Shown here piece by piece: positions 1 to 46,182 of a stretch of 46,182 nucleotides of DNA. The notes under the pieces are model-generated. The model was not told the DNA's origin. It made no database searches and was given only the letters and a program-made list of their open reading frames with translations. Location of the stretch: the NCBI GenBank assembly GCA_963579925.1, contig CAUZJA010000001.1, forward strand, positions 1-46,182, written 5' to 3'. A program made the position numbers and the translations under genes. The number at the start of each line of letters is the position of its first letter. Position 1 is the first letter of the stretch. The stretch comes from Dehalococcoidia bacterium. GTDB taxonomy: Bacteria > Chloroflexota > Dehalococcoidia > Lucifugimonadales > Lucifugimonadaceae.

Positions 1-53
1 GAGACCCTCACGTCGGTCGCGGAGCCGACCTCATCAGGGTGACAGTGTGGTGG
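1..53 (+). repeat. Copy of a GIY-YIG-associated palindromic repeat (core CCCTCACGTCGGTCGCGGAGCCGACCTCATCAGGGTGAC)
   Basis: Near-identical to 128-180. Same core occurs at 42701-42746 (same orientation) and reverse-complemented at 42023-42093 and 42487-42557. Confidence 0.8.
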
Positions 54-123
54 TCGCGGGTGGTTATCGTAATCGACCACGGTAGTGCTGGGCGTTGATG
101 AACCGCTCTTGGGGATGTGAACC

Positions 124-180
124 GGCAGAGACCCTCACGTCAGTCGCGGAGCCGACCTCCTCAGGGTGACAGTGTGGTGG
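124..180 (+). repeat. Second copy of the same palindromic repeat
   Basis: gagaccctcacgtcAgtcgcggagccgacctcCtcagggtgacagtgtggtgg differs from copy 1-53 at 2 positions. Confidence 0.8.
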
Positions 181-224
181 CCTGATGCCTATTTGCTATG
201 ACAGTTGAATGGAAGAACGAACGC

Positions 225-1307
225 CTAGCCGATCTCTGAGATGTTTACTTCTCGGCTCTCGTTCGCGCTTTTTACTGCTGCTAGCTGGAAGGCGTACACG
301 TTCCGGGACATTTCGGCGTCCATGTCTACCTGCTCGCCGGTTTCAATTGCCTGGCCAAATTCTTCACCGGCGGTTTTGAAGGACTCTCCCCAGTCGGTTT
401 CCATGTCTTCGAAGTGGCGCATTTTCCCGCTTGAGAGGACTGATACGGGTGGCTGGTTTAGTAGGTTGCCGGAGCAGCGGCTGACCCAGACGATGCCTTT
501 GGAACCCACAACTTCGATGAATTCGTCGCCAGGGTAGTAGTCAGAAGGGATTTCAAGCTCCTGCGCACCCGTCATCGTCCATACGCCCAGTCGACGAGAG
601 TTCACGGTCCTGAAGGTGATTGTCATGGGGCCGCCGCGTCCGGCGTCGACGTCAGTTTCTGCGATTTCATTGAAGGTGTGGGCCGTTTCGATGGGGCCCA
701 TGAAGTAGACGATGGAGGCGGCCATGTGGGCGCCGTGGTCGATGATGGATGGCGGGCCACAGTTTTGCGATGGGTCCTGGCGCCAGACCATTGAGTCTGA
801 GGGGATGTCCCAGACTCCGACTCCTTTGCCGTAGATGGCGCTGATCTTGAACATTTGTGGGTCGCCGATTTCACCGCTATCGATGATTGATTTTGCTCTG
901 CGGAACGGCGCGTAGCTGAGGAAGTTGTCGAACACTCGGAAGAGTGGCTTACTTGATTTCGCGACGTTGAAGAGGCCGTCGGCTTCGCTCATGGTGAGGC
1001 CTGGTGGCTTCTGCAGCGAGACGGCTTTGCCTGCGGCCAGTGCTTCGATGGCTACGGAGCTGTGGAGTTTGTGCGGTAGGAGGATCTCAACGCCATCGAT
1101 AGACTCGTCCGCCAGCAGGTCGTGATAGTCCTCGAAGGCGAGGCCTGAACCCCATTCAGCCGCTCGCTCAGTGGCTCGGCCCGGTGCGGGGTCGGCAACG
1201 GCGGCCAGTTCTGCCTGATCATTGTTGGCGTATGCACGTGCATGCAGGTCTGCGATGCGGCCTGCGCCGATGAATCCGATTCGGACCTTAGATGATTTGG
1301 GGGCCAA
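225..1307 (-). CDS. Gfo/Idh/MocA family NAD(P)-dependent oxidoreductase
   Basis: 360 aa. N-terminal Rossmann motif VRIGFIGAGRIADLHARAY, length and layout typical of the family. Confidence 0.85.
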   Translation of the reverse strand: MAPKSSKVRIGFIGAGRIADLHARAYANNDQAELAAVADPAPGRATERAAEWGSGLAFEDYHDLLADESIDGVEILLPHKLHSSVAIEALAAGKAVSLQKPPGLTMSEADGLFNVAKSSKPLFRVFDNFLSYAPFRRAKSIIDSGEIGDPQMFKISAIYGKGVGVWDIPSDSMVWRQDPSQNCGPPSIIDHGAHMAASIVYFMGPIETAHTFNEIAETDVDAGRGGPMTITFRTVNSRRLGVWTMTGAQELEIPSDYYPGDEFIEVVGSKGIVWVSRCSGNLLNQPPVSVLSSGKMRHFEDMETDWGESFKTAGEEFGQAIETGEQVDMDAEMSRNVYAFQLAAVKSANESREVNISEIG

Positions 1308-1320
1308 TGGAGTACTCCTG

Positions 1321-1545
1321 TTGGGGGTGACGTCTGAGGCGGGATGTTAGGCGAGACGGGGCGCTCTGTCGAGATGGCCGATATGATCCGGACATGGTGG
1401 GCTTGAGCCGGGGGCGACGATGCCGGAGGGTGTGCGGCGCGAGATGCGGGAGGAGACGGGACTCACGGACAGTGTTGATGGACTGGGGTATGTGCTGCAG
1501 TTGTTCACCAGACCGAGTACGCCTTGCTGCTCTACTTCTGGGTGA
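1321..1545 (+). pseudogene. Nudix hydrolase relic (in-frame stops, no N-terminus)
   Basis: Frame 1 reads ...ARRGALSRWPI*SGHGGLEPGATMPEGVRREMREETGL..., a clear Nudix box GGx5Ex7REx2EExG. It is broken by TAG (1348-1350) and TGA (1384-1386). The upstream part runs into the 5' end of 225-1307. The tail appears to continue in other frames to about 1700. Confidence 0.55.
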
Positions 1546-1615
1546 GTCGAACTGCCGGTTAATTGGGAGCCGACGGGCAGGTCGTGAGGCGTTGTTGGCT
1601 GGATGTCAGGGGATA

Positions 1616-1819
1616 TCAGGTAGTCGAGGGAATCGGGTCTGTTAGCCGGCCCCAGCCGCGCGCGAGTATCAGCGTTGAGGGATCAACCGTCCGGGCATCA
1701 GAGACCCAATGATTATCCATGAAGTCTAGTCTGAAGCCACGGCATCCACATGGCCTGATGACACATGTGTTGCCGCCACGATGATTCTGGTGCGAGTGGC
1801 CGCACATACAAATTTCCAC
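1616..1819 (-). CDS. Small Cys/His-rich (putative zinc-binding) hypothetical protein
   Basis: AAGGAG lies 6 nt upstream of GTG at 1819. Product (M)EICMCGHSHQNHRGGNTCVIRPCGCRGF... has a CxCGHxHxxH...CxxxxxCxC pattern. The C-terminal third overlaps the Nudix relic and may be accidental read-through. Confidence 0.4.
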   Translation of the reverse strand: MEICMCGHSHQNHRGGNTCVIRPCGCRGFRLDFMDNHWVSDARTVDPSTLILARGWGRLTDPIPSTT

Positions 1820-2089
1820 TTTGTGCTCCTTGGCTATACCCGCCATTAACTATGTGCCGTATCACTTATGTACGCGATGGCGATTGGCTCATGTGGATGG
1901 GCCTTGTAGCTCACCGTGCTCGGCCGGGAAATTTCAATTCTTGAACTGCGATTCCACTTTGGCTACGCATTGGTGCGCTAATATGCGTCCAACCAGCCTG
2001 AACCTGCGGTTGATAAGGGGTTCAATTGCGGTTGACGTCGGGCCGGGCAGGAGGATACGAATTTGCGGATACTTGAAAGCAGATTTCTA

Positions 2090-2680
2090 ATGGATTGGTC
2101 GCCAGGACTGGCGCTGATCCCAATGATCATTGGCATGATGTTCGTATTGAGTGGCAGTGATATTACTCAAGCTGCCAGCGCAGAAATCAGCGTTGTTGGA
2201 CCTGGTCTTGGGATCATATTCACCATCATCGCGTTTCTGATTCATGGATTGTTCTGGATCAATATGGGGCGTGTCACAGAGAAGGTTGAGTCACTGACCA
2301 AGATACAGGGCTACGGCCTTGGTGTGGTGGCTCTTGGCGGTCTGTTGGTCGTGGGATTTGTTGACGGTGGGTGGATCATCTTCGCGCTGGCGCAATTCGG
2401 TCTTGCTTACGCCATTTACAAGTCGCATATGCTCACAAATGCATTCGCCATCGTAACGGGGTTCTTTGGTGCGGTAAATGTGCTGTTTGGAATCCTGGGT
2501 TTCGCAGATACCACGCCAACAGAGGTGCCAGTATTCGCGTTTATGGGTTGGTCGCTCATCATGCTGGTGTTCAGCCTCACAGACGGTCATCCCGAGGATC
2601 GAGAGATGGACTACGAGGCGAGGTTCCGTCGAGGGGCGCCTGATGATCGAGTTGCGAGTTCTATAGAGTCAGACGAGTAA
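2090..2680 (+). CDS. Hypothetical integral membrane protein (5-6 TM segments)
   Basis: Hydrophobic segments throughout (LALIPMIIGMMFVL, GLGIIFTIIAFLIHGLFWI, etc.). ATG at 2090 preferred over the ORF-track start at 2063. A strong terminator follows. Confidence 0.6.
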   Translation: MDWSPGLALIPMIIGMMFVLSGSDITQAASAEISVVGPGLGIIFTIIAFLIHGLFWINMGRVTEKVESLTKIQGYGLGVVALGGLLVVGFVDGGWIIFALAQFGLAYAIYKSHMLTNAFAIVTGFFGAVNVLFGILGFADTTPTEVPVFAFMGWSLIMLVFSLTDGHPEDREMDYEARFRRGAPDDRVASSIESDE

Positions 2681-2735
2681 GCCATCTGGAAGTGTTGCAT
2701 GGGTATGCCGGGGGCACACATAGTTTGAACGCGAA

Positions 2736-2785
2736 ACCGCCCGGGTTATCTGACCCGGGCGGTTACTTTTTACTTTGTTTTTTTG
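2736..2785 (+). terminator. Rho-independent terminator (partly bidirectional)
   Basis: Perfect 11-bp stem ACCGCCCGGGT / ACCCGGGCGGT, loop TATCTG, followed by TACTTTTTACTTTGTTTTTTT. It sits between the convergent gene ends at 2680 (+) and 2787 (-). Confidence 0.8.
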
Positions 2786-2786
2786 G

Positions 2787-3050
2787 CTATCCGCCGGCTA
2801 TATGCGGAATGAAGTGCACTTCCGCATCTTCATCCACTTTGGCCCTTAGCCCTTCACGTGTTGGCTGTTCGCCGACCACCGCTTCCATTCCCGGTTTGAT
2901 CCTATCGTCCTGGATCAGCCGTTCTTTTGTTCCCGGAAACTTCTCCTCAAGGTTGTCGATTACCTCTCGGAGAGTGGTGCCGGAAATCTGGACGTCTGTA
3001 ACTCCGCCGGTAATTTTCCGGAGAGCGAATGGAATGAAAACCCTGGCCAT
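2787..3050 (-). CDS. MoaD/ThiS-family ubiquitin-like sulfur-carrier protein
   Basis: 87 aa, ends ...HFIPHIAGG (C-terminal Gly-Gly). The size fits the beta-grasp family. It lies 36 nt downstream of the molybdoenzyme large subunit. Confidence 0.75.
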   Translation of the reverse strand: MARVFIPFALRKITGGVTDVQISGTTLREVIDNLEEKFPGTKERLIQDDRIKPGMEAVVGEQPTREGLRAKVDEDAEVHFIPHIAGG

Positions 3051-3086
3051 GTTGAACGCCTCAGGAAGTTTCCGGTGAGTGGTTGA

Positions 3087-5360
3087 TTAGCCGTTCTTCT
3101 CTTTTAGAGCCTCCAGAATGCGACCGGGATTCATTGGAGCCTCTCGAAGCCTGATTCCCAACGCATCGTGAATAGCGTTTGCTACTGCGGCGACTGGCGG
3201 CACGATTGGCGGCTCGCCCACCCCACGCACACCAAACGGGTGAATGGGATTCGGAACTTCCACAAGTACCGTCTCAATCTCCGGGAGGTCGAGCGTCGTC
3301 GGCATTCTGTAGTCCAGGTAGCTTGAGTTAGCCATCTGACCTTCATCGTTCATGAAGTACTCTTCGTTGAGCGCCCAGCCAATCCCCTGAACTGCGCCGC
3401 CTTGTAGCTGACCTTCCACATATGAAGGGTGGATTGCCTTGCCGACATCCTGAACAGCTGTGTAGCGGATGACGTCCGTCTTCCCAGTTTCCGGGTCGAT
3501 CTCAAGATCACAGATGTGTACGGCAAAGCCGCCACCTGCATTTTCAAGGTCAACGGCGCCAGTCGATGAAACCGGTCCACCAGTCTCATTTAACTTGCCG
3601 GCAAGTTCTTTGAAGGTCATTGAGAGTTCGGGATCGGACTTGGATGAGAACTTTCCATCTTCGAAGCCAACTTCGTCCACGGGAATGTCCCATATCGTAG
3701 ATGCTCGGGTGGTGAGTTCACCGATCATGCTCTGTGCTGCCTTGTACGCAGCGAAACCTGTGGCATATGTGGTCCGGCTTCCACCGGTCACGTCTGTGTA
3801 GCCCACGCTGTCTGTATCAACGACAGAGGGGATGATGTCCTCAGCTCTGATACCAAGCACCTCAGCGGCTTGCATGGCGATTGAAGCTCGAGTGCCACCG
3901 ATGTCGGTGGATCCTTCAACCAGCATTACGGTGCCGTCTGTGTTCACTGAAAGGTTCACGGATGACTTGAGTCCAACGTTGAACCAGTAGCCATCGGCAA
4001 TGCCTCGGCCTCGAAGCTTTCCGTTGCCGGGGTTCTTGTCCAGAGGGGAATTCCAGTGAGCGGAATCACGAGCTGCTTCCAGCGTTTCAATGTTGCCAAT
4101 GACGGGGAAGATTGGTCCATCACCGCGGCGAGTACCTTCTTTGGAAGCGTTGTCTAGCCGGAACTGGATCGGGTCTAGATTGAGTTCTTCGCAGATCTCA
4201 TCCACGATGCTCTCGATGGCGTATGCGACGTGGGTCGAGCCAGGTGCTCGGTAGGCGGCCGTCTTCGGCTTGTTGACGATGATGTCCCAGCCATCGATGC
4301 GAGTGTTCTCAATGTCATAGCAGGAGAACATGCACATGGCGGCGGCGCCAACGGGTGATCCCGGGAATCCACCGGCATCGAATCTGATGTCAGCATCGCC
4401 GGCGATGATCTTTCCGTCTTTGACACCGAGTTTGACTGATACCCAGCCACCCGGAGTTGGACCGGTGGCATCAAACACCTCGGCCCGGTCCATCAATATC
4501 CGCACTGGCTTTCCGCCAGATTTCTTCGACAGAATCGCGGCAATAGGCTCAACGTAAATTGGAATCTTCCCGCCAAAACCGCCACCAATCTCCGTTGGTG
4601 TCACTCTGATTCGTGACTCATCTAACTGAAGGACTCCAGCGAGCTGCGTTCGTACGGTGAATGCTCCCTGGGTGCTGGTCCAGATACGGACGCGATCTTC
4701 TTGGTCCCAGATGGCTGTTCCATTGTGAGGCTCAATGTAGCCCTGATGAACCATGGCAAGGTCGTATCGGTGTTCGATAATAGTTGTGGAGTCGGCAAAC
4801 CCCTTTTCGATATCACCAAATTCGTGGCGGAAGTGGCTTCCAAGGTTTGGCTGAGTTGACTTCTCACCCAAATCGTCGCCAACCCAGCCATCAACAATCG
4901 CGGGTGCGTCCGGGGCCATCGCAGCATCCACGGTCACTGCTGATTTCAGCACTTCCCAATCTACTTTGATTGCAGCGACTGCCTCACGGGCGATGTTGGT
5001 TGAGATCGCGGCAACTGCTGCTACGGGGTGACCTTTGAACTTGGCCTTGCTCATGGCCATGACGTGGTCACTTGCGTGGGAGAAGTTGATTGCACCCTCA
5101 CCCAGGTCTACCAGTTCATCTCCGGCTTCCGGCATGTCTTTCGCTGTCATTACGGCAATTACACCTGGTATCGCTTCTGCGGCGGATGTGTCTATGCCCT
5201 TGATGCGTGCGTGTGCGTGCGGGCTACGAAGAACCGAGCCGTACAGCATGCCGGGGAGTTTGACATCGGCCCCGTAAATTGCACGACCGGTTACTTTATC
5301 CAGTCCGTCGTGGCGAATCGGCCTTGTGCCGATGACCTTATAGTCCTGTGTCGCAACCAC
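3087..5360 (-). CDS. Xanthine dehydrogenase/aldehyde oxidase family, molybdopterin-binding large subunit (CoxL-like, not form I CODH)
   Basis: 757 aa. Has the GGGFGGK motif (TEIGGGFGGKIP). Reads AYRAPGS where form I CODH has AYXCSFR. GTG start with AAGGAG 7 nt upstream. Confidence 0.95.
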   Translation of the reverse strand: MVATQDYKVIGTRPIRHDGLDKVTGRAIYGADVKLPGMLYGSVLRSPHAHARIKGIDTSAAEAIPGVIAVMTAKDMPEAGDELVDLGEGAINFSHASDHVMAMSKAKFKGHPVAAVAAISTNIAREAVAAIKVDWEVLKSAVTVDAAMAPDAPAIVDGWVGDDLGEKSTQPNLGSHFRHEFGDIEKGFADSTTIIEHRYDLAMVHQGYIEPHNGTAIWDQEDRVRIWTSTQGAFTVRTQLAGVLQLDESRIRVTPTEIGGGFGGKIPIYVEPIAAILSKKSGGKPVRILMDRAEVFDATGPTPGGWVSVKLGVKDGKIIAGDADIRFDAGGFPGSPVGAAAMCMFSCYDIENTRIDGWDIIVNKPKTAAYRAPGSTHVAYAIESIVDEICEELNLDPIQFRLDNASKEGTRRGDGPIFPVIGNIETLEAARDSAHWNSPLDKNPGNGKLRGRGIADGYWFNVGLKSSVNLSVNTDGTVMLVEGSTDIGGTRASIAMQAAEVLGIRAEDIIPSVVDTDSVGYTDVTGGSRTTYATGFAAYKAAQSMIGELTTRASTIWDIPVDEVGFEDGKFSSKSDPELSMTFKELAGKLNETGGPVSSTGAVDLENAGGGFAVHICDLEIDPETGKTDVIRYTAVQDVGKAIHPSYVEGQLQGGAVQGIGWALNEEYFMNDEGQMANSSYLDYRMPTTLDLPEIETVLVEVPNPIHPFGVRGVGEPPIVPPVAAVANAIHDALGIRLREAPMNPGRILEALKEKNG

Positions 5361-5423
5361 TGGCGTTCTCCTTAGAAGCTTTCGGGTGGGGTTGTTCCAG
5401 GTGGCAATCCTGGCTGGTTATTT

Positions 5424-5452
5424 GTAGGGGCAGGTATGAAACCTGCCCCTAC
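5424..5452. repeat. REP-like hairpin GTAGGGGCAGGT-ATGAA-ACCTGCCCCTAC
   Basis: 12-bp perfect stem inside the 199-bp gap between the small- and large-subunit genes. It shares the GGGGCA...TGCCCC stem with hairpins at 9412-9432, 9489-9508, 15254-15275 and 15441-15462. Confidence 0.7.
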
Positions 5453-5559
5453 GGGTATCACTTGTATGTCAACAGCCTCCAACTTGCCGGACTATTTGTC
5501 CAGCGAGATGGAGGTCTACCGGCTGTCTTGATCAGCATCTTCGACAGAAAGCGGAACGC

Positions 5560-6030
5560 TTACGCGCCCACCTGCGTCTTCTGAACAGCCTTGATGATCT
5601 TGTCGTATCCGGTGCACCGGCAGAGGTTGCCAGCGAGCCAGTGACGAACTCGGTGCTCGTCAGCGTCAGGCTCTTTTTCCAGGAGTGACTTTGCAGAAAC
5701 CAAGAATCCTGGTGTGCAAATTCCGCACTGGAGTGCTGCCTCTTCAAGGAACGCCTGCTGCAGCGGGTGAAGCCCATCTGCTGTGGCCATTCCTTCAATG
5801 GTGTTGAGCGTGGCGCCGTTGATCTCTGCGCCAAGAACGCAGCATGAGTCAACAATTCGACCGTTCAGTTCCACGGTGCATGCACCGCAGTTGCCGTCGT
5901 TGCAGCCTTCTTTGGTGCCGGTCAGGTTCAATACATCCCTGAGCGTCTCAAGAAGACTCATGTACGGCTCAACCAGGAACTCATGCTCCTGGCCGTTGAT
6001 GGTTGTCTTTATGTGGACCTTGTCGACCAA
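5560..6030 (-). CDS. (2Fe-2S)-binding small subunit (CoxS-like)
   Basis: 156 aa with CNDGNCGACTV, CGICTPGF and CRCTGY cysteine motifs. Confidence 0.95.
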   Translation of the reverse strand: MVDKVHIKTTINGQEHEFLVEPYMSLLETLRDVLNLTGTKEGCNDGNCGACTVELNGRIVDSCCVLGAEINGATLNTIEGMATADGLHPLQQAFLEEAALQCGICTPGFLVSAKSLLEKEPDADEHRVRHWLAGNLCRCTGYDKIIKAVQKTQVGA

Positions 6031-6031
6031 T

Positions 6032-6898
6032 CTAGCCCGCCTTCGCGCGTTGTGCTGCTTTGGTAAGTGTGCGTCGGGTAAGGACGCCGGAAAGGTGTCG
6101 TCGCTGTTCTATCGTGCCTCGCATATCGGAGATGGGGCTGACCGCATTGTGTGCGATAGCTCCAGCCGCAACGAAGTTCTCTTCGGTTGGCTCTTTGCCA
6201 ACCAGAGTGGCGGTGATGTCAGTGACGTATACCGGTGTTGGCCCAACGGAAGCCAGGGCAACGCGGGCATCTGTGATCTTGCCGGAGCTATCCAGAGTCA
6301 CGGATGAGGCCGCGCCAACAACGGCGATGTCCATCTCATTACGAGGGATGAAGCGCTCATATGCAGCGCCAAATCCTGAAGCTGGTGCCGGGAATGTGAT
6401 GTCCACAACCCACTCGCCATCCTCAAGTACATTTCGGCCGGGGCCGGTGCAGAAGTCTTCTACTGCAACTGTTCGATTGCCCTTTGCGCCAGTGATATTT
6501 ACCTGTGCGCTGTGAACGATCATTGGGCAGATTGTGTCACCTGAGGGTGTTGAGTTACAGAGGTTTGCAGCCATGCTTGCGCGTGACTGAATCTGAATTC
6601 CACCTACAAGCTCAGCACAATCAATGAGGCCGGGGTAAGCGTCTCGCACACCCTGGTTTTCATACATAACCGCCAGTGGAACTGCTGAGCCCATCTTCAG
6701 GCTACCGTTCAGTTCCAGGACGTTTGCTTCCGCTACACCTTTGATGTCTACAACGGCATCAAGTTCAAATCTACCGCCCCGGAGCTGGACAAGCAGGTCA
6801 GTTCCGCCCACGAGGGGACGGGCTCGGTTCCCATGTTGCGCCAGTACCGAATTAACATCGGCTACGCTGGTCGCCGCAACATAATCAAAAGGATGCAA
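6032..6898 (-). CDS. FAD-binding medium subunit of molybdopterin dehydrogenase (CoxM-like)
   Basis: 288 aa with LVGGTDLLVQLR motif. TTG start with GGAAAGGAG upstream. 1-nt gap to the small-subunit gene. Confidence 0.9.
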   Translation of the reverse strand: MHPFDYVAATSVADVNSVLAQHGNRARPLVGGTDLLVQLRGGRFELDAVVDIKGVAEANVLELNGSLKMGSAVPLAVMYENQGVRDAYPGLIDCAELVGGIQIQSRASMAANLCNSTPSGDTICPMIVHSAQVNITGAKGNRTVAVEDFCTGPGRNVLEDGEWVVDITFPAPASGFGAAYERFIPRNEMDIAVVGAASSVTLDSSGKITDARVALASVGPTPVYVTDITATLVGKEPTEENFVAAGAIAHNAVSPISDMRGTIEQRRHLSGVLTRRTLTKAAQRAKAG

Positions 6899-7125
6899 AG
6901 AAGAGGCTCCTTTCCAGTTAGATAAGAGGACGAGTCTTCGACCTCCTCCGGGCTAGATACTCCCATGCCCGGCACTTCATCAGAAATAGTGGGTGGTCAC
7001 GCGGATGCGGACCCAACATTTCAAACGAAGCCCGCACATTATGCAACCGAGATTAGGCTGCGGCAACCCGTAGATGACTGATACTCATGAAATAGGCATG
7101 TGAATACGGTCTATTAGAGCCGGAT

Positions 7126-7971
7126 TCAGCGCCCGTCCGCGCCAACCCACTCAATGTTGGGTTGGCCTTCGAACCGTCTTGCCATCACGTCTATCGCTTC
7201 GGGATTTGAGTCCACCAGAACAAACTCACGCTCCAACTCAAGACACACTTCACCCGTAGTGCCGCTGCCGGCGAAGAAATCGAGCACCAGGTCGCCGGGA
7301 TTTGAGGACGCTGAGACTATGCGTCGCATGATTCCAAGGGGTTTCTGGGTTGGGTACCCGGTTCGTTCTTTGCCCGAGGTCGGCACGATGGTGTGCCACC
7401 ATGTGTCGGTGGGTAACTTGCCGCGTTTCGCCTTTTCCGGCGTCACCAAACCCGGTGCCATGTACGGAATCCGCTCCACATCATCCGAATTAAAGACGTG
7501 CTTACCAGACGTTTTGGCGTACACAAGGATGTTGTCGTGCTTGGGAGGCCAGCGATCTTTTGGCCGTCCTCCATAGTCGTAGGCCCAGATGATTTCGTTC
7601 AGGAAGTTCTCACGGCCAAAGATGCAGTCCATCATCACTCGACAGTAGTGAACCTCGCGATAATCAAGGTGGACGTAGATCGTCCCACTTGGCTTCAGGA
7701 GCCTGCGCGCTTCAACAAGTCGAGGCTCAAGAAAGCCAAGGTAATCGTCGAAAACATCTTCGTACTGCCGCTCGCCGAGGGATTCAGAGTCGTAGCGTTC
7801 GCCTTTGAAGCCTTTGCGCGTGCCTTTTTCCGACCTAACGGTCTTCATACGGTTCAAAGACTGCGTCTTGCCCGTATTAAAGGGAGGGTCGATATAAATG
7901 AGCTGAACTGACTCATCCTTCATTGCTTGAAGGATGGGTAAGTTGTCACCGATGTGGATTGTGCTTGTCAT
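7126..7971 (-). CDS. Site-specific DNA methyltransferase, beta class (N6-adenine or N4-cytosine)
   Basis: Motif IV IYIDPPFNTG lies N-terminal to motif I VLDFFAGSGTTG, which is the beta-class order. No endonuclease-like ORF is adjacent. Confidence 0.9.
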   Translation of the reverse strand: MTSTIHIGDNLPILQAMKDESVQLIYIDPPFNTGKTQSLNRMKTVRSEKGTRKGFKGERYDSESLGERQYEDVFDDYLGFLEPRLVEARRLLKPSGTIYVHLDYREVHYCRVMMDCIFGRENFLNEIIWAYDYGGRPKDRWPPKHDNILVYAKTSGKHVFNSDDVERIPYMAPGLVTPEKAKRGKLPTDTWWHTIVPTSGKERTGYPTQKPLGIMRRIVSASSNPGDLVLDFFAGSGTTGEVCLELEREFVLVDSNPEAIDVMARRFEGQPNIEWVGADGR

Positions 7972-8115
7972 CTTCTGCTCAGCATCTCACGGCGGAGCCA
8001 GAGGAATTCGGGGGATTGTGAACAGGTCTCTGCCCGGATAACCTTCGCCGAAATCTCAAAGGCATGACATCTGTATTTTTAGGTGCATTTTCAGGCGCAT
8101 ATTCAGGGGAATCAT

Positions 8116-9375
8116 ATGACGACGAAATCGGTCTATACGGCAGCGCGAGTGGCCAATGCAGATGTAACGGGCTGGCTGCCAGATCACGCAGTGATCGTAG
8201 ACGGAGATCGAATTGAGAGTGTGATTCCAAAGGCTCAACTCCCGTCAGACGTGGCTAACACGCATGAAGTGCATGACCTAGGAGATGTGTCACTGATTCC
8301 CGGTTTGATTGACGCACATGCCCATATGCACTGCTCGGCCACGTTGGATGCCCATCATCTGGTTACGACTGAGAGCCTTGAGGTGCTGGCGATCAGGTCG
8401 GCGAAGAATATTCGAGATGCGCTGCTTACAGGTGTGACGACTCTGCGCGACATTGGTAGCAAGAATGAGATTGCATTCCAGGTACGTGACGCCGTTCGGT
8501 CGGGCGTAATACCCGGGCCTCGATTGTTGCTTGCAGGGACACCTATTACCACCACCGCGGGGCATTGTTGGTTCTTCGGTACCGAGGCAGACACACCGGA
8601 GCAAGTTGTTGCGGCGGTGCGGCAGCAGAAGAAGCTGGGCGCGGATGTCATCAAGATGATGGCTACCGGCGGAATGTTCACCCCCAGCGCTAACCCTCGT
8701 ACTCCGCAGTACCCCGCATCAACGCTGCGCGCTGCGGTCGTAGAAGCTGAGCGACTGGATATGCAGATCGTTGCTCACACACTGGCGGCGCAAGGTGTGC
8801 GCAACTGTGTTGAGGCCGGTATTCATCACCTGATCCACGCTCGCTGGTACCACCCTGATGTCACCCAGCCGCTCGATTTCGATGCTGAAACGGTGAAGGA
8901 GATGGCGGCGAATGGTCAGTGGGTTGACCCGACGTTTGGTCACCACTTGATTGGGATTGAGACGAAAGAGGCTGGCGGAGCTACATTACCTCCGCATCCA
9001 GCCGTTGCGGCATCACCTGTGACAGATGCGGACAATATTGAAACCGCTGTGAAGATGCGAGAGATGGGCGTTCGCTTCACGACCGGGCTGGATATGGGAA
9101 TGGCTACCGCTCCGTTCGCGCGCTCCGGTTCGAATGCCCGTGCCTTTGTGATCGAACTTGGCTACTCCGAGTGGGAGGCGATTGCAGCGTCTACCAAGGA
9201 GACGGCGGGTGCGATCAAGGTTGGCGATCAGGTGGGGACACTTGAGCCGGGTAAGATCGCCGACATGGTTTCGCTGGAGGGCGATCCTTCACAGGATATT
9301 GCCAGCATGGAGAAGTCGGTGGACGTGATCCAGTCCGGTAAGCCAGTAAAGCTAGCCAACGCAGCCCTGATCTAG
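8116..9375 (+). CDS. Amidohydrolase-family metal-dependent hydrolase
   Basis: LIDAHAHMH (HxH) motif and family-typical length. ATG at 8116 has AGGGGA upstream and is preferred to the ORF-track start at 8083. Confidence 0.9.
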   Translation: MTTKSVYTAARVANADVTGWLPDHAVIVDGDRIESVIPKAQLPSDVANTHEVHDLGDVSLIPGLIDAHAHMHCSATLDAHHLVTTESLEVLAIRSAKNIRDALLTGVTTLRDIGSKNEIAFQVRDAVRSGVIPGPRLLLAGTPITTTAGHCWFFGTEADTPEQVVAAVRQQKKLGADVIKMMATGGMFTPSANPRTPQYPASTLRAAVVEAERLDMQIVAHTLAAQGVRNCVEAGIHHLIHARWYHPDVTQPLDFDAETVKEMAANGQWVDPTFGHHLIGIETKEAGGATLPPHPAVAASPVTDADNIETAVKMREMGVRFTTGLDMGMATAPFARSGSNARAFVIELGYSEWEAIAASTKETAGAIKVGDQVGTLEPGKIADMVSLEGDPSQDIASMEKSVDVIQSGKPVKLANAALI

Positions 9376-9376
9376 T

Positions 9377-9510
9377 GCCTGCCGCATGGGCATATAGCGC
9401 AAGGCGCTGGGGAGGGGCACGTGCAACGTGCCGCTGCGGTCGGTTGGCGTGGCGCGCATGATACGCGCTGGTGCGGCTGAATTGCGTAGGGGCACATTGC
9501 ATGTGCCCGG
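9377..9510. repeat. REP-like multi-hairpin cluster between convergent genes
   Basis: 9377-9419 (tgcctgccgcatgggcatatagcgcaaggcgctggggaggggca) is near-identical to 15214-15256. Hairpins: TGCC..GGCA, AGCGC-aag-GCGCT, GGCACGT-gca-ACGTGCC, GCGCG..CGCGC, GGGCACAT-tgc-ATGTGCCC. Confidence 0.75.
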
Positions 9511-9538
9511 ATTTAGCGGCGCGCCCTAATTAAACTAG

Positions 9539-10495
9539 CTAGTAGCCCGCAGATTTATCGCAGATGTGTTGGAGCGGTTCGTCGTTTACGAAGCGGCGCA
9601 GGTTGTCGATGAAGACGAGCCTGCGGCCTTCGTAGAGTTCTGGTGTCAGGGCTGAGGCGTGTTGCGTGATGATCATGTTTTCCTGATCCCACAGTGTGCT
9701 GCCTTTTGGCAGTGGTTCTATTTCCGTTGCGTCCAGTCCTGCGCCTGCCAGGTGGCCGTCTGCGATTGCGTCGGCCAGCGCGTCTTCGTCAACGATTCCG
9801 CCGCGTGAGATTACGATGATTCGTGAACCTCGCTTCATCGCGCGGATTCGCACGGCGTCGATCACATGATGCGTTGCTGGAATGTATGGAGCAGCGATGA
9901 CCAGCCAGTCTGAGCTGGTGACCAACTCATCAAGCCGGTCGAGGCCCCATATCTCTGATGCGGCGCCGGTTTCTGCGCCCGGGTTGGGGTCGACGGCTTT
10001 CACATCCATGTTGAAAGCAACGGCTCGATCGGCAATCGCACGGCCGAGCTCGCCATAGCCGAAGATGCCTAACTGACGGCCACCTAGCTCCTCCATGCGG
10101 CCATCCCAGTTGTGAGCGTCGAATACGCGCTGGTCTTGATCCCGGTATAGCTCCCGGAAGTTGTGGGCGAGGGCAATCATCATTCCAAGTACGTGGTCGG
10201 CCATTGGCGGTACGTGAGCGCCAGGGGCATTGGTCAGCGGGATGTCAGAGTCACGGATCGCCGGTATCTCAACAATTTTGTCGACACCGGTGCCGGGGCA
10301 GGCGATCCACTGCAGGTTTGACGCCGCCTCAAAGATTGCTGCGTCCGGCCAGCCAAAGAACACGTCGGCATGTCTGGCGGCTTCCAGTTGGCCTTCGTGG
10401 GTCAGGGCGTATGCGAAATCGACATCTGGGAATTCCGCTTGCAGACGGGCGGGATATTCCGCACCAAGGTGGTTGGATGCAAGGACAACTTTCAT
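9539..10495 (-). CDS. D-isomer-specific 2-hydroxyacid dehydrogenase family protein
   Basis: 318 aa with NAD motif GIFGYGELGRAIADRA. Family-typical length. Confidence 0.9.
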   Translation of the reverse strand: MKVVLASNHLGAEYPARLQAEFPDVDFAYALTHEGQLEAARHADVFFGWPDAAIFEAASNLQWIACPGTGVDKIVEIPAIRDSDIPLTNAPGAHVPPMADHVLGMMIALAHNFRELYRDQDQRVFDAHNWDGRMEELGGRQLGIFGYGELGRAIADRAVAFNMDVKAVDPNPGAETGAASEIWGLDRLDELVTSSDWLVIAAPYIPATHHVIDAVRIRAMKRGSRIIVISRGGIVDEDALADAIADGHLAGAGLDATEIEPLPKGSTLWDQENMIITQHASALTPELYEGRRLVFIDNLRRFVNDEPLQHICDKSAGY

Positions 10496-10540
10496 GTTTT
10501 TTCTCTTTTTTCTCTTTGGTGGGGCTTTGGCGTTTGAGGG

Positions 10541-11944
10541 CTAGATGCTCGGGTGCATCGAGTGCCATTCGGTCTCGATTTCGTACTGGTTCGCCAGTTG
10601 AAGCAGGGTTAGATCATCGTGTTGTTCGCCGGTGAGCATCATTCCAATGGGCAGTCCGGTTGATTCCGACATGCCGGCAGGGATGCTTACGGATGGGTTG
10701 CCTGTGATGTTGGATGGTGCGGTGAAGCAGGCGTTGATCCCTCGAGAATGTTCGCCGGGCCGACGCGAGCGCTCGGCTGTCATGAAAGGTGAGGTGGGTG
10801 TGGCGATGGCTCTTATGTTCGAATCACGAAACAACGTGGACAGATAGGTGCGGACCGAACGCCCAACTGTTGCGGCGTTGAGCATATCTTCCGCTGAAAG
10901 GAACGCTCCTTGGAGGAGGTAAACCCTTGCGATGGGGCCGTATGAGGTCCAGTTTTCTTTGAGGCTGGAGGCGTGGCGCTGGTACGTCTCACCGTTCAGC
11001 ACTATGAAATTGGCCATGCGGGCCTCAGCCATACCGCGCAGATTGATGTCGACCAGTTCGCAGCCTATTGATTTGAGATCGGTGAGAAATTGCTCGTAAG
11101 CGTGAGTGACTTCTGGCTCATTTGGGGCAGACTCCACGAATGTACGCGGGACTCCGATTCGCCATCCGGAGATATCGGCTTGAAGATTTTCAAAGTAGTG
11201 GTCGCGCTGTCCTGGCCAACTCATGTCGTCTTCAGGGACGTATGAGGCCATGGCGTCGAGCATCAGTGCTGTGTCTGCGACGGTTCGGGTTAGCGGCGAA
11301 ATTTCACTGTGTGAGTTGTGGTCCATACCGTTGCGACTAACGATTCCGTGGGTGGGTTTCATGCCGACCAAGCCGTGAGCTCCACCGGGCAGCCTGACTG
11401 ATCCACCGGCATCTGTACCGATGGCAGCTGAGCACATTCCGGCTGATGTGGCTCCGCCGGAGCCGGAGCTTGAGCCGACGGACATGTAGCCCGGGTTCCA
11501 GGGATTCCATGGTGGTGGGAAGAGATCGGCCTCGGATGGGAGCGACCAGCTGAACTCATTGAGGTTGGCTTTTCCAATGATGATCGCGCCGTTGTCTTTG
11601 AGTGATTGCACCGCAGCCGCGTCGTGTTCCGGGATCCAGTGCTCCAGCAGGCGACTGTTGTCTGTGGTTCGGATTCCGGCCGTAGGAATGGAATCTTTCG
11701 CCGCAATAGGAATGCCGGCGAGAGGTGGCAGGTCGTCGCCGCGACTACGTGCCTGGTCGACTGCTTTTGCCTGAACGAGCGCATCAGCGGCGTTGACGGT
11801 GACCAGCGAGTTTAGCTGGCCGTTGAGGGCGTCAACCCGGGATAGGCATGCCTCTAAAAGCTCTACGGCCGTAACAGCACCGGATTCCAGAGCCTTGACC
11901 TGTTCAGTCAGGGAGAGATAGTGGAGAGGCGTTTCAGTAGTCAT
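10541..11944 (-). CDS. Amidase-signature family amidase (GatA/AtzE-like)
   Basis: 467 aa. Gly/Ser-rich signature GSSSGSGGATSAGM and catalytic-Lys context IPIAAKDSI. Confidence 0.95.
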   Translation of the reverse strand: MTTETPLHYLSLTEQVKALESGAVTAVELLEACLSRVDALNGQLNSLVTVNAADALVQAKAVDQARSRGDDLPPLAGIPIAAKDSIPTAGIRTTDNSRLLEHWIPEHDAAAVQSLKDNGAIIIGKANLNEFSWSLPSEADLFPPPWNPWNPGYMSVGSSSGSGGATSAGMCSAAIGTDAGGSVRLPGGAHGLVGMKPTHGIVSRNGMDHNSHSEISPLTRTVADTALMLDAMASYVPEDDMSWPGQRDHYFENLQADISGWRIGVPRTFVESAPNEPEVTHAYEQFLTDLKSIGCELVDINLRGMAEARMANFIVLNGETYQRHASSLKENWTSYGPIARVYLLQGAFLSAEDMLNAATVGRSVRTYLSTLFRDSNIRAIATPTSPFMTAERSRRPGEHSRGINACFTAPSNITGNPSVSIPAGMSESTGLPIGMMLTGEQHDDLTLLQLANQYEIETEWHSMHPSI

Positions 11945-11946
11945 CT

Positions 11947-12141
11947 TTATTCCCCTTCTACCGTAGAGGAGAGCGTTGAGGCGTCCAGCTCGTCGGGGAA
12001 TCCCGGAATTACGTCCCTTAAGGAAACTGCCGCGTCCAATACGCCGCTGACCAGGGGGACGAGCTGATTTAGCTCATCGTCCGAGATGGGGGCGAGTGTT
12101 TGAGCACGCGATACGATCTGGTCGTGATTCAGACTGGTCAT
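11947..12141 (-). CDS. Small GatC/AtzG-like putative amidase partner subunit
   Basis: 64 aa from ATG 12141: MTSLNHDQIVSRAQTLAPISDDELNQLVPLVSGVLDAAVSLRDV... Its stop is 2 nt from the amidase ATG. The helical acidic pattern resembles GatC. The longer 105-aa form has an implausible Arg/Gln-rich N-terminus. Confidence 0.5.
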   Translation of the reverse strand: MTSLNHDQIVSRAQTLAPISDDELNQLVPLVSGVLDAAVSLRDVIPGFPDELDASTLSSTVEGE

Positions 12142-12482
12142 TTGATGTCTCTGTTGTTTCTGTTGTCTCTGGCGGGTGCGGGGTGAAGTAGTACGCCAAT
12201 GTAGCACTTGACCGCGCATGTGATCGACATATTCGAAGGGTTGTCCTTCACGACCGAATGACATTGCCGGAGTGCGGGCTAATTAAGTTGTTCAATTGCC
12301 ACTATAAGTTAGCTGTCTTGTTGCGAATCGTCCTGGCTCTGGCCGCGGGCAGCAGACAATAGCGATGGGTACTCAGCCAATAGCACTGCTATCGGATGAG
12401 TACGTCAACGGCGGGCCAGAATTAGCGGCCACTAAACCGATGTAGGATTGGCCTTCGCGATAACAAATGCTGAGGAACCTGA

Positions 12483-12824
12483 ATGCTATTTATTCTTCTT
12501 GCGACGCTCACGGATGCTGGCCTTGATGCTGCGGTCAAGGAACCAGATCTGTTTGCCTCTGCTTGCGCGGACCTGGACGTTCCCGGGGTGCGATTGCTGA
12601 CTCGCTACGCGACGTTGGGCTCATACGACTTTGTCGCAGTGGCAGAGGTTGCTGACGCTGAGTCGATGGCAAAACTTTCGGTCGAACTCGGATCGAAAGC
12701 CAAGGTGCATATTGAGTCGCTTCACGCGGTTTCGGCACACCTCATGGCAGAACCTTCAGATGAATCTGTGATTCGAGTAGGGGAGTCGGCGGACTGGGAT
12801 CTCCCTGGTTCGCCGGCCAGGTAG
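12483..12824 (+). CDS. GYD domain-containing protein
   Basis: 113 aa with TLGSYDFVAVAEVADAES (GYD motif). GAGGAA RBS upstream. Confidence 0.8.
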   Translation: MLFILLATLTDAGLDAAVKEPDLFASACADLDVPGVRLLTRYATLGSYDFVAVAEVADAESMAKLSVELGSKAKVHIESLHAVSAHLMAEPSDESVIRVGESADWDLPGSPAR

Positions 12825-12831
12825 GTACATT

Positions 12832-13938
12832 ATGCACATCGACAGTTTTGATTTTTACCACGTGGCCATGCCCCTCATGTATCCATGGCGAACTTCCTAC
12901 GGGGAGGACTGGGAGATTCACTCCGTGCTGGTGCGCGCTACCAGTGGCGATGTTGAGGCCTGGTCGGAGTCGAGTCCGCTTGAGGCTCCCACGTATCTGA
13001 CAGAGGGCGCCCGGTCGGCGTTCCACAATCTGGTGGACCACTTTGGTCCTCGGGTAGTGGGTGGCGAGTACGAATCCGCCGAGGCGGTGAACGAAAAGTT
13101 GGCGCTCTACAAGGGCAACTCATTCGGTAAAGCTGCGATCGAGATCGCGTGGTGGGCGCTGCAATCGAAGATGAGCGGGCAGCCGTTGCATCGGCTCCTT
13201 GGTGGCGAGACAAAGGACGTTGTTGCTGGGGCTGACTTTGGAATTCAAGATTCGTACGACATGCTGCTGGGCAACATACAGAAGGCTGTGGACGCCGGAT
13301 TCCCACGGATCAAGCTGAAGGCAGCGCCGGGATGGGACTACGAGATGCTCAGCGCCGTACGAGGCGCGTTCCCGGACACGAAGTTTCATATCGATTGCAA
13401 TGGCGGCTACTCGCTGGACGATCTTGATCTGTTCAAGAAAATAGATGCGTTTGAGTTGGAGTTCATCGAGCAGCCATTGGCGTTCGATGATCTGCTCGAT
13501 CACGCTGAACTGGCGAAACAGATATCCACGCCCGTGTGTCTGGACGAGAGCATCGTTGGTCTGCGTCAGGTGGAGCAAGCACTGCGTATTGGTGCGGCGG
13601 AGTACATCAACATCAAACCCGGTCGAGTGGGTGGATTGGCCAACTCTGTCCGTATTCACGATATCTGCCAAGATGCAGGCGTTCCGGTGTGGGTTGGTGG
13701 AATGCTGGAGAGTGCTGTTGGCGCGGCGTTCTGCATCGAACTGGCCACGCTGCCTAATTTCACTTACCCCGGCGACCTGTTCCCGTCATCACGCTTCTAC
13801 AAGGAAGACCTGGGACGGCCGGTCAACGAGCTGACTGATGACCTGACCTTCAAGCCGTTTACGGATGGGTTGCCGGAGCCTGATGCAGACCTGCTGGCGG
13901 AGTACACCGTGGAGTCCGCTCGGGTGATCCCTGCCTGA
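12832..13938 (+). CDS. Enolase-superfamily enzyme, o-succinylbenzoate synthase / N-acylamino-acid racemase-like
   Basis: IKLK (KxK), HIDCNGGYS, FIEQPL and CLDES metal-ligand motifs. 368 aa. Confidence 0.9.
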   Translation: MHIDSFDFYHVAMPLMYPWRTSYGEDWEIHSVLVRATSGDVEAWSESSPLEAPTYLTEGARSAFHNLVDHFGPRVVGGEYESAEAVNEKLALYKGNSFGKAAIEIAWWALQSKMSGQPLHRLLGGETKDVVAGADFGIQDSYDMLLGNIQKAVDAGFPRIKLKAAPGWDYEMLSAVRGAFPDTKFHIDCNGGYSLDDLDLFKKIDAFELEFIEQPLAFDDLLDHAELAKQISTPVCLDESIVGLRQVEQALRIGAAEYINIKPGRVGGLANSVRIHDICQDAGVPVWVGGMLESAVGAAFCIELATLPNFTYPGDLFPSSRFYKEDLGRPVNELTDDLTFKPFTDGLPEPDADLLAEYTVESARVIPA

Positions 13939-14085
13939 TCCAGATCTTTTCTTCATGCCTCGGCATGCGTTGGCATGTGCTGGCGATTGAATTCTGTGGG
14001 TTGGAATGTCACACTCTGGCGGCTGCAAATAATTTAATTCTGGCGCTAACAAAACACGGACGTCCTCAGGAGCCTTGAACCAGCA

Positions 14086-15213
14086 ATGAAAATCGAACAG
14101 ATTGAGACCTTTTTCGTCGACCGATACCTTGTGGTGCGGATCACCACTGACGACGGTACTCAGGGAATTGGTGAGTCTTGTTACTGGTCGTACCCAAAGG
14201 CGGCGGAGGCGACCATCCAGGCGTGGGAGTCTGAACTTCAGGGTATGGATTCGGGCGATACGGAGCACATATTCAACTACCTGCATCGATATAACGGTGC
14301 GGTTCGTGGGAACAGTGTTGGCGGTGCATTGAGTGCCGTGGATATGGCGCTGTGGGATATCAAAGGCAAGCGGTTGCAGGCACCAATCTGGGATCTTTTG
14401 GGCGGGAAGGTTCGCCAGAAAGTTCGAGCGATCTCTCTTGGAGTTGGTGGCGAAACTCCTGAGGAGTGTGGGATCAAAGCCAAGCAGGCGAAGGATAAGG
14501 GGTACACGGCGCTCAAGTTCACTGCGATGTCCGACAAGTGGCCGGAGCAGCGATATGGCAGCATGATCAAGCTGGGCACTGACATGGTGGAAGCCGTGCG
14601 CGAGGCGGTTGGCTGGGACTTTGATATTGGCATTGAGATTCACCGCAACATGAAGCCGTCGGAAGCTGTAGTTTTCGCTGATTCGATTGCGAAGTTCCTG
14701 CCCTATTTCGTTGAGGATCCGATTGTTCCCGACTCAGTGGTAGCGATGGGCGAAGTTGGCGATAAGTTCCGCGTGCCTCTGGCTGTCGGCGAACGGAATT
14801 TTGGTGTGCATGAGTTCCGTGAGTTCGCTCAGCTGAGCAACTGTGCGTTCTTCAAGCCAGACATCGCAGTCGCTGGTGGGATTACCGGCAATAAGAAGAT
14901 TGCGACTATCGCAGAGGCGTTTCATATCAAGATCGCGCCACACAATTTCCAGGGACCAATTGCAACTGCTGCGTGCGTTGCGCTTGGGACGTCCTCGCTA
15001 TCGTGGGACGTTCAGGAGGCGGTGGATGAAACACGTTCGCCGTGGGTGGATATGGTGGATGAGGTTGTCCCGGTTGTGGACGGATATTTCATTCCGTCGG
15101 AACGGCCGGGGCTTGGTATGGAGTTCAATGAGGATTCCGCGGTGAAGTTCCCGTTCAAGCCGGCCCAGATTCCACCACCAATCGCAGAGGACGGAAGCGT
15201 AGCCCTCAAATAA
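14086..15213 (+). CDS. Enolase-superfamily dehydratase (galactonate/mannonate dehydratase-like)
   Basis: 375 aa. N-terminal capping domain MKIEQIETFFV...GIGES. IEIHRN, FVEDP and AVGER ligand motifs. Confidence 0.9.
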   Translation: MKIEQIETFFVDRYLVVRITTDDGTQGIGESCYWSYPKAAEATIQAWESELQGMDSGDTEHIFNYLHRYNGAVRGNSVGGALSAVDMALWDIKGKRLQAPIWDLLGGKVRQKVRAISLGVGGETPEECGIKAKQAKDKGYTALKFTAMSDKWPEQRYGSMIKLGTDMVEAVREAVGWDFDIGIEIHRNMKPSEAVVFADSIAKFLPYFVEDPIVPDSVVAMGEVGDKFRVPLAVGERNFGVHEFREFAQLSNCAFFKPDIAVAGGITGNKKIATIAEAFHIKIAPHNFQGPIATAACVALGTSSLSWDVQEAVDETRSPWVDMVDEVVPVVDGYFIPSERPGLGMEFNEDSAVKFPFKPAQIPPPIAEDGSVALK

Positions 15214-15463
15214 TGCCTGCCGCATGGGCATATAGCGCGGGGCGCTGGGGAGGGGCAGGATTTATTCCTGCCTCTTCTTGGTTAATGGTGTGTGTGTGGT
15301 GGATTTGTGTGTGCGTGGGTGGGTCCCGGACATTTGCGCGGGGCGTTGAAGAGGTACATCCGCATGGGATGTCGTTGCGCGTATGCAGAGTGGCCTCAGG
15401 GGATCTTTCCTCGCGTAGCTGGTTTAGTGGGGCGCGAAGAGGGGCAGGTTTTAAATCTGCCCT
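15214..15463. repeat. REP-like hairpin cluster (second long copy) plus GT-rich tract
   Basis: 15214-15256 matches 9377-9419. Hairpins GGCAGGA-tttat-TCCTGCC and GGGCAG-gttttaaat-CTGCCC. Degenerate second ccgcatggg unit near 15358. A GT-rich run lies at 15287-15323. Confidence 0.7.
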
Positions 15464-16516
15464 TACCTGTAGTTTCCACGAACGTTGTTTACAGCCTTGA
15501 TACAGGCGGGAGCATGCCCAGACTGGTGTGTGGCCTGCGGTGATTGTAGTTTTTTACGAACCTCGGCAGCTCGTTCAAGCGCTCCTGATTTGACATGTAG
15601 ATTCGCTTGTACGCCCACTCCCGTATCAGCATCTTGATGAACGCCTCCGCCTTCCCATTTGTCTGAGGCCTGTACGGCCTGGTTCGCCTCAATCCGATGT
15701 TCAGTTCCGCTGCCTGTTCTCTAAATACCCGTGATGTGTAGTTGGAACCGTTATCGGTGAGGATTCGCTCGATTTTTACCCCCACGCGCTCGTATGCCTT
15801 TATCGCACGCAACAAGAAATCCACCGTTGTGATTCCCTTCTCATCACCCAGTGCCTCAACGTAGGCGTAACGAGAGTGATCATCGATTGCCACATGGATA
15901 AAGTCCTGCCCTCTCAACCCACCACGAATACGGTGGGAGGTATTGGTCACGTGCCACTCGGGATCCTTGCGCCTTCCTCCACCATTCGGTATCCGTCGTA
16001 GCTTCTTCACATCGAGGTGCAGCAGTTCACCAGGACGCTCTCGTTCATACCGGATAACTTCCCGCGTAGTCCGGTCCATCCATGTGAGGCGTGAGATGCC
16101 GTTGCGTCTGAGTACGCCGTAGACGGTCGATCGAGCCATGCCCAGTTCAGCTGCGATGCGGTGTGGGCCGGTTCCATCTCGGCGCCTGAGACTACAGATC
16201 GTCTTCACTTTCCTCTTGGAGAGAGCGTGGGGCGTGCGCCTGGGCCGTGATGAGCGATCTTGAAGACCGTCGATGCCTTCTTCTCGGTATCGCTTTACCC
16301 ACTTGCAGACGGTGGGCCTGGAGACGCCTTGTGCCTCGGCTGCTTGAGCCTGAGTCATCCTGGATTCGAGGCGTTGAATCAACCGCAAGCGGCCTATAAC
16401 GGTGAGTGGGGCGTTAGCATGGACCATGGGGGAAGTTCCTTTCTGATTTGTTTGTACCTACCAGAATGAACTTCCCCTATTTCATGTAAACAACGTTGGT
16501 GGGAACTACAGGTAGG
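15461..16516 (-). mobile_element. Complete IS481-family insertion sequence
   Basis: Terminal inverted repeats cctgtagtttccacgaacgttgtttaca (15466-15493) and tgtaaacaacgttggtgggaactacagg (16485-16512), about 25/28 matching. They flank a single DDE transposase ORF. No target-site duplication could be identified. Confidence 0.9.
15489..16427 (-). CDS. IS481-family transposase (HTH + rve integrase core)
   Basis: 312 aa. N-terminal HTH (GVSRPTVCKWVKRYREEG), integrase-core region ...HVAIDDHSRYAYV...TDNGSNYTS..., and C-terminal YNHRRPHTSLG. Confidence 0.95.
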   Translation of the reverse strand: MVHANAPLTVIGRLRLIQRLESRMTQAQAAEAQGVSRPTVCKWVKRYREEGIDGLQDRSSRPRRTPHALSKRKVKTICSLRRRDGTGPHRIAAELGMARSTVYGVLRRNGISRLTWMDRTTREVIRYERERPGELLHLDVKKLRRIPNGGGRRKDPEWHVTNTSHRIRGGLRGQDFIHVAIDDHSRYAYVEALGDEKGITTVDFLLRAIKAYERVGVKIERILTDNGSNYTSRVFREQAAELNIGLRRTRPYRPQTNGKAEAFIKMLIREWAYKRIYMSNQERLNELPRFVKNYNHRRPHTSLGMLPPVSRL

Positions 16517-16726
16517 CGAGCCGGAATCCAGGCACGCACACGGGCATGGTTCTGCGAGGTCACACGCCCAATCAACGGCCGTGACTGGTCGATGTAGTCG
16601 CTTCTGACGCGCATATGTGGGCGTGCCTGGATCCCGGACATCTCTGCTGAGCCTTCGATTCCGGGATGGCGATGGTGAGTACGGCGACTGACCGCCGGGA
16701 TGTCCGCCAGTCTGGCGACGCCTCGC

Positions 16727-17911
16727 CTAACCCCGCACCTCTGCCAGCGCCGACTCAAACCCAGGCAGCGCCCCCTCCAGCACGCGGTCTTCCACGCAAA
16801 ACGACAACCTGAAGTAGCCGGGCGTACCGAATCCCACGCCAGGCACCGTCAGCACCAGCTTCGACTGCAACAGGCGAATGAACTCCTGATCGTCGGGCAG
16901 GGGAGAGTGGGGGAACATGTAGAACGCACCCTGCGGCTCTACGCACTCATATCCCATCTTCGTGAGCGCTGAGTAGATGAAGTCGCGCTTGCGCCGGTAC
17001 TCACTTACGTCCACCGTCACGTCCTGAAGCTTGGCGACGATGCGCTGCATGATTGCTGGCGCGTTGACGAATCCCAAAGTGCGATTCGCAAATGTGACGG
17101 CGTCAATAAACTCGACTCGCTCTTCGTAGCCCGGGTTAACTGCGATGGAGCCGATGCGCTCTCCAGCCAGTCCCAGATCTTTCGAGTGTGATGTCGCCAC
17201 CACAGAACGGACATGGTGTGGGAACACAAACGGGTACGGCTCATCGGTATACATGAGCTTGCGGTACGGCTCGTCGCTAATCAGAAATATCTCAGTCCCA
17301 AAACGCTTCTCCGCATCCTGAATCACACTCGCAAGCGAAGCCAGTGTCGATTCAGAGTAAATCGCGCCAGAGGGGTTATTCGGCGAATTGACCAGGACCG
17401 CCCGAGTGCGGTCGGTGATGGCGGCCTTGATCGAATCCATATCAGGCTGGAAGCCATCGTGCGATTTGGCTACAACTGGTACACCGCCCTGATTGTCCAC
17501 ATAGAAGGTGTACTCGGCGAAGAACGGCGCGATGAGTACAACCTCATCGCCGGGATCAAGAATCGCCCGGAATGTTACGTTGAGCGCTGCTCCAGCGCCG
17601 CATGTCATGATGACGTCGCTGCCCTCGAATAAGATTCCTGTATCAACTGACAAACCCAGTGCGACAGCGGCTCGTGTATCGGGAAACCCGCCATTCGGCA
17701 TATAGCGGTGGGTGCCCGGCGCCTCATCGTTGGCGATCCGAAGTAACTCATCGCGGAACTCAGGCGGTGGCTCAAGCAGAGGGTTGCCAAGCGAGAGATC
17801 GAACACGTTCTCCGCGCCGTGTTCAGCTGATAGCGAAGCGGCTTCTTCAAACATGCGGCGGATCCAGGAACTCTCCTGCATCTGAGCTCGCGCTTTTTCA
17901 GATATGCCCAA
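16727..17911 (-). CDS. Class I/II pyridoxal-phosphate-dependent aminotransferase
   Basis: 394 aa with NSPNNPSG and SHSKDLGLAGERIG (PLP lysine) motifs. Confidence 0.9.
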   Translation of the reverse strand: MGISEKARAQMQESSWIRRMFEEAASLSAEHGAENVFDLSLGNPLLEPPPEFRDELLRIANDEAPGTHRYMPNGGFPDTRAAVALGLSVDTGILFEGSDVIMTCGAGAALNVTFRAILDPGDEVVLIAPFFAEYTFYVDNQGGVPVVAKSHDGFQPDMDSIKAAITDRTRAVLVNSPNNPSGAIYSESTLASLASVIQDAEKRFGTEIFLISDEPYRKLMYTDEPYPFVFPHHVRSVVATSHSKDLGLAGERIGSIAVNPGYEERVEFIDAVTFANRTLGFVNAPAIMQRIVAKLQDVTVDVSEYRRKRDFIYSALTKMGYECVEPQGAFYMFPHSPLPDDQEFIRLLQSKLVLTVPGVGFGTPGYFRLSFCVEDRVLEGALPGFESALAEVRG

Positions 17912-17948
17912 CTAAATCTCCATCCGTGGATTTACTTCGCGGCCGGGA

Positions 17949-18992
17949 TTGAAATCCGCCGTATTATATGTGCCTTCAGGATTGGAACCACTTATTTATG
18001 ATATTGCCCCGTTGAGCGACCCAAATAGCGACGTCGGTGATCAGCGGGTACTCGTAACGGGTGCCACTGGTGCAATTGGCGGCGAAATCGCGCGAATGCT
18101 CATCGCCAGGGGTACTGCCGTACGCGCACTTTCAAGAGCGAAGAGCGACCGATCGTTCCTTGGCGACAGCGTCGAGTGGGCCGAAGGCGATGTGCGCGAT
18201 GCAGCGCAAGTCCGAGAGGCTGTCGAGGGCTGCGACGCTATCTACCACTGCGCTGGCTTTGTTGGGCCGTTGCACTATCGACTGAGTGATTTTGAAGACA
18301 TCAACGTCACCGGCACCCGCAACGTTATCGACGCGGCGATTGAATCTGGCGTCAGGCGCGTCATCCACACCAGCAGCATCGCCGCCATCGGAGGCAAGGG
18401 CGGTCAGATTGCCGATGAGACGACGTACGACGGCGATCTCATGGAGGGCTATCCGCAGTCGAAACGTAAATCTGAAGAACTCGCCCTGGCAGCCACTTCA
18501 CGCGGCATAGAAGTCGTTTCTGTGAACCCTGCGGTCGTTTACGGCCCCCGGGAGCGCTACTTTTCCCGCCTGATTCGCATGCATGTGAAGGGCCGCCTCA
18601 AGGTCACCGCGTACTCGGAGCGGATGATCCCGCTGGCGTATCTGAGCGATGTAGCGGCAACTCATATCCTGGCGATGGACTCGGGAGTTAGCGGCGAGCG
18701 ATATATCGTCTGTGGGCAATCGGTGAGCCTGAAGGAGTTTCTATCAGTGCTCAGCGAGATATCTGGCGTTTCAGAACCCCGTTGGAATGTGCCGAAGTGG
18801 ATAGTCAAAGCTGCGGTTGGGATCGGTAGGGCAACATCGCCGATCACCCGCAAACGGCCACCGCTGCGGATCAGTGATCTATCGACGCTTGGCCCAACTT
18901 ACGATGGATCAAAGGCCGCTGCACAACTTGGGCTCAAGTACACATCGCTGGAGGACGGGCTCAGCGAGACGGTCGATTCGCTGAGGCGCTGA
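17949..18992 (+). CDS. NAD-dependent epimerase/dehydratase (extended SDR)
   Basis: VLVTGATGAIGGEI Rossmann motif and YPQSK (YxxxK). The TTG start at 17949 is uncertain. Confidence 0.85.
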   Translation: MKSAVLYVPSGLEPLIYDIAPLSDPNSDVGDQRVLVTGATGAIGGEIARMLIARGTAVRALSRAKSDRSFLGDSVEWAEGDVRDAAQVREAVEGCDAIYHCAGFVGPLHYRLSDFEDINVTGTRNVIDAAIESGVRRVIHTSSIAAIGGKGGQIADETTYDGDLMEGYPQSKRKSEELALAATSRGIEVVSVNPAVVYGPRERYFSRLIRMHVKGRLKVTAYSERMIPLAYLSDVAATHILAMDSGVSGERYIVCGQSVSLKEFLSVLSEISGVSEPRWNVPKWIVKAAVGIGRATSPITRKRPPLRISDLSTLGPTYDGSKAAAQLGLKYTSLEDGLSETVDSLRR

Positions 18993-18998
18993 GCACGG

Positions 18999-19574
18999 CT
19001 ATTTCCGTTTGCGCCTGAACAACTCAGGCCTGCCGAGGAATTTGAACGGCCCCGGCGCGGAGGCATCTTTCTTCCTGATCACATAAGTACCGGCAATCTT
19101 GTCGTGCCAACCCTGGCGATCTTTCGCGAACATGATCCAGATGATTCCGATCAGGAATGCGGCGATTGAGATCACTCGTCCCACCATCTCCCTTGGGATG
19201 GCCTGCGATACACCGGGGACTCGCCCGTCCTGATCAATCACGATGATCCCAGCCACCCATTTGCCGGGTGTTTGTCCCCAGAAGCCCGTCGGCAAGACCC
19301 AGTAGGCGAAAAATACGATGACGTTTTGTATAACCGTATCGTCATAGAACAAAACCCCTTCGGTGAAAGGGCGCACCACGACGACGAGGACGATAAGTAT
19401 GAACCAGTCGACTATTGCTGCGTAAAGTCGAATCACGGGATGAACTGGCACCCGTGGATATATCTTTTCCGGGCGTTGTCCGGGTTCGATAATAGTGGTT
19501 GGGGCGGTGTTTTGCGGTGGGGAGGACTGCTCGTCCTTGCCGCCATCTTTTCCTGATCGGTTATTTCGTGGCAT
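18999..19574 (-). CDS. RDD family membrane protein
   Basis: 191 aa. WGQTPGKWVAGIIVID...QGWHDKIAGTYVIRK matches the RDD-domain pattern. Basic/Pro-rich N-terminus. Confidence 0.85.
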   Translation of the reverse strand: MPRNNRSGKDGGKDEQSSPPQNTAPTTIIEPGQRPEKIYPRVPVHPVIRLYAAIVDWFILIVLVVVVRPFTEGVLFYDDTVIQNVIVFFAYWVLPTGFWGQTPGKWVAGIIVIDQDGRVPGVSQAIPREMVGRVISIAAFLIGIIWIMFAKDRQGWHDKIAGTYVIRKKDASAPGPFKFLGRPELFRRKRK

Positions 19575-19720
19575 GTGTGTAGAAAATGATACTCACTTTT
19601 TTAAGTTCGGGCACTCGTTGACCAGCGGTGATCTTGGCTCGTAGGATTCCCTGCGCGGTCAAAACCCGATATACCCCCGGTATGCCCCAGATATACAAGT
19701 GAAAGGCTCGTCGAGCAGAT

Positions 19721-20488
19721 ATGAAACTTCAGGACAAAGTGGCCCTCATCACTGGCGGTGGATCTGGCATCGGCCGGGCTTCAGCGCTCCTGTTCGCACA
19801 AGAGGGAGCCGTTATTGCTATCTCGGATATCAATGAAGAAAGCGCCACGGAGACCGCTGAAATGGTCACTTCTGCCGGCGGATCGGCGCACGTAATTCAG
19901 GGCAACGTCGCAACCACGGAAGGCTCAAGAGCCATCGTAGGAGCCTGCATGACGCACTTCGGCAGGGTGGACATCCTGATCAACTCAGCAGGCGTCACAA
20001 CCCGGCATGCCCCGGAAGATGCAACGTTTGATGAGGCGTGGGATTTCGTGATGAACATCAATCTCAGGGGCACTGTGATGATGTCCTGGTTTGCCACAGA
20101 GGAGATGAAGAAGACCGGCGGTGGAACAGTCGTGAACCTTTCTTCGATCTACGGCCTTGTCGGTCGCCCGGCAGCTATCACCAACGGATTCGATCCCTAC
20201 ACGCACTCAAAGGGTGCCATCATCCAGCTAACCCGGGAAGCGGGTGCTAAGTTCGCTCCGGATGGGATTCGCACCAACTGCCTCTGTCCGGGATTCGTCC
20301 ACACGAACCTGACTCAAGGCGTTCGTGATAATCCAGAAATGCAGGCACTGTTGGAGTCACTCACGCCAATGGGCAGGTTTGGCGAGGCTGACGAGATCGC
20401 AAAAGCGGCGCTGTTCCTGGCTTCCGACGACTCCTCATACGTGACAGGTGCGGCACTATCCATTGATGGCGGCTACGTGGCCCAATAG
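19721..20488 (+). CDS. Classical SDR family oxidoreductase
   Basis: ITGGGSGIGRA (TGxxxGxG), NSAG, and YTHSK (YxxxK). 255 aa. Confidence 0.95.
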   Translation: MKLQDKVALITGGGSGIGRASALLFAQEGAVIAISDINEESATETAEMVTSAGGSAHVIQGNVATTEGSRAIVGACMTHFGRVDILINSAGVTTRHAPEDATFDEAWDFVMNINLRGTVMMSWFATEEMKKTGGGTVVNLSSIYGLVGRPAAITNGFDPYTHSKGAIIQLTREAGAKFAPDGIRTNCLCPGFVHTNLTQGVRDNPEMQALLESLTPMGRFGEADEIAKAALFLASDDSSYVTGAALSIDGGYVAQ

Positions 20489-20520
20489 GGCACACCAGCA
20501 CCGAATTAGGGAAGACTCCA

Positions 20521-21312
20521 ATGCCAATTGCTGATCTGGCGAGCGCCAGCATCTACTACGAACGCAGCGGCTCCGGGCCGACGCTGATCTTCGTCCACGG
20601 TGCCGGCGGAAATCACCGCTCATGGTGGCAGCAGATCCCGCACTTTGACTCGAACTTCGACTGCGTGGCGTTCGATCATCCCGGTTTCGGACAGTCGCGC
20701 TGGTCCGATGATGCAAACAGTGACGCCATCTACGGCGATGTTCTAATCGAACTGCTCGATCACCTGGAGATCGAGCGCGCGACGATCATTGCGCAGTCGA
20801 TGGGTGGCTGGACTGCGATGGGCGTCCACGCCCGGCAGCCCGAGCGGCTTGTGTCACTGGTGCTTGCGTCTACCCCGTGCGGCGTAACCGCCCCAGGGAT
20901 TCTGGAACCCCGAGCCAGCAATGCATCGATGCTGCAGGAGCAGCGAGATCGTTTTTCCACCGACCCAGACCATGCGTTCAATCCTGCGCTTGGAGAGCGT
21001 GCGCACCGGGAGAATCCTAAACTGCACGCGGCCTACGGTGAAATTGCCAACGATAACCCGGCAGGCGCAGCCGCTGATCGGTCGCGCTGGGGCGAGTTCG
21101 ACCCCGCCATACCAGCGTCAATCGCCATCCCAACGCTACTGGTAAACGGCGATGAGGACAACATCGCTCCCTACGCGGCCATAAAGACTCTTGCCGATCT
21201 CATTCCGAATAGTCGACTCGAAATATTCAAGCAGTCGGGCCACTCGGGCTACTTCGAGCGCGCAGATGACTTCAACGAGCTTGTCAGTTCGTTTCTTGCT
21301 GAGCAAGGGTAG
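20521..21312 (+). CDS. Alpha/beta-fold hydrolase
   Basis: HGAGGN oxyanion region, nucleophile elbow AQSMGG, and C-terminal SGHSGYFE (His). 263 aa. Confidence 0.9.
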   Translation: MPIADLASASIYYERSGSGPTLIFVHGAGGNHRSWWQQIPHFDSNFDCVAFDHPGFGQSRWSDDANSDAIYGDVLIELLDHLEIERATIIAQSMGGWTAMGVHARQPERLVSLVLASTPCGVTAPGILEPRASNASMLQEQRDRFSTDPDHAFNPALGERAHRENPKLHAAYGEIANDNPAGAAADRSRWGEFDPAIPASIAIPTLLVNGDEDNIAPYAAIKTLADLIPNSRLEIFKQSGHSGYFERADDFNELVSSFLAEQG

Positions 21313-21314
21313 CG

Positions 21315-22412
21315 CTAGAGGAATCTCGAGGCGGCGAACTCAGGCGGAACTGAATCCCTATTTTCCATCACGCCGCCGCCAATCCACTCGGCAATGATGT
21401 GGGAGTAGAGGATGCCTTTACTGCCTGCACCGTTGGCAACGTACAGCCCATCATCAACCTCGCCCACTACGGGCAGGCCATCGGCTGACGTCGGCCGTAG
21501 ACACGCCGTGTGCTGCTCAATGACGGCTGACTCAAGGGCAGGAGCAAGCTCTAGTGCACCCGCAAGAATGGACTCACGCGCCGATGCTGATGCCGTCTCG
21601 TCGAAGCCAGCTTCTTCGTCCGTTGTGCCTATCCACACGCGGCCGTCTGGCTTGCGAGCGATATATGGCCGGCCGTTGACCACCCGATGACTGAAATCAT
21701 CGCAGGGGAACGCCAGACGAATAATTTCGCCCTTCACCGGGCGAATTGGCAAATTCGGAATACCCGCAATTTCGTTGTTTCCCGCCCACGGCCCCGAGCA
21801 GATGATCCTCACCGGCGCGCTGATCACTGAACCAGACTCCAGCATCACTTCGCCGGGCGTTGCGAGCGACACAACATTGCCACTGCGCATCACGCCGCCA
21901 TGACGCTCAAACGCCGTTGCCAGCGCCAGAGTGATCTTGTAGCTATCGACTTCATAGTGACTGAGATGACGCACTCCACCAATGATATTTGGCGTTAGGT
22001 TAGGCTCCAATTCAAGTATGGATTCACCTGAAAGTCTCTCAACAGGTAAGCCTTCTGACTCCCACCAATCGGCGTTCTGATGGATATCTTTCAAACCAGC
22101 TGCCTTGGTGGAGACATCGATTGATCGTGATGGTCGAAACTCGGTATCGATATCTGATTCAGACTCGATTTCCGGATCCAACTGCTTGTGAAGTTCAATC
22201 GCTTTCTTGGCCACCGCCAGAGCTGGCCCCGGGATCCCGGGGCCAAAGGTCGCGTATAGCCCTCCGTAAGCATTTCCAGAGGCATGGCTGGCAATGCCGT
22301 CGCGCTCAATCAACTCAACTGACAGACCGGATTTCGCAAGGCGATAGGCGATGGCGCAACCGATAACTCCCCCACCGACTACAGCAACGTCACAAGTCGA
22401 TGCTGCGCTCAT
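21315..22412 (-). CDS. FAD-dependent oxidoreductase (DAO / glycine-D-amino-acid oxidase family)
   Basis: DVAVVGGGVIGCAIAYRLAKSG dinucleotide motif. 365 aa. 4-nt overlap with the upstream amidohydrolase gene. Confidence 0.9.
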   Translation of the reverse strand: MSAASTCDVAVVGGGVIGCAIAYRLAKSGLSVELIERDGIASHASGNAYGGLYATFGPGIPGPALAVAKKAIELHKQLDPEIESESDIDTEFRPSRSIDVSTKAAGLKDIHQNADWWESEGLPVERLSGESILELEPNLTPNIIGGVRHLSHYEVDSYKITLALATAFERHGGVMRSGNVVSLATPGEVMLESGSVISAPVRIICSGPWAGNNEIAGIPNLPIRPVKGEIIRLAFPCDDFSHRVVNGRPYIARKPDGRVWIGTTDEEAGFDETASASARESILAGALELAPALESAVIEQHTACLRPTSADGLPVVGEVDDGLYVANGAGSKGILYSHIIAEWIGGGVMENRDSVPPEFAASRFL

Positions 22413-23671
22413 TTGACCTGCCGCTGTACCACTTCGCCCGCCTGGAACACGTCTCGCACGTTCCAGAGCGCTGGCATGCCCTGCAGCGGGTCGCCGCCAG
22501 CTACCAGGATGTCAGCCTGCCGACCGACCTCCAGTGAGCCTGAGTCACCGTCCGCACCAATTGATGCCGCACTCCAGGCGGTGCCGGACAGCAGCGCATC
22601 TCCGTTCGAAAGACCCGCCTCGGTGAGCATCTCCATCTCGTATACAAACTCACCCGGCGCGTAGTGGCCCCATGGGGAGTCAGAACCAGCAACCATCTTC
22701 ACGCCCTGACCGATCATCTCGCCAACGGCTTTGACTCTGGCGTCGAGTCCTCGGTACTGATCGTCCAGCGCCAACTGCTCGTCTTTGCTGAACGCTCCCT
22801 CTGACTTCCGGTCTTCTGTGGCCCTGATAGCGGCCCGGCGAACGTGCAGCGTGGGGTTGACCCAGGCATTCGCCTCGATGAGACGCTCGATCAGGTCCGG
22901 GCGCTCGACTGTCGTGCCGTCGGGCTCGTTGAACTCGCAGTGGATGATCATGTCTACTTCTGCATCCAGGCAGTTCTGCACGCCTTGAGCAGATGTGCAG
23001 TGCGCCGCAGTGAGCACACCGTGGTTGTGCGCCTCTTCCGTGATGGCCAGCAGCTCTGTGACCGTAAATGACGCGATGTTCGGGTCTGAAGTTCGCGTCG
23101 AGCCGCCGGTGGCCGTGATCTTGATGTAGTCGGCGCCTTCTTTGAGAAGCTGGCGAACCTCGGTCCGTGCTTCCCATGGGCCGTTCACTTCCGAACCCCA
23201 GTAGCCCATGTGCCCGCCTGTAATCGCCAGCGGGCGCCCGCAGATGACCATCTTGGGGCCAACGGCCAGTCCGCGCCGTATCCCTTCCTTCAGATTGATC
23301 GTGGTGCTTCCGGCCGAGCCGTTCTCCCGAATTGTGGTCACACCGGAATGGAGGATGGTGCGGGCGTTCTTGGCCGCCTGCAGGAGCAGGATCTGATGAT
23401 CTTCCTTCGATATCTCATCACCGGGTGTTCCATCGCCGGGCGCACAGAGATGGGTGTGACAATCGACCAGTCCCGGAAGAATCGTCGCGTCACCGTAGTC
23501 AATTTCCCTGACCGATGCGCCATCTGGAGCGCTGACATCGGCCTGACGACCCATGGCGGCGATCTCATCACCAGAGATGAGCAGGGCAGCGCCATCGATA
23601 GTCGGCCCGTTCGACGCGTCGATGAGACGGTCGGCCTTGAGAAGGGTGTAATCGTGAGTCGGCTCGGCCAT
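22409..23671 (-). CDS. Amidohydrolase-family metal-dependent hydrolase (paralogue of 8116-9375)
   Basis: LVDCHTHL motif. ATG at 23671 has AGGGGA 5 nt upstream and is preferred over the ORF-track start at 23734. Confidence 0.9.
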   Translation of the reverse strand: MAEPTHDYTLLKADRLIDASNGPTIDGAALLISGDEIAAMGRQADVSAPDGASVREIDYGDATILPGLVDCHTHLCAPGDGTPGDEISKEDHQILLLQAAKNARTILHSGVTTIRENGSAGSTTINLKEGIRRGLAVGPKMVICGRPLAITGGHMGYWGSEVNGPWEARTEVRQLLKEGADYIKITATGGSTRTSDPNIASFTVTELLAITEEAHNHGVLTAAHCTSAQGVQNCLDAEVDMIIHCEFNEPDGTTVERPDLIERLIEANAWVNPTLHVRRAAIRATEDRKSEGAFSKDEQLALDDQYRGLDARVKAVGEMIGQGVKMVAGSDSPWGHYAPGEFVYEMEMLTEAGLSNGDALLSGTAWSAASIGADGDSGSLEVGRQADILVAGGDPLQGMPALWNVRDVFQAGEVVQRQVK

Positions 23672-23887
23672 ATCTGTCCCCTGATTAATCCCGCTTAGGC
23701 CGCCGAAGTTAACGCCGCGATGGAGCTGTGTCAATCATTACCCGTACAAATCGCGATTCTCACGGCACCTGCGGTAGCGGCGGGTCTAAGACCCGCTCCG
23801 GCGCGCGCACAGAGGCATCGCTCGATAAACGCTGTCTTCACGTCGAAGAGCGTGTCACGGACCCGCCGCTACCGAGAGAAAAGCGAC

Positions 23888-25438
23888 TTAGACAGGCAGG
23901 CGCACCGTAAAACGCGTGCCAGTGCCATCCGCGTGTGCTGGAGACTCGGCGGTTACCGTTCCGCCGTGCGCTTCAACCAACTGCTTCACGATGGTCAATC
24001 CCAGCCCTGCACCGCCTGTGGTCCGATTGCGTGACACGTCAACCCGGTACAGACGATCGAACACGTGGCGAACATCCTCGGCCGGGATGCCACGTCCGGT
24101 ATCGGTGACCGCCATGACGACATCACCGTTGTCTGTAGCGACTGATACGTCGATGCTCCCATGATCTGGCGTGTAGTTGATGGCATTCTCAACCAGATTG
24201 GCCAGAACTTGCCGCATGCGCGTCGTGTCCAGTTGGAGCGATGGCAGATTCGGCTCCTGGTACAGAGACAGGCCAATTCCATGCTCGGAAGCCCGCGGCT
24301 TGAACGAGTCGACCGTGAGGTCGGCCAGATCGCCGAGGTCGGTATCCAGCTTCTCCATGCTTATGGAGCCAGCCTCAACCATTGCGATGAGCCGCAAGTC
24401 TTCCACCAGCTGGTTCAAATGCAGCACCTGGCTGTGGAGGGAGTTGATCGTGTCGGTGTCCGGCTCCACTAGCCCGTCGTTTATCGCCTCAAGATAGCCC
24501 TGAAGGTTGGATAGGGGAGTGCGGAGTTCGTGCGCTACGTCTGCGGTCATCGTGCGCCGAATTGATTCGGCGTCTTCGAGTTGCGTTGCCATGTCGTTGA
24601 ACGTGTGGCTCAACAGGCCAACTTCATCACGACTGCTGACTGGAACTCGCTGTGACAGTTCGCCACGACCCAGCGCACCGGCGGCGCGAGTGAGGGAGTG
24701 CACCGGTGCGAGGGCCTGGCGGGTGGTTAGTGAGATTACGAATACACCCGCAGCGGCTGCGGCCAGACCGGCCCACATGAGTGACTTGTTGAATGACGCG
24801 GCGAGCCGGGAGAGTTGTGGTTCAAACAGCTCTTCGGGGCTCTCAAGTTCTTCGATCAAGGCAGGGGGAGGGGAGCCGTCGCCCCTGGACGGGCGACCCA
24901 GACGACTTTCGGATGTCTGGGTACTAGCTTGCACGAAGCTGAAATCATCGCCATCAATCGCGCCATTGGCCACCACATAGGGGTTGGCGTTGAAAAGGTT
25001 GCGCGGGATGGGGAATGATGACTCAAACAGGATCTGCCCCCGAACACTACCGCCGATAATGATGGGCCTGCGCGTTACGGTGGGGCCGCTGAAGAAGGTC
25101 TCTATCCGTAACTCACCAGTTCCGTAGTTGTGAGACCCGGCAATCATTCGACCATGCTGATCGATCACTGCGATTTTCCAGCCGAATAGTTCAGCGGCGT
25201 TCTTGAGCGCCGGCTCTAAGAGAGTCATCTGCGGCTCTTCGTCGATCTCTTCGTACGCCTCTGCGACCACGTTCTCAAGACGAGAGACGCGAGCGGCCGC
25301 TGTGTCCTCTTCAAATCGGTTCAACTCTTGCTGTGTTGCGTACGACGCGTAAGCGCCAACTCCCGCGAGGGATAGCGCCAGCACGGAGATGAAGCCGATT
25401 ACAAGGCGGAACTGAAGGCTGTGCAGGAACTTAGACAT
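23888..25438 (-). CDS. Sensor histidine kinase (2 TM, ~200-aa extracytoplasmic domain, HAMP, HisKA, HATPase_c)
   Basis: H-box ADVAHELRTPLSNL, G1 DTGRGI and G2 GGAGLGL. The ATG at 25438 overlaps the response-regulator stop (GATGTCTAA). Confidence 0.9.
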   Translation of the reverse strand: MSKFLHSLQFRLVIGFISVLALSLAGVGAYASYATQQELNRFEEDTAAARVSRLENVVAEAYEEIDEEPQMTLLEPALKNAAELFGWKIAVIDQHGRMIAGSHNYGTGELRIETFFSGPTVTRRPIIIGGSVRGQILFESSFPIPRNLFNANPYVVANGAIDGDDFSFVQASTQTSESRLGRPSRGDGSPPPALIEELESPEELFEPQLSRLAASFNKSLMWAGLAAAAAGVFVISLTTRQALAPVHSLTRAAGALGRGELSQRVPVSSRDEVGLLSHTFNDMATQLEDAESIRRTMTADVAHELRTPLSNLQGYLEAINDGLVEPDTDTINSLHSQVLHLNQLVEDLRLIAMVEAGSISMEKLDTDLGDLADLTVDSFKPRASEHGIGLSLYQEPNLPSLQLDTTRMRQVLANLVENAINYTPDHGSIDVSVATDNGDVVMAVTDTGRGIPAEDVRHVFDRLYRVDVSRNRTTGGAGLGLTIVKQLVEAHGGTVTAESPAHADGTGTRFTVRLPV

Positions 25439-26189
25439 CACCGAAGCGGTAGCCGACTCCATAAATTGTGGAAATAAATCGTTGTCCGTCTGCCTCGCGC
25501 TCTATTTTGCGCCGCAGGTTGGATACGTGTGTGTCCAGCGTTCGGTCGAACCCTTCGAAGTCGTATCCAAACACACGCTCGATGATCCGCTCGCGAGGAT
25601 GAACCTGACCGGGTGCGCGCATGAAGTGGACCAGCAAGTTGAACTCCGTTGGCGTCAACTTGACGGAGGTATCGCCAACCTTCACCACCCTGGCATCGAC
25701 CTTGACGGTCAACTCACCGTAAGTGAGTACGTCCTGCTCTTCTTCAGCGGCACCAGAGGCCACAGAAGAGTCATCGGTGCGCCTCAATACGGCTCGAACA
25801 CGTGCTGCGAGCTCGCGGGGACTGAACGGCTTCGTCATATAGTCGTCAGCGCCGTAATCCAGGCCCGAAAGCTTGTCTGCTTCATCGACCCTGGCTGTGA
25901 GCATGATCACGGGAACTTTGTTATCCTCCGCACGCAGTCGGCGGCAGATCTCCAGGCCATCCATGCCGGGCAGCATGATGTCCAGGACCATCAGGTCAGG
26001 ATCGGTATCCTGCGCCAGCTTCAGCCCCTCAGTTCCGTTGTGGGTCACCGTCACATCGTGGCCATCACGGGCCAGGTAGAGGCGTGATATCTCTGCGGCA
26101 TGCTCATCATCTTCAACGATGAGGATGGACTTTCCGGAGACTACAGTCGTTCCAGATGGGCCAGTTGTAGCCCCAGATGTAGAAGTCAT
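25431..26189 (-). CDS. OmpR-family response regulator
   Basis: ILIVEDDE...MLDIMLPGMDG...MTKPF receiver domain. Winged-helix C-terminus ending YGVGYRFGDV. Confidence 0.95.
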   Translation of the reverse strand: MTSTSGATTGPSGTTVVSGKSILIVEDDEHAAEISRLYLARDGHDVTVTHNGTEGLKLAQDTDPDLMVLDIMLPGMDGLEICRRLRAEDNKVPVIMLTARVDEADKLSGLDYGADDYMTKPFSPRELAARVRAVLRRTDDSSVASGAAEEEQDVLTYGELTVKVDARVVKVGDTSVKLTPTEFNLLVHFMRAPGQVHPRERIIERVFGYDFEGFDRTLDTHVSNLRRKIEREADGQRFISTIYGVGYRFGDV

Positions 26190-26212
26190 CAGATTAGCTC
26201 CGTACCGTGCTC

Positions 26213-27310
26213 TTATGCCGCCCGATCAAGAATCGGGGTACCGGTTGAATCATCGTCATCGTGTTCAGCAGGAGGGTCGCCGAATTCGAAGTGGAACGGG
26301 TCGCCATCGCCAAAATTGAACTCAAACCGACCGTTGCCGTCGAACTCACCTAGCTGCTCTTCAATCCGTTCGCGAAGCTCCTCAGGTGAGAGGCCGCGTA
26401 GTTCACCGAGATCTGGCAAATGAGGGAACTCGCCACCACTGAACTCGAATCGGAACGGGTGATCGCTATCGCCAAACCGAGGGAACTCAAACTCGAACGA
26501 GTCATTGTCGCCGCCGAACCCTTCAAAGCCGGGTATCTTCTCCATCAGCTTCGGGATTGTGCGCAGTCCGCCAGAGTCACCTTCAAAGAAATACTTTTCT
26601 ATCGATGGAAGACCAAATCGGAGGGCACCGGGCATCAGCCCGTCAACGGCCTCGGGTCGGCCCTCCCACCACTCTCGCAGTTCGATCGCCTGCGCTTCAT
26701 CAATGATGCCCGCCTCGACCAGACCATCCGCCGTTGGCGGCAAACGGTCTTCGTCGTCGGCTGCGCGATCGGTCTGGATGCGCAGGAATTCAATCGCCTC
26801 GGCAACACCAAGGTCCAGTAGAGATTCAGGGAACTCGTCGAGCCACGTGTTGATCGTCTCGCGATCTTCTTCAGACACGTCGCCGTGGATCAGTGCGCCC
26901 GTGATAAGTGGTTTACCGATGCGGATCACGCTGCGAAATGTTGGACCTTCACCGTCGAGCAGTTCTCGGAGGGTGGCTGCGCTGATGGTTCCAATCGACT
27001 CCGGAATGGTGTCGAGCCATTCCTCAATCTCAGCCTGCTCTTCATCACTCAATTTGCCGCTTGCGACGAGGTCAGCCAGAAGCGAGTCGACTTTTTCGTC
27101 GGCCAGTTCAGCGCCAGCCTGCTCGAAAGCGTCTTTCAGGTCGGTTGGGTCGATGCCAAGTAGCTCCGCCGTGCGTTCAAAGAGCCTGTCTTTACCGCTG
27201 TCGCCACTGCCAGTGAGTGCCTGGGCAGCAACAACGCCACCAGACACGGACGCGACGATAACCACAAGCAGTGGAATGAAAATCATCCTGCGGCGAAGGG
27301 TCTGGATCAT
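26213..27310 (-). CDS. Membrane-anchored/exported acidic repeat protein of unknown function
   Basis: 365 aa with N-terminal TM/signal anchor MIFIPLLVVIVASVSGGVVAA. Three helical repeats (SDEEQAEIEEWLDTIPES / SEEDRETINTWLDEFPES / DEAQAIELREWWEGRPEA). Two C-terminal FEFxF..FGDxD.PFxFEF repeats. 23 nt upstream of the RR gene on the same strand. Confidence 0.75.
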   Translation of the reverse strand: MIQTLRRRMIFIPLLVVIVASVSGGVVAAQALTGSGDSGKDRLFERTAELLGIDPTDLKDAFEQAGAELADEKVDSLLADLVASGKLSDEEQAEIEEWLDTIPESIGTISAATLRELLDGEGPTFRSVIRIGKPLITGALIHGDVSEEDRETINTWLDEFPESLLDLGVAEAIEFLRIQTDRAADDEDRLPPTADGLVEAGIIDEAQAIELREWWEGRPEAVDGLMPGALRFGLPSIEKYFFEGDSGGLRTIPKLMEKIPGFEGFGGDNDSFEFEFPRFGDSDHPFRFEFSGGEFPHLPDLGELRGLSPEELRERIEEQLGEFDGNGRFEFNFGDGDPFHFEFGDPPAEHDDDDSTGTPILDRAA

Positions 27311-27444
27311 CTGGGGAGCCTCTCGGAACTCTGACCTATCAATGAGTGTACCCCCATGTTCTATCGGCTCAATCTCAAGGAAATGTCAAAGATTTCTTTA
27401 GAAACCTTAATAGGGGATACGGCTCTGATCTCTTGAAGGTTGGC

Positions 27445-28668
27445 CTAGATCTCTTCCGGGCACCAGGGCAGACGTTCCGTTCGGAACATTGAGTCCGCCA
27501 ATGCGAGTTGCTCGTTGGAAGACGATTCTGCGCGAAGAGCCGCCACCAGCGTGCTGAACGAAACGCCGCCCATGTAGGCCGCGCTCAGGGCATCTGCTCT
27601 CAAAGTGGCATCGGGATTCGCATCGACTTCAGTAACGGTGGCTACACCTGCCTCAACAGACAGCCGGTAAGTGCCATCGTTCCATGGGCAGAACTCATCA
27701 TTTACCCTGATCGTGAGTTCCCCATCCGACGAATATGTTCTTTCCCCAAGCGCTGCCTTCACATCAACCAGTCGAAGCCACATGCCGTCCAATTCAACGC
27801 GGCGAAGCCTTCGGGAATCGTTGACGCGCCACTGCAGCGGGTCATCTGGCGTCATGTTCCAGTATGAGATCGTCTGCACAAGGTCGATGCCAAACAAGTA
27901 GCGCCATAGGCTTTTGTGAGCATCGTCGGTGGTCCAGATTAGCTCTTCAACTGCAAGTTCCATCTCATCTGGCTCGATGCGATAGACCACGTAGCCTTCG
28001 GGTACACCGTTGTTGAAGTAGACCACCCACATGCGATCAGATCCGCCATGTCGTTCATGCTCCGGGGAGGCGATGGTGAAGTCCCACCAGTTCTCCCGCC
28101 GCTCCAACATCCCAGCCCACGATTTACGCGCCGTATCCCACACGTGCTGCATGTGCGGACGTGCTTCTTTTCCGGACATCATCCTGACGGTTCCAAGCGC
28201 GTCGGTCTCCCCGCGACGGAACTTAGCGTCAACCTTCTCAATCGACGTATTCTGCGTTGTCGTCGCCACTCCAAAGCCAAAACGACCGTAGATCAGCGCT
28301 TCGGACGCCCAGAGCATCGAGAACGTCTCACCACGCTCTCTGGACTGTGCAAGCTGATTGGTCATCATTGACGTGAGAATGCCGCGCCTGCGGTGTGAAG
28401 GCTTCACGGTGACATACGCGATGCCGCTGCATGTGCCATTTCCACCGCCGGGAAGCGAGATGGGCAACGTTTGGGCGCCAATGGTGCCAACGATCTGTGC
28501 ACCATCGAACACGGCGAACGACCTGTCGCACTCCATGATGCGGGTTTCCGCCTCAATGCGACTATCCGGCGTGGAGTTTCCAAACCCAAGGTCTATTGCC
28601 TGAACAAAGGTAGGAATTTCAGGCTCTGTGATCGCTCTGAGCGTCAGGCCGTCTGGGAGAGTTGCCAT
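27445..28668 (-). CDS. Eis-like GNAT N-acetyltransferase (double GNAT + SCP2-like C-terminus), paralogue 1
   Basis: 407 aa with VTVKPSHRRRGILTSMM (AcCoA loop) and ASEALIYGRFGFGVA. The start abuts the stop of paralogue 2 (0-nt gap). Confidence 0.8.
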   Translation of the reverse strand: MATLPDGLTLRAITEPEIPTFVQAIDLGFGNSTPDSRIEAETRIMECDRSFAVFDGAQIVGTIGAQTLPISLPGGGNGTCSGIAYVTVKPSHRRRGILTSMMTNQLAQSRERGETFSMLWASEALIYGRFGFGVATTTQNTSIEKVDAKFRRGETDALGTVRMMSGKEARPHMQHVWDTARKSWAGMLERRENWWDFTIASPEHERHGGSDRMWVVYFNNGVPEGYVVYRIEPDEMELAVEELIWTTDDAHKSLWRYLFGIDLVQTISYWNMTPDDPLQWRVNDSRRLRRVELDGMWLRLVDVKAALGERTYSSDGELTIRVNDEFCPWNDGTYRLSVEAGVATVTEVDANPDATLRADALSAAYMGGVSFSTLVAALRAESSSNEQLALADSMFRTERLPWCPEEI

Positions 28669-29889
28669 TTAGAAGTCCACCACATTCCACGGAGCCTTTT
28701 GCGTCACGAACATGGCATCAGCCTTGCTGAGCGAGCCGACAGCGTTCTCATCAATCAGTCCTGAGCGACCAAGAACGCTCGGCCGGGTTCCGCCAAACGT
28801 AATTGAGCCAAGAATCGCCACGTTCATCGTGAGTTCAGGTGACTTATCAGTAGGTACGCATGTAGCACCATCCCCGGAACCGGAGAGCAAGTATGTCCCT
28901 GCCGCATAGCCGCCTGACTCATCAATCACCTTGATCGACAGGTCTCCAGTTGCGGAATACGCTCTCGATTCGAGCACCGTTGGAACATCAAGAATTCTTG
29001 ACCAGATGCAGTCCTGCGGAATGCGTTCAAGCGCTCGAGTGTCTTGGAGCATCCACGGCAGAGCATCATCCACTGGTCGATCGCCAACTTGTATCTCACC
29101 GACAAGGTCAATTCCGAAGCAGTAGTTCCAGAGGGCAAGTTCAGCGTCTCGGTCAACGCCCACCAGTTCAATAATCCTCATGTTGTCGCGTCCATCGCCC
29201 GTCCGGCGATAGTTCACGTAACCCTCAGGTGAGTCGTTCACATAGTAAATCCCGGTGTGGAGCTCACTGTCGTCATTTCGGTCCCACTCAGGATCGATGC
29301 CGAGCCATTTCCACTCATTGGAACTCCGAATGATCCAGCCAGGACGAGTTGAGGCGACCTTTTCAAACACCTCTCGGGCGTCGGATATTCCGTCCTTGGC
29401 AGACTTATACCGCATCTCGCCGGCCGGTTTTGACGTGATGGCGAGCGCCGTCCGGTTACGAGAAATCTTGTAGCGCTCCCTGAACAGCGCTACGCCGTAG
29501 CCGAACCGGCCGTAGATAGCTGGCTCGGAGGCATAGAGCGATGCCATCGCATGTCCGCGCTCAACTGCCTCCGCCATCGCTGCGGGCATCATCTTTGACA
29601 AAATGCCGCGCCGACGATGGGTTGGGGACACAGTCACCATTGTGATCCCGGCGGTTGAAATTCTGGCTTTTGAATTGACGGTCTCGTAGTCAATGTACGC
29701 CAACGATCCGACGATCTGATCGCCATCGAATGCAGCGAATGGGTAAGTCGCTTCCACGATGTTAGTGAAGTGCGCTAGTTGCTCATCCAGAAACGTGCCT
29801 GCTCCACCAAAACCAATACTGATTGCCCTGCTGAATGCCGGCAACTGGTCTGGCGATGGACGTCTGATTTCGATCTTTTGTTTGTTCAT
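28669..29889 (-). CDS. Eis-like GNAT N-acetyltransferase, paralogue 2
   Basis: 406 aa from ATG 29889 with VTVSPTHRRRGILSKMM and ASEPAIYGRFGYGVA. Ends ...WNVVDF. 2-nt gap to paralogue 3. Confidence 0.8.
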   Translation of the reverse strand: MNKQKIEIRRPSPDQLPAFSRAISIGFGGAGTFLDEQLAHFTNIVEATYPFAAFDGDQIVGSLAYIDYETVNSKARISTAGITMVTVSPTHRRRGILSKMMPAAMAEAVERGHAMASLYASEPAIYGRFGYGVALFRERYKISRNRTALAITSKPAGEMRYKSAKDGISDAREVFEKVASTRPGWIIRSSNEWKWLGIDPEWDRNDDSELHTGIYYVNDSPEGYVNYRRTGDGRDNMRIIELVGVDRDAELALWNYCFGIDLVGEIQVGDRPVDDALPWMLQDTRALERIPQDCIWSRILDVPTVLESRAYSATGDLSIKVIDESGGYAAGTYLLSGSGDGATCVPTDKSPELTMNVAILGSITFGGTRPSVLGRSGLIDENAVGSLSKADAMFVTQKAPWNVVDF

Positions 29890-29891
29890 AA

Positions 29892-31115
29892 TTAAAAGTA
29901 GATGTGAGGCCATGGGGCCACGTTTGATTCAAATAGTCGTTGCAAGCGGGCGACGCCATCGCCAGCATGATCCTCAATCTGACCAGCGGCAAACATGGAA
30001 TAAGCACTCACGCCGCCAAGATAGAGCGAGCCAAGGTCTTCAACCCTCAGAGTTACCTCTGGAGCGCCCGGAGTTGGGCTGCAGACCGCTCCTTCATCGC
30101 CAGAGTCCAGCAGATGAGTGCCGTTGTTCCACGGGCACGATTCATCAATCACGCCGATCGCGATAGTATCCTCAACGCCATAGAGCGCTGCGCTCAGCGC
30201 CTCATCGACGTCAACCAATCTCAATGAGATGCCATCCGAAATCGTGCGGGTGACTGCCCGTCGATCTTTCAGCCACCAATGGAGTGGTTCATCCGGCGGA
30301 CGCCTTACCTCTAGTTTTCTAGTGAGATCAATATCCAGAAAGTACCGCCACAACCGCGCAGAGGCGCGGATAGTGGCCGCGACCATATCGTTGATCTTGA
30401 CGGTTCCGCTTGGGTTTCCGCTGGCCCAATCGTTTTCAACTTGATATGACGCGAAGCCCTCGCAACGGCCATCAAAGTAACAGCCCACCTGCAGTGTCTT
30501 TAGTTGCTGGCCTGGTGGGGATATTTTTCCTCTCAGTTCTCTGATCCAGAACGGGTCGGAGCGCGTGATAATTCCTGGCGTCAGATGCATGGCTTGAGTG
30601 TGAACTGGCGTGAACTCTTTGATGGCATCTTCCCAATCGACGAACCTCATATCCCCTTCCGCGCCAACGCCATCATGGAAATCTGAACGAGTGGTGTCGA
30701 TCTCCAGATCCTCGTTCCACGTCGCAACACCCCAGCCGAATCGACCGTAGATTGGCGCCTCCATGGCGAATAGCGCTGCGAGCGACTCACCCCGCTCCCG
30801 GTAGTCCGCAAGCTGGCGCGTAACCATGCCACGCATGATTCCCTGTCGCCGATGCGTTGGGCGCACCGCAACCCAGCTCAGACCGCCGCAAGGCAGGATA
30901 GCGCCGCCGGGCACGGACATGGAGTGCGAATACGACATCGATTGCCCAACCAGTTGATCGCCATCAAACGCGACAACAGAGCGATCAAACTCCCAGGCGT
31001 TCTTGCCCCAGTACTCCGCCCATTCGGGGATCGGCAGAGTTCCCTCCGCCACGCGGTTGAGTTCGTCAGCCAGCGGATGCTCTTCTGGCTTCAGTTTTCG
31101 ATATTCAAGACTCAT
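29892..31115 (-). CDS. Eis-like GNAT N-acetyltransferase, paralogue 3
   Basis: 407 aa with VAVRPTHRRQGIMRGMV and AMEAPIYGRFGWGVA. Ends ...WPHIYF. Confidence 0.8.
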   Translation of the reverse strand: MSLEYRKLKPEEHPLADELNRVAEGTLPIPEWAEYWGKNAWEFDRSVVAFDGDQLVGQSMSYSHSMSVPGGAILPCGGLSWVAVRPTHRRQGIMRGMVTRQLADYRERGESLAALFAMEAPIYGRFGWGVATWNEDLEIDTTRSDFHDGVGAEGDMRFVDWEDAIKEFTPVHTQAMHLTPGIITRSDPFWIRELRGKISPPGQQLKTLQVGCYFDGRCEGFASYQVENDWASGNPSGTVKINDMVAATIRASARLWRYFLDIDLTRKLEVRRPPDEPLHWWLKDRRAVTRTISDGISLRLVDVDEALSAALYGVEDTIAIGVIDESCPWNNGTHLLDSGDEGAVCSPTPGAPEVTLRVEDLGSLYLGGVSAYSMFAAGQIEDHAGDGVARLQRLFESNVAPWPHIYF

Positions 31116-31131
31116 TCAGCTCTCATTAACC

Positions 31132-32355
31132 TCAAATTTGGGGCTCAATAGCCGGACACCATGGCATGGACGACCAGCCAAACATGCTATCTGCGGTGGC
31201 TACCGCTGAGGATGTGTTCCCAGCGATGCGACCCGATGCAGCAAGGACAGATGGTTTCACACCGCCAAGGTAAATTGCACCAAGGTCTTCCACCGTCATG
31301 GTCAGGTCTGGAAGTTCCGTGCTGGAAGTGCAGGTCGCTCCAAGTGGGCCGCCTTCCAACCGGAATGTACCGGCACCCCAGCCACCCCACTCGTCAATCA
31401 CCTCAATAGTTAGCCCGCCATCATGTGCATAGCGTCTCGCCTCCAGCGCGGCGGGGACATCGAGAATGCGATTCCATACGCTATCGATGGACAGTCGTTC
31501 GAGACGTCTCGGGTTGCGAAGTAGCCACGGTAATGGGTCATCAATCGGACGGTTGCCCGCGGTGATGGATTCGATCACATCGATGCCGAACAGATATTCC
31601 CACAACGCCCGATGCGCCGCTGGCGTTGTAGTGACCATCTCCTCCACGACCAGCGTCTTCTTCGGAATCCAATTCTGCCAGTTGCCTGAGCTGTTGTAGA
31701 TCACATAGCCCAGCGTTTCGCCAGCTTCCTGGTAGGCGGCAATCAACATCTTCTTGATCTCGACAGGCCAGAAGCGGAGATCCCAGTAGGTCTGATCTCT
31801 CTCATAGGTTCCAAGGCGAGTGCGAGGCGCCAACGCATATGCACTGGGAATGACTTGTTTTGCGGTTTCAAGATCAACCAGCACTACCTCACCGGGGATG
31901 TCATATTCATCACGGAAAACAGCGTGCGGCTGCTGAATCTTGAAGCGCTCAAAGTGCGAAGCAATGCCGTAGCCGAACCGCCCATAGATAGAACTCTCAG
32001 AAGCGTGCAGCGTGGCGGTTGGTTCGCCGATCTCTTTGACCTGATCCATGTGCTGCCGCATCATCTCGGTCAGGATGCCACGTCGTCGGTGAGTGGGGCG
32101 CGTCGTTACGAATGAGAGGCCCGCTGAGTTGAGTTTGCCGCCGGGCACGGTCATTGGTGTTGGGAAGCTGCACAGTGTGCCAACGATCTGAGATCCATCA
32201 AACGCTGCCACAGATCGCTCCGGCTCGAACACGGGTCCGAACCGATCAAACGCATCCTCCTGACCGGCGCCCGTGTCTGTATACGCCGTAATTTCGGCGC
32301 GCAGAAAGTCTGGGAACTCTTCCTGTGTGACGGCGCGGTATGTAACTGGTCTCAT
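31132..32355 (-). CDS. Eis-like GNAT N-acetyltransferase, paralogue 4
   Basis: 407 aa with VTTRPTHRRRGILTEMM and ASESSIYGRFGYGIA. 16-nt gap to paralogue 3. Confidence 0.8.
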   Translation of the reverse strand: MRPVTYRAVTQEEFPDFLRAEITAYTDTGAGQEDAFDRFGPVFEPERSVAAFDGSQIVGTLCSFPTPMTVPGGKLNSAGLSFVTTRPTHRRRGILTEMMRQHMDQVKEIGEPTATLHASESSIYGRFGYGIASHFERFKIQQPHAVFRDEYDIPGEVVLVDLETAKQVIPSAYALAPRTRLGTYERDQTYWDLRFWPVEIKKMLIAAYQEAGETLGYVIYNSSGNWQNWIPKKTLVVEEMVTTTPAAHRALWEYLFGIDVIESITAGNRPIDDPLPWLLRNPRRLERLSIDSVWNRILDVPAALEARRYAHDGGLTIEVIDEWGGWGAGTFRLEGGPLGATCTSSTELPDLTMTVEDLGAIYLGGVKPSVLAASGRIAGNTSSAVATADSMFGWSSMPWCPAIEPQI

Positions 32356-32389
32356 CTGGTCATCCTGAAGCGCCGTGATGCGGCGCGGG

Positions 32390-33130
32390 TTACTCGACGT
32401 CTACGCGGGGCGGCGGGTTCAACACCGGGTGGAGAGCCAAAAGTCGCGACTTCTTGCCCGTCGGGTTGAATATGCCGTGTCGAATCGTTGGCTCGCAGAG
32501 GAACAGATCGCCCGCTTTAAGCGTGATGCTGTCCTTCTTATCGTAGACCGCGCCAAGCTCGCCTTCGATGCAGAACATCGACTCTTCGTGTGCCGGGTGG
32601 AAGTGATTAGGAGCTATCGCACCGGGGTTAAACGTGAGCTCTGAGAAATATGAAGACTCTGCACCAAGGAAATCGCCAACCATGTCATATCGTGACACGC
32701 CAGGCATGAACTCAAATGGCTTCACCTTGTCCCGGAAAAACACGCCAACGTCTGGTGCGCCGTCAATCCACTCTGGTTCAGTCGCCACTTCTCGCTCAGG
32801 TGAAGGGGAGGGGTACATAACGATGAAGCGCGCAGGCGTTTCGCCTACGTTCGCAAGCCCGTGACCGAGGCCACGACGAGCAACGATACAGTCACCGGCC
32901 TTCGCTCGGAACCTGTGACCATCCAGCCTGAACTCAACCTCGCCAGAAGCAACGTAGATGTTCTCTTCGGTATTGGGATGAATGTGGTAGACCGACGTAA
33001 CGCCAGGATCCAACGTGAGATCGCCAACCGTCATCATCTTTGAGCCGTGCTCACCGCCCATCATGTCGTACATGTTGGTGCCGGGCATGGGAGATACTTG
33101 CGGCTGGTGGCTACGTCGTCGAATTGGCAT
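32390..33130 (-). CDS. Bicupin (two cupin domains) protein
   Basis: Two cupin cores: SVYHIHPNTEENIYVASGEVEF and APNHFHPAHEESMFCIEGEL. 34 nt upstream of Eis paralogue 4. The start is uncertain (M1 or M15). Confidence 0.8.
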   Translation of the reverse strand: MPIRRRSHQPQVSPMPGTNMYDMMGGEHGSKMMTVGDLTLDPGVTSVYHIHPNTEENIYVASGEVEFRLDGHRFRAKAGDCIVARRGLGHGLANVGETPARFIVMYPSPSPEREVATEPEWIDGAPDVGVFFRDKVKPFEFMPGVSRYDMVGDFLGAESSYFSELTFNPGAIAPNHFHPAHEESMFCIEGELGAVYDKKDSITLKAGDLFLCEPTIRHGIFNPTGKKSRLLALHPVLNPPPRVDVE

Positions 33131-33187
33131 TGGAGATCCTGGTTTGCTCGAAATAAAGTTGGCGTGAAGAAGAACCTTATCATCGCG

Positions 33188-33221
33188 CAGCTAGGGAGCG
33201 AGCAACGCCTCTCCCTAGCTG
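33188..33221. other. Perfect 11-bp-stem hairpin CAGCTAGGGAG-N12-CTCCCTAGCTG
   Basis: Read directly. It lies between the PAT-like pseudogene tail and the bicupin gene. No T-tract, so terminator function is uncertain. Confidence 0.5.
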
Positions 33222-33816
33222 ACTGCTGCGGCGAATTCTTCATCATGTGTCGCCTCTGACATTGGCATCGGTGGCTCAGGGTGATCCGGCGGCGGAATTA
33301 GTTCCAATTGCCAGTATCCAATGTCCACCCACCGCCCTGATTTGAAGCCAACGTTTTTTGGGTCCCGATGTACTTTGAACCGAAAGACTCGAACATTCGG
33401 ACGCTTGCAGGATTGGGCAGGGCAATCGCACCGAAGACCTGAACGAATCTCTGGACACGGAGCGCAGCAAGCATCGAACTCACCAATGCCCTGCCAATAT
33501 GGACTCAGCGATAACCATCTGCCAGGTATGTGCTCAATTCAACCGCCCAACGATACGCTGCGCGTTCCTTGAATCTGCGGGCATAGCAGTAGCCCACGAT
33601 GGCGCCGTCAATCTCACAGACGAGCCACGGAGCAAACAGAAGCGTGTCTTTGATTCGCGCTGCGATCTCGGCCTCACTTGGAACCACTTCTTCGAACGAG
33701 ATCATCGTGTCTCGCACGATGGGACCGTAGATGTCGACAATGGCCGCCGCGTCAGAAATTCCAGCAAGGCGTATTAGGACAGTCGATGACTTTTCCATGG
33801 TGTCACTAATCTTCAA
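33215..33816 (-). pseudogene. Phosphinothricin-acetyltransferase-like (PAT) GNAT gene with at least 2 frameshifts
   Basis: Frame a: MKISDT...IVGYCYARRFKERAAYRWAVELSTYLADGYR*. Frame b: VHIGRALVSSMLAALRVQRFVQVFGAIALPNPASVRMFESFG. Frame c: FKVHRDPKNVGFKSGRWVDIGYWQLEL. Together these reconstruct a full PAT-type GNAT. Confidence 0.7.
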
Positions 33817-35284
33817 CCCTCATACCGGGTTTTGTAACGATTGCCAACAGTAACCCAACCAGCGTGAAACCTGTCACAGTGAAGTATGCAATCTTCCAGC
33901 CGTCTATGAACGCTTGCGAGGCCCCCACAACGGTGTCGATTTCGTTGAGCGGAATATCAAACCCCTGTGAGGTCATCACGCCCACCACAATAGCGGCCGC
34001 AATAGCCTGACCCACCACATTGCCAACGTTTCGGGCCAGATTTGTCAGCGCTCCCACCACGCCAAACTGAGCGCTTGAAACGGCATTCAGAATCACCGTG
34101 TTGTTCGGCACACTCCACATTCCCATTGCCAATCCATTGATGAAAAGTACAAGCATCACAATCCAGAATGGCGTATCTGCGTCCATGAAAGCGAAATATG
34201 CCGCAGTGGCGAATAACGCCACGAAACCGAGAATTGTGAAGGGGCGTGCGCCAAATCTATCGGAAAGCCTTCCACCGCTCTGTGCTGCGATTCCCATTCC
34301 CATGGACGCCAGGAACAGGATTCCACCGGTCGCGCCTTCGCCCAATCCTCGGAAGCTAATCAAGTACACAGGCATCATGAATCGGGTAGCGGTAGTACCC
34401 ATGAAACCAATGAGTCGTGTGCTCACCGCCATGGTGAACACGGTGTTCTTGAACATCCGAAGCTCAAGCATTGGTGCCGGGTTGCCAAGCTCCCACTTGA
34501 TGAATCCAGCCATAAGTACAGCGAATCCAATGAACCCACCAATGATCAGCGGAGATAGCCAGCCCACTCCAAGCGGATTGTTGATCGTCAGTACCAGCAA
34601 CACCACAGCGGAGGCGGAGAGGAACGCCCCCAGCCAGTCGTAAGGAGGCCGCTGCTCCTGCGTTCGTTGGCTCACTCGATCCTCGTCCAATACGACGAGA
34701 CCGACGACAAACGCGATGGCAATTGGGATCGAGATCATGATGAAAAGTGATTGCCACGGAAACCACTGCAGCAGAAGTCCGGCGACTACCGGTCCTGTGG
34801 CCCCACCCAGTGCAACCGCGGTGGTCTGACTGCCAATCGCCTTCCCTCGTTCGTTAGCGGGAAACACGGACACAACCATCGCAGTCCCAACGGACTGGCC
34901 CATCGCGTTGCCTACGGCCATGACCACTCTCGCCACAATCAGTATGCCGAACGTTGGCGCCGCGGCCGCAAACAGCGCACCACCGCCAAACAGCGACAGG
35001 CCAATGAGATGAATACGCTTCCGGCCAATGATGTCCGCAACACGCCCCATCGGCAGCATGATGGCGCTGATAGTTAGCGCCTGAGCGATCACTACCCATG
35101 AGACCGCTCCAAGGCTGACACCAAAGTCATCTGCGATGGCAGACAGCGCAACGAACACCATGGACATGCTCATCACCATCGTGACGAACGAAACTCCAAT
35201 GGCGGCGAACGCCTTCCATTTGTAGTCACTGGGGTCGTCTTCAGGATCCCACACGACGGGCGTTGATGAAGGAGCGTCGCTCAA
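33806..35284 (-). CDS. MFS transporter, DHA2 (14-TMS drug:H+ antiporter) family, paralogue 1
   Basis: 492 aa with motif A GRVADIIGRKR and 14 hydrophobic segments. TTG start. Confidence 0.9.
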   Translation of the reverse strand: MSDAPSSTPVVWDPEDDPSDYKWKAFAAIGVSFVTMVMSMSMVFVALSAIADDFGVSLGAVSWVVIAQALTISAIMLPMGRVADIIGRKRIHLIGLSLFGGGALFAAAAPTFGILIVARVVMAVGNAMGQSVGTAMVVSVFPANERGKAIGSQTTAVALGGATGPVVAGLLLQWFPWQSLFIMISIPIAIAFVVGLVVLDEDRVSQRTQEQRPPYDWLGAFLSASAVVLLVLTINNPLGVGWLSPLIIGGFIGFAVLMAGFIKWELGNPAPMLELRMFKNTVFTMAVSTRLIGFMGTTATRFMMPVYLISFRGLGEGATGGILFLASMGMGIAAQSGGRLSDRFGARPFTILGFVALFATAAYFAFMDADTPFWIVMLVLFINGLAMGMWSVPNNTVILNAVSSAQFGVVGALTNLARNVGNVVGQAIAAAIVVGVMTSQGFDIPLNEIDTVVGASQAFIDGWKIAYFTVTGFTLVGLLLAIVTKPGMRVED

Positions 35285-35290
35285 CGGCGC

Positions 35291-35390
35291 CCGGCTACAT
35301 GGCAGGGCGAGAGCCCGGCTTCATGAGACCAGGGTCCGGCTTCATGAGACCAGGGTCCGGCTTCATGAGACCAGGGTCCGGCTTCATGAG
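35291..35390. repeat. Tandem 21-bp repeat (ccggcttcatgagaccagggt), 3 perfect + 1 partial + 1 degenerate copy
   Basis: Perfect copies at 35315-35335, 35336-35356 and 35357-35377. Partial copy at 35378-35390. Degenerate copy at 35291-35314. It lies immediately upstream of the MFS1 start codon. Confidence 0.95.
35295..35387 (-). CDS. Possible leader uORF encoded by the 21-bp repeat (MKPDPGL x3 + MKPGSRPAM)
   Basis: Each 21-bp unit equals 7 in-frame codons starting with ATG on the minus strand. The TAG stop lies 10 nt upstream of the TTG start of MFS1. No obvious SD. A related single unit (ATGAGGCCCGCTCTCTGTGAGTGA, 36899-36922) overlaps the GTG start of MFS2. Confidence 0.3.
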   Translation of the reverse strand: MKPDPGLMKPDPGLMKPDPGLMKPGSRPAM

Positions 35391-35421
35391 AAATGTGTTG
35401 GTCCACTAGCATTTTCCGATT

Positions 35422-36906
35422 CTACTCGTCGGGCGCAACCGCCTGCGGTTTGGTGATCCATGCTAGCGCTCCACCGATCAGAGAGAAGGCCACAACGCCC
35501 ACGTAGGCAACTTTCCATCCATTGAGGAACGCGACACCTGCACCCGGCGTATCGGCGATCTCACTCAGCGGGATATCGAACCCCTCGGCGGCCATAATTC
35601 CCACTATGATCGCTGATGCCAGGGCCTGTCCCGTCACATTGCCAATATTGCGCGTCAGGTTGGTCAACGCGCTGGTGATCCCAAGTCTGGAACGCGGCAC
35701 CGTTCCCATGATTATTGAGTTGTTTGGAACGTTCCACGTCCCCATGCCAAGGCCGTTCCCCAACATGATCACCATGATTAGCCAGATTGGCGTCTCTCCA
35801 TCGATAAACGCAAACGCGAGCGCAGTAACGAGAATGACACCGAATCCGGCGACCGCGAATCTGCGTGGTCCATACCTGTCCGCCCATCGCCCACTCATTT
35901 GCGCCGATACAGCCATACCCAGTGCACTCATGAACAGCACTATTCCGGCAATTCCCTCGCTCAAGTCACGGAAGCTGATCAGGAAAATAGGCATCATGAA
36001 GAAGGTGGCCGTAGTGCCCATGAAGCCAATCCAACGCGTTGCCACCGCCAACCTGAAGATCCGGTCTTGAAACATCCGCAGGTCAATCATCGGTGAAGGG
36101 TTGCGCAACTCCCAGAAGATGAACAGCACTAGAAGAACAACTCCCAAGATGCCTCCAGCGAAGAGCATGGGCGATAGCCAGTCCACCGCGAATGGGTTGT
36201 TGATCGTAACGACGAGGACGATCACCGCTAGCCCCGAGAGAAGCGCACCAATCATGTCGAATTTCGGGCGCTTTCCTTGCGTTTGTTGGCTTACCCGAGC
36301 TTCATCCAGGATGAAGTAGCCCCAAACAAATGCAATGGATGTCATGACTGCCATCACATAGAACAGGGATTGCCAGGCGAAGAACTGCAGCAATATCCCG
36401 CCGACAATTGGCCCGGCAGCGGATCCAACAGCGACCGCAGTTGTCTGGCTGCCAATCGCCTTTCCCCGCTCATGAGTTGGGAACACAGAGATGACCATCG
36501 CAGTTCCAACTGCCTGCCCCGCCGAGCTGCCAACCGCCATGACGATTCGAGCCACAATCAATATGCCGAGGGTTGGCGATAGCGCTGCGAATATGGCCCC
36601 ACCAATGAAGATCAACTGGCCAATCAGATGGAATCGCTTGCGGCCAATGATGTCGGCCACGCGTCCGAGAGGCAGCATGATGGCGCTGATGGTCAGCGAC
36701 TGCGAAACCACAACCCAGGTGACCGCTCGGAGAGTGACGCCAAAGTCATCCGCAATTGCAGACAGCGAAACAAACACGATGGAAAAGCTCATCACCATCG
36801 TGAACATAGAAAGGCCTATCGCAGTGAAGGCTTTCCATTTGTAATTCTTGTCTGACTCCGTATCCGGATCCCAGACAACCGGGGGCGTATTGGCGGTCTC
36901 ACTCAC
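35422..36906 (-). CDS. MFS transporter, DHA2 family, paralogue 2
   Basis: 494 aa, collinear with paralogue 1 (VVWDPD..., GRVADIIGRKRFHLIG). GTG start. Confidence 0.9.
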   Translation of the reverse strand: MSETANTPPVVWDPDTESDKNYKWKAFTAIGLSMFTMVMSFSIVFVSLSAIADDFGVTLRAVTWVVVSQSLTISAIMLPLGRVADIIGRKRFHLIGQLIFIGGAIFAALSPTLGILIVARIVMAVGSSAGQAVGTAMVISVFPTHERGKAIGSQTTAVAVGSAAGPIVGGILLQFFAWQSLFYVMAVMTSIAFVWGYFILDEARVSQQTQGKRPKFDMIGALLSGLAVIVLVVTINNPFAVDWLSPMLFAGGILGVVLLVLFIFWELRNPSPMIDLRMFQDRIFRLAVATRWIGFMGTTATFFMMPIFLISFRDLSEGIAGIVLFMSALGMAVSAQMSGRWADRYGPRRFAVAGFGVILVTALAFAFIDGETPIWLIMVIMLGNGLGMGTWNVPNNSIIMGTVPRSRLGITSALTNLTRNIGNVTGQALASAIIVGIMAAEGFDIPLSEIADTPGAGVAFLNGWKVAYVGVVAFSLIGGALAWITKPQAVAPDE

Positions 36907-36973
36907 AGAGAGCGGGCCTCATTTGGGGGGTGAATGTCCGGTCGCATCCGCAGATGGTACTCCCGCGCCATCG

Positions 36974-38475
36974 CTATTTCGAATCCGCGGCGCTTTCACT
37001 CTCGCCATCACCGGGCCGAGTCATGATTGCTGCGATGGTGGCCAGTACCCCCACTGCCACGACAACCAGGTAAGCGATTCTCCAGCCATCGATAAACGCA
37101 TCTGACGCGCCAGGAGTTGATTTGATTTCACTGAGAGGGATATCGAAACCCGCGTTCACCATCACACCCACCACCACGGCGGCGACAACGGCCTGACCAA
37201 CAACGCTGCCTACGTTCCGAACCAGGTTCACGAATGCGCTGACCACCCCGTAAGCCGAACGTGGTACCGACCCCATGGTTGCGCTGTTGTTGGGCACGTT
37301 CCAGATGCCTATTCCCATACCATTGGCAAACAACACCAGCATGATCACGCATACAGGAGTGGTGCGGGTGAAAAACGAGAAACCAATGGACGTGAACAGC
37401 AGCAGCACAAAGCCAAGCACTGTCAGCCACCGGTGTCCGAACTTATCGGAAAGCCTCCCGCTCAGCTGCGCTGCAATTCCCAATCCCAACGCACCAACAA
37501 ACAGGATGCCGCCTGTTTTGCCTTCACTCATTTCCCTGAAACTCAGCAGATAGATCGGCATCATGAAGAACGTGGCCGTCACCGTCATGAATCCCAGATA
37601 GCGCGCTGCTATGGCGTACTTGAACACCGTGATCTTGAATAGCCGCAGATCAAGCATTGGAGCGGGAGTACGCAACTCCCACTTCACAAACCAGACAAAT
37701 ATCCCCACCGTCAGCACCGCTCCACCAATGATCAGTGGCGATAGCCAGCCAACTGCAAGCGGATTGTTGATGGTCAAGACCAGCACGATCATGCCTGTGG
37801 CCGAAAGGACCGCACCAAGCCAGTCGTAGCGCGGTCGATCTGCACCGGTTTGACCGAGCCGATGCGCTTATCGTCGAGAATGAAGTATCCCCATATGAAT
37901 GCGATGGTAATGGGAATCGCCATAAAGACGAAAAGCGACCGCCACGAAAATATCTGCAGCAACAATCCAGCAGCTATAGGCCCCGCCGCGCTGCCTACCG
38001 CAACCGCAGTGGTCTGACCGCCGAGACCCTTTCCCCGTTCACTGGTCGGAAATACCGAGATGATGATCGCCGTTCCCACCGCCTGGCCCATGGAGTTCCC
38101 AACCGCCATCACAATTCGAGCCACGATGAGAATCGGCAGGGTAGGGGAGAGCGCCGCAAAGATCGCACCGCCACCAAACAGAGCCATCCCCACCAGGTGG
38201 AACTTCTTCCGACCAACAATGTCTGCCACACGCCCCAGCGGCAGCATCAACGCGGCAATGGTGAGCGATTGCGCGATCACAACCCACGATACCGCCCGCA
38301 GCGTCACGCCAAAGTCATCCGCAATCGAAGATAGCGCCAGGAAAACGATGGAGAAGCTCATCACCATCGTGACCAGAGCTATTCCAGCAGCGGAAAACGC
38401 CATCCACTTGTAGTTATCGTCAGGGTTGGCGTCAGGATCCCAGACAACTTCAGTAGACGCTGGCTTATCGCTCAT
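36974..38475 (-). pseudogene. MFS transporter, DHA2 family, paralogue 3, split by one frameshift
   Basis: The N-terminal ORF (37789-38475) ends ...FILDDKRIGSVKPVQIDRATTGLV.... Shifting one nt near 37838-37850 gives RPRYDWLGAVLSATGMIVLVLTINNP, which continues into ORF 36974-37792 and is collinear with paralogues 1 and 2. Confidence 0.75.
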
Positions 38476-38516
38476 CAGTGATCCCCACGCCCCACCACAT
38501 CAACCAATCCACGCGA

Positions 38517-38554
38517 GGAAAGGTTCCCTGAGGAAACTCGAAGGGCACCTTTCC
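38517..38554. other. Hairpin GGAAAGGT-TCCCT...AGGG-C-ACCTTTCC downstream of dnaE2
   Basis: 8-bp outer stem plus 4-bp inner stem, between the dnaE2 stop (38658) and the MFS3 start (38475). No T-run. Confidence 0.4.
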
Positions 38555-38657
38555 GGCTTTACACGCCCACCCCACATACGCCACTCAACCGACATCACAC
38601 CCGCTCGCCCGTTCGGATCCCCCAGCGCCTCGCGCTCAATGCCAGTGCGGCAGGCAC

Positions 38658-41600
38658 CTACCCCCAGTCTTTTGTTTTTAGCGTTGGCGTGCCTGACTCA
38701 ATCGGCTTCAGATCCTTCACCACCACGTTGATCGTGCCTTCACGATGCGAAACCGTACCGTGCGCCAGCAGCACCGGCGCACGGGCAATGCGCTTCAGCC
38801 GCTGCCACGTCGTAGGCCAGATCACCAGCGGCGAATGGCCAAACTCATCCTCCAGCGTCATGAACACAGCCTTCGCAAGCGGCATCTGTCGACGAATCAC
38901 AATGCCACCAACCCACACATCCGTGCCGTCCGGCAGGTCGCGGACCTTGTCTGATCGCACCATGTAGGGCGGCAGGCGAGGGCGGAGCTTCGCCATCAGA
39001 TGCCCCTTCGGATAGACGCCCATCGTGCGGTACTCGCCAACCATCACCTCAAACGGCGACTGCCCCGGCAGATCGACCATGTCCTGATCCACCGGCATAT
39101 CGAATCCAAGCTGACTGCCAATGGGCCGATACCGCAGGCCAATCTCCCAGCGCGTCGAGCGGCGGTCCTCGTCCAGCGAATCGAAGAACCCGGCGTCTGC
39201 GAGATTATCGAGCGCCTCATGCTGGATACCGGCGCGCATCATGAAGTCTGAGATCGACTCAAACTCGCCGAATCGCCTTCGCGTAGCCAGAATCGCCTGC
39301 GACGTAGCCTTCTGGACTCGCCGCACATGCCGAACGCCAAGGCGCAGGTTGCCGCTCTCCACGACCGCCTTCTCATCACTCCGATTCACGTCCGGGTTTA
39401 GCACTTCTACACCGTGCCGTCGTGCATCCTCTTTAAGCGTCTCAAGGTTGTAGAAGCCCATTGGCTGCTGGTTGAAGAGGCCAACGAAGAACTCCAACGG
39501 GTAGTAGTACTTGAGCCACGCCGCCTGGAACGCCGTCACGCCAAAGGCAAATGCGTGCGCCTCCGGGAACTGGAACTCACCATGGAACTTCAGGAATATC
39601 TTCTCGGCCGCCTCAATCGGAACGCCCTTTGCCATCGCCCCGGAGATGAACTTTTCATGCCACATCGGCACAAGCTGATCAGCGTTCCGACGACTGAACG
39701 CTCGACGCATGCGGTCGGCCTCCGCCGCGCTCATACCCGCAACGTACTTGCCAAGCTCCATGAGCTGGTCCTGGTAGAGCACAACACCCAGCGTGCGCTC
39801 CAGCGCCTCACGCTCAAGTGGATGGTCGTACTGCCAGTCTGTCTCCTGCCCCGTATGACGCCGGATGAGGGTTGAGACGCCGTTGTTCACGCCAACACCA
39901 GGGCGAACCGCGCCAACCTCCCACGCCATCTCCTTGAGGTCTTTAGGGCGAATGCGAGGAGTCGTCTGCATCTGCGCAGCAGACTCCACTTGGAAGACGC
40001 CAATCGTGTCAGCCTCGTGAATCGACTTATAGACCTTCTGGTCGGCGAAATCGATGAGCGAAAGGTCCACGCGCTCCTCACGATGCACCTCAATCAGCTT
40101 GATCGCCTCGTTCATCTGCGACAGCGCACCAAGTGCCAGGAAGTCGATCTTCACGAAGCCGGCATCGTCGATGCTGTCCTTATCCCACTGGCAGATGAAC
40201 CGACCCTCCATAGCGCTGCGTTGCAACGGCACTGTCTCGGCCAGCGACCGTGCGCTCAGCACCATGCCACCAGGATGCTGCGCCAGATACTTCGGGAAGC
40301 CCTTGAGTTGTTGCGAAAGCTCCACGAGATCACGCCACTGCTGCGAATTTGCGCGATCCCTGAACTCCGGAAGCTCTTGAAGCTCCTGGCCGAGCTGACT
40401 CACCCGCGCGTGGCCGTCGATGCGCTTTGTGAGCTTGTCCAGGTCCTCCCCCGGCATGCCCAGCGCCTTGCCCAGATCACGAATGCAGCCCTTGATGCGG
40501 TACGTGGAGATCATGCCCGTCAGCACCGCCCGATCGTAGCCCCAGCGCTCATGCACCCGCAGGATCAACTGCTCTCGTATATCCCGTGGGAAGTCGAGAT
40601 CGATATCAGGCACAGAGCCAAGCTCTTCTGAGAGAAAACGATCCAGTTTGAGATCAAACTCCAGCGGATCGATGTGCGATAGACCAATCAGATACCCAAC
40701 CAGCATCGATACCGACGAGCCACGCCCTCGACCCGGCGGATTCACTTCCAGCGGCAATCCCGGCTCCACCAAACCAAGCTCCTCCTGCACCTCGCGGGCA
40801 ATCTTGATGATGTCGTAGTACTGGAGCATGAAGCCGCAGAGGTCGTGCATGCTCAGCAGCCGAATCTCCTCATCCAACCGCTCTTTGACCGCTCGAGTCA
40901 CCTCGCCATACCGCCTGATCGCCGCCTCCTCGCACAGCTGACGCAGCCACGTTGCCGACGTGTGGCCGTCAGGCGTGTCATAGTCAGGGAACTCGTAAAT
41001 CGCATCCGTCGTGAGTTCCAGATCGCACCGCTCAGCAATGCGCACCGTGTTTGAGATAGCTTCCGGGTACTCAGTGAACAGCGCCGCCATCTCGTCCGGG
41101 TACTTCAGATAGAACTGATCATTAGGCCGCCGCTCCCGATGCGACTCCTCCATCGACTTGTTGTGCTGTATCGCAACCAGCGCATCGTTCAACCGACTCC
41201 GAGACACGTCGTGATAGTGAGCGTTATTCGTCGCCACCACACCCACGCCAACCTCCGCTGCGATGTTGGCCATGAGGCGATTACGGAGCGTGTCATCCTT
41301 CACCAGATTCTGCTGCAACTCCAGGAAGAAATTCTCAGACCCAAACCAGTCCCGATACTGCCGAGCCAACTGAGTGGCCCGTTCGATCTTGCCCTGTAGC
41401 ACCAGTGTGGATATCTCACCGTCACGGCAGCCCGACAGGCAGATAACACCCTCAGCGTGCTCAGCCAGCAGGGCAAGGTCCAACTCCGGGACTTTCCGGT
41501 CCTCAGCATCAATGTGGGCATGTGTAGTGAGGCGAGAGATGTTCTTGTACCCCTCAGCAGTCTCCGCCAGCAGCGTCAGGTGATGGCCACCCATCAGCGT

Positions 41601-41969
41601 TACCTCAACACCGGTAATCGCCTTGATCCCAACATCACGAGCCGCCTGCGCGAACTCCATCGCACCGCACAGATTGTCGTGATCAGTAATCGCCAGCGCC
41701 CGATACCCCAACTCCTGCGCCCGCTTCAGCAACTCCTGAGTATCCGAAGCCCCCTCCTGGAACGAGTAGTTGGAGTGGCAGTGAAGCTCCGCATAGGACG
41801 TATTCGGAGCGGCGTAAGCAGCGCTCTCTTCCTCCGCCCGACTACTGCGCTCAATCGACCCCGGATACATATTCCGATCGAGCATAGGAGAGCCCAGAAC
41901 TTCACGCGCGTTACCAAGAAGGTCTGAGAACCCGCCGCTGCTTCGATGTTGTTTTTTGCGTATTAGCAT
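38658..41969 (-). CDS. dnaE2: Error-prone DNA polymerase III alpha-like subunit DnaE2 (ImuC)
   Basis: 1103 aa. PHP domain YAELHCHSNYSFQEGAS...AITDHDNLCG, Pol III alpha core, OB-fold tail, no tau/beta C-terminal extension. The true start may be internal (M29/M34), because YAELHC normally lies near the N-terminus. Confidence 0.9.
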   Translation of the reverse strand: MLIRKKQHRSSGGFSDLLGNAREVLGSPMLDRNMYPGSIERSSRAEEESAAYAAPNTSYAELHCHSNYSFQEGASDTQELLKRAQELGYRALAITDHDNLCGAMEFAQAARDVGIKAITGVEVTLMGGHHLTLLAETAEGYKNISRLTTHAHIDAEDRKVPELDLALLAEHAEGVICLSGCRDGEISTLVLQGKIERATQLARQYRDWFGSENFFLELQQNLVKDDTLRNRLMANIAAEVGVGVVATNNAHYHDVSRSRLNDALVAIQHNKSMEESHRERRPNDQFYLKYPDEMAALFTEYPEAISNTVRIAERCDLELTTDAIYEFPDYDTPDGHTSATWLRQLCEEAAIRRYGEVTRAVKERLDEEIRLLSMHDLCGFMLQYYDIIKIAREVQEELGLVEPGLPLEVNPPGRGRGSSVSMLVGYLIGLSHIDPLEFDLKLDRFLSEELGSVPDIDLDFPRDIREQLILRVHERWGYDRAVLTGMISTYRIKGCIRDLGKALGMPGEDLDKLTKRIDGHARVSQLGQELQELPEFRDRANSQQWRDLVELSQQLKGFPKYLAQHPGGMVLSARSLAETVPLQRSAMEGRFICQWDKDSIDDAGFVKIDFLALGALSQMNEAIKLIEVHREERVDLSLIDFADQKVYKSIHEADTIGVFQVESAAQMQTTPRIRPKDLKEMAWEVGAVRPGVGVNNGVSTLIRRHTGQETDWQYDHPLEREALERTLGVVLYQDQLMELGKYVAGMSAAEADRMRRAFSRRNADQLVPMWHEKFISGAMAKGVPIEAAEKIFLKFHGEFQFPEAHAFAFGVTAFQAAWLKYYYPLEFFVGLFNQQPMGFYNLETLKEDARRHGVEVLNPDVNRSDEKAVVESGNLRLGVRHVRRVQKATSQAILATRRRFGEFESISDFMMRAGIQHEALDNLADAGFFDSLDEDRRSTRWEIGLRYRPIGSQLGFDMPVDQDMVDLPGQSPFEVMVGEYRTMGVYPKGHLMAKLRPRLPPYMVRSDKVRDLPDGTDVWVGGIVIRRQMPLAKAVFMTLEDEFGHSPLVIWPTTWQRLKRIARAPVLLAHGTVSHREGTINVVVKDLKPIESGTPTLKTKDWG

Positions 41970-42022
41970 TTGTATGTTTGGGTGATTGGTTTCGAAGTGG
42001 TTTAATCTCCATCAAGACGAAG

Positions 42023-42093
42023 CGAAACGACTGTCACCCTGAGGAGGGCGGCTCCGCGACCGACGTGAGGGCTTCTGCCAGCTTCGAACGCCG
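42023..42093 (-). repeat. GIY-YIG-associated repeat, direct-repeat copy A (reverse orientation relative to 1-53)
   Basis: cgaaacgactgtcaccctgaggagggcggctccgcgaccgacgtgagggcttctgccagcttcgaacgccg is about 85% identical to 42487-42557. It encodes the C-terminal tail ...LAEALTSVAEPPSSG of the GIY-YIG ORF. Confidence 0.85.
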
Positions 42094-42432
42094 ATCAAGG
42101 TCCTCAACTAGCGCAGTTTTCGTCTTCAAACTCATATCAGTACGAAATGCCGGGAACAAATCCTCCCAACTAGGGTTCACTGATTCGACCAGCGCTAACT
42201 TCCTTGATCGGCGCCACTTCTTGATCTGACGCTCGCGCGTTACCGCCGCATAGGCATCCTCAATCGCCTCGAAGTACACCAGCCGCTTGATATTGCGGTC
42301 GAGTGTGTAGCCAGGGATCAATCCCTCGCGATGTTTGATCATCCGGCCATACAGATCCGATGTCATACCGACATATGTCGAACCTGAGCGGTTAGCCAGG
42401 ATGTAAACGCAGAATGTCTTGTTCTGTTTCAT
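42034..42432 (-). CDS. GIY-YIG nuclease superfamily protein (small stand-alone UPF0213/COG2827 type)
   Basis: 132 aa from ATG 42432: MKQNKTFCVYILANRSGSTYVGMTSDLYGRMIKHREG...ERQIKKWRRSRK. The upstream part of the ORF-track entry is repeat-encoded. Confidence 0.85.
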   Translation of the reverse strand: MKQNKTFCVYILANRSGSTYVGMTSDLYGRMIKHREGLIPGYTLDRNIKRLVYFEAIEDAYAAVTRERQIKKWRRSRKLALVESVNPSWEDLFPAFRTDMSLKTKTALVEDLDRRSKLAEALTSVAEPPSSG

Positions 42433-42486
42433 GTAGCGGAGTCCTTTTCGCATTGAATCCGCGATCCATGGCCAGGGAGCTTCGCA

Positions 42487-42557
42487 TCGAAACGACTGGC
42501 ACCCTGAGAGGGGCGGCTCCGCACCCGACGTGAGGGAGTTTGCCAGCTTCGAACGCC
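42487..42557 (-). repeat. GIY-YIG-associated repeat, direct-repeat copy B
   Basis: See 42023-42093. Together the two copies bracket the GIY-YIG coding sequence. Confidence 0.85.
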
Positions 42558-42700
42558 GCAATGGTCATTTAGCTTCAAACACTCCATCCTCAAACTCCTC
42601 CTTGCCGAATCGGTACCCATCCAGCTGTATCGTCGATGCATAGCGACGAGGTAGAACCGGACCGGTTGGCTTTCATGTGACAGGTTCCTAATCATGACTG

Positions 42701-42746
42701 GCAGATGCCCTCACGTCGGGTGCGGAGCCGCCTCCTCAGGGTGACT
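42701..42746 (+). repeat. GIY-YIG-associated repeat, inverted copy
   Basis: ggcagatgccctcacgtcgggtgcggagccgcctcctcagggtgac has the same orientation as copies 1-53 and 124-180, and is inverted relative to 42487-42557. Confidence 0.8.
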
Positions 42747-42809
42747 GATGGGATGTGGCTGTTTTCATCTGTTGCTCGTTCCATCCCTCTCATCCCTGCC
42801 ACCACTCCC

Positions 42810-42837
42810 TTGACGGATAGAACATATGTTCTATTAT
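42810..42837 (+). promoter_or_regulatory. Putative sigma-70-type promoter TTGACG-N16-TATTAT overlapped by a LexA box
   Basis: TTGACG at 42810-42815 and TATTAT at 42832-37. The spacer and -10 contain the palindrome listed below. Located upstream of DUF72-imuB. Confidence 0.55.
42818..42833. promoter_or_regulatory. LexA (SOS) box, perfect 16-bp palindrome TAGAACATATGTTCTA
   Basis: Matches the Gram-positive/Chloroflexi-type core GAAC-N4-GTTC (Cheo box CGAACRNRYGTTYC). It sits in the divergent region of an imuB/dnaE2 locus, a classical SOS regulon member. Confidence 0.75.
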
Positions 42838-42887
42838 GAACCATAAGAGATGGTTACGCGCAGTCCACAACGACAGGACTGAACAGC

Positions 42888-43856
42888 GTGCGCCAAAGAG
42901 ACGCGAAGGCAAAGAGCGCGATGTCACAGGCAGTATTAGAAACAACGAGAGCCAGGATGGATGTCCCTGCGCGATCAACTACTGCTGCCTCACCTGTCAG
43001 CATCGGCACACCCTCGGCTGTCAGTGTTGGGACGCCCTCGGCTGTCAACGTTGGGACACAGGGCTGGGCGGTGCCGGGCTGGCAGGGACTTCTTTATCCG
43101 GCTGGCTTGAAGGCCAACAAACGACTCAGCCTCTACGCACGCGTGTTCAACAGCGTGGAGGTCAACAGCACCTTCTACGCACCCCCCGCACCAGAGACGG
43201 TCAAACGATGGCTTGCCGATACGCCGCCTGAGTTCCGATTCGCTCTGAAAATGCCACGCTGGATCACCCACGAACGCCGACTCCGTGTCGGACCGCGCGA
43301 TCTCAAAGAGTTCTTGCGAACTGCTGAGATGTTCGAAGACAAGCTCGGGCCAATCCTGATCCAACTCCCACCCAGCTTCGGCGCTCCGGGACTATCCGTA
43401 CTCAGCGAGTTTCTGCGCGATCTGCCGGTCGATTCGATGCAGTTCTGCGTTGAGGTGCGACGGCCATCGCTCCGATCAGCCGGAGTGCGAAACCTGCTCC
43501 ATCGACGCGGCGTGGGGCTGGTCACAACCAATCTGCTCAACGAGCCCGGAGACATAGAAACGATCAACGGCATCGCATATCTAAGACTGCTTGGCGGACG
43601 GCGAATACCCGGTATCACCACCCCAGACCCATCACGAATGACGCTGGATGAGTTTGCTGTCGAAACAGGCCGATGGGCTTCCGCACTGGCTCTCGCGCAA
43701 CGAGAAAGTGGCGCTGAGGCATACGCATTCGTCTCAAACGACTACTACGGCCCTGGCATCCTGCCCGCCGCACAGTTGATGAAGCACATGGGCATACCAA
43801 CGCGCCTGCGCTCCGGCTCATTCGATACCTCGCCCGTACAGGGAGCGCTACTGTGA
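42888..43856 (+). CDS. DUF72 (YecE/UPF0759) family protein
   Basis: VGTQGW...LYARVFNSVEVNSTFYAPP...FRFALKMPRWITH...ILIQLPPSF match DUF72 hallmarks. Start uncertain (GTG 42888, ATG 42921 or ATG 42957). The stop overlaps the imuB GTG (GTGA). Confidence 0.8.
   Translation: MRQRDAKAKSAMSQAVLETTRARMDVPARSTTAASPVSIGTPSAVSVGTPSAVNVGTQGWAVPGWQGLLYPAGLKANKRLSLYARVFNSVEVNSTFYAPPAPETVKRWLADTPPEFRFALKMPRWITHERRLRVGPRDLKEFLRTAEMFEDKLGPILIQLPPSFGAPGLSVLSEFLRDLPVDSMQFCVEVRRPSLRSAGVRNLLHRRGVGLVTTNLLNEPGDIETINGIAYLRLLGGRRIPGITTPDPSRMTLDEFAVETGRWASALALAQRESGAEAYAFVSNDYYGPGILPAAQLMKHMGIPTRLRSGSFDTSPVQGALL
42995..43066 (+). repeat. In-frame 24-bp tandem triplication at the DUF72 5' end
   Basis: tgtcagcatcggcacaccctcggc / tgtcagtgttgggacgccctcggc / tgtcaacgttgggacacagggctg encodes VSIGTPSA-VSVGTPSA-VNVGTQGW. 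Confidence 0.85.
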
Positions 43857-45067
43857 CCAACACAGGACGAGGCGGCAGGGTAGGGCCGGTGGCGTGCATG
43901 CTAATCCCGCACTTCCCGTGGCAAACAGAAGTGCGCCGCAACCCCGATCTGAAAGACCAGTCAGCGCTGATCATCAACATTGCTGCTAACGGCTCGGGCC
44001 GGACGATCCTCGACTGGTCGCCTGATATCGAGAGCGTGCTGCCGGGAATGCCGCTCCAAGAAGCACTTTCTCGCAACAAAGGCGCGCTGATCATCGAGCC
44101 GGATATGTCCCACTATGAGGTCGCATTCGGACGACTGCTCAAGGTGCTGGAAGAGCGCTGCCCGGATGTGGAAGACGACGGCCTGGGTAGGGCGTACGTT
44201 GGCATCTGGGGACTGGAAAGCCTCTACGGTGATGACGCCCGTGTGGTGCAGATCCTGGCCAACGCCATTCGGCAGTATGACCTGCGGATAGGTGTTGGCG
44301 ACAACAAGTGGGTCTCATACGTGGCCGCACTGCAAAGCGGACCCAACAGCGGCCGAAAGGTCACCGGCGACCCCGGCAGCTTCCTGAGCAACCTGGCGGT
44401 CGACATACTGCCGGTCGACTATCGAATAGTGCAGCGGCTGCATGGATTCGGGTTGAAAAAGCTTGGCGAGGTGTCCGGGCTTCCGGAAGGTTCTTTCCAG
44501 GCGCAGTTTGGCGCTGAGGGGAAACTGGTCTGGGAACTGGCAAACGGCTTCGACTCACGTCCGCTGGTGTCGCGCCGATCAGAGGAGATCGTCTCTGAGT
44601 ACCTGATGTTCCCGGACGCAACGGTCAGCATGCCAACCATCGTTACCGGCATCGAGAGCCTGCTCTCGCGATCGTACTCGCGCCCGCAACTGGCTCAGCG
44701 ATATGCGCGTCAGGCCGTACTGGAAGCAAGCGTGTTCCGTCGGCCTCCATGGACAATGCGCGTCGCCTTCAAAGAGCCAGCAGGGGACCGATCGCACGCG
44801 CTTTTCGGCATAAAAACTCGACTGGACACGCTGGAAATTCCCGGCCCACTGGAAGACATGCGCCTCACACTCTCCGGCCTCACAGGCGAAGCCGGGCAGC
44901 AGGGATCAATGTGGACAGAAGTTCGGCGCAGTCAGCAGATGCAGGAGACCATCAGCCAACTACAGGCCCGGCTGGGCGTAGCACCACCAATCTACAAAGT
45001 CAGAGAGCTGGAACCATGGTCACGAATTCCGGAGCGGAGACACGCTCTGGTGCAATTAAGCTCCTGA
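43853..45067 (+). CDS. imuB: ImuB-like Y-family polymerase homologue (catalytically inactive type), N-terminal ~400 aa
   Basis: N-terminus VACMLIPHFPWQTEVRRNPDL lacks the D-x-D acidic motif of active Y-family polymerases. Palm/fingers/little-finger-like layout. Neighbours dnaE2. Confidence 0.8.
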   Translation: MTNTGRGGRVGPVACMLIPHFPWQTEVRRNPDLKDQSALIINIAANGSGRTILDWSPDIESVLPGMPLQEALSRNKGALIIEPDMSHYEVAFGRLLKVLEERCPDVEDDGLGRAYVGIWGLESLYGDDARVVQILANAIRQYDLRIGVGDNKWVSYVAALQSGPNSGRKVTGDPGSFLSNLAVDILPVDYRIVQRLHGFGLKKLGEVSGLPEGSFQAQFGAEGKLVWELANGFDSRPLVSRRSEEIVSEYLMFPDATVSMPTIVTGIESLLSRSYSRPQLAQRYARQAVLEASVFRRPPWTMRVAFKEPAGDRSHALFGIKTRLDTLEIPGPLEDMRLTLSGLTGEAGQQGSMWTEVRRSQQMQETISQLQARLGVAPPIYKVRELEPWSRIPERRHALVQLSS

Positions 45068-45408
45068 ACCAACCGGAGCCGGTAGACGTGCTCACAGATG
45101 ACACAGGCAACCCGCTATCCGTCTCAGTCCGCATCACCCTGCCCACCAGCAGCCCGACGGGTAAGCCTGATCGCAAACCCGCCCCCAAACAGTCACCCGG
45201 CCCCAGACGCAGGCGATCCCCCCGCGTATCGAAGATGCACAGGGTGCAGTCCGTAGACGATCGCTGGAAGGTGAACGACGAGTGGTGGCGCGGCCCAGAT
45301 CAGGAGATAGAGCGAATGTACTACTCGCTGCTATTGGAAAACGGCCATCGGGTAGTCGTCTATCGCGATATGAAGGCAAACAGCTGGTACCGCCAGTTTT
45401 CGCGCTGA
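45016..45408 (+). CDS. ImuB C-terminal module in a different frame (separate ORF or frameshifted continuation)
   Basis: ...LLNQPEPVDVLTDDTGNPLSV...RVQSVDDRWKVNDEWWRGPDQEIERMYYSLLLENGHRVVVYRDMKANSWYRQ resembles, from memory, the conserved ImuB C-terminus (ERI..EWW...RDYF...G...W). It overlaps the end of 43853-45067 by 52 nt in the -1 frame. Confidence 0.6.
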   Translation: MVTNSGAETRSGAIKLLNQPEPVDVLTDDTGNPLSVSVRITLPTSSPTGKPDRKPAPKQSPGPRRRRSPRVSKMHRVQSVDDRWKVNDEWWRGPDQEIERMYYSLLLENGHRVVVYRDMKANSWYRQFSR

Positions 45409-45453
45409 CAAAAAGGTTTGAGGCAACCGGGACATCGTCAGCGGGGATCTGGG

Positions 45454-46011
45454 TTATTCAATCCAGAGGATGGGAGCAAAACTGCCAAAGTTAGAAGCAA
45501 TTGCAGATATATCTAAGATGTCGACGATCCCATTTGCGTTCATATCCACAACTCGGCCCTGTGCATCAATTCGGTCAACTATCACTTGACCAAACGAGGC
45601 AGCGGAGGCGCTGATATCGCGTATTGAAACTACATCATCACCATCCACTAAGCCTGCTCGTAGTTCTACAGGCGAAAGCTCAATTGATGGTCCTACTAAA
45701 ACTAGACCTTGTCGTAGGGCGGAAATAAATCCGGGCGCTGTTGCCACAAGATCGTACGATCCCCCAGAAAGGATTGAGAAGTCAAAACTGCCATCAGAGG
45801 CGACAACGACCGTCGTAGAGGTTCCACCAGCATCAGGAATCAGGGTAACCGTCGGGCCAATGAGAGTGAAAGCAGTCGAAGAAGAAACCACTCCCTGGAG
45901 TGAGATGTGTCCACTCACGGAGGAGACCACATTAACCATGTAGTCCTTTACAGAGGTGTTCCCGGAAAATTGGACAGTGGGATAAGTGGATTCGCTGCCT
46001 GAGTGAGGCAT
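45454..46011 (-). pseudogene. 5'-truncated remnant of a cell-surface protein (CarboxypepD_reg-like beta-sandwich + two dockerin-like repeats)
   Basis: VVASDGSFDFSILSGGSYDLVATAPGF, then DGDDVVSIRDISASAASFG and DMNANGIVDILDISAIASNFG. No signal peptide or credible N-terminus. Visibly lower GC than the neighbours. It abuts an IS3-family end. Confidence 0.55.
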
Positions 46012-46040
46012 GATAATGCCTCGTGAAACAGGCGCGAAAA

Positions 46041-46182
46041 ATGAGCAGACGACCCCGCCGTAACCACTCGGCAGACTTCAAGGCTAAGGTGGCGCTTGCC
46101 GCCATCCGCGATGATCGAACACTGGCTGAGTTGGCAAGTCAGTTTGATGTACACCCGAATCAGATCACGCAGTGGAAGACCC
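46041..46182 (+). mobile_element. IS3-family insertion sequence, 5' part (orfA transposase, partial at window edge)
   Basis: ATG at 46041 gives [47 protein letters not shown], the typical IS3/IS911 OrfA HTH N-terminus. The left IR probably lies within about 46000-46040. Confidence 0.8.

Follow-up and report, generated by a model that had tools for sequence, protein, structure and literature searches.

To our knowledge, Eis-type N-acetyltransferases have been studied almost solely as single-gene aminoglycoside-resistance and virulence factors of mycobacteria. The M. tuberculosis enzyme acetylates aminoglycosides and protein lysines and is capable of multi-site acetylation, and a catalytic role has been proposed for its C-terminal carboxylate. 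M. abscessus carries a second paralogue, Eis1, which is not known to lie next to Eis2. Every Eis relative with a solved structure in the PDB is a single-sequence entry whose chain count is 6 or a multiple of 6, in agreement with an earlier note on the DNA studied here, which had described the characterised enzymes as homo-hexamers.

We analysed a stretch of 46,182 nucleotides (the window; contig CAUZJA010000001.1) from an uncultured marine member of the Dehalococcoidia. Between positions 27445 and 32355 its minus strand carries four intact, head-to-tail Eis-family genes encoding proteins of 406-407 aa:

31132..32355, minus strand: eisA, Eis-family N-acetyltransferase, 407 aa (Pfam, NCBIfam, AF2 model)
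29892..31115, minus strand: eisB, Eis-family N-acetyltransferase, 407 aa, first gene of the B-C-D block (Pfam, NCBIfam)
28669..29889, minus strand: eisC, Eis-family N-acetyltransferase, 406 aa from MNKQ (Pfam, NCBIfam)
27445..28668, minus strand: eisD, Eis-family N-acetyltransferase, 407 aa (Pfam, NCBIfam)

All four proteins match the Pfam families Acetyltransf_9 (E 1e-26 to 1e-32), Acetyltransf_17 and SCP2_2 above the gathering scores, and all have the three-domain architecture of a GNAT domain, a central GNAT-like domain and a C-terminal SCP2-like domain. They pass the cut-off of the Eis-related NCBIfam subfamily NF002367 (PRK01346.1-4; 287-368 bits, cut-off 259) and fall below those of the equivalogs of Eis proper, NF002368 (223-282 bits vs 576) and NF002364 (150-163 vs 701). 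By these scores the four are members of the Eis family, not functional equivalogs of mycobacterial Eis. The AF2 model of eisA (pLDDT 93.4) superimposes on M. abscessus Eis2 with a TM score of 0.92 and on the M. tuberculosis and M. smegmatis Eis entries with 0.84-0.88; for eisB, eisC and eisD, the fold assignment comes from very strong sequence E-values to the same PDB entries. The Eis/UPF0256 membership and SCP2-like C-terminal third proposed in the earlier note are thus upheld.

Eis2, an aminoglycoside N-acetyltransferase (PDB 6RFT, 9MVA), is the best match both in structure and in sequence (E 3e-61 with eisD, 2e-95 with a profile of the four copies). It shares with the array the three domains, the HRRRG acetyl-CoA loop and the IYGRFGYG catalytic segment. 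However, identity is only ~30-38%, the pocket residues differ, and Eis2 is a single gene of an actinobacterial pathogen. M. tuberculosis Eis (Rv2416c; PDB 3R1K, 3RYO, 4JD6) has the same fold and catalytic set (V85/V87, R92-G95, Y126) as the array, and its tail, like those of eisB, eisC and eisD, ends at a fixed distance past a conserved Pro. Its pocket residues differ from those of eisB, eisC and eisD, and eisA departs from it by a C-terminus 3 residues longer. The acetylation of aminoglycosides and protein lysines is a feature of the M. tuberculosis enzyme, whereas the array is known here from its sequence.

The gaps eisA-eisB, eisB-eisC and eisC-eisD measure 16, 2 and 0 nt, as had been reported for four ORFs of ~407 aa. 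An AGGA Shine-Dalgarno-like motif precedes eisA. No such motif precedes eisC, which starts 2 nt past the eisB stop, and the ATG of eisD directly abuts the stop of eisC (TAAATG). An alternative in-frame ATG upstream of eisC, at 29913, would lengthen the protein to 414 aa, so that eisC and eisB would share 22 nt. The pattern is far beyond what chance would give. At least 22 metagenome contigs carry the same four-gene array with an identical eisD. Placement on one strand with such short gaps is the spacing typical of a translationally coupled operon, and it is from this spacing that coupling is presumed. Scans for promoters and terminators yielded fewer matches than did shuffled sequence, with the junctions free of any; since nothing rose above chance, the putative operon structure is read from spacing only. 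The earlier note took the tight spacing as a special sign, but unrelated genes in the same window are joined as closely, including an overlapping response regulator/histidine kinase pair and an overlapping amidohydrolase/DAO pair.

Pairwise identity among the four copies is 33-40%. Each belongs to its own orthologue group with 100% bootstrap support, and the four never form a monophyletic group. These values, obtained by the identity and phylogeny check, bear out the claim of ancient divergence at about one-third identity and rule out a recent amplification; on this sequence evidence the copies are ancient paralogues. Neighbour-joining bootstraps gave no resolution of the deep branching order among them.

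Gene content separates eisA from the other three. The order B-C-D is the same in all lineages recovered (the window, L096, L093/L007, L098, L029, L092 and L097), among which B, C and D were never seen apart. Orthologues of eisB at 79, 78, 71 and 52% identity are always followed by eisC and then eisD, so that the block is intact down to ~50% identity. Its junctions in relatives remain short (B-to-C, 2 to 18 nt; C-to-D, 0 nt or overlap). A metagenome-contig scan anchored on eisB returned one locus of 1.8 kb, which was uninformative. In contrast, eisA is intact in the window and in L093, disrupted in a UBA1151-type population (L088-L091), where it has a 2-bp deletion and a stop codon, deleted with a remnant left in the MAG L029, and absent from the L092 lineage. 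In a more distant relative (L094/L095) an A-like gene is the sole Eis gene in the same slot; its orthology to eisA has weak tree support (39/100). Five states are thus seen: A only, BCD, deleted-A with BCD, broken-A with BCD, and ABCD. Such lineage-variable content is typical of modular accessory genes. The view of eisA as a late arrival undergoing decay was revised in light of intact orthologues at 75-86% identity, the intact eisA of L093, a locus whose DNA matches the broken-A contigs at ~95% identity, and the extended-tail A-like gene alone in L094. To judge from these sequences, the array is a composite of an autonomous, dispensable eisA, in a slot beside a bicupin gene, and an old three-gene eisB-C-D block. 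The suggestion that all four copies are tightly coupled as one unit does not survive, since eisA is lost, broken or solitary in relatives while B-C-D travel together.

The strict co-occurrence expected of an obligate hetero-oligomer is accordingly absent for the four genes and present for B-C-D in all lineages seen. This raises the possibility that eisB, eisC and eisD are subunits of one hetero-hexamer, for example B2C2D2, with translational coupling setting the stoichiometry and eisA forming a separate homo-oligomer. The constant order and tight junctions of the block, the missing Shine-Dalgarno motif at eisC, and the narrow taxonomic distribution common to the B and D lineages would all fit such a complex. 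However, the three genes evolve at unequal rates, eisC being the fastest (59-60% identity, against 78-79% for B and D in the same comparison); B, C and D each retain complete catalytic and acetyl-CoA motifs (see below), leaving no non-catalytic scaffold; the solved relatives are all homo-oligomers; and close or overlapping junctions also join unrelated genes in the window. The lineages in the sample are few and several contigs are short, which further weakens the case from co-inheritance. Without selection for it, paralogues at 33-35% identity have as a rule ceased to co-assemble. We therefore consider a B-C-D hetero-hexamer unlikely. That the block would represent the first Eis-type acetyltransferase to be hetero-hexameric, one particle carrying three distinct active-site pockets, with its coupled genes kept together for no less than the time taken to reach 50% divergence, seems to us distinctly doubtful.

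The C-termini, to which the earlier note had drawn attention as two ending in Phe and two in Ile, read ..EPQI (eisA), ..HIYF (eisB), ..VVDF (eisC) and ..PEEI (eisD). The endings are as described, but the division has little meaning. The family norm is PW-x4-Phe, with Phe last in 78 of ~100 sequences, and eisB and eisC are canonical. The tail of eisD has the canonical length with Ile last, and its L092 orthologue ends in Phe. The true outlier is eisA, whose tail, PWCPAIEPQI, runs 3 residues beyond the norm; this extension is conserved in L093, the L029 remnant and L094.

In M. tuberculosis numbering, V85, R92, R93, G95, Y126 and R128 are kept in all four copies and their orthologues, and W197 and D292 are kept in every orthologue. 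We take V85/V87 and R92-G95 to be the acetyl-CoA strand and loop and Tyr126 to be the catalytic tyrosine. The acetyl-CoA motif deviates at V87 (Thr in eisA) and R94 (Gln in eisB). Hallmark motifs had been cited as present in every copy; they do identify the family, although their exact wording does not hold throughout, eisA having V-T-T-R-P for V.V.P and eisB having AME for ASE and HRRQGI for HRRRGI. As far as sequence can tell, none of the copies has the look of a degenerate scaffold.

The predicted substrate pockets, for which we assumed the positions of M. tuberculosis Eis, are fixed inside each orthologue group and vary from one group to another. Position 36 is F in A, W in B, F/L in C and E in D; position 84 is F, W, aliphatic and Y, respectively; and position 119 is H, F/Y, Y/I and W. 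The predicted pocket of eisA is aromatic and the most similar of the four to that of M. tuberculosis (Y24, D26, F36, F84, H119). That of eisB is likewise aromatic, rich in Trp and Tyr (W36, W40, Y65, W84, Y401), that of eisC has small and aliphatic residues, and that of eisD is polar and acidic (E36, Q65, Y84, W119, E401). Group-specific residues occupy 4 of 17 sites of this presumed pocket vs 29 of 379 elsewhere, a marginal excess (one-sided p = 0.044), and group-specific sites are scattered across all three domains. All four proteins are acidic (pI 4.9-5.2), in line with expectation for enzymes whose ligands are cationic amines.

Each copy is under purifying selection, with dN/dS ~0.08-0.15 at saturated dS. 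These values bear on whether the array is a largely redundant relic of tandem duplication long ago, in an accessory region with fast turnover, drifting to loss with no division of labour. The breakage or deletion of eisA in close relatives would agree with such drift, as would the presence of two pseudogenes in the window (a PAT-like gene and one MFS gene) and the rapid evolution of the Eis genes, whose proteins change fastest at this locus. When the window is compared with L092, identity is 49-52% for the Eis copies and 75-81% for the bicupin, response regulator and amidohydrolase, showing that the Eis genes change more rapidly than the genes around them. However, dN/dS is ~0.1 for all copies, pocket residues are conserved within groups, and B, C and D are intact in every lineage, for longer than redundant copies would be expected to persist. 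Simple redundancy is thus improbable.

The genes surrounding the array are:

23888-25462, minus strand: HAMP histidine kinase, conserved downstream neighbour
25431-26189, minus strand: OmpR-type response regulator, conserved downstream neighbour
26213-27310, minus strand: acidic, signal-anchored protein with no family match, conserved downstream neighbour
32390..33130, minus strand: bicupin, 246 aa, two Cupin_2 domains, 34 nt upstream of eisA
33200..33816, minus strand: PAT/ArsN1-like (phosphinothricin/arsinothricin-type) N-acetyltransferase pseudogene, with two in-frame stops and one frameshift
33806-35284, 35422-36906 and 36974-38475, minus strand: three tandem DHA2-type efflux MFS paralogues, the third split by a frameshift

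In all orthologous loci, with synteny seen in L007, L029, L092, L093 and L094, the Eis slot has the bicupin gene as its conserved upstream neighbour, and this gene is probably co-transcribed with the Eis genes. The PAT/ArsN1-like gene is intact (202 aa) in relatives, and it and the MFS genes decay differently lineage by lineage. A general partnership of Eis with the bicupin, the acidic protein or the two-component system was considered and rejected, as they co-occur only in orthologous loci.

We favour the interpretation, at a probability of roughly 55%, that the array is a co-transcribed, substrate-diversified detoxification battery of four separately active Eis-type N-acetyltransferases. Each would use acetyl-CoA, be active alone and, by analogy to the characterised Eis proteins, form its own homo-oligomer. 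With different acceptor pockets, each may acetylate the primary amines of its own class of cationic compounds, for example aminoglycoside-like antibiotics, polyamines or peptides. The spacing suggests that the four genes are transcribed together, probably with the upstream bicupin gene. The locus would then be part of a variable detoxification and export cluster in this marine lineage. This reading draws on the full architecture and catalytic motifs, the purifying selection, the group-specific pockets, the acidic pI and the modular gene content, as well as on the single-sequence hexamers of solved homologues and the faster evolution of the Eis genes relative to their neighbours. It draws further on the resistance-flavoured surroundings, three DHA2-efflux-like MFS genes and a PAT/ArsN1-like acetyltransferase, neighbour assignments that are sub-threshold family matches. 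Against it, the inseparability of B-C-D and the conserved C-to-D junction are equally predicted by a hetero-complex or an obligatory pathway. Between a hetero-oligomer and a battery, the evidence leans to the battery.

An obligatory pathway might take the form of sequential action, in which the copies acetylate different amines of one multi-amine substrate and so split the multi-site work of the single M. tuberculosis enzyme. That B-C-D are inherited as a block in constant order, and that the predicted pockets are distinct, is consistent with this, and present data do not separate it from a simple battery. However, the conserved neighbourhood contains no genes for making or degrading a substrate of this kind, and the neighbours are lineage-specific rather than general Eis partners. 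We give sequential action little credence.

The array departs only modestly from a known enzyme family and is no new kind of system. Its three or four ancient paralogues with distinct predicted pockets nevertheless amount to a natural experiment in substrate partitioning by an unusually promiscuous acetyltransferase, with efflux pumps and a further antibiotic-type acetyltransferase as neighbours, in a marine lineage that is abundant. They offer a ready-made enzyme panel for work on substrate specificity and a clean test of co-assembly among Eis paralogues.

Adjacent divergent Eis genes are found at 14 of 80 related genome loci, a sample covering the loci most similar to eisA. The earlier note had allowed that tandem Eis arrays might prove common and characterised; common they are among these loci, but we know of none that has been characterised. 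Tandems in other Dehalococcoidia and in the Gaiellales/Thermoleophilia (L042, L051, L064, L066, L069, L073, L076, L079 and L081) likewise consist of adjacent, same-strand, divergent paralogues (28-52% identical), usually closely spaced. They differ from the present array in being independent duplications, with two or three copies rather than four and with other neighbours. The Gaiellales/Thermoleophilia pair is itself independently conserved as two clades, each with 100% bootstrap support.

The four tandem genes, designated eisA to eisD (A to D below), lie in the order of transcription as follows.

31132-32355, minus strand: eisA, 407 aa
29892-31115, minus strand: eisB, 407 aa
28669-29889, minus strand: eisC, 406 aa
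27445-28668, minus strand: eisD, 407 aa

All four match the Pfam domains Acetyltransf_9, Acetyltransf_17 and SCP2_2 and pass the Eis-related subfamily model NF002367 of NCBIfam, and all score far below the NCBIfam cut-offs for the mycobacterial Eis equivalog. The earlier description of four consecutive Eis-type ORFs thus holds, as do the C-terminal endings it gave; the Eis motifs it listed are present overall but with three small deviations, V-T-T in eisA and AME and HRRQG in eisB. The genes are additional members of the known Eis family, 33-40% identical in pairwise comparison, and their predicted products are all acidic (pI 4.9-5.2). Junctions are tight: TGA, 16 nt and ATG between eisA and eisB; TAA, 2 nt and ATG between eisB and eisC; and TAAATG between eisC and eisD. 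If eisC instead started at an in-frame ATG at 29913, its overlap with eisB would be 22 nt.

Neighbor-joining trees (100 bootstraps) grouped each of A, B, C and D with its own orthologs from relatives at 100% support, and the four were jointly monophyletic in 0 of 100 bootstraps. The copies are therefore ancient paralogs, as the earlier note had proposed. Deeper order was less firm, a grouping of A with C scoring just 38-63. The B and D lineages are confined to this small clade. Between orthologs, dN/dS is about 0.08-0.15 for all copies, rough values since dS is saturated.

Relatives share a conserved frame around the genes, in the order MFS genes, PAT-like GNAT, bicupin, Eis slot, acidic secreted protein, response regulator (RR), histidine kinase (HK), amidohydrolase and DAO-type oxidase. 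These neighbors are represented in the window by:

36974-38475, minus strand: first of three tandem DHA2-type MFS paralogs, with a frameshift near 37850-37864
33200-33816, minus strand: PAT/ArsN1-like N-acetyltransferase pseudogene, interrupted by in-frame stops (about codons 98 and 195) and by a frameshift (near codon 148)
32390-33130, minus strand: bicupin with two His-x-His...Glu...His metal motifs, upstream of the Eis genes
26213-27310, minus strand: acidic protein of 365 aa whose N-terminus holds a membrane anchor or signal
21315-23734, minus strand: Amidohydro_1 protein and glycine-oxidase/ThiO-like FAD oxidase, overlapping by 4 nt

The flanking frame is kept, whereas the Eis content of the slot differs among the comparison loci (L-numbers).

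Eis content of the slot
Window and L093: intact A-B-C-D
Contigs like those of MAG "Dehalococcoidia bacterium UBA1151": B-C-D intact, eisA broken
L029: B-C-D intact; about 1.1 kb of eisA deleted, last 38 codons left
L092: bicupin, B, C and D, the last three 52, 49 and 50% identical to those of the window; no trace of eisA
L096, L097 and L098/L099 (short contigs): B (partial), C and D
L094/L095: a single Eis gene in the same frame, adjoining the bicupin

Two lesions disrupt eisA in the UBA1151-type contigs: 2 bp are missing at about codon 16, and Trp394 is replaced by a stop. Both are identical in four records of differing source. The DNA of L093, where eisA is intact, matches these contigs at about 95% identity, which marks the lesions as recent and polymorphic. 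The solitary gene of L094/L095 is nearest to A (45% identity, versus 34-38% to B-D) and has the extended A-type tail PWCPAFDPVT; its orthology to A has weak tree support (39/100). B, C and D were never seen apart in the loci recovered. Judged by the variation in slot content, eisA behaves as autonomous and dispensable, and B-C-D as a block. Two observations contradict a place for eisA in an obligate complex: the gene is lost independently, and an A-like gene occurs alone.

Eis proteins are the fastest-evolving at the locus: window and L092 copies share 49-52% identity, compared with 75-81% for the bicupin, response regulator and amidohydrolase. The rates of B, C and D are themselves unequal, which speaks against their forming one hetero-hexamer, as does the fact that solved Eis relatives are all homo-oligomers. 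Such a complex would predict the observed block inheritance of B-C-D and the conserved coupled junctions. The earlier note took the tight coupling as a pointer to either a hetero-oligomer or a substrate-diversified battery; unrelated genes of the window (RR/HK, amidohydrolase/DAO) are just as closely spaced or overlap, so spacing alone is no argument for a complex. Residues V85, R92-R93-(R/Q)94-G95, Y126, R128, W197 and D292 (M. tuberculosis Eis numbering, mapped via PDB alignment) are kept in all orthologs of all four groups. The full catalytic set in each of B, C and D likewise counts against the hetero-hexamer, which we consider possible but unlikely.

The groups do differ in the aminoglycoside/inhibitor pocket, which we take to be lined by M. 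tuberculosis positions 13, 24, 26, 28, 36, 40, 63, 65, 84, 119 and 401. Residues there are largely fixed inside each ortholog group and differ between groups.

Residues at three pocket positions (M. tuberculosis numbering)
Position 36: A, F; B, W; C, F/L; D, E
Position 84: A, F; B, W; C, M/I/A/V; D, Y
Position 119: A, H; B, F/Y; C, Y/I; D, W

The predicted pocket is aromatic and most M. tuberculosis-like in eisA, Trp- and Tyr-rich in eisB, small and aliphatic in eisC, and polar and acidic in eisD. Three-way group-specific sites make up 4/17 pocket positions versus 29/379 elsewhere, a marginal excess (one-sided p = 0.044) for a presumed pocket list. The best-supported reading, to which we give a probability of roughly 0.55, is that eisA-D would form a co-transcribed battery in which each Eis-type N-acetyltransferase is active on its own and the acceptor pockets have diversified; the battery would belong to a variable detoxification and efflux cluster. 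Two lesser alternatives to such a battery are that the copies act in sequence on one poly-amine substrate and that they are merely redundant.

In about 100 family sequences taken from the fetched loci, of which 78 end in Phe, a PW-x4-Phe-COOH terminus is the norm. Those of eisB and eisC are canonical; that of eisD has canonical length and a terminal Ile. In L092 the eisD ortholog ends in Phe and that of eisB in Trp, so the terminal side chain is variable, as expected were the backbone carboxylate the important part. The true outlier is eisA, whose 3-residue extension is conserved in L093, the L029 remnant and L094, which favors a functional variant over decay. Its AF2 model reaches a pLDDT of 93.4, falling to about 69 in the last seven residues alone, and has a TM score of 0.92 to M. 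abscessus Eis2.

Identical eisD sequences occur on at least 22 metagenome contigs, and all six of those fetched carry the same four-gene array; one related record is labeled marine metagenome. The nearest reference genome is the Chloroflexota MAG UBA1151. Our survey took the 80 loci of reference genomes with the highest similarity to eisA, most of them in Dehalococcoidia and Actinomycetota MAGs. At least two adjacent same-strand Eis ORFs, 28-52% identical, were found in 14 of the 80, with three copies in 2 loci and four only at the orthologous UBA1151 locus. Gaiellales/Thermoleophilia have an independently conserved pair forming two clades, each with 100% bootstrap support. Adjacent old duplicates are thus a recurrent theme, of which four in a row is the extreme and no different thing. 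Related two- and three-gene arrays are common, and no new mechanism is apparent here; to our knowledge, a conserved Eis triad with an autonomous fourth copy has not been described or characterized before. In two actinobacterial MAG loci (L063, 2878-4075; L085, 11266-12371) one member of a tandem pair appears split by a frameshift, possibly through assembly error, which suggests copy loss outside Dehalococcoidia too. A further lineage of Dehalococcoidia carries an Eis triple or pair of its own (L081, 8736-12451; L079, 2775-5235), whose members lack the conserved PW motif and have tails such as ..SVVHDY and ..SVIHEF, a second variant C-terminus within the family.

No general partnership with Eis was found for the neighboring genes, which are specific to this lineage. 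The bicupin, whose relatives are only distant (oxalate decarboxylase or quercetinase-type cupins, E ~1e-10), is always directly upstream of the slot in this clade, L094 included, and may be functionally linked to A-type Eis. The 26213-27310 protein has no match in Pfam or NCBIfam. It is very acidic, with repeated E-E-W-L-D-x-x-P-E-S-like segments and, toward the C-terminus, a series of F-E-F-x-F...G-D repeats. In L007, L029, L092, L093 and L094 it always lies between the slot and an OmpR/HAMP two-component system. A possible role is that of an extracytoplasmic partner of the sensor, either accessory or ligand-binding. Downstream of that system the Amidohydro_1/FAD oxidase pair is syntenic in all relatives; the top match of the former is a sub-threshold one to an Xaa-Pro dipeptidase model. 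Together with the N-acetyltransferases, the pair faintly recalls amine or amino-acid catabolism.

The PAT/ArsN1-like gene is intact (202 aa) in L093. Among the UBA1151-type loci with broken eisA, it is intact in L088 and L089 as well, but falls into two pieces of 83 and 115 aa in L090 and reaches only 166 aa in L091. These differing states indicate independent decay in several populations. The intact ortholog scores 187 bits on the arsinothricin-resistance ArsN1-B model, below its cut-off of 210; with the model for phosphinothricin acetyltransferase it reaches 123 bits. Further upstream, on the same strand as the Eis genes, are the three DHA2-efflux-like MFS paralogs. The frameshifted one forms two overlapping ORFs (228 + 272 aa) and is a single ORF in L029. 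The split recurs in every one of the six metagenome contigs of the window's population. Two readings are possible, a fixed pseudogene or a transporter that is genuinely in two parts.

Follow-up and report, generated by a model that had tools for sequence, protein, structure and literature searches.

The locus at positions 38,658 to 45,408 of the window, that is, of the whole 46,182-nucleotide (46 kb) stretch of DNA analysed here, which comes from a marine Chloroflexi genome of the SAR202 type, is best explained as a LexA-repressed member of the published ImuA-less iPolY-ImuB-C-DnaE2 mutasome family with a lineage-specific first gene, DUF72, whose product may be a clamp-tethered enzyme acting on DNA. 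We consider this explanation, taken as a whole, reasonably probable. The features concerned are the following.

38658..41969, minus strand: dnaE2, error-prone C-family polymerase (Pfam domains and NCBIfam)
42018..42093, no strand assigned: 76-nt dispersed repeat, copy 1 (repeat families D1, I1-I3)
42034..42561, minus strand: ORF of the GIY-YIG nuclease family (PF01541, E 1e-12)
42810..42837, plus strand: predicted promoter, −35 TTGACG, 16-nt spacer, −10 TATTAT (10/12 consensus matches)
42820..42831, no strand assigned: LexA-type operator GAACATATGTTC, single copy in the window
42888..43856, plus strand: DUF72 (YecE-family) TIM-barrel protein by prediction, operon gene 1 (PF01904, E 1.4e-49)
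43839..43853, plus strand: C-terminal QGALL-COOH of DUF72, weakly matching the beta-clamp-binding motif (from homologue tails)
43853..45067, plus strand: iPolY, apparently inactive Y-family polymerase corresponding to the N-terminal part of ImuB (PF00817; hhalign)
44900..44914, plus strand: internal QGSMW, putative clamp-binding motif of iPolY (invariant Q350)
44918..45007, plus strand: region of iPolY homologous to the RecA-NT-like motif of Dehalogenimonas iPolY
45016..45408, plus strand: standalone ImuB-C domain protein, 130 aa (hhalign; conserved small ORF)

The plus-strand genes DUF72, iPolY and ImuB-C appear to be driven by one promoter whose spacer is filled by a LexA-type box. This box, a perfect GAACATATGTTC of the GAAC-N4-GTTC type, sits exactly in the spacer between TTGACG (42810-42815) and TATTAT (42832-42837), and its extended palindrome is ATAGAACATATGTTCTAT (42817-42834). 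We take GAAC-N4-GTTC to be the LexA motif of Gram-positive bacteria and Dehalococcoides. One copy was observed in the window against 0.95 expected by chance, and the related loci usually carry 1-3 copies per ~20 kb. The arrangement TTGACn-N4-GAAC-N4-GTTC-TATTAT recurred upstream of the cassette in 52 non-redundant related loci. All DUF72-bearing loci and most members of group A have the operator 5′ of their first cassette gene. No lexA gene was found in the window or the related loci. The sequence-only reading had placed DUF72 directly behind a LexA box and coupled it to the next gene through a GTGA overlap; both statements hold, DUF72 (alternative start ATG 42921) being the first gene after this promoter and its stop codon TGA (43854-43856) overlapping the GTG start of iPolY (43853-43855).

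On the opposite strand, as that reading had also noted, dnaE2 is a single ORF of 1103 aa with PHP, DNA_pol3_alpha, finger, HHH_6 and OB domains, and its top NCBIfam match was NF004225, 'error-prone DNA polymerase' (854 bits, vs 700 bits for DnaE). Relatives outside the window's clade always have dnaE2 downstream of ImuB-C on the same strand; the divergent orientation is a derived rearrangement of the immediate clade only, in which dnaE2 moved to the opposite strand together with the GIY-YIG gene. The latter, with a probable start at ATG 42432, lies directly upstream of dnaE2 in the same direction and shares 48% identity with the GIY-YIG gene that the distant cassette L080 carries between its ImuB-C and DnaE2 genes; GIY-YIG ORFs are concentrated within related cassettes. 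This gene and the 76-nt repeats, both passed over earlier, lie between dnaE2 and the LexA-type box, so that the box is ~850 bp from the dnaE2 start. A second repeat copy is found at 42483-42558 and an inverted one at 42698-42745, and the repeat core also occurs at window positions 5-29 and 132-156 and in loci L011 and L012.

The Y-family gene had been described as a single imuB ORF reaching 45408, which had to be corrected: it stops at 45067 (404 aa, against a family length of ~400 aa), and the last 130 codons form a separate ImuB-C gene in another frame, whose ATG lies inside the iPolY 3′ end with a 52-nt overlap. Gene calls of 130-131 aa were found for ImuB-C in the close relatives P0255 and P0258, and a standalone ImuB-C follows iPolY in 78/80 genome loci; since all members of the family show this split, it is not a frameshift error. 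In hhalign comparisons with canonical ImuB, iPolY aligned with a probability of 98% (E 3e-14) and ImuB-C aligned with residues 435-483 at a moderate 73% (E 3e-5), the latter sharing with the canonical C-terminus an EWWR...R.Y motif and an LL..PEP lead-in. At the positions aligned with the catalytic residues D8, D10, D103 and E104 of E. coli DinB, the iPolY family has M, I, G and R; having lost these carboxylates, iPolY is, judged by its sequence, catalytically dead. Q350 is invariant within a family pattern Qx[SA][ML][WF], and the QGSMW of the window protein is presumably analogous to the motif QLPLWG of mycobacterial ImuB. The iPolY family ends in ...EPWSRIPERRHALVQLS. In Dehalogenimonas iPolY, the RecA-NT-like motif consists of EVRSSDKLESDIQQLELRMGTPPLFRVE followed by EVEPWSRIPERRYTLIPLGR (supplement of PMC6511836); residues 356-385 of the window protein carry EVRRSQQMQETISQLQARLGVAPPIYKVRE followed by LEPWSRIPERRHALVQLSS and, compared with that motif, are clearly homologous to it.

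These features assign the cassette to a class. A canonical cassette has a RecA-fold imuA or imuA′ as the neighbour of imuB, a one-protein ImuB and an adjacent DnaE2, and only the last was found here, whereas the dead Y-family polymerase and the standalone ImuB-C that mark the iPolY-ImuB-C-DnaE2 variant are both present. Compared with canonical imuA-imuB-dnaE2 cassettes (Rhizobium pPR12A203, Sphingobium pYGP1), the locus shares a dead Y-family scaffold with DnaE2, the ImuB-C motif EWWR...RDY and a probably damage-inducible promoter, but it lacks ImuA, splits ImuB into two proteins and keeps dnaE2 outside the operon. The ImuA-less variant has been described (Aravind 2013, PMC3765255; Timinskas and Venclovas 2019, PMC6511836), with Kyrpidia tusciae and Dehalogenimonas lykanthroporepellens as examples, and the window matches it in the inactive polymerase, the standalone ImuB-C, DnaE2, the LexA association and the absence of imuA from the locus. 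Dehalogenimonas has an operon of LexA, iPolY, ImuB-C and DnaE2 in that order with the same iPolY tail, ...EPWSRIPERR, and a homologous RecA-NT-like region (supplement of PMC6511836). The window differs from the variant in the DUF72 gene, placed first and translationally coupled to iPolY, in the inversion of dnaE2 with the GIY-YIG gene, and in having no lexA in the operon; DUF72 is unmentioned in PMC3765255, PMC6511836 and the 2019 supplements.

The absence of an imuA-like ORF, also stated in the sequence-only reading, was confirmed. Pfam detected no RecA/ImuA-like domain in any ORF of the window, phmmer searches in which E. coli RecA and two ImuA proteins of canonical cassettes served as queries gave no match in the window or 90 related loci, and none of 80 related cassettes had an imuA within 10 kb. 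This absence, the position of DUF72 as first gene, which is the place of imuA in the canonical cassettes L097 and L099, and its coupling to iPolY would fit a replacement of ImuA by DUF72 as a structural mutasome subunit that binds iPolY/ImuB-C and is required for DnaE2 recruitment. We nevertheless regard such a replacement as very improbable. Neither imuA nor DUF72 is present in 64/80 related cassettes, and DUF72 has been lost from within DUF72-bearing clades in a nested manner (L022, L030, L033, L054). Because an ImuA-less variant had already been described in the 2013 and 2019 papers, no substitute for imuA is needed; RecA has been proposed as the partner in this variant through the RecA-NT-like motif (PMC6511836), to which a homologous region is retained here. 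The predicted TIM-barrel fold of DUF72 and the preservation of its catalytic-type invariant residues, as in free-standing DUF72 proteins, also speak against the replacement. DUF72 is most probably an accessory and not an ImuA replacement, because most sister cassettes do without it.

The fold was examined by modelling and profile searches. DUF72 matched PF01904 with 169.5 bits (gathering cut-off 25.3), and its AF2 model had a pLDDT of 83, with the barrel core above 90 and residues 1-48 predicted to be disordered; this N-terminal extension of ~50 residues contains a 24-nt tandem repeat. A PDB profile search retrieved 1vpq (E 6e-41), and the best Foldseek matches of the model were 1vpq (E 1.6e-14), 1vpy and 1ztv, followed by rhamnose isomerase and allulose epimerase, the top 50 including sugar isomerases, epimerases and F420 oxidoreductases. 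The family-invariant residues E91, K121, H128, Q159, E189, R191, Y231 and R233 are all kept. On the basis of the model, DUF72 is thus a TIM-barrel enzyme with all invariant polar residues and, as the sequence-only reading had also said, not a RecA-fold protein. It shares PF01904, the barrel and the invariant residues with the DUF72/YecE/Tm1631 structures (1vpq, 1vpy, 1ztv) and differs from them in the disordered N-terminal extension, a QGxLL instead of a QMSLF tail, and the SOS-operon context.

DUF72 has been proposed as a relative of UVDE and endonuclease IV (Konc 2013, PMC3828134; Timinskas 2025, PMC11791011), with which it shares a TIM barrel of xylose-isomerase-like shape. This nuclease similarity was not reproduced in our comparisons, made by Foldseek for UVDE and by Foldseek and hhalign against Nfo for endonuclease IV: neither enzyme appeared in the Foldseek top 50, hhalign with E. 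coli Nfo revealed no profile similarity (probability 0.09%), and the DUF72 family has one invariant His, against the His-rich trinuclear metal site of UVDE and endonuclease IV.

In 15 of the 80 related genomes compared, each representing a species, DUF72 is the gene directly before iPolY and the first behind the same promoter-operator. The adjacency is therefore no chance juxtaposition confined to one genome, the outcome that the sequence-only reading had named as counting against it. Every DUF72 homologue of at least 43% identity whose context was examined has iPolY as its next gene, and the DUF72 stop overlaps or abuts the iPolY start in 19/19 loci (GTGA/ATGA, TAATG or a 2-nt gap). The cassette-linked DUF72 proteins form a single clade whose branching follows that of iPolY, the linkage persisting at iPolY divergence down to 44% identity. 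L064 has, between ImuB-C and DnaE2, a DUF72 that belongs to a different lineage and has QATLGL as its C-terminus. Generic DUF72 genes (~40% identity) were away from repair genes in 4/4 cases, which indicates that the link to the cassette is specific; they sit among unrelated metabolic genes. Being conserved, translationally coupled and located behind a LexA-type operator in three related clades, the adjacency argues for a role of DUF72 in the damage response, and to this extent the damage-tolerance function suggested by the sequence-only reading is favoured, while its alternative of ImuA substitution is unsupported.

DUF72 could also be a passenger, a metabolic or housekeeping TIM-barrel enzyme fixed behind an SOS promoter in one lineage and having no part in lesion bypass. 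Its structural neighbours among sugar isomerases and epimerases, the metabolic surroundings of generic DUF72 genes and the many cassettes without DUF72 would agree with this, but we consider it quite unlikely, given the linkage kept over such iPolY divergence with a conserved start-stop overlap, and the second DUF72 lineage recruited into the same cassette type in L064. Moreover, DUF72 is independently enriched beside the unrelated PolB2 mutasome, of whose operons it is the eighth most common neighbour, e.g. in SRAP-DUF72-iRadA-PPB2-PolB2 (PMC11791011). They resemble the window in that DUF72 immediately precedes the damage-inducible genes of a multi-subunit translesion polymerase, with LexA or Orc1 regulators nearby, and differ in using a B-family PolB2 and a RadA homologue instead of a C-family DnaE2 and a dead Y-family scaffold. 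In that study, DUF72 figures solely as an enriched neighbour, and no clamp motif is reported.

A putative beta-clamp-binding tail on the DUF72 homologues and on E. coli YecE is a new observation here, and it would be senseless on a metabolic enzyme. Beta-clamp clients carry Q-phi-x-[L/M]-[F/L] in a disordered terminal tail (PMC11139829). Among close DUF72 homologues, 117/120 end in Qxx[LM][FL], mostly QMSLF or QLTLF; the E. coli YecE C-terminus is QSSLF, and the motif was found in 53/140 diverse representatives (50%-identity clusters), where ~2 were estimated by chance. The window protein ends in QGALL within a tail predicted to be disordered (pLDDT below 50), with Gly at position 2, the aliphatic position, where it lowers clamp affinity in peptide studies (PMC11139829). 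One cassette-linked clade lacks the motif Gln (FPGTLF), and the motif is absent from Tm1631 and from the Deinococcus, Bradyrhizobium, Sphingomonas and Paraburkholderia DUF72 copies. From these tails together with the gene context, we propose that DUF72 is an SOS-induced enzyme which is tethered to the clamp and acts on DNA, both the tether and the substrate being deduced from sequence and context. The Gly of QGALL, the motif-less DUF72 proteins, the failure to find nuclease similarity and the many sister cassettes without an adjacent DUF72 count against the explanation as a whole.

The distribution of the tail also bears on a further possibility, namely that DUF72 serves the SOS response away from the mutasome. 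Its substrates could then be damaged nucleotides or sugars, or it could be a general repair enzyme associated with the clamp and linked to the cassette by nothing more than the common promoter. The motif is common to much of the family, including organisms without such cassettes (E. coli), and it is weakest in the cassette-linked clades. On the other side, the tight coupling and co-divergence with iPolY suggest stoichiometric co-production, which is compatible with a shared pathway and no proof of one. We regard this possibility as unlikely.

In the mechanism we propose for the clamp-tethered accessory, cleavage of LexA after DNA damage would derepress the operon, and the dead polymerase iPolY would dock on the beta clamp via its internal QxSMW motif and bridge ImuB-C and DnaE2; RecA would take the part of ImuA, and bypass synthesis would fall to DnaE2. 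DUF72 would be no ImuA-replacing scaffold but an enzyme, its conserved TIM-barrel pocket intact and its disordered C-terminal tail binding the clamp. Produced along with the mutasome, it would reach the primer-template on which the same clamp is loaded and, most likely, process damaged DNA or a blocked end there. Incision or end-cleaning at the lesion or close to it, either preceding or following bypass, would be examples.

The putative clamp-binding tail makes DUF72, a large orphan family that includes E. coli YecE, a testable DNA-damage factor. We tentatively suggest, while holding it to be somewhat less probable than not, that the family represents a hitherto unrecognised class of sliding-clamp-tethered enzymes processing damaged DNA, repeatedly recruited to unrelated error-prone polymerases. 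If true, DUF72 would be an accessory to DnaE2-based machines here and to PolB2-based ones in archaea and other bacteria.

Around the mutasome locus, the window carries the following features:

38658-41969 (-), dnaE2, 1103 aa, with PHP, Pol III alpha, finger, HHH_6 and OB domains; best NCBIfam match 'error-prone DNA polymerase'
42034-42561 (-), small GIY-YIG ORF (PF01541), on the same strand as dnaE2
42810-42837, sigma-70-like promoter, TTGACG-16 nt-TATTAT
42820-42831, palindrome GAACATATGTTC, which fills the promoter spacer
42888-43856 (+), DUF72 gene (PF01904, E 1.4e-49)
43853-45067 (+), gene of the inactive Y-family polymerase (iPolY), 404 aa, whose GTG start overlaps the DUF72 stop
45016-45408 (+), ImuB-C ORF of 130 codons, starting in another frame within the final 52 nt of iPolY

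The results agreed with the sequence-only reading in that DUF72 and the imuB-like gene share a GTGA overlap at 43853-43856, and in that no RecA- or ImuA-like protein was found among the window ORFs. The remaining genes encode metabolic enzymes, transporters, a two-component system, four tandem Eis-like acetyltransferases and an IS481-type transposase. The four GNAT acetyltransferases (Acetyltransf_9 + Acetyltransf_17 + SCP2_2; 27448-32355, -) are paralogues, and since a gene of the same architecture recurs after dnaE2 in the related loci L001 and L007, the synteny of the Eis-like gene is conserved. Two abutting ORFs at 36977-37792 and 37792-38475 (-), each matching half of the MFS_1 model, form a split or frameshifted transporter gene (36977-38475) adjoining two intact MFS genes. 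The transposase (HTH_23/28/29, LZ_Tnp_IS481, rve; 15492-16427, -), placed by elimination, lies amid metabolic genes, and a DNA methylase (N6_N4_Mtase) is located at 7129-7971 (-).

To establish the identity of the cassette, the two imuB-like ORFs were compared with known proteins. The 404-aa protein belongs to a large Chloroflexota family whose members are about 400-480 aa long and all end in ...EPWSRIPERRHALVQLS, so the stop at 45067 is real. In an alignment with E. coli DinB, M, I, G and R stand in place of the catalytic D8, D10, D103 and E104, respectively. Profile comparison matched iPolY to canonical ImuB encoded on Rhizobium and Sphingobium plasmids (probability 98%, E 3e-14) across the entire Y-family part as far as a shared ...PER motif. 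The small ORF is kept in relatives (gene call of 130-131 aa in close ones) and matches residues 435-483 of the 503 in canonical ImuB through an EWWR...R.Y motif (E 3e-5, probability 73%); its comparison with the PDB gave chance-level matches only. The proposed imuB thus stood as to the homology of its Y-family part with ImuB, but not as a single gene, being iPolY plus a separate ImuB-C ORF. A frameshifted pseudogene or programmed frameshift was rejected, because the stop after ...ALVQLS is kept in 25 aligned family members and ImuB-C is a separate, often non-overlapping ORF in other clades; no slippery heptamer was seen on reading the 52-nt overlap.

An ImuA-less combination of inactive PolY, standalone ImuB-C and DnaE2 was first noted in 2013 by Aravind and colleagues (PMC3765255) and described in 2019 by Timinskas and Venclovas, whose supplement lists a Dehalogenimonas 'LexA->iPolY->ImuB-C->DnaE2' arrangement with the polymerase tail EVEPWSRIPERRYTLIPLGR (PMC6511836). 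Judging by sequence, that polymerase is of the same family as the window iPolY. The 2019 authors detected no imuA in genomes of this kind; in their proposal, a RecA-NT-like motif of the polymerase is bound by RecA (PMC6511836). The homologous region comprises residues 356-385 of the window iPolY, and a conserved internal putative clamp-binding motif, Qx[SA][ML][WF], is present as QGSMW at residues 350-354.

Then, the distribution of the arrangement was analyzed. When GTDB was scanned at one genome per species, 548 polymerase relatives were obtained, and the best 80 of these 548, all from Chloroflexota (Dehalococcoidia or SAR202), were taken for locus analysis by local HMM searches. The results revealed iPolY followed by ImuB-C in 78 of the 80 loci, with DnaE2 next wherever the contig was long enough. 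The iPolY tree comprises group A (48 loci, among them the window's relatives) and group B (32 loci; L058-L090), whose iPolY is about 44-48% identical to that of the window and which keeps the order iPolY-ImuB-C-DnaE2. The divergent dnaE2 emphasized by the sequence-only reading does lie on the opposite strand here; since this orientation is confined to the window, L009, L012 and L013, which form the window's immediate clade, it is a recent rearrangement rather than a defining feature. A second ImuB-C copy was observed between the first one and DnaE2 in L039 (12165-12335), L045 (12213-12398) and L047 (12291-12458). In one clade, the operon strand carries a DUF2461 (PF09365) gene just 5′ of the cassette promoter (L016, 7454-8140; L018, 1803-2489; L022, 1439-2125; L030, 9055-9741; L033, 9046-9732), four of these ORFs being called by Pfam scan and that of L033 by position and length only.

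DUF72 was found immediately 5′ of iPolY in 15 of the 80 loci. It is present in three group A clades, with nested losses on the iPolY tree at L022, L030, L033 and L054. In 19/19 DUF72-bearing loci examined, DUF72 ends on or next to the start codon of iPolY (GTGA/ATGA, TAATG or a 2-nt gap), so the adjacency is not a chance juxtaposition unique to this genome, an outcome that the sequence-only reading had left open. The DUF72 proteins linked to the cassette group in a single clade, separate from generic DUF72, with a branching that follows the iPolY tree; this means that the co-inheritance is old and vertical. On metagenomic contigs, each DUF72 homologue of at least 43% identity whose context was read is 5′ of iPolY, and the L007 contig carries a complete same-strand operon, DUF72-iPolY-ImuB-C-DnaE2. 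Generic DUF72 genes (about 40% identity) lie amid unrelated genes in 4/4 cases. In L064, a group B cassette, an intact DUF72 of another lineage (4129-5010, +; ending VQATLGLS) is located between ImuB-C and DnaE2, and represents a second, independent recruitment into the same cassette; it is followed by a 238-aa ORF not assigned to a family.

A precedent for a link with translesion synthesis is offered by the PolB2 mutasome operons, in which DUF72 is the eighth most frequent neighbour (119 cases), as in the example operon SRAP-DUF72-iRadA-PPB2-PolB2 of Thermoplasmata (PMC11791011). Generic DUF72 genes also lie within about 1.5 kb of an SRAP gene on a Deinococcus taeanensis plasmid (L102, 2986-5590) and of nth on a Sphingomonas plasmid (L106, 2971-5203), which adds weak hints of a repair context. 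Among open-access papers naming DUF72, no report was found of a link to imuB, dnaE2 or a clamp motif.

The regulatory region contains a GAAC-N4-GTTC box, which we take to be the LexA operator of Gram-positive bacteria and Dehalococcoides. Its single copy in 46 kb equals the chance expectation; the composite TTGACn-N4-GAAC-N4-GTTC-TAT(T/A)AT stands 5′ of the first gene of the cassette in 52 non-redundant loci, the box usually being one of only 1-3 copies per ~20 kb of locus, and chance would predict neither this position nor this conservation. Since the box lies 5′ of DUF72 wherever the latter is present, DUF72 is the first gene of the transcript predicted to be regulated. The box is characteristic of group A (48 loci). 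In group B it is absent within 500 bp upstream in 29/32 loci (exceptions L064, L066 and L075), most of which have no such box in the whole 20 kb, so the regulation of group B must differ. No lexA gene was found in the window or the related loci. The box lies about 850 bp from the dnaE2 start in the window, where neither a second box for dnaE2 nor a leftward promoter at the box was found.

Small DUF559 (Vsr-like) and GIY-YIG ORFs were also observed, concentrated inside the cassettes, with 30 of 32 matches in cassette zones that make up 36% of the bases (1.44 Mb of loci). Besides the window GIY-YIG (42034-42561, -), they occur in L018-L021, L023, L052, L059, L060, L062, L065, L068, L070, L073, L079, L080, L082, L083, L085, L086 and L088, mostly on the operon strand, between ImuB-C and DnaE2 or just 5′ of iPolY. 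In the window the GIY-YIG-then-dnaE2 order is preserved, and the GIY-YIG copy there shares 48% identity with that of L080. These ORFs could be selfish homing-type genes targeting the cassette, or further accessories. Their being mutually exclusive alternatives with DUF72 was rejected, because DUF72, DUF559 and GIY-YIG are found together in the window, L012 and L018-L021. The window GIY-YIG gene is bracketed by copies of a dispersed repeat of 35-76 nt with the core GGCGGCTCCGCnnCCGACGTGAGGG, the 76-nt form being present there as two direct copies and one inverted copy (42018-42093, 42483-42558 and 42698-42745). The repeat recurs at the left end of the window (5-29 and 132-156) and in the two closest relatives (L011, 2832-2856; L012, 8173-8868). 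The inversion by which dnaE2 became divergent may have arisen through this repeat.

To our knowledge, DUF72 is a large orphan family with three crystal structures and an E. coli member but without an experimental function; 22,066 cluster representatives at 50% identity (E ≤0.001) were counted. The AlphaFold2 model of the window protein (58 sequences) showed a TIM barrel with a mean pLDDT of 83 and a barrel core above 90, residues 1-48 and 312-322 being predicted disordered. In Foldseek searches, the three DUF72 crystal structures ranked first, followed by L-rhamnose isomerase, D-allulose epimerase and F420-dependent oxidoreductases (TM scores about 0.4-0.5). Tm1631, a DUF72 protein, was predicted to be an endonuclease (PMC3828134), and the family was stated to be close to UVDE (PMC11791011). 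A UVDE/EndoIV-like nuclease was not reproduced here, as UVDE and endonuclease IV were absent from the Foldseek top 50 and profile comparison with E. coli Nfo was negative; both proposals therefore stay literature claims. The window protein retains all family-invariant polar residues (E91, K121, H128, Q159, E189, R191, Y231 and R233), placed at the C-terminal ends of the predicted barrel strands or immediately beyond them, which suggests that it is an active enzyme of the ordinary DUF72 kind and not a degenerate scaffold. A tandem repeat of 24 nt (2 copies; 43011-43057) encodes a duplicated SxGTPSAV that immediately precedes the first barrel strand; the copy number varies among the closest homologues P0002 and P0003.

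The C-terminus of DUF72 is conserved far more than is normal for a disordered tail. Qxx[LM][FL]-COOH, mostly QMSLF or QLTLF, ends 117 of the 120 nearest homologues, and E. coli K-12 YecE (L100, 5396-6214) ends in ...PQQSSLF-COOH (QSSLF). Among 140 full-length 50%-identity cluster representatives, the motif lies within the last ten residues in 53 (38%), against a roughly estimated chance expectation of about 2. At the sequence level, this tail fits the canonical β-clamp-binding motif Q-phi-x-[L/M]-[F/L] by the definition given in a review of 2024, which lists neither YecE nor DUF72 (PMC11139829). Not every DUF72 has the motif: Tm1631 lacks it, as do several copies encoded on plasmids. In the clades linked to the cassette it takes weaker forms, namely QGxLL (window clade), AAQGWLL (second clade) and FPGTLF (third clade), and the L064 DUF72 carries QATLGL, a Pol IV-like hexamer. 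In bioRxiv preprints, yecE was found treated only as an Stx prophage integration site.

The suggestion of the sequence-only reading that DUF72 substitutes for ImuA was not supported, because neither protein is present in most sister cassettes, an explanation of the ImuA-less architecture already exists, and the fold and conserved pocket are those of an enzyme. Three lines of evidence agree and point towards a clamp-associated role of DUF72 in the DNA-damage response: its conserved, putatively LexA-controlled and translationally coupled first place in a DnaE2 mutasome operon, the second, independent recruitment into the same cassette, and the tail with a canonical β-clamp-binding motif that much of the family has. 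The enrichment published for PolB2 mutasomes agrees with this role. On the best reading, DUF72 would be a damage-induced enzyme, brought by the clamp and co-produced with the mutasome, for which incision or end-processing at lesions is a natural guess. Less probably, DUF72 may act on a non-DNA substrate or be just a passenger of the operon. The association of DUF72 with the mutasome genes is real, and the DUF72-headed operon is new, the cassette type itself being known. In SAR202/Dehalococcoidia, the ImuA-less split-ImuB cassette is the standard form and repeatedly picks up nuclease-family genes. These results are of value mainly as a concrete and testable lead to what DUF72/YecE does.
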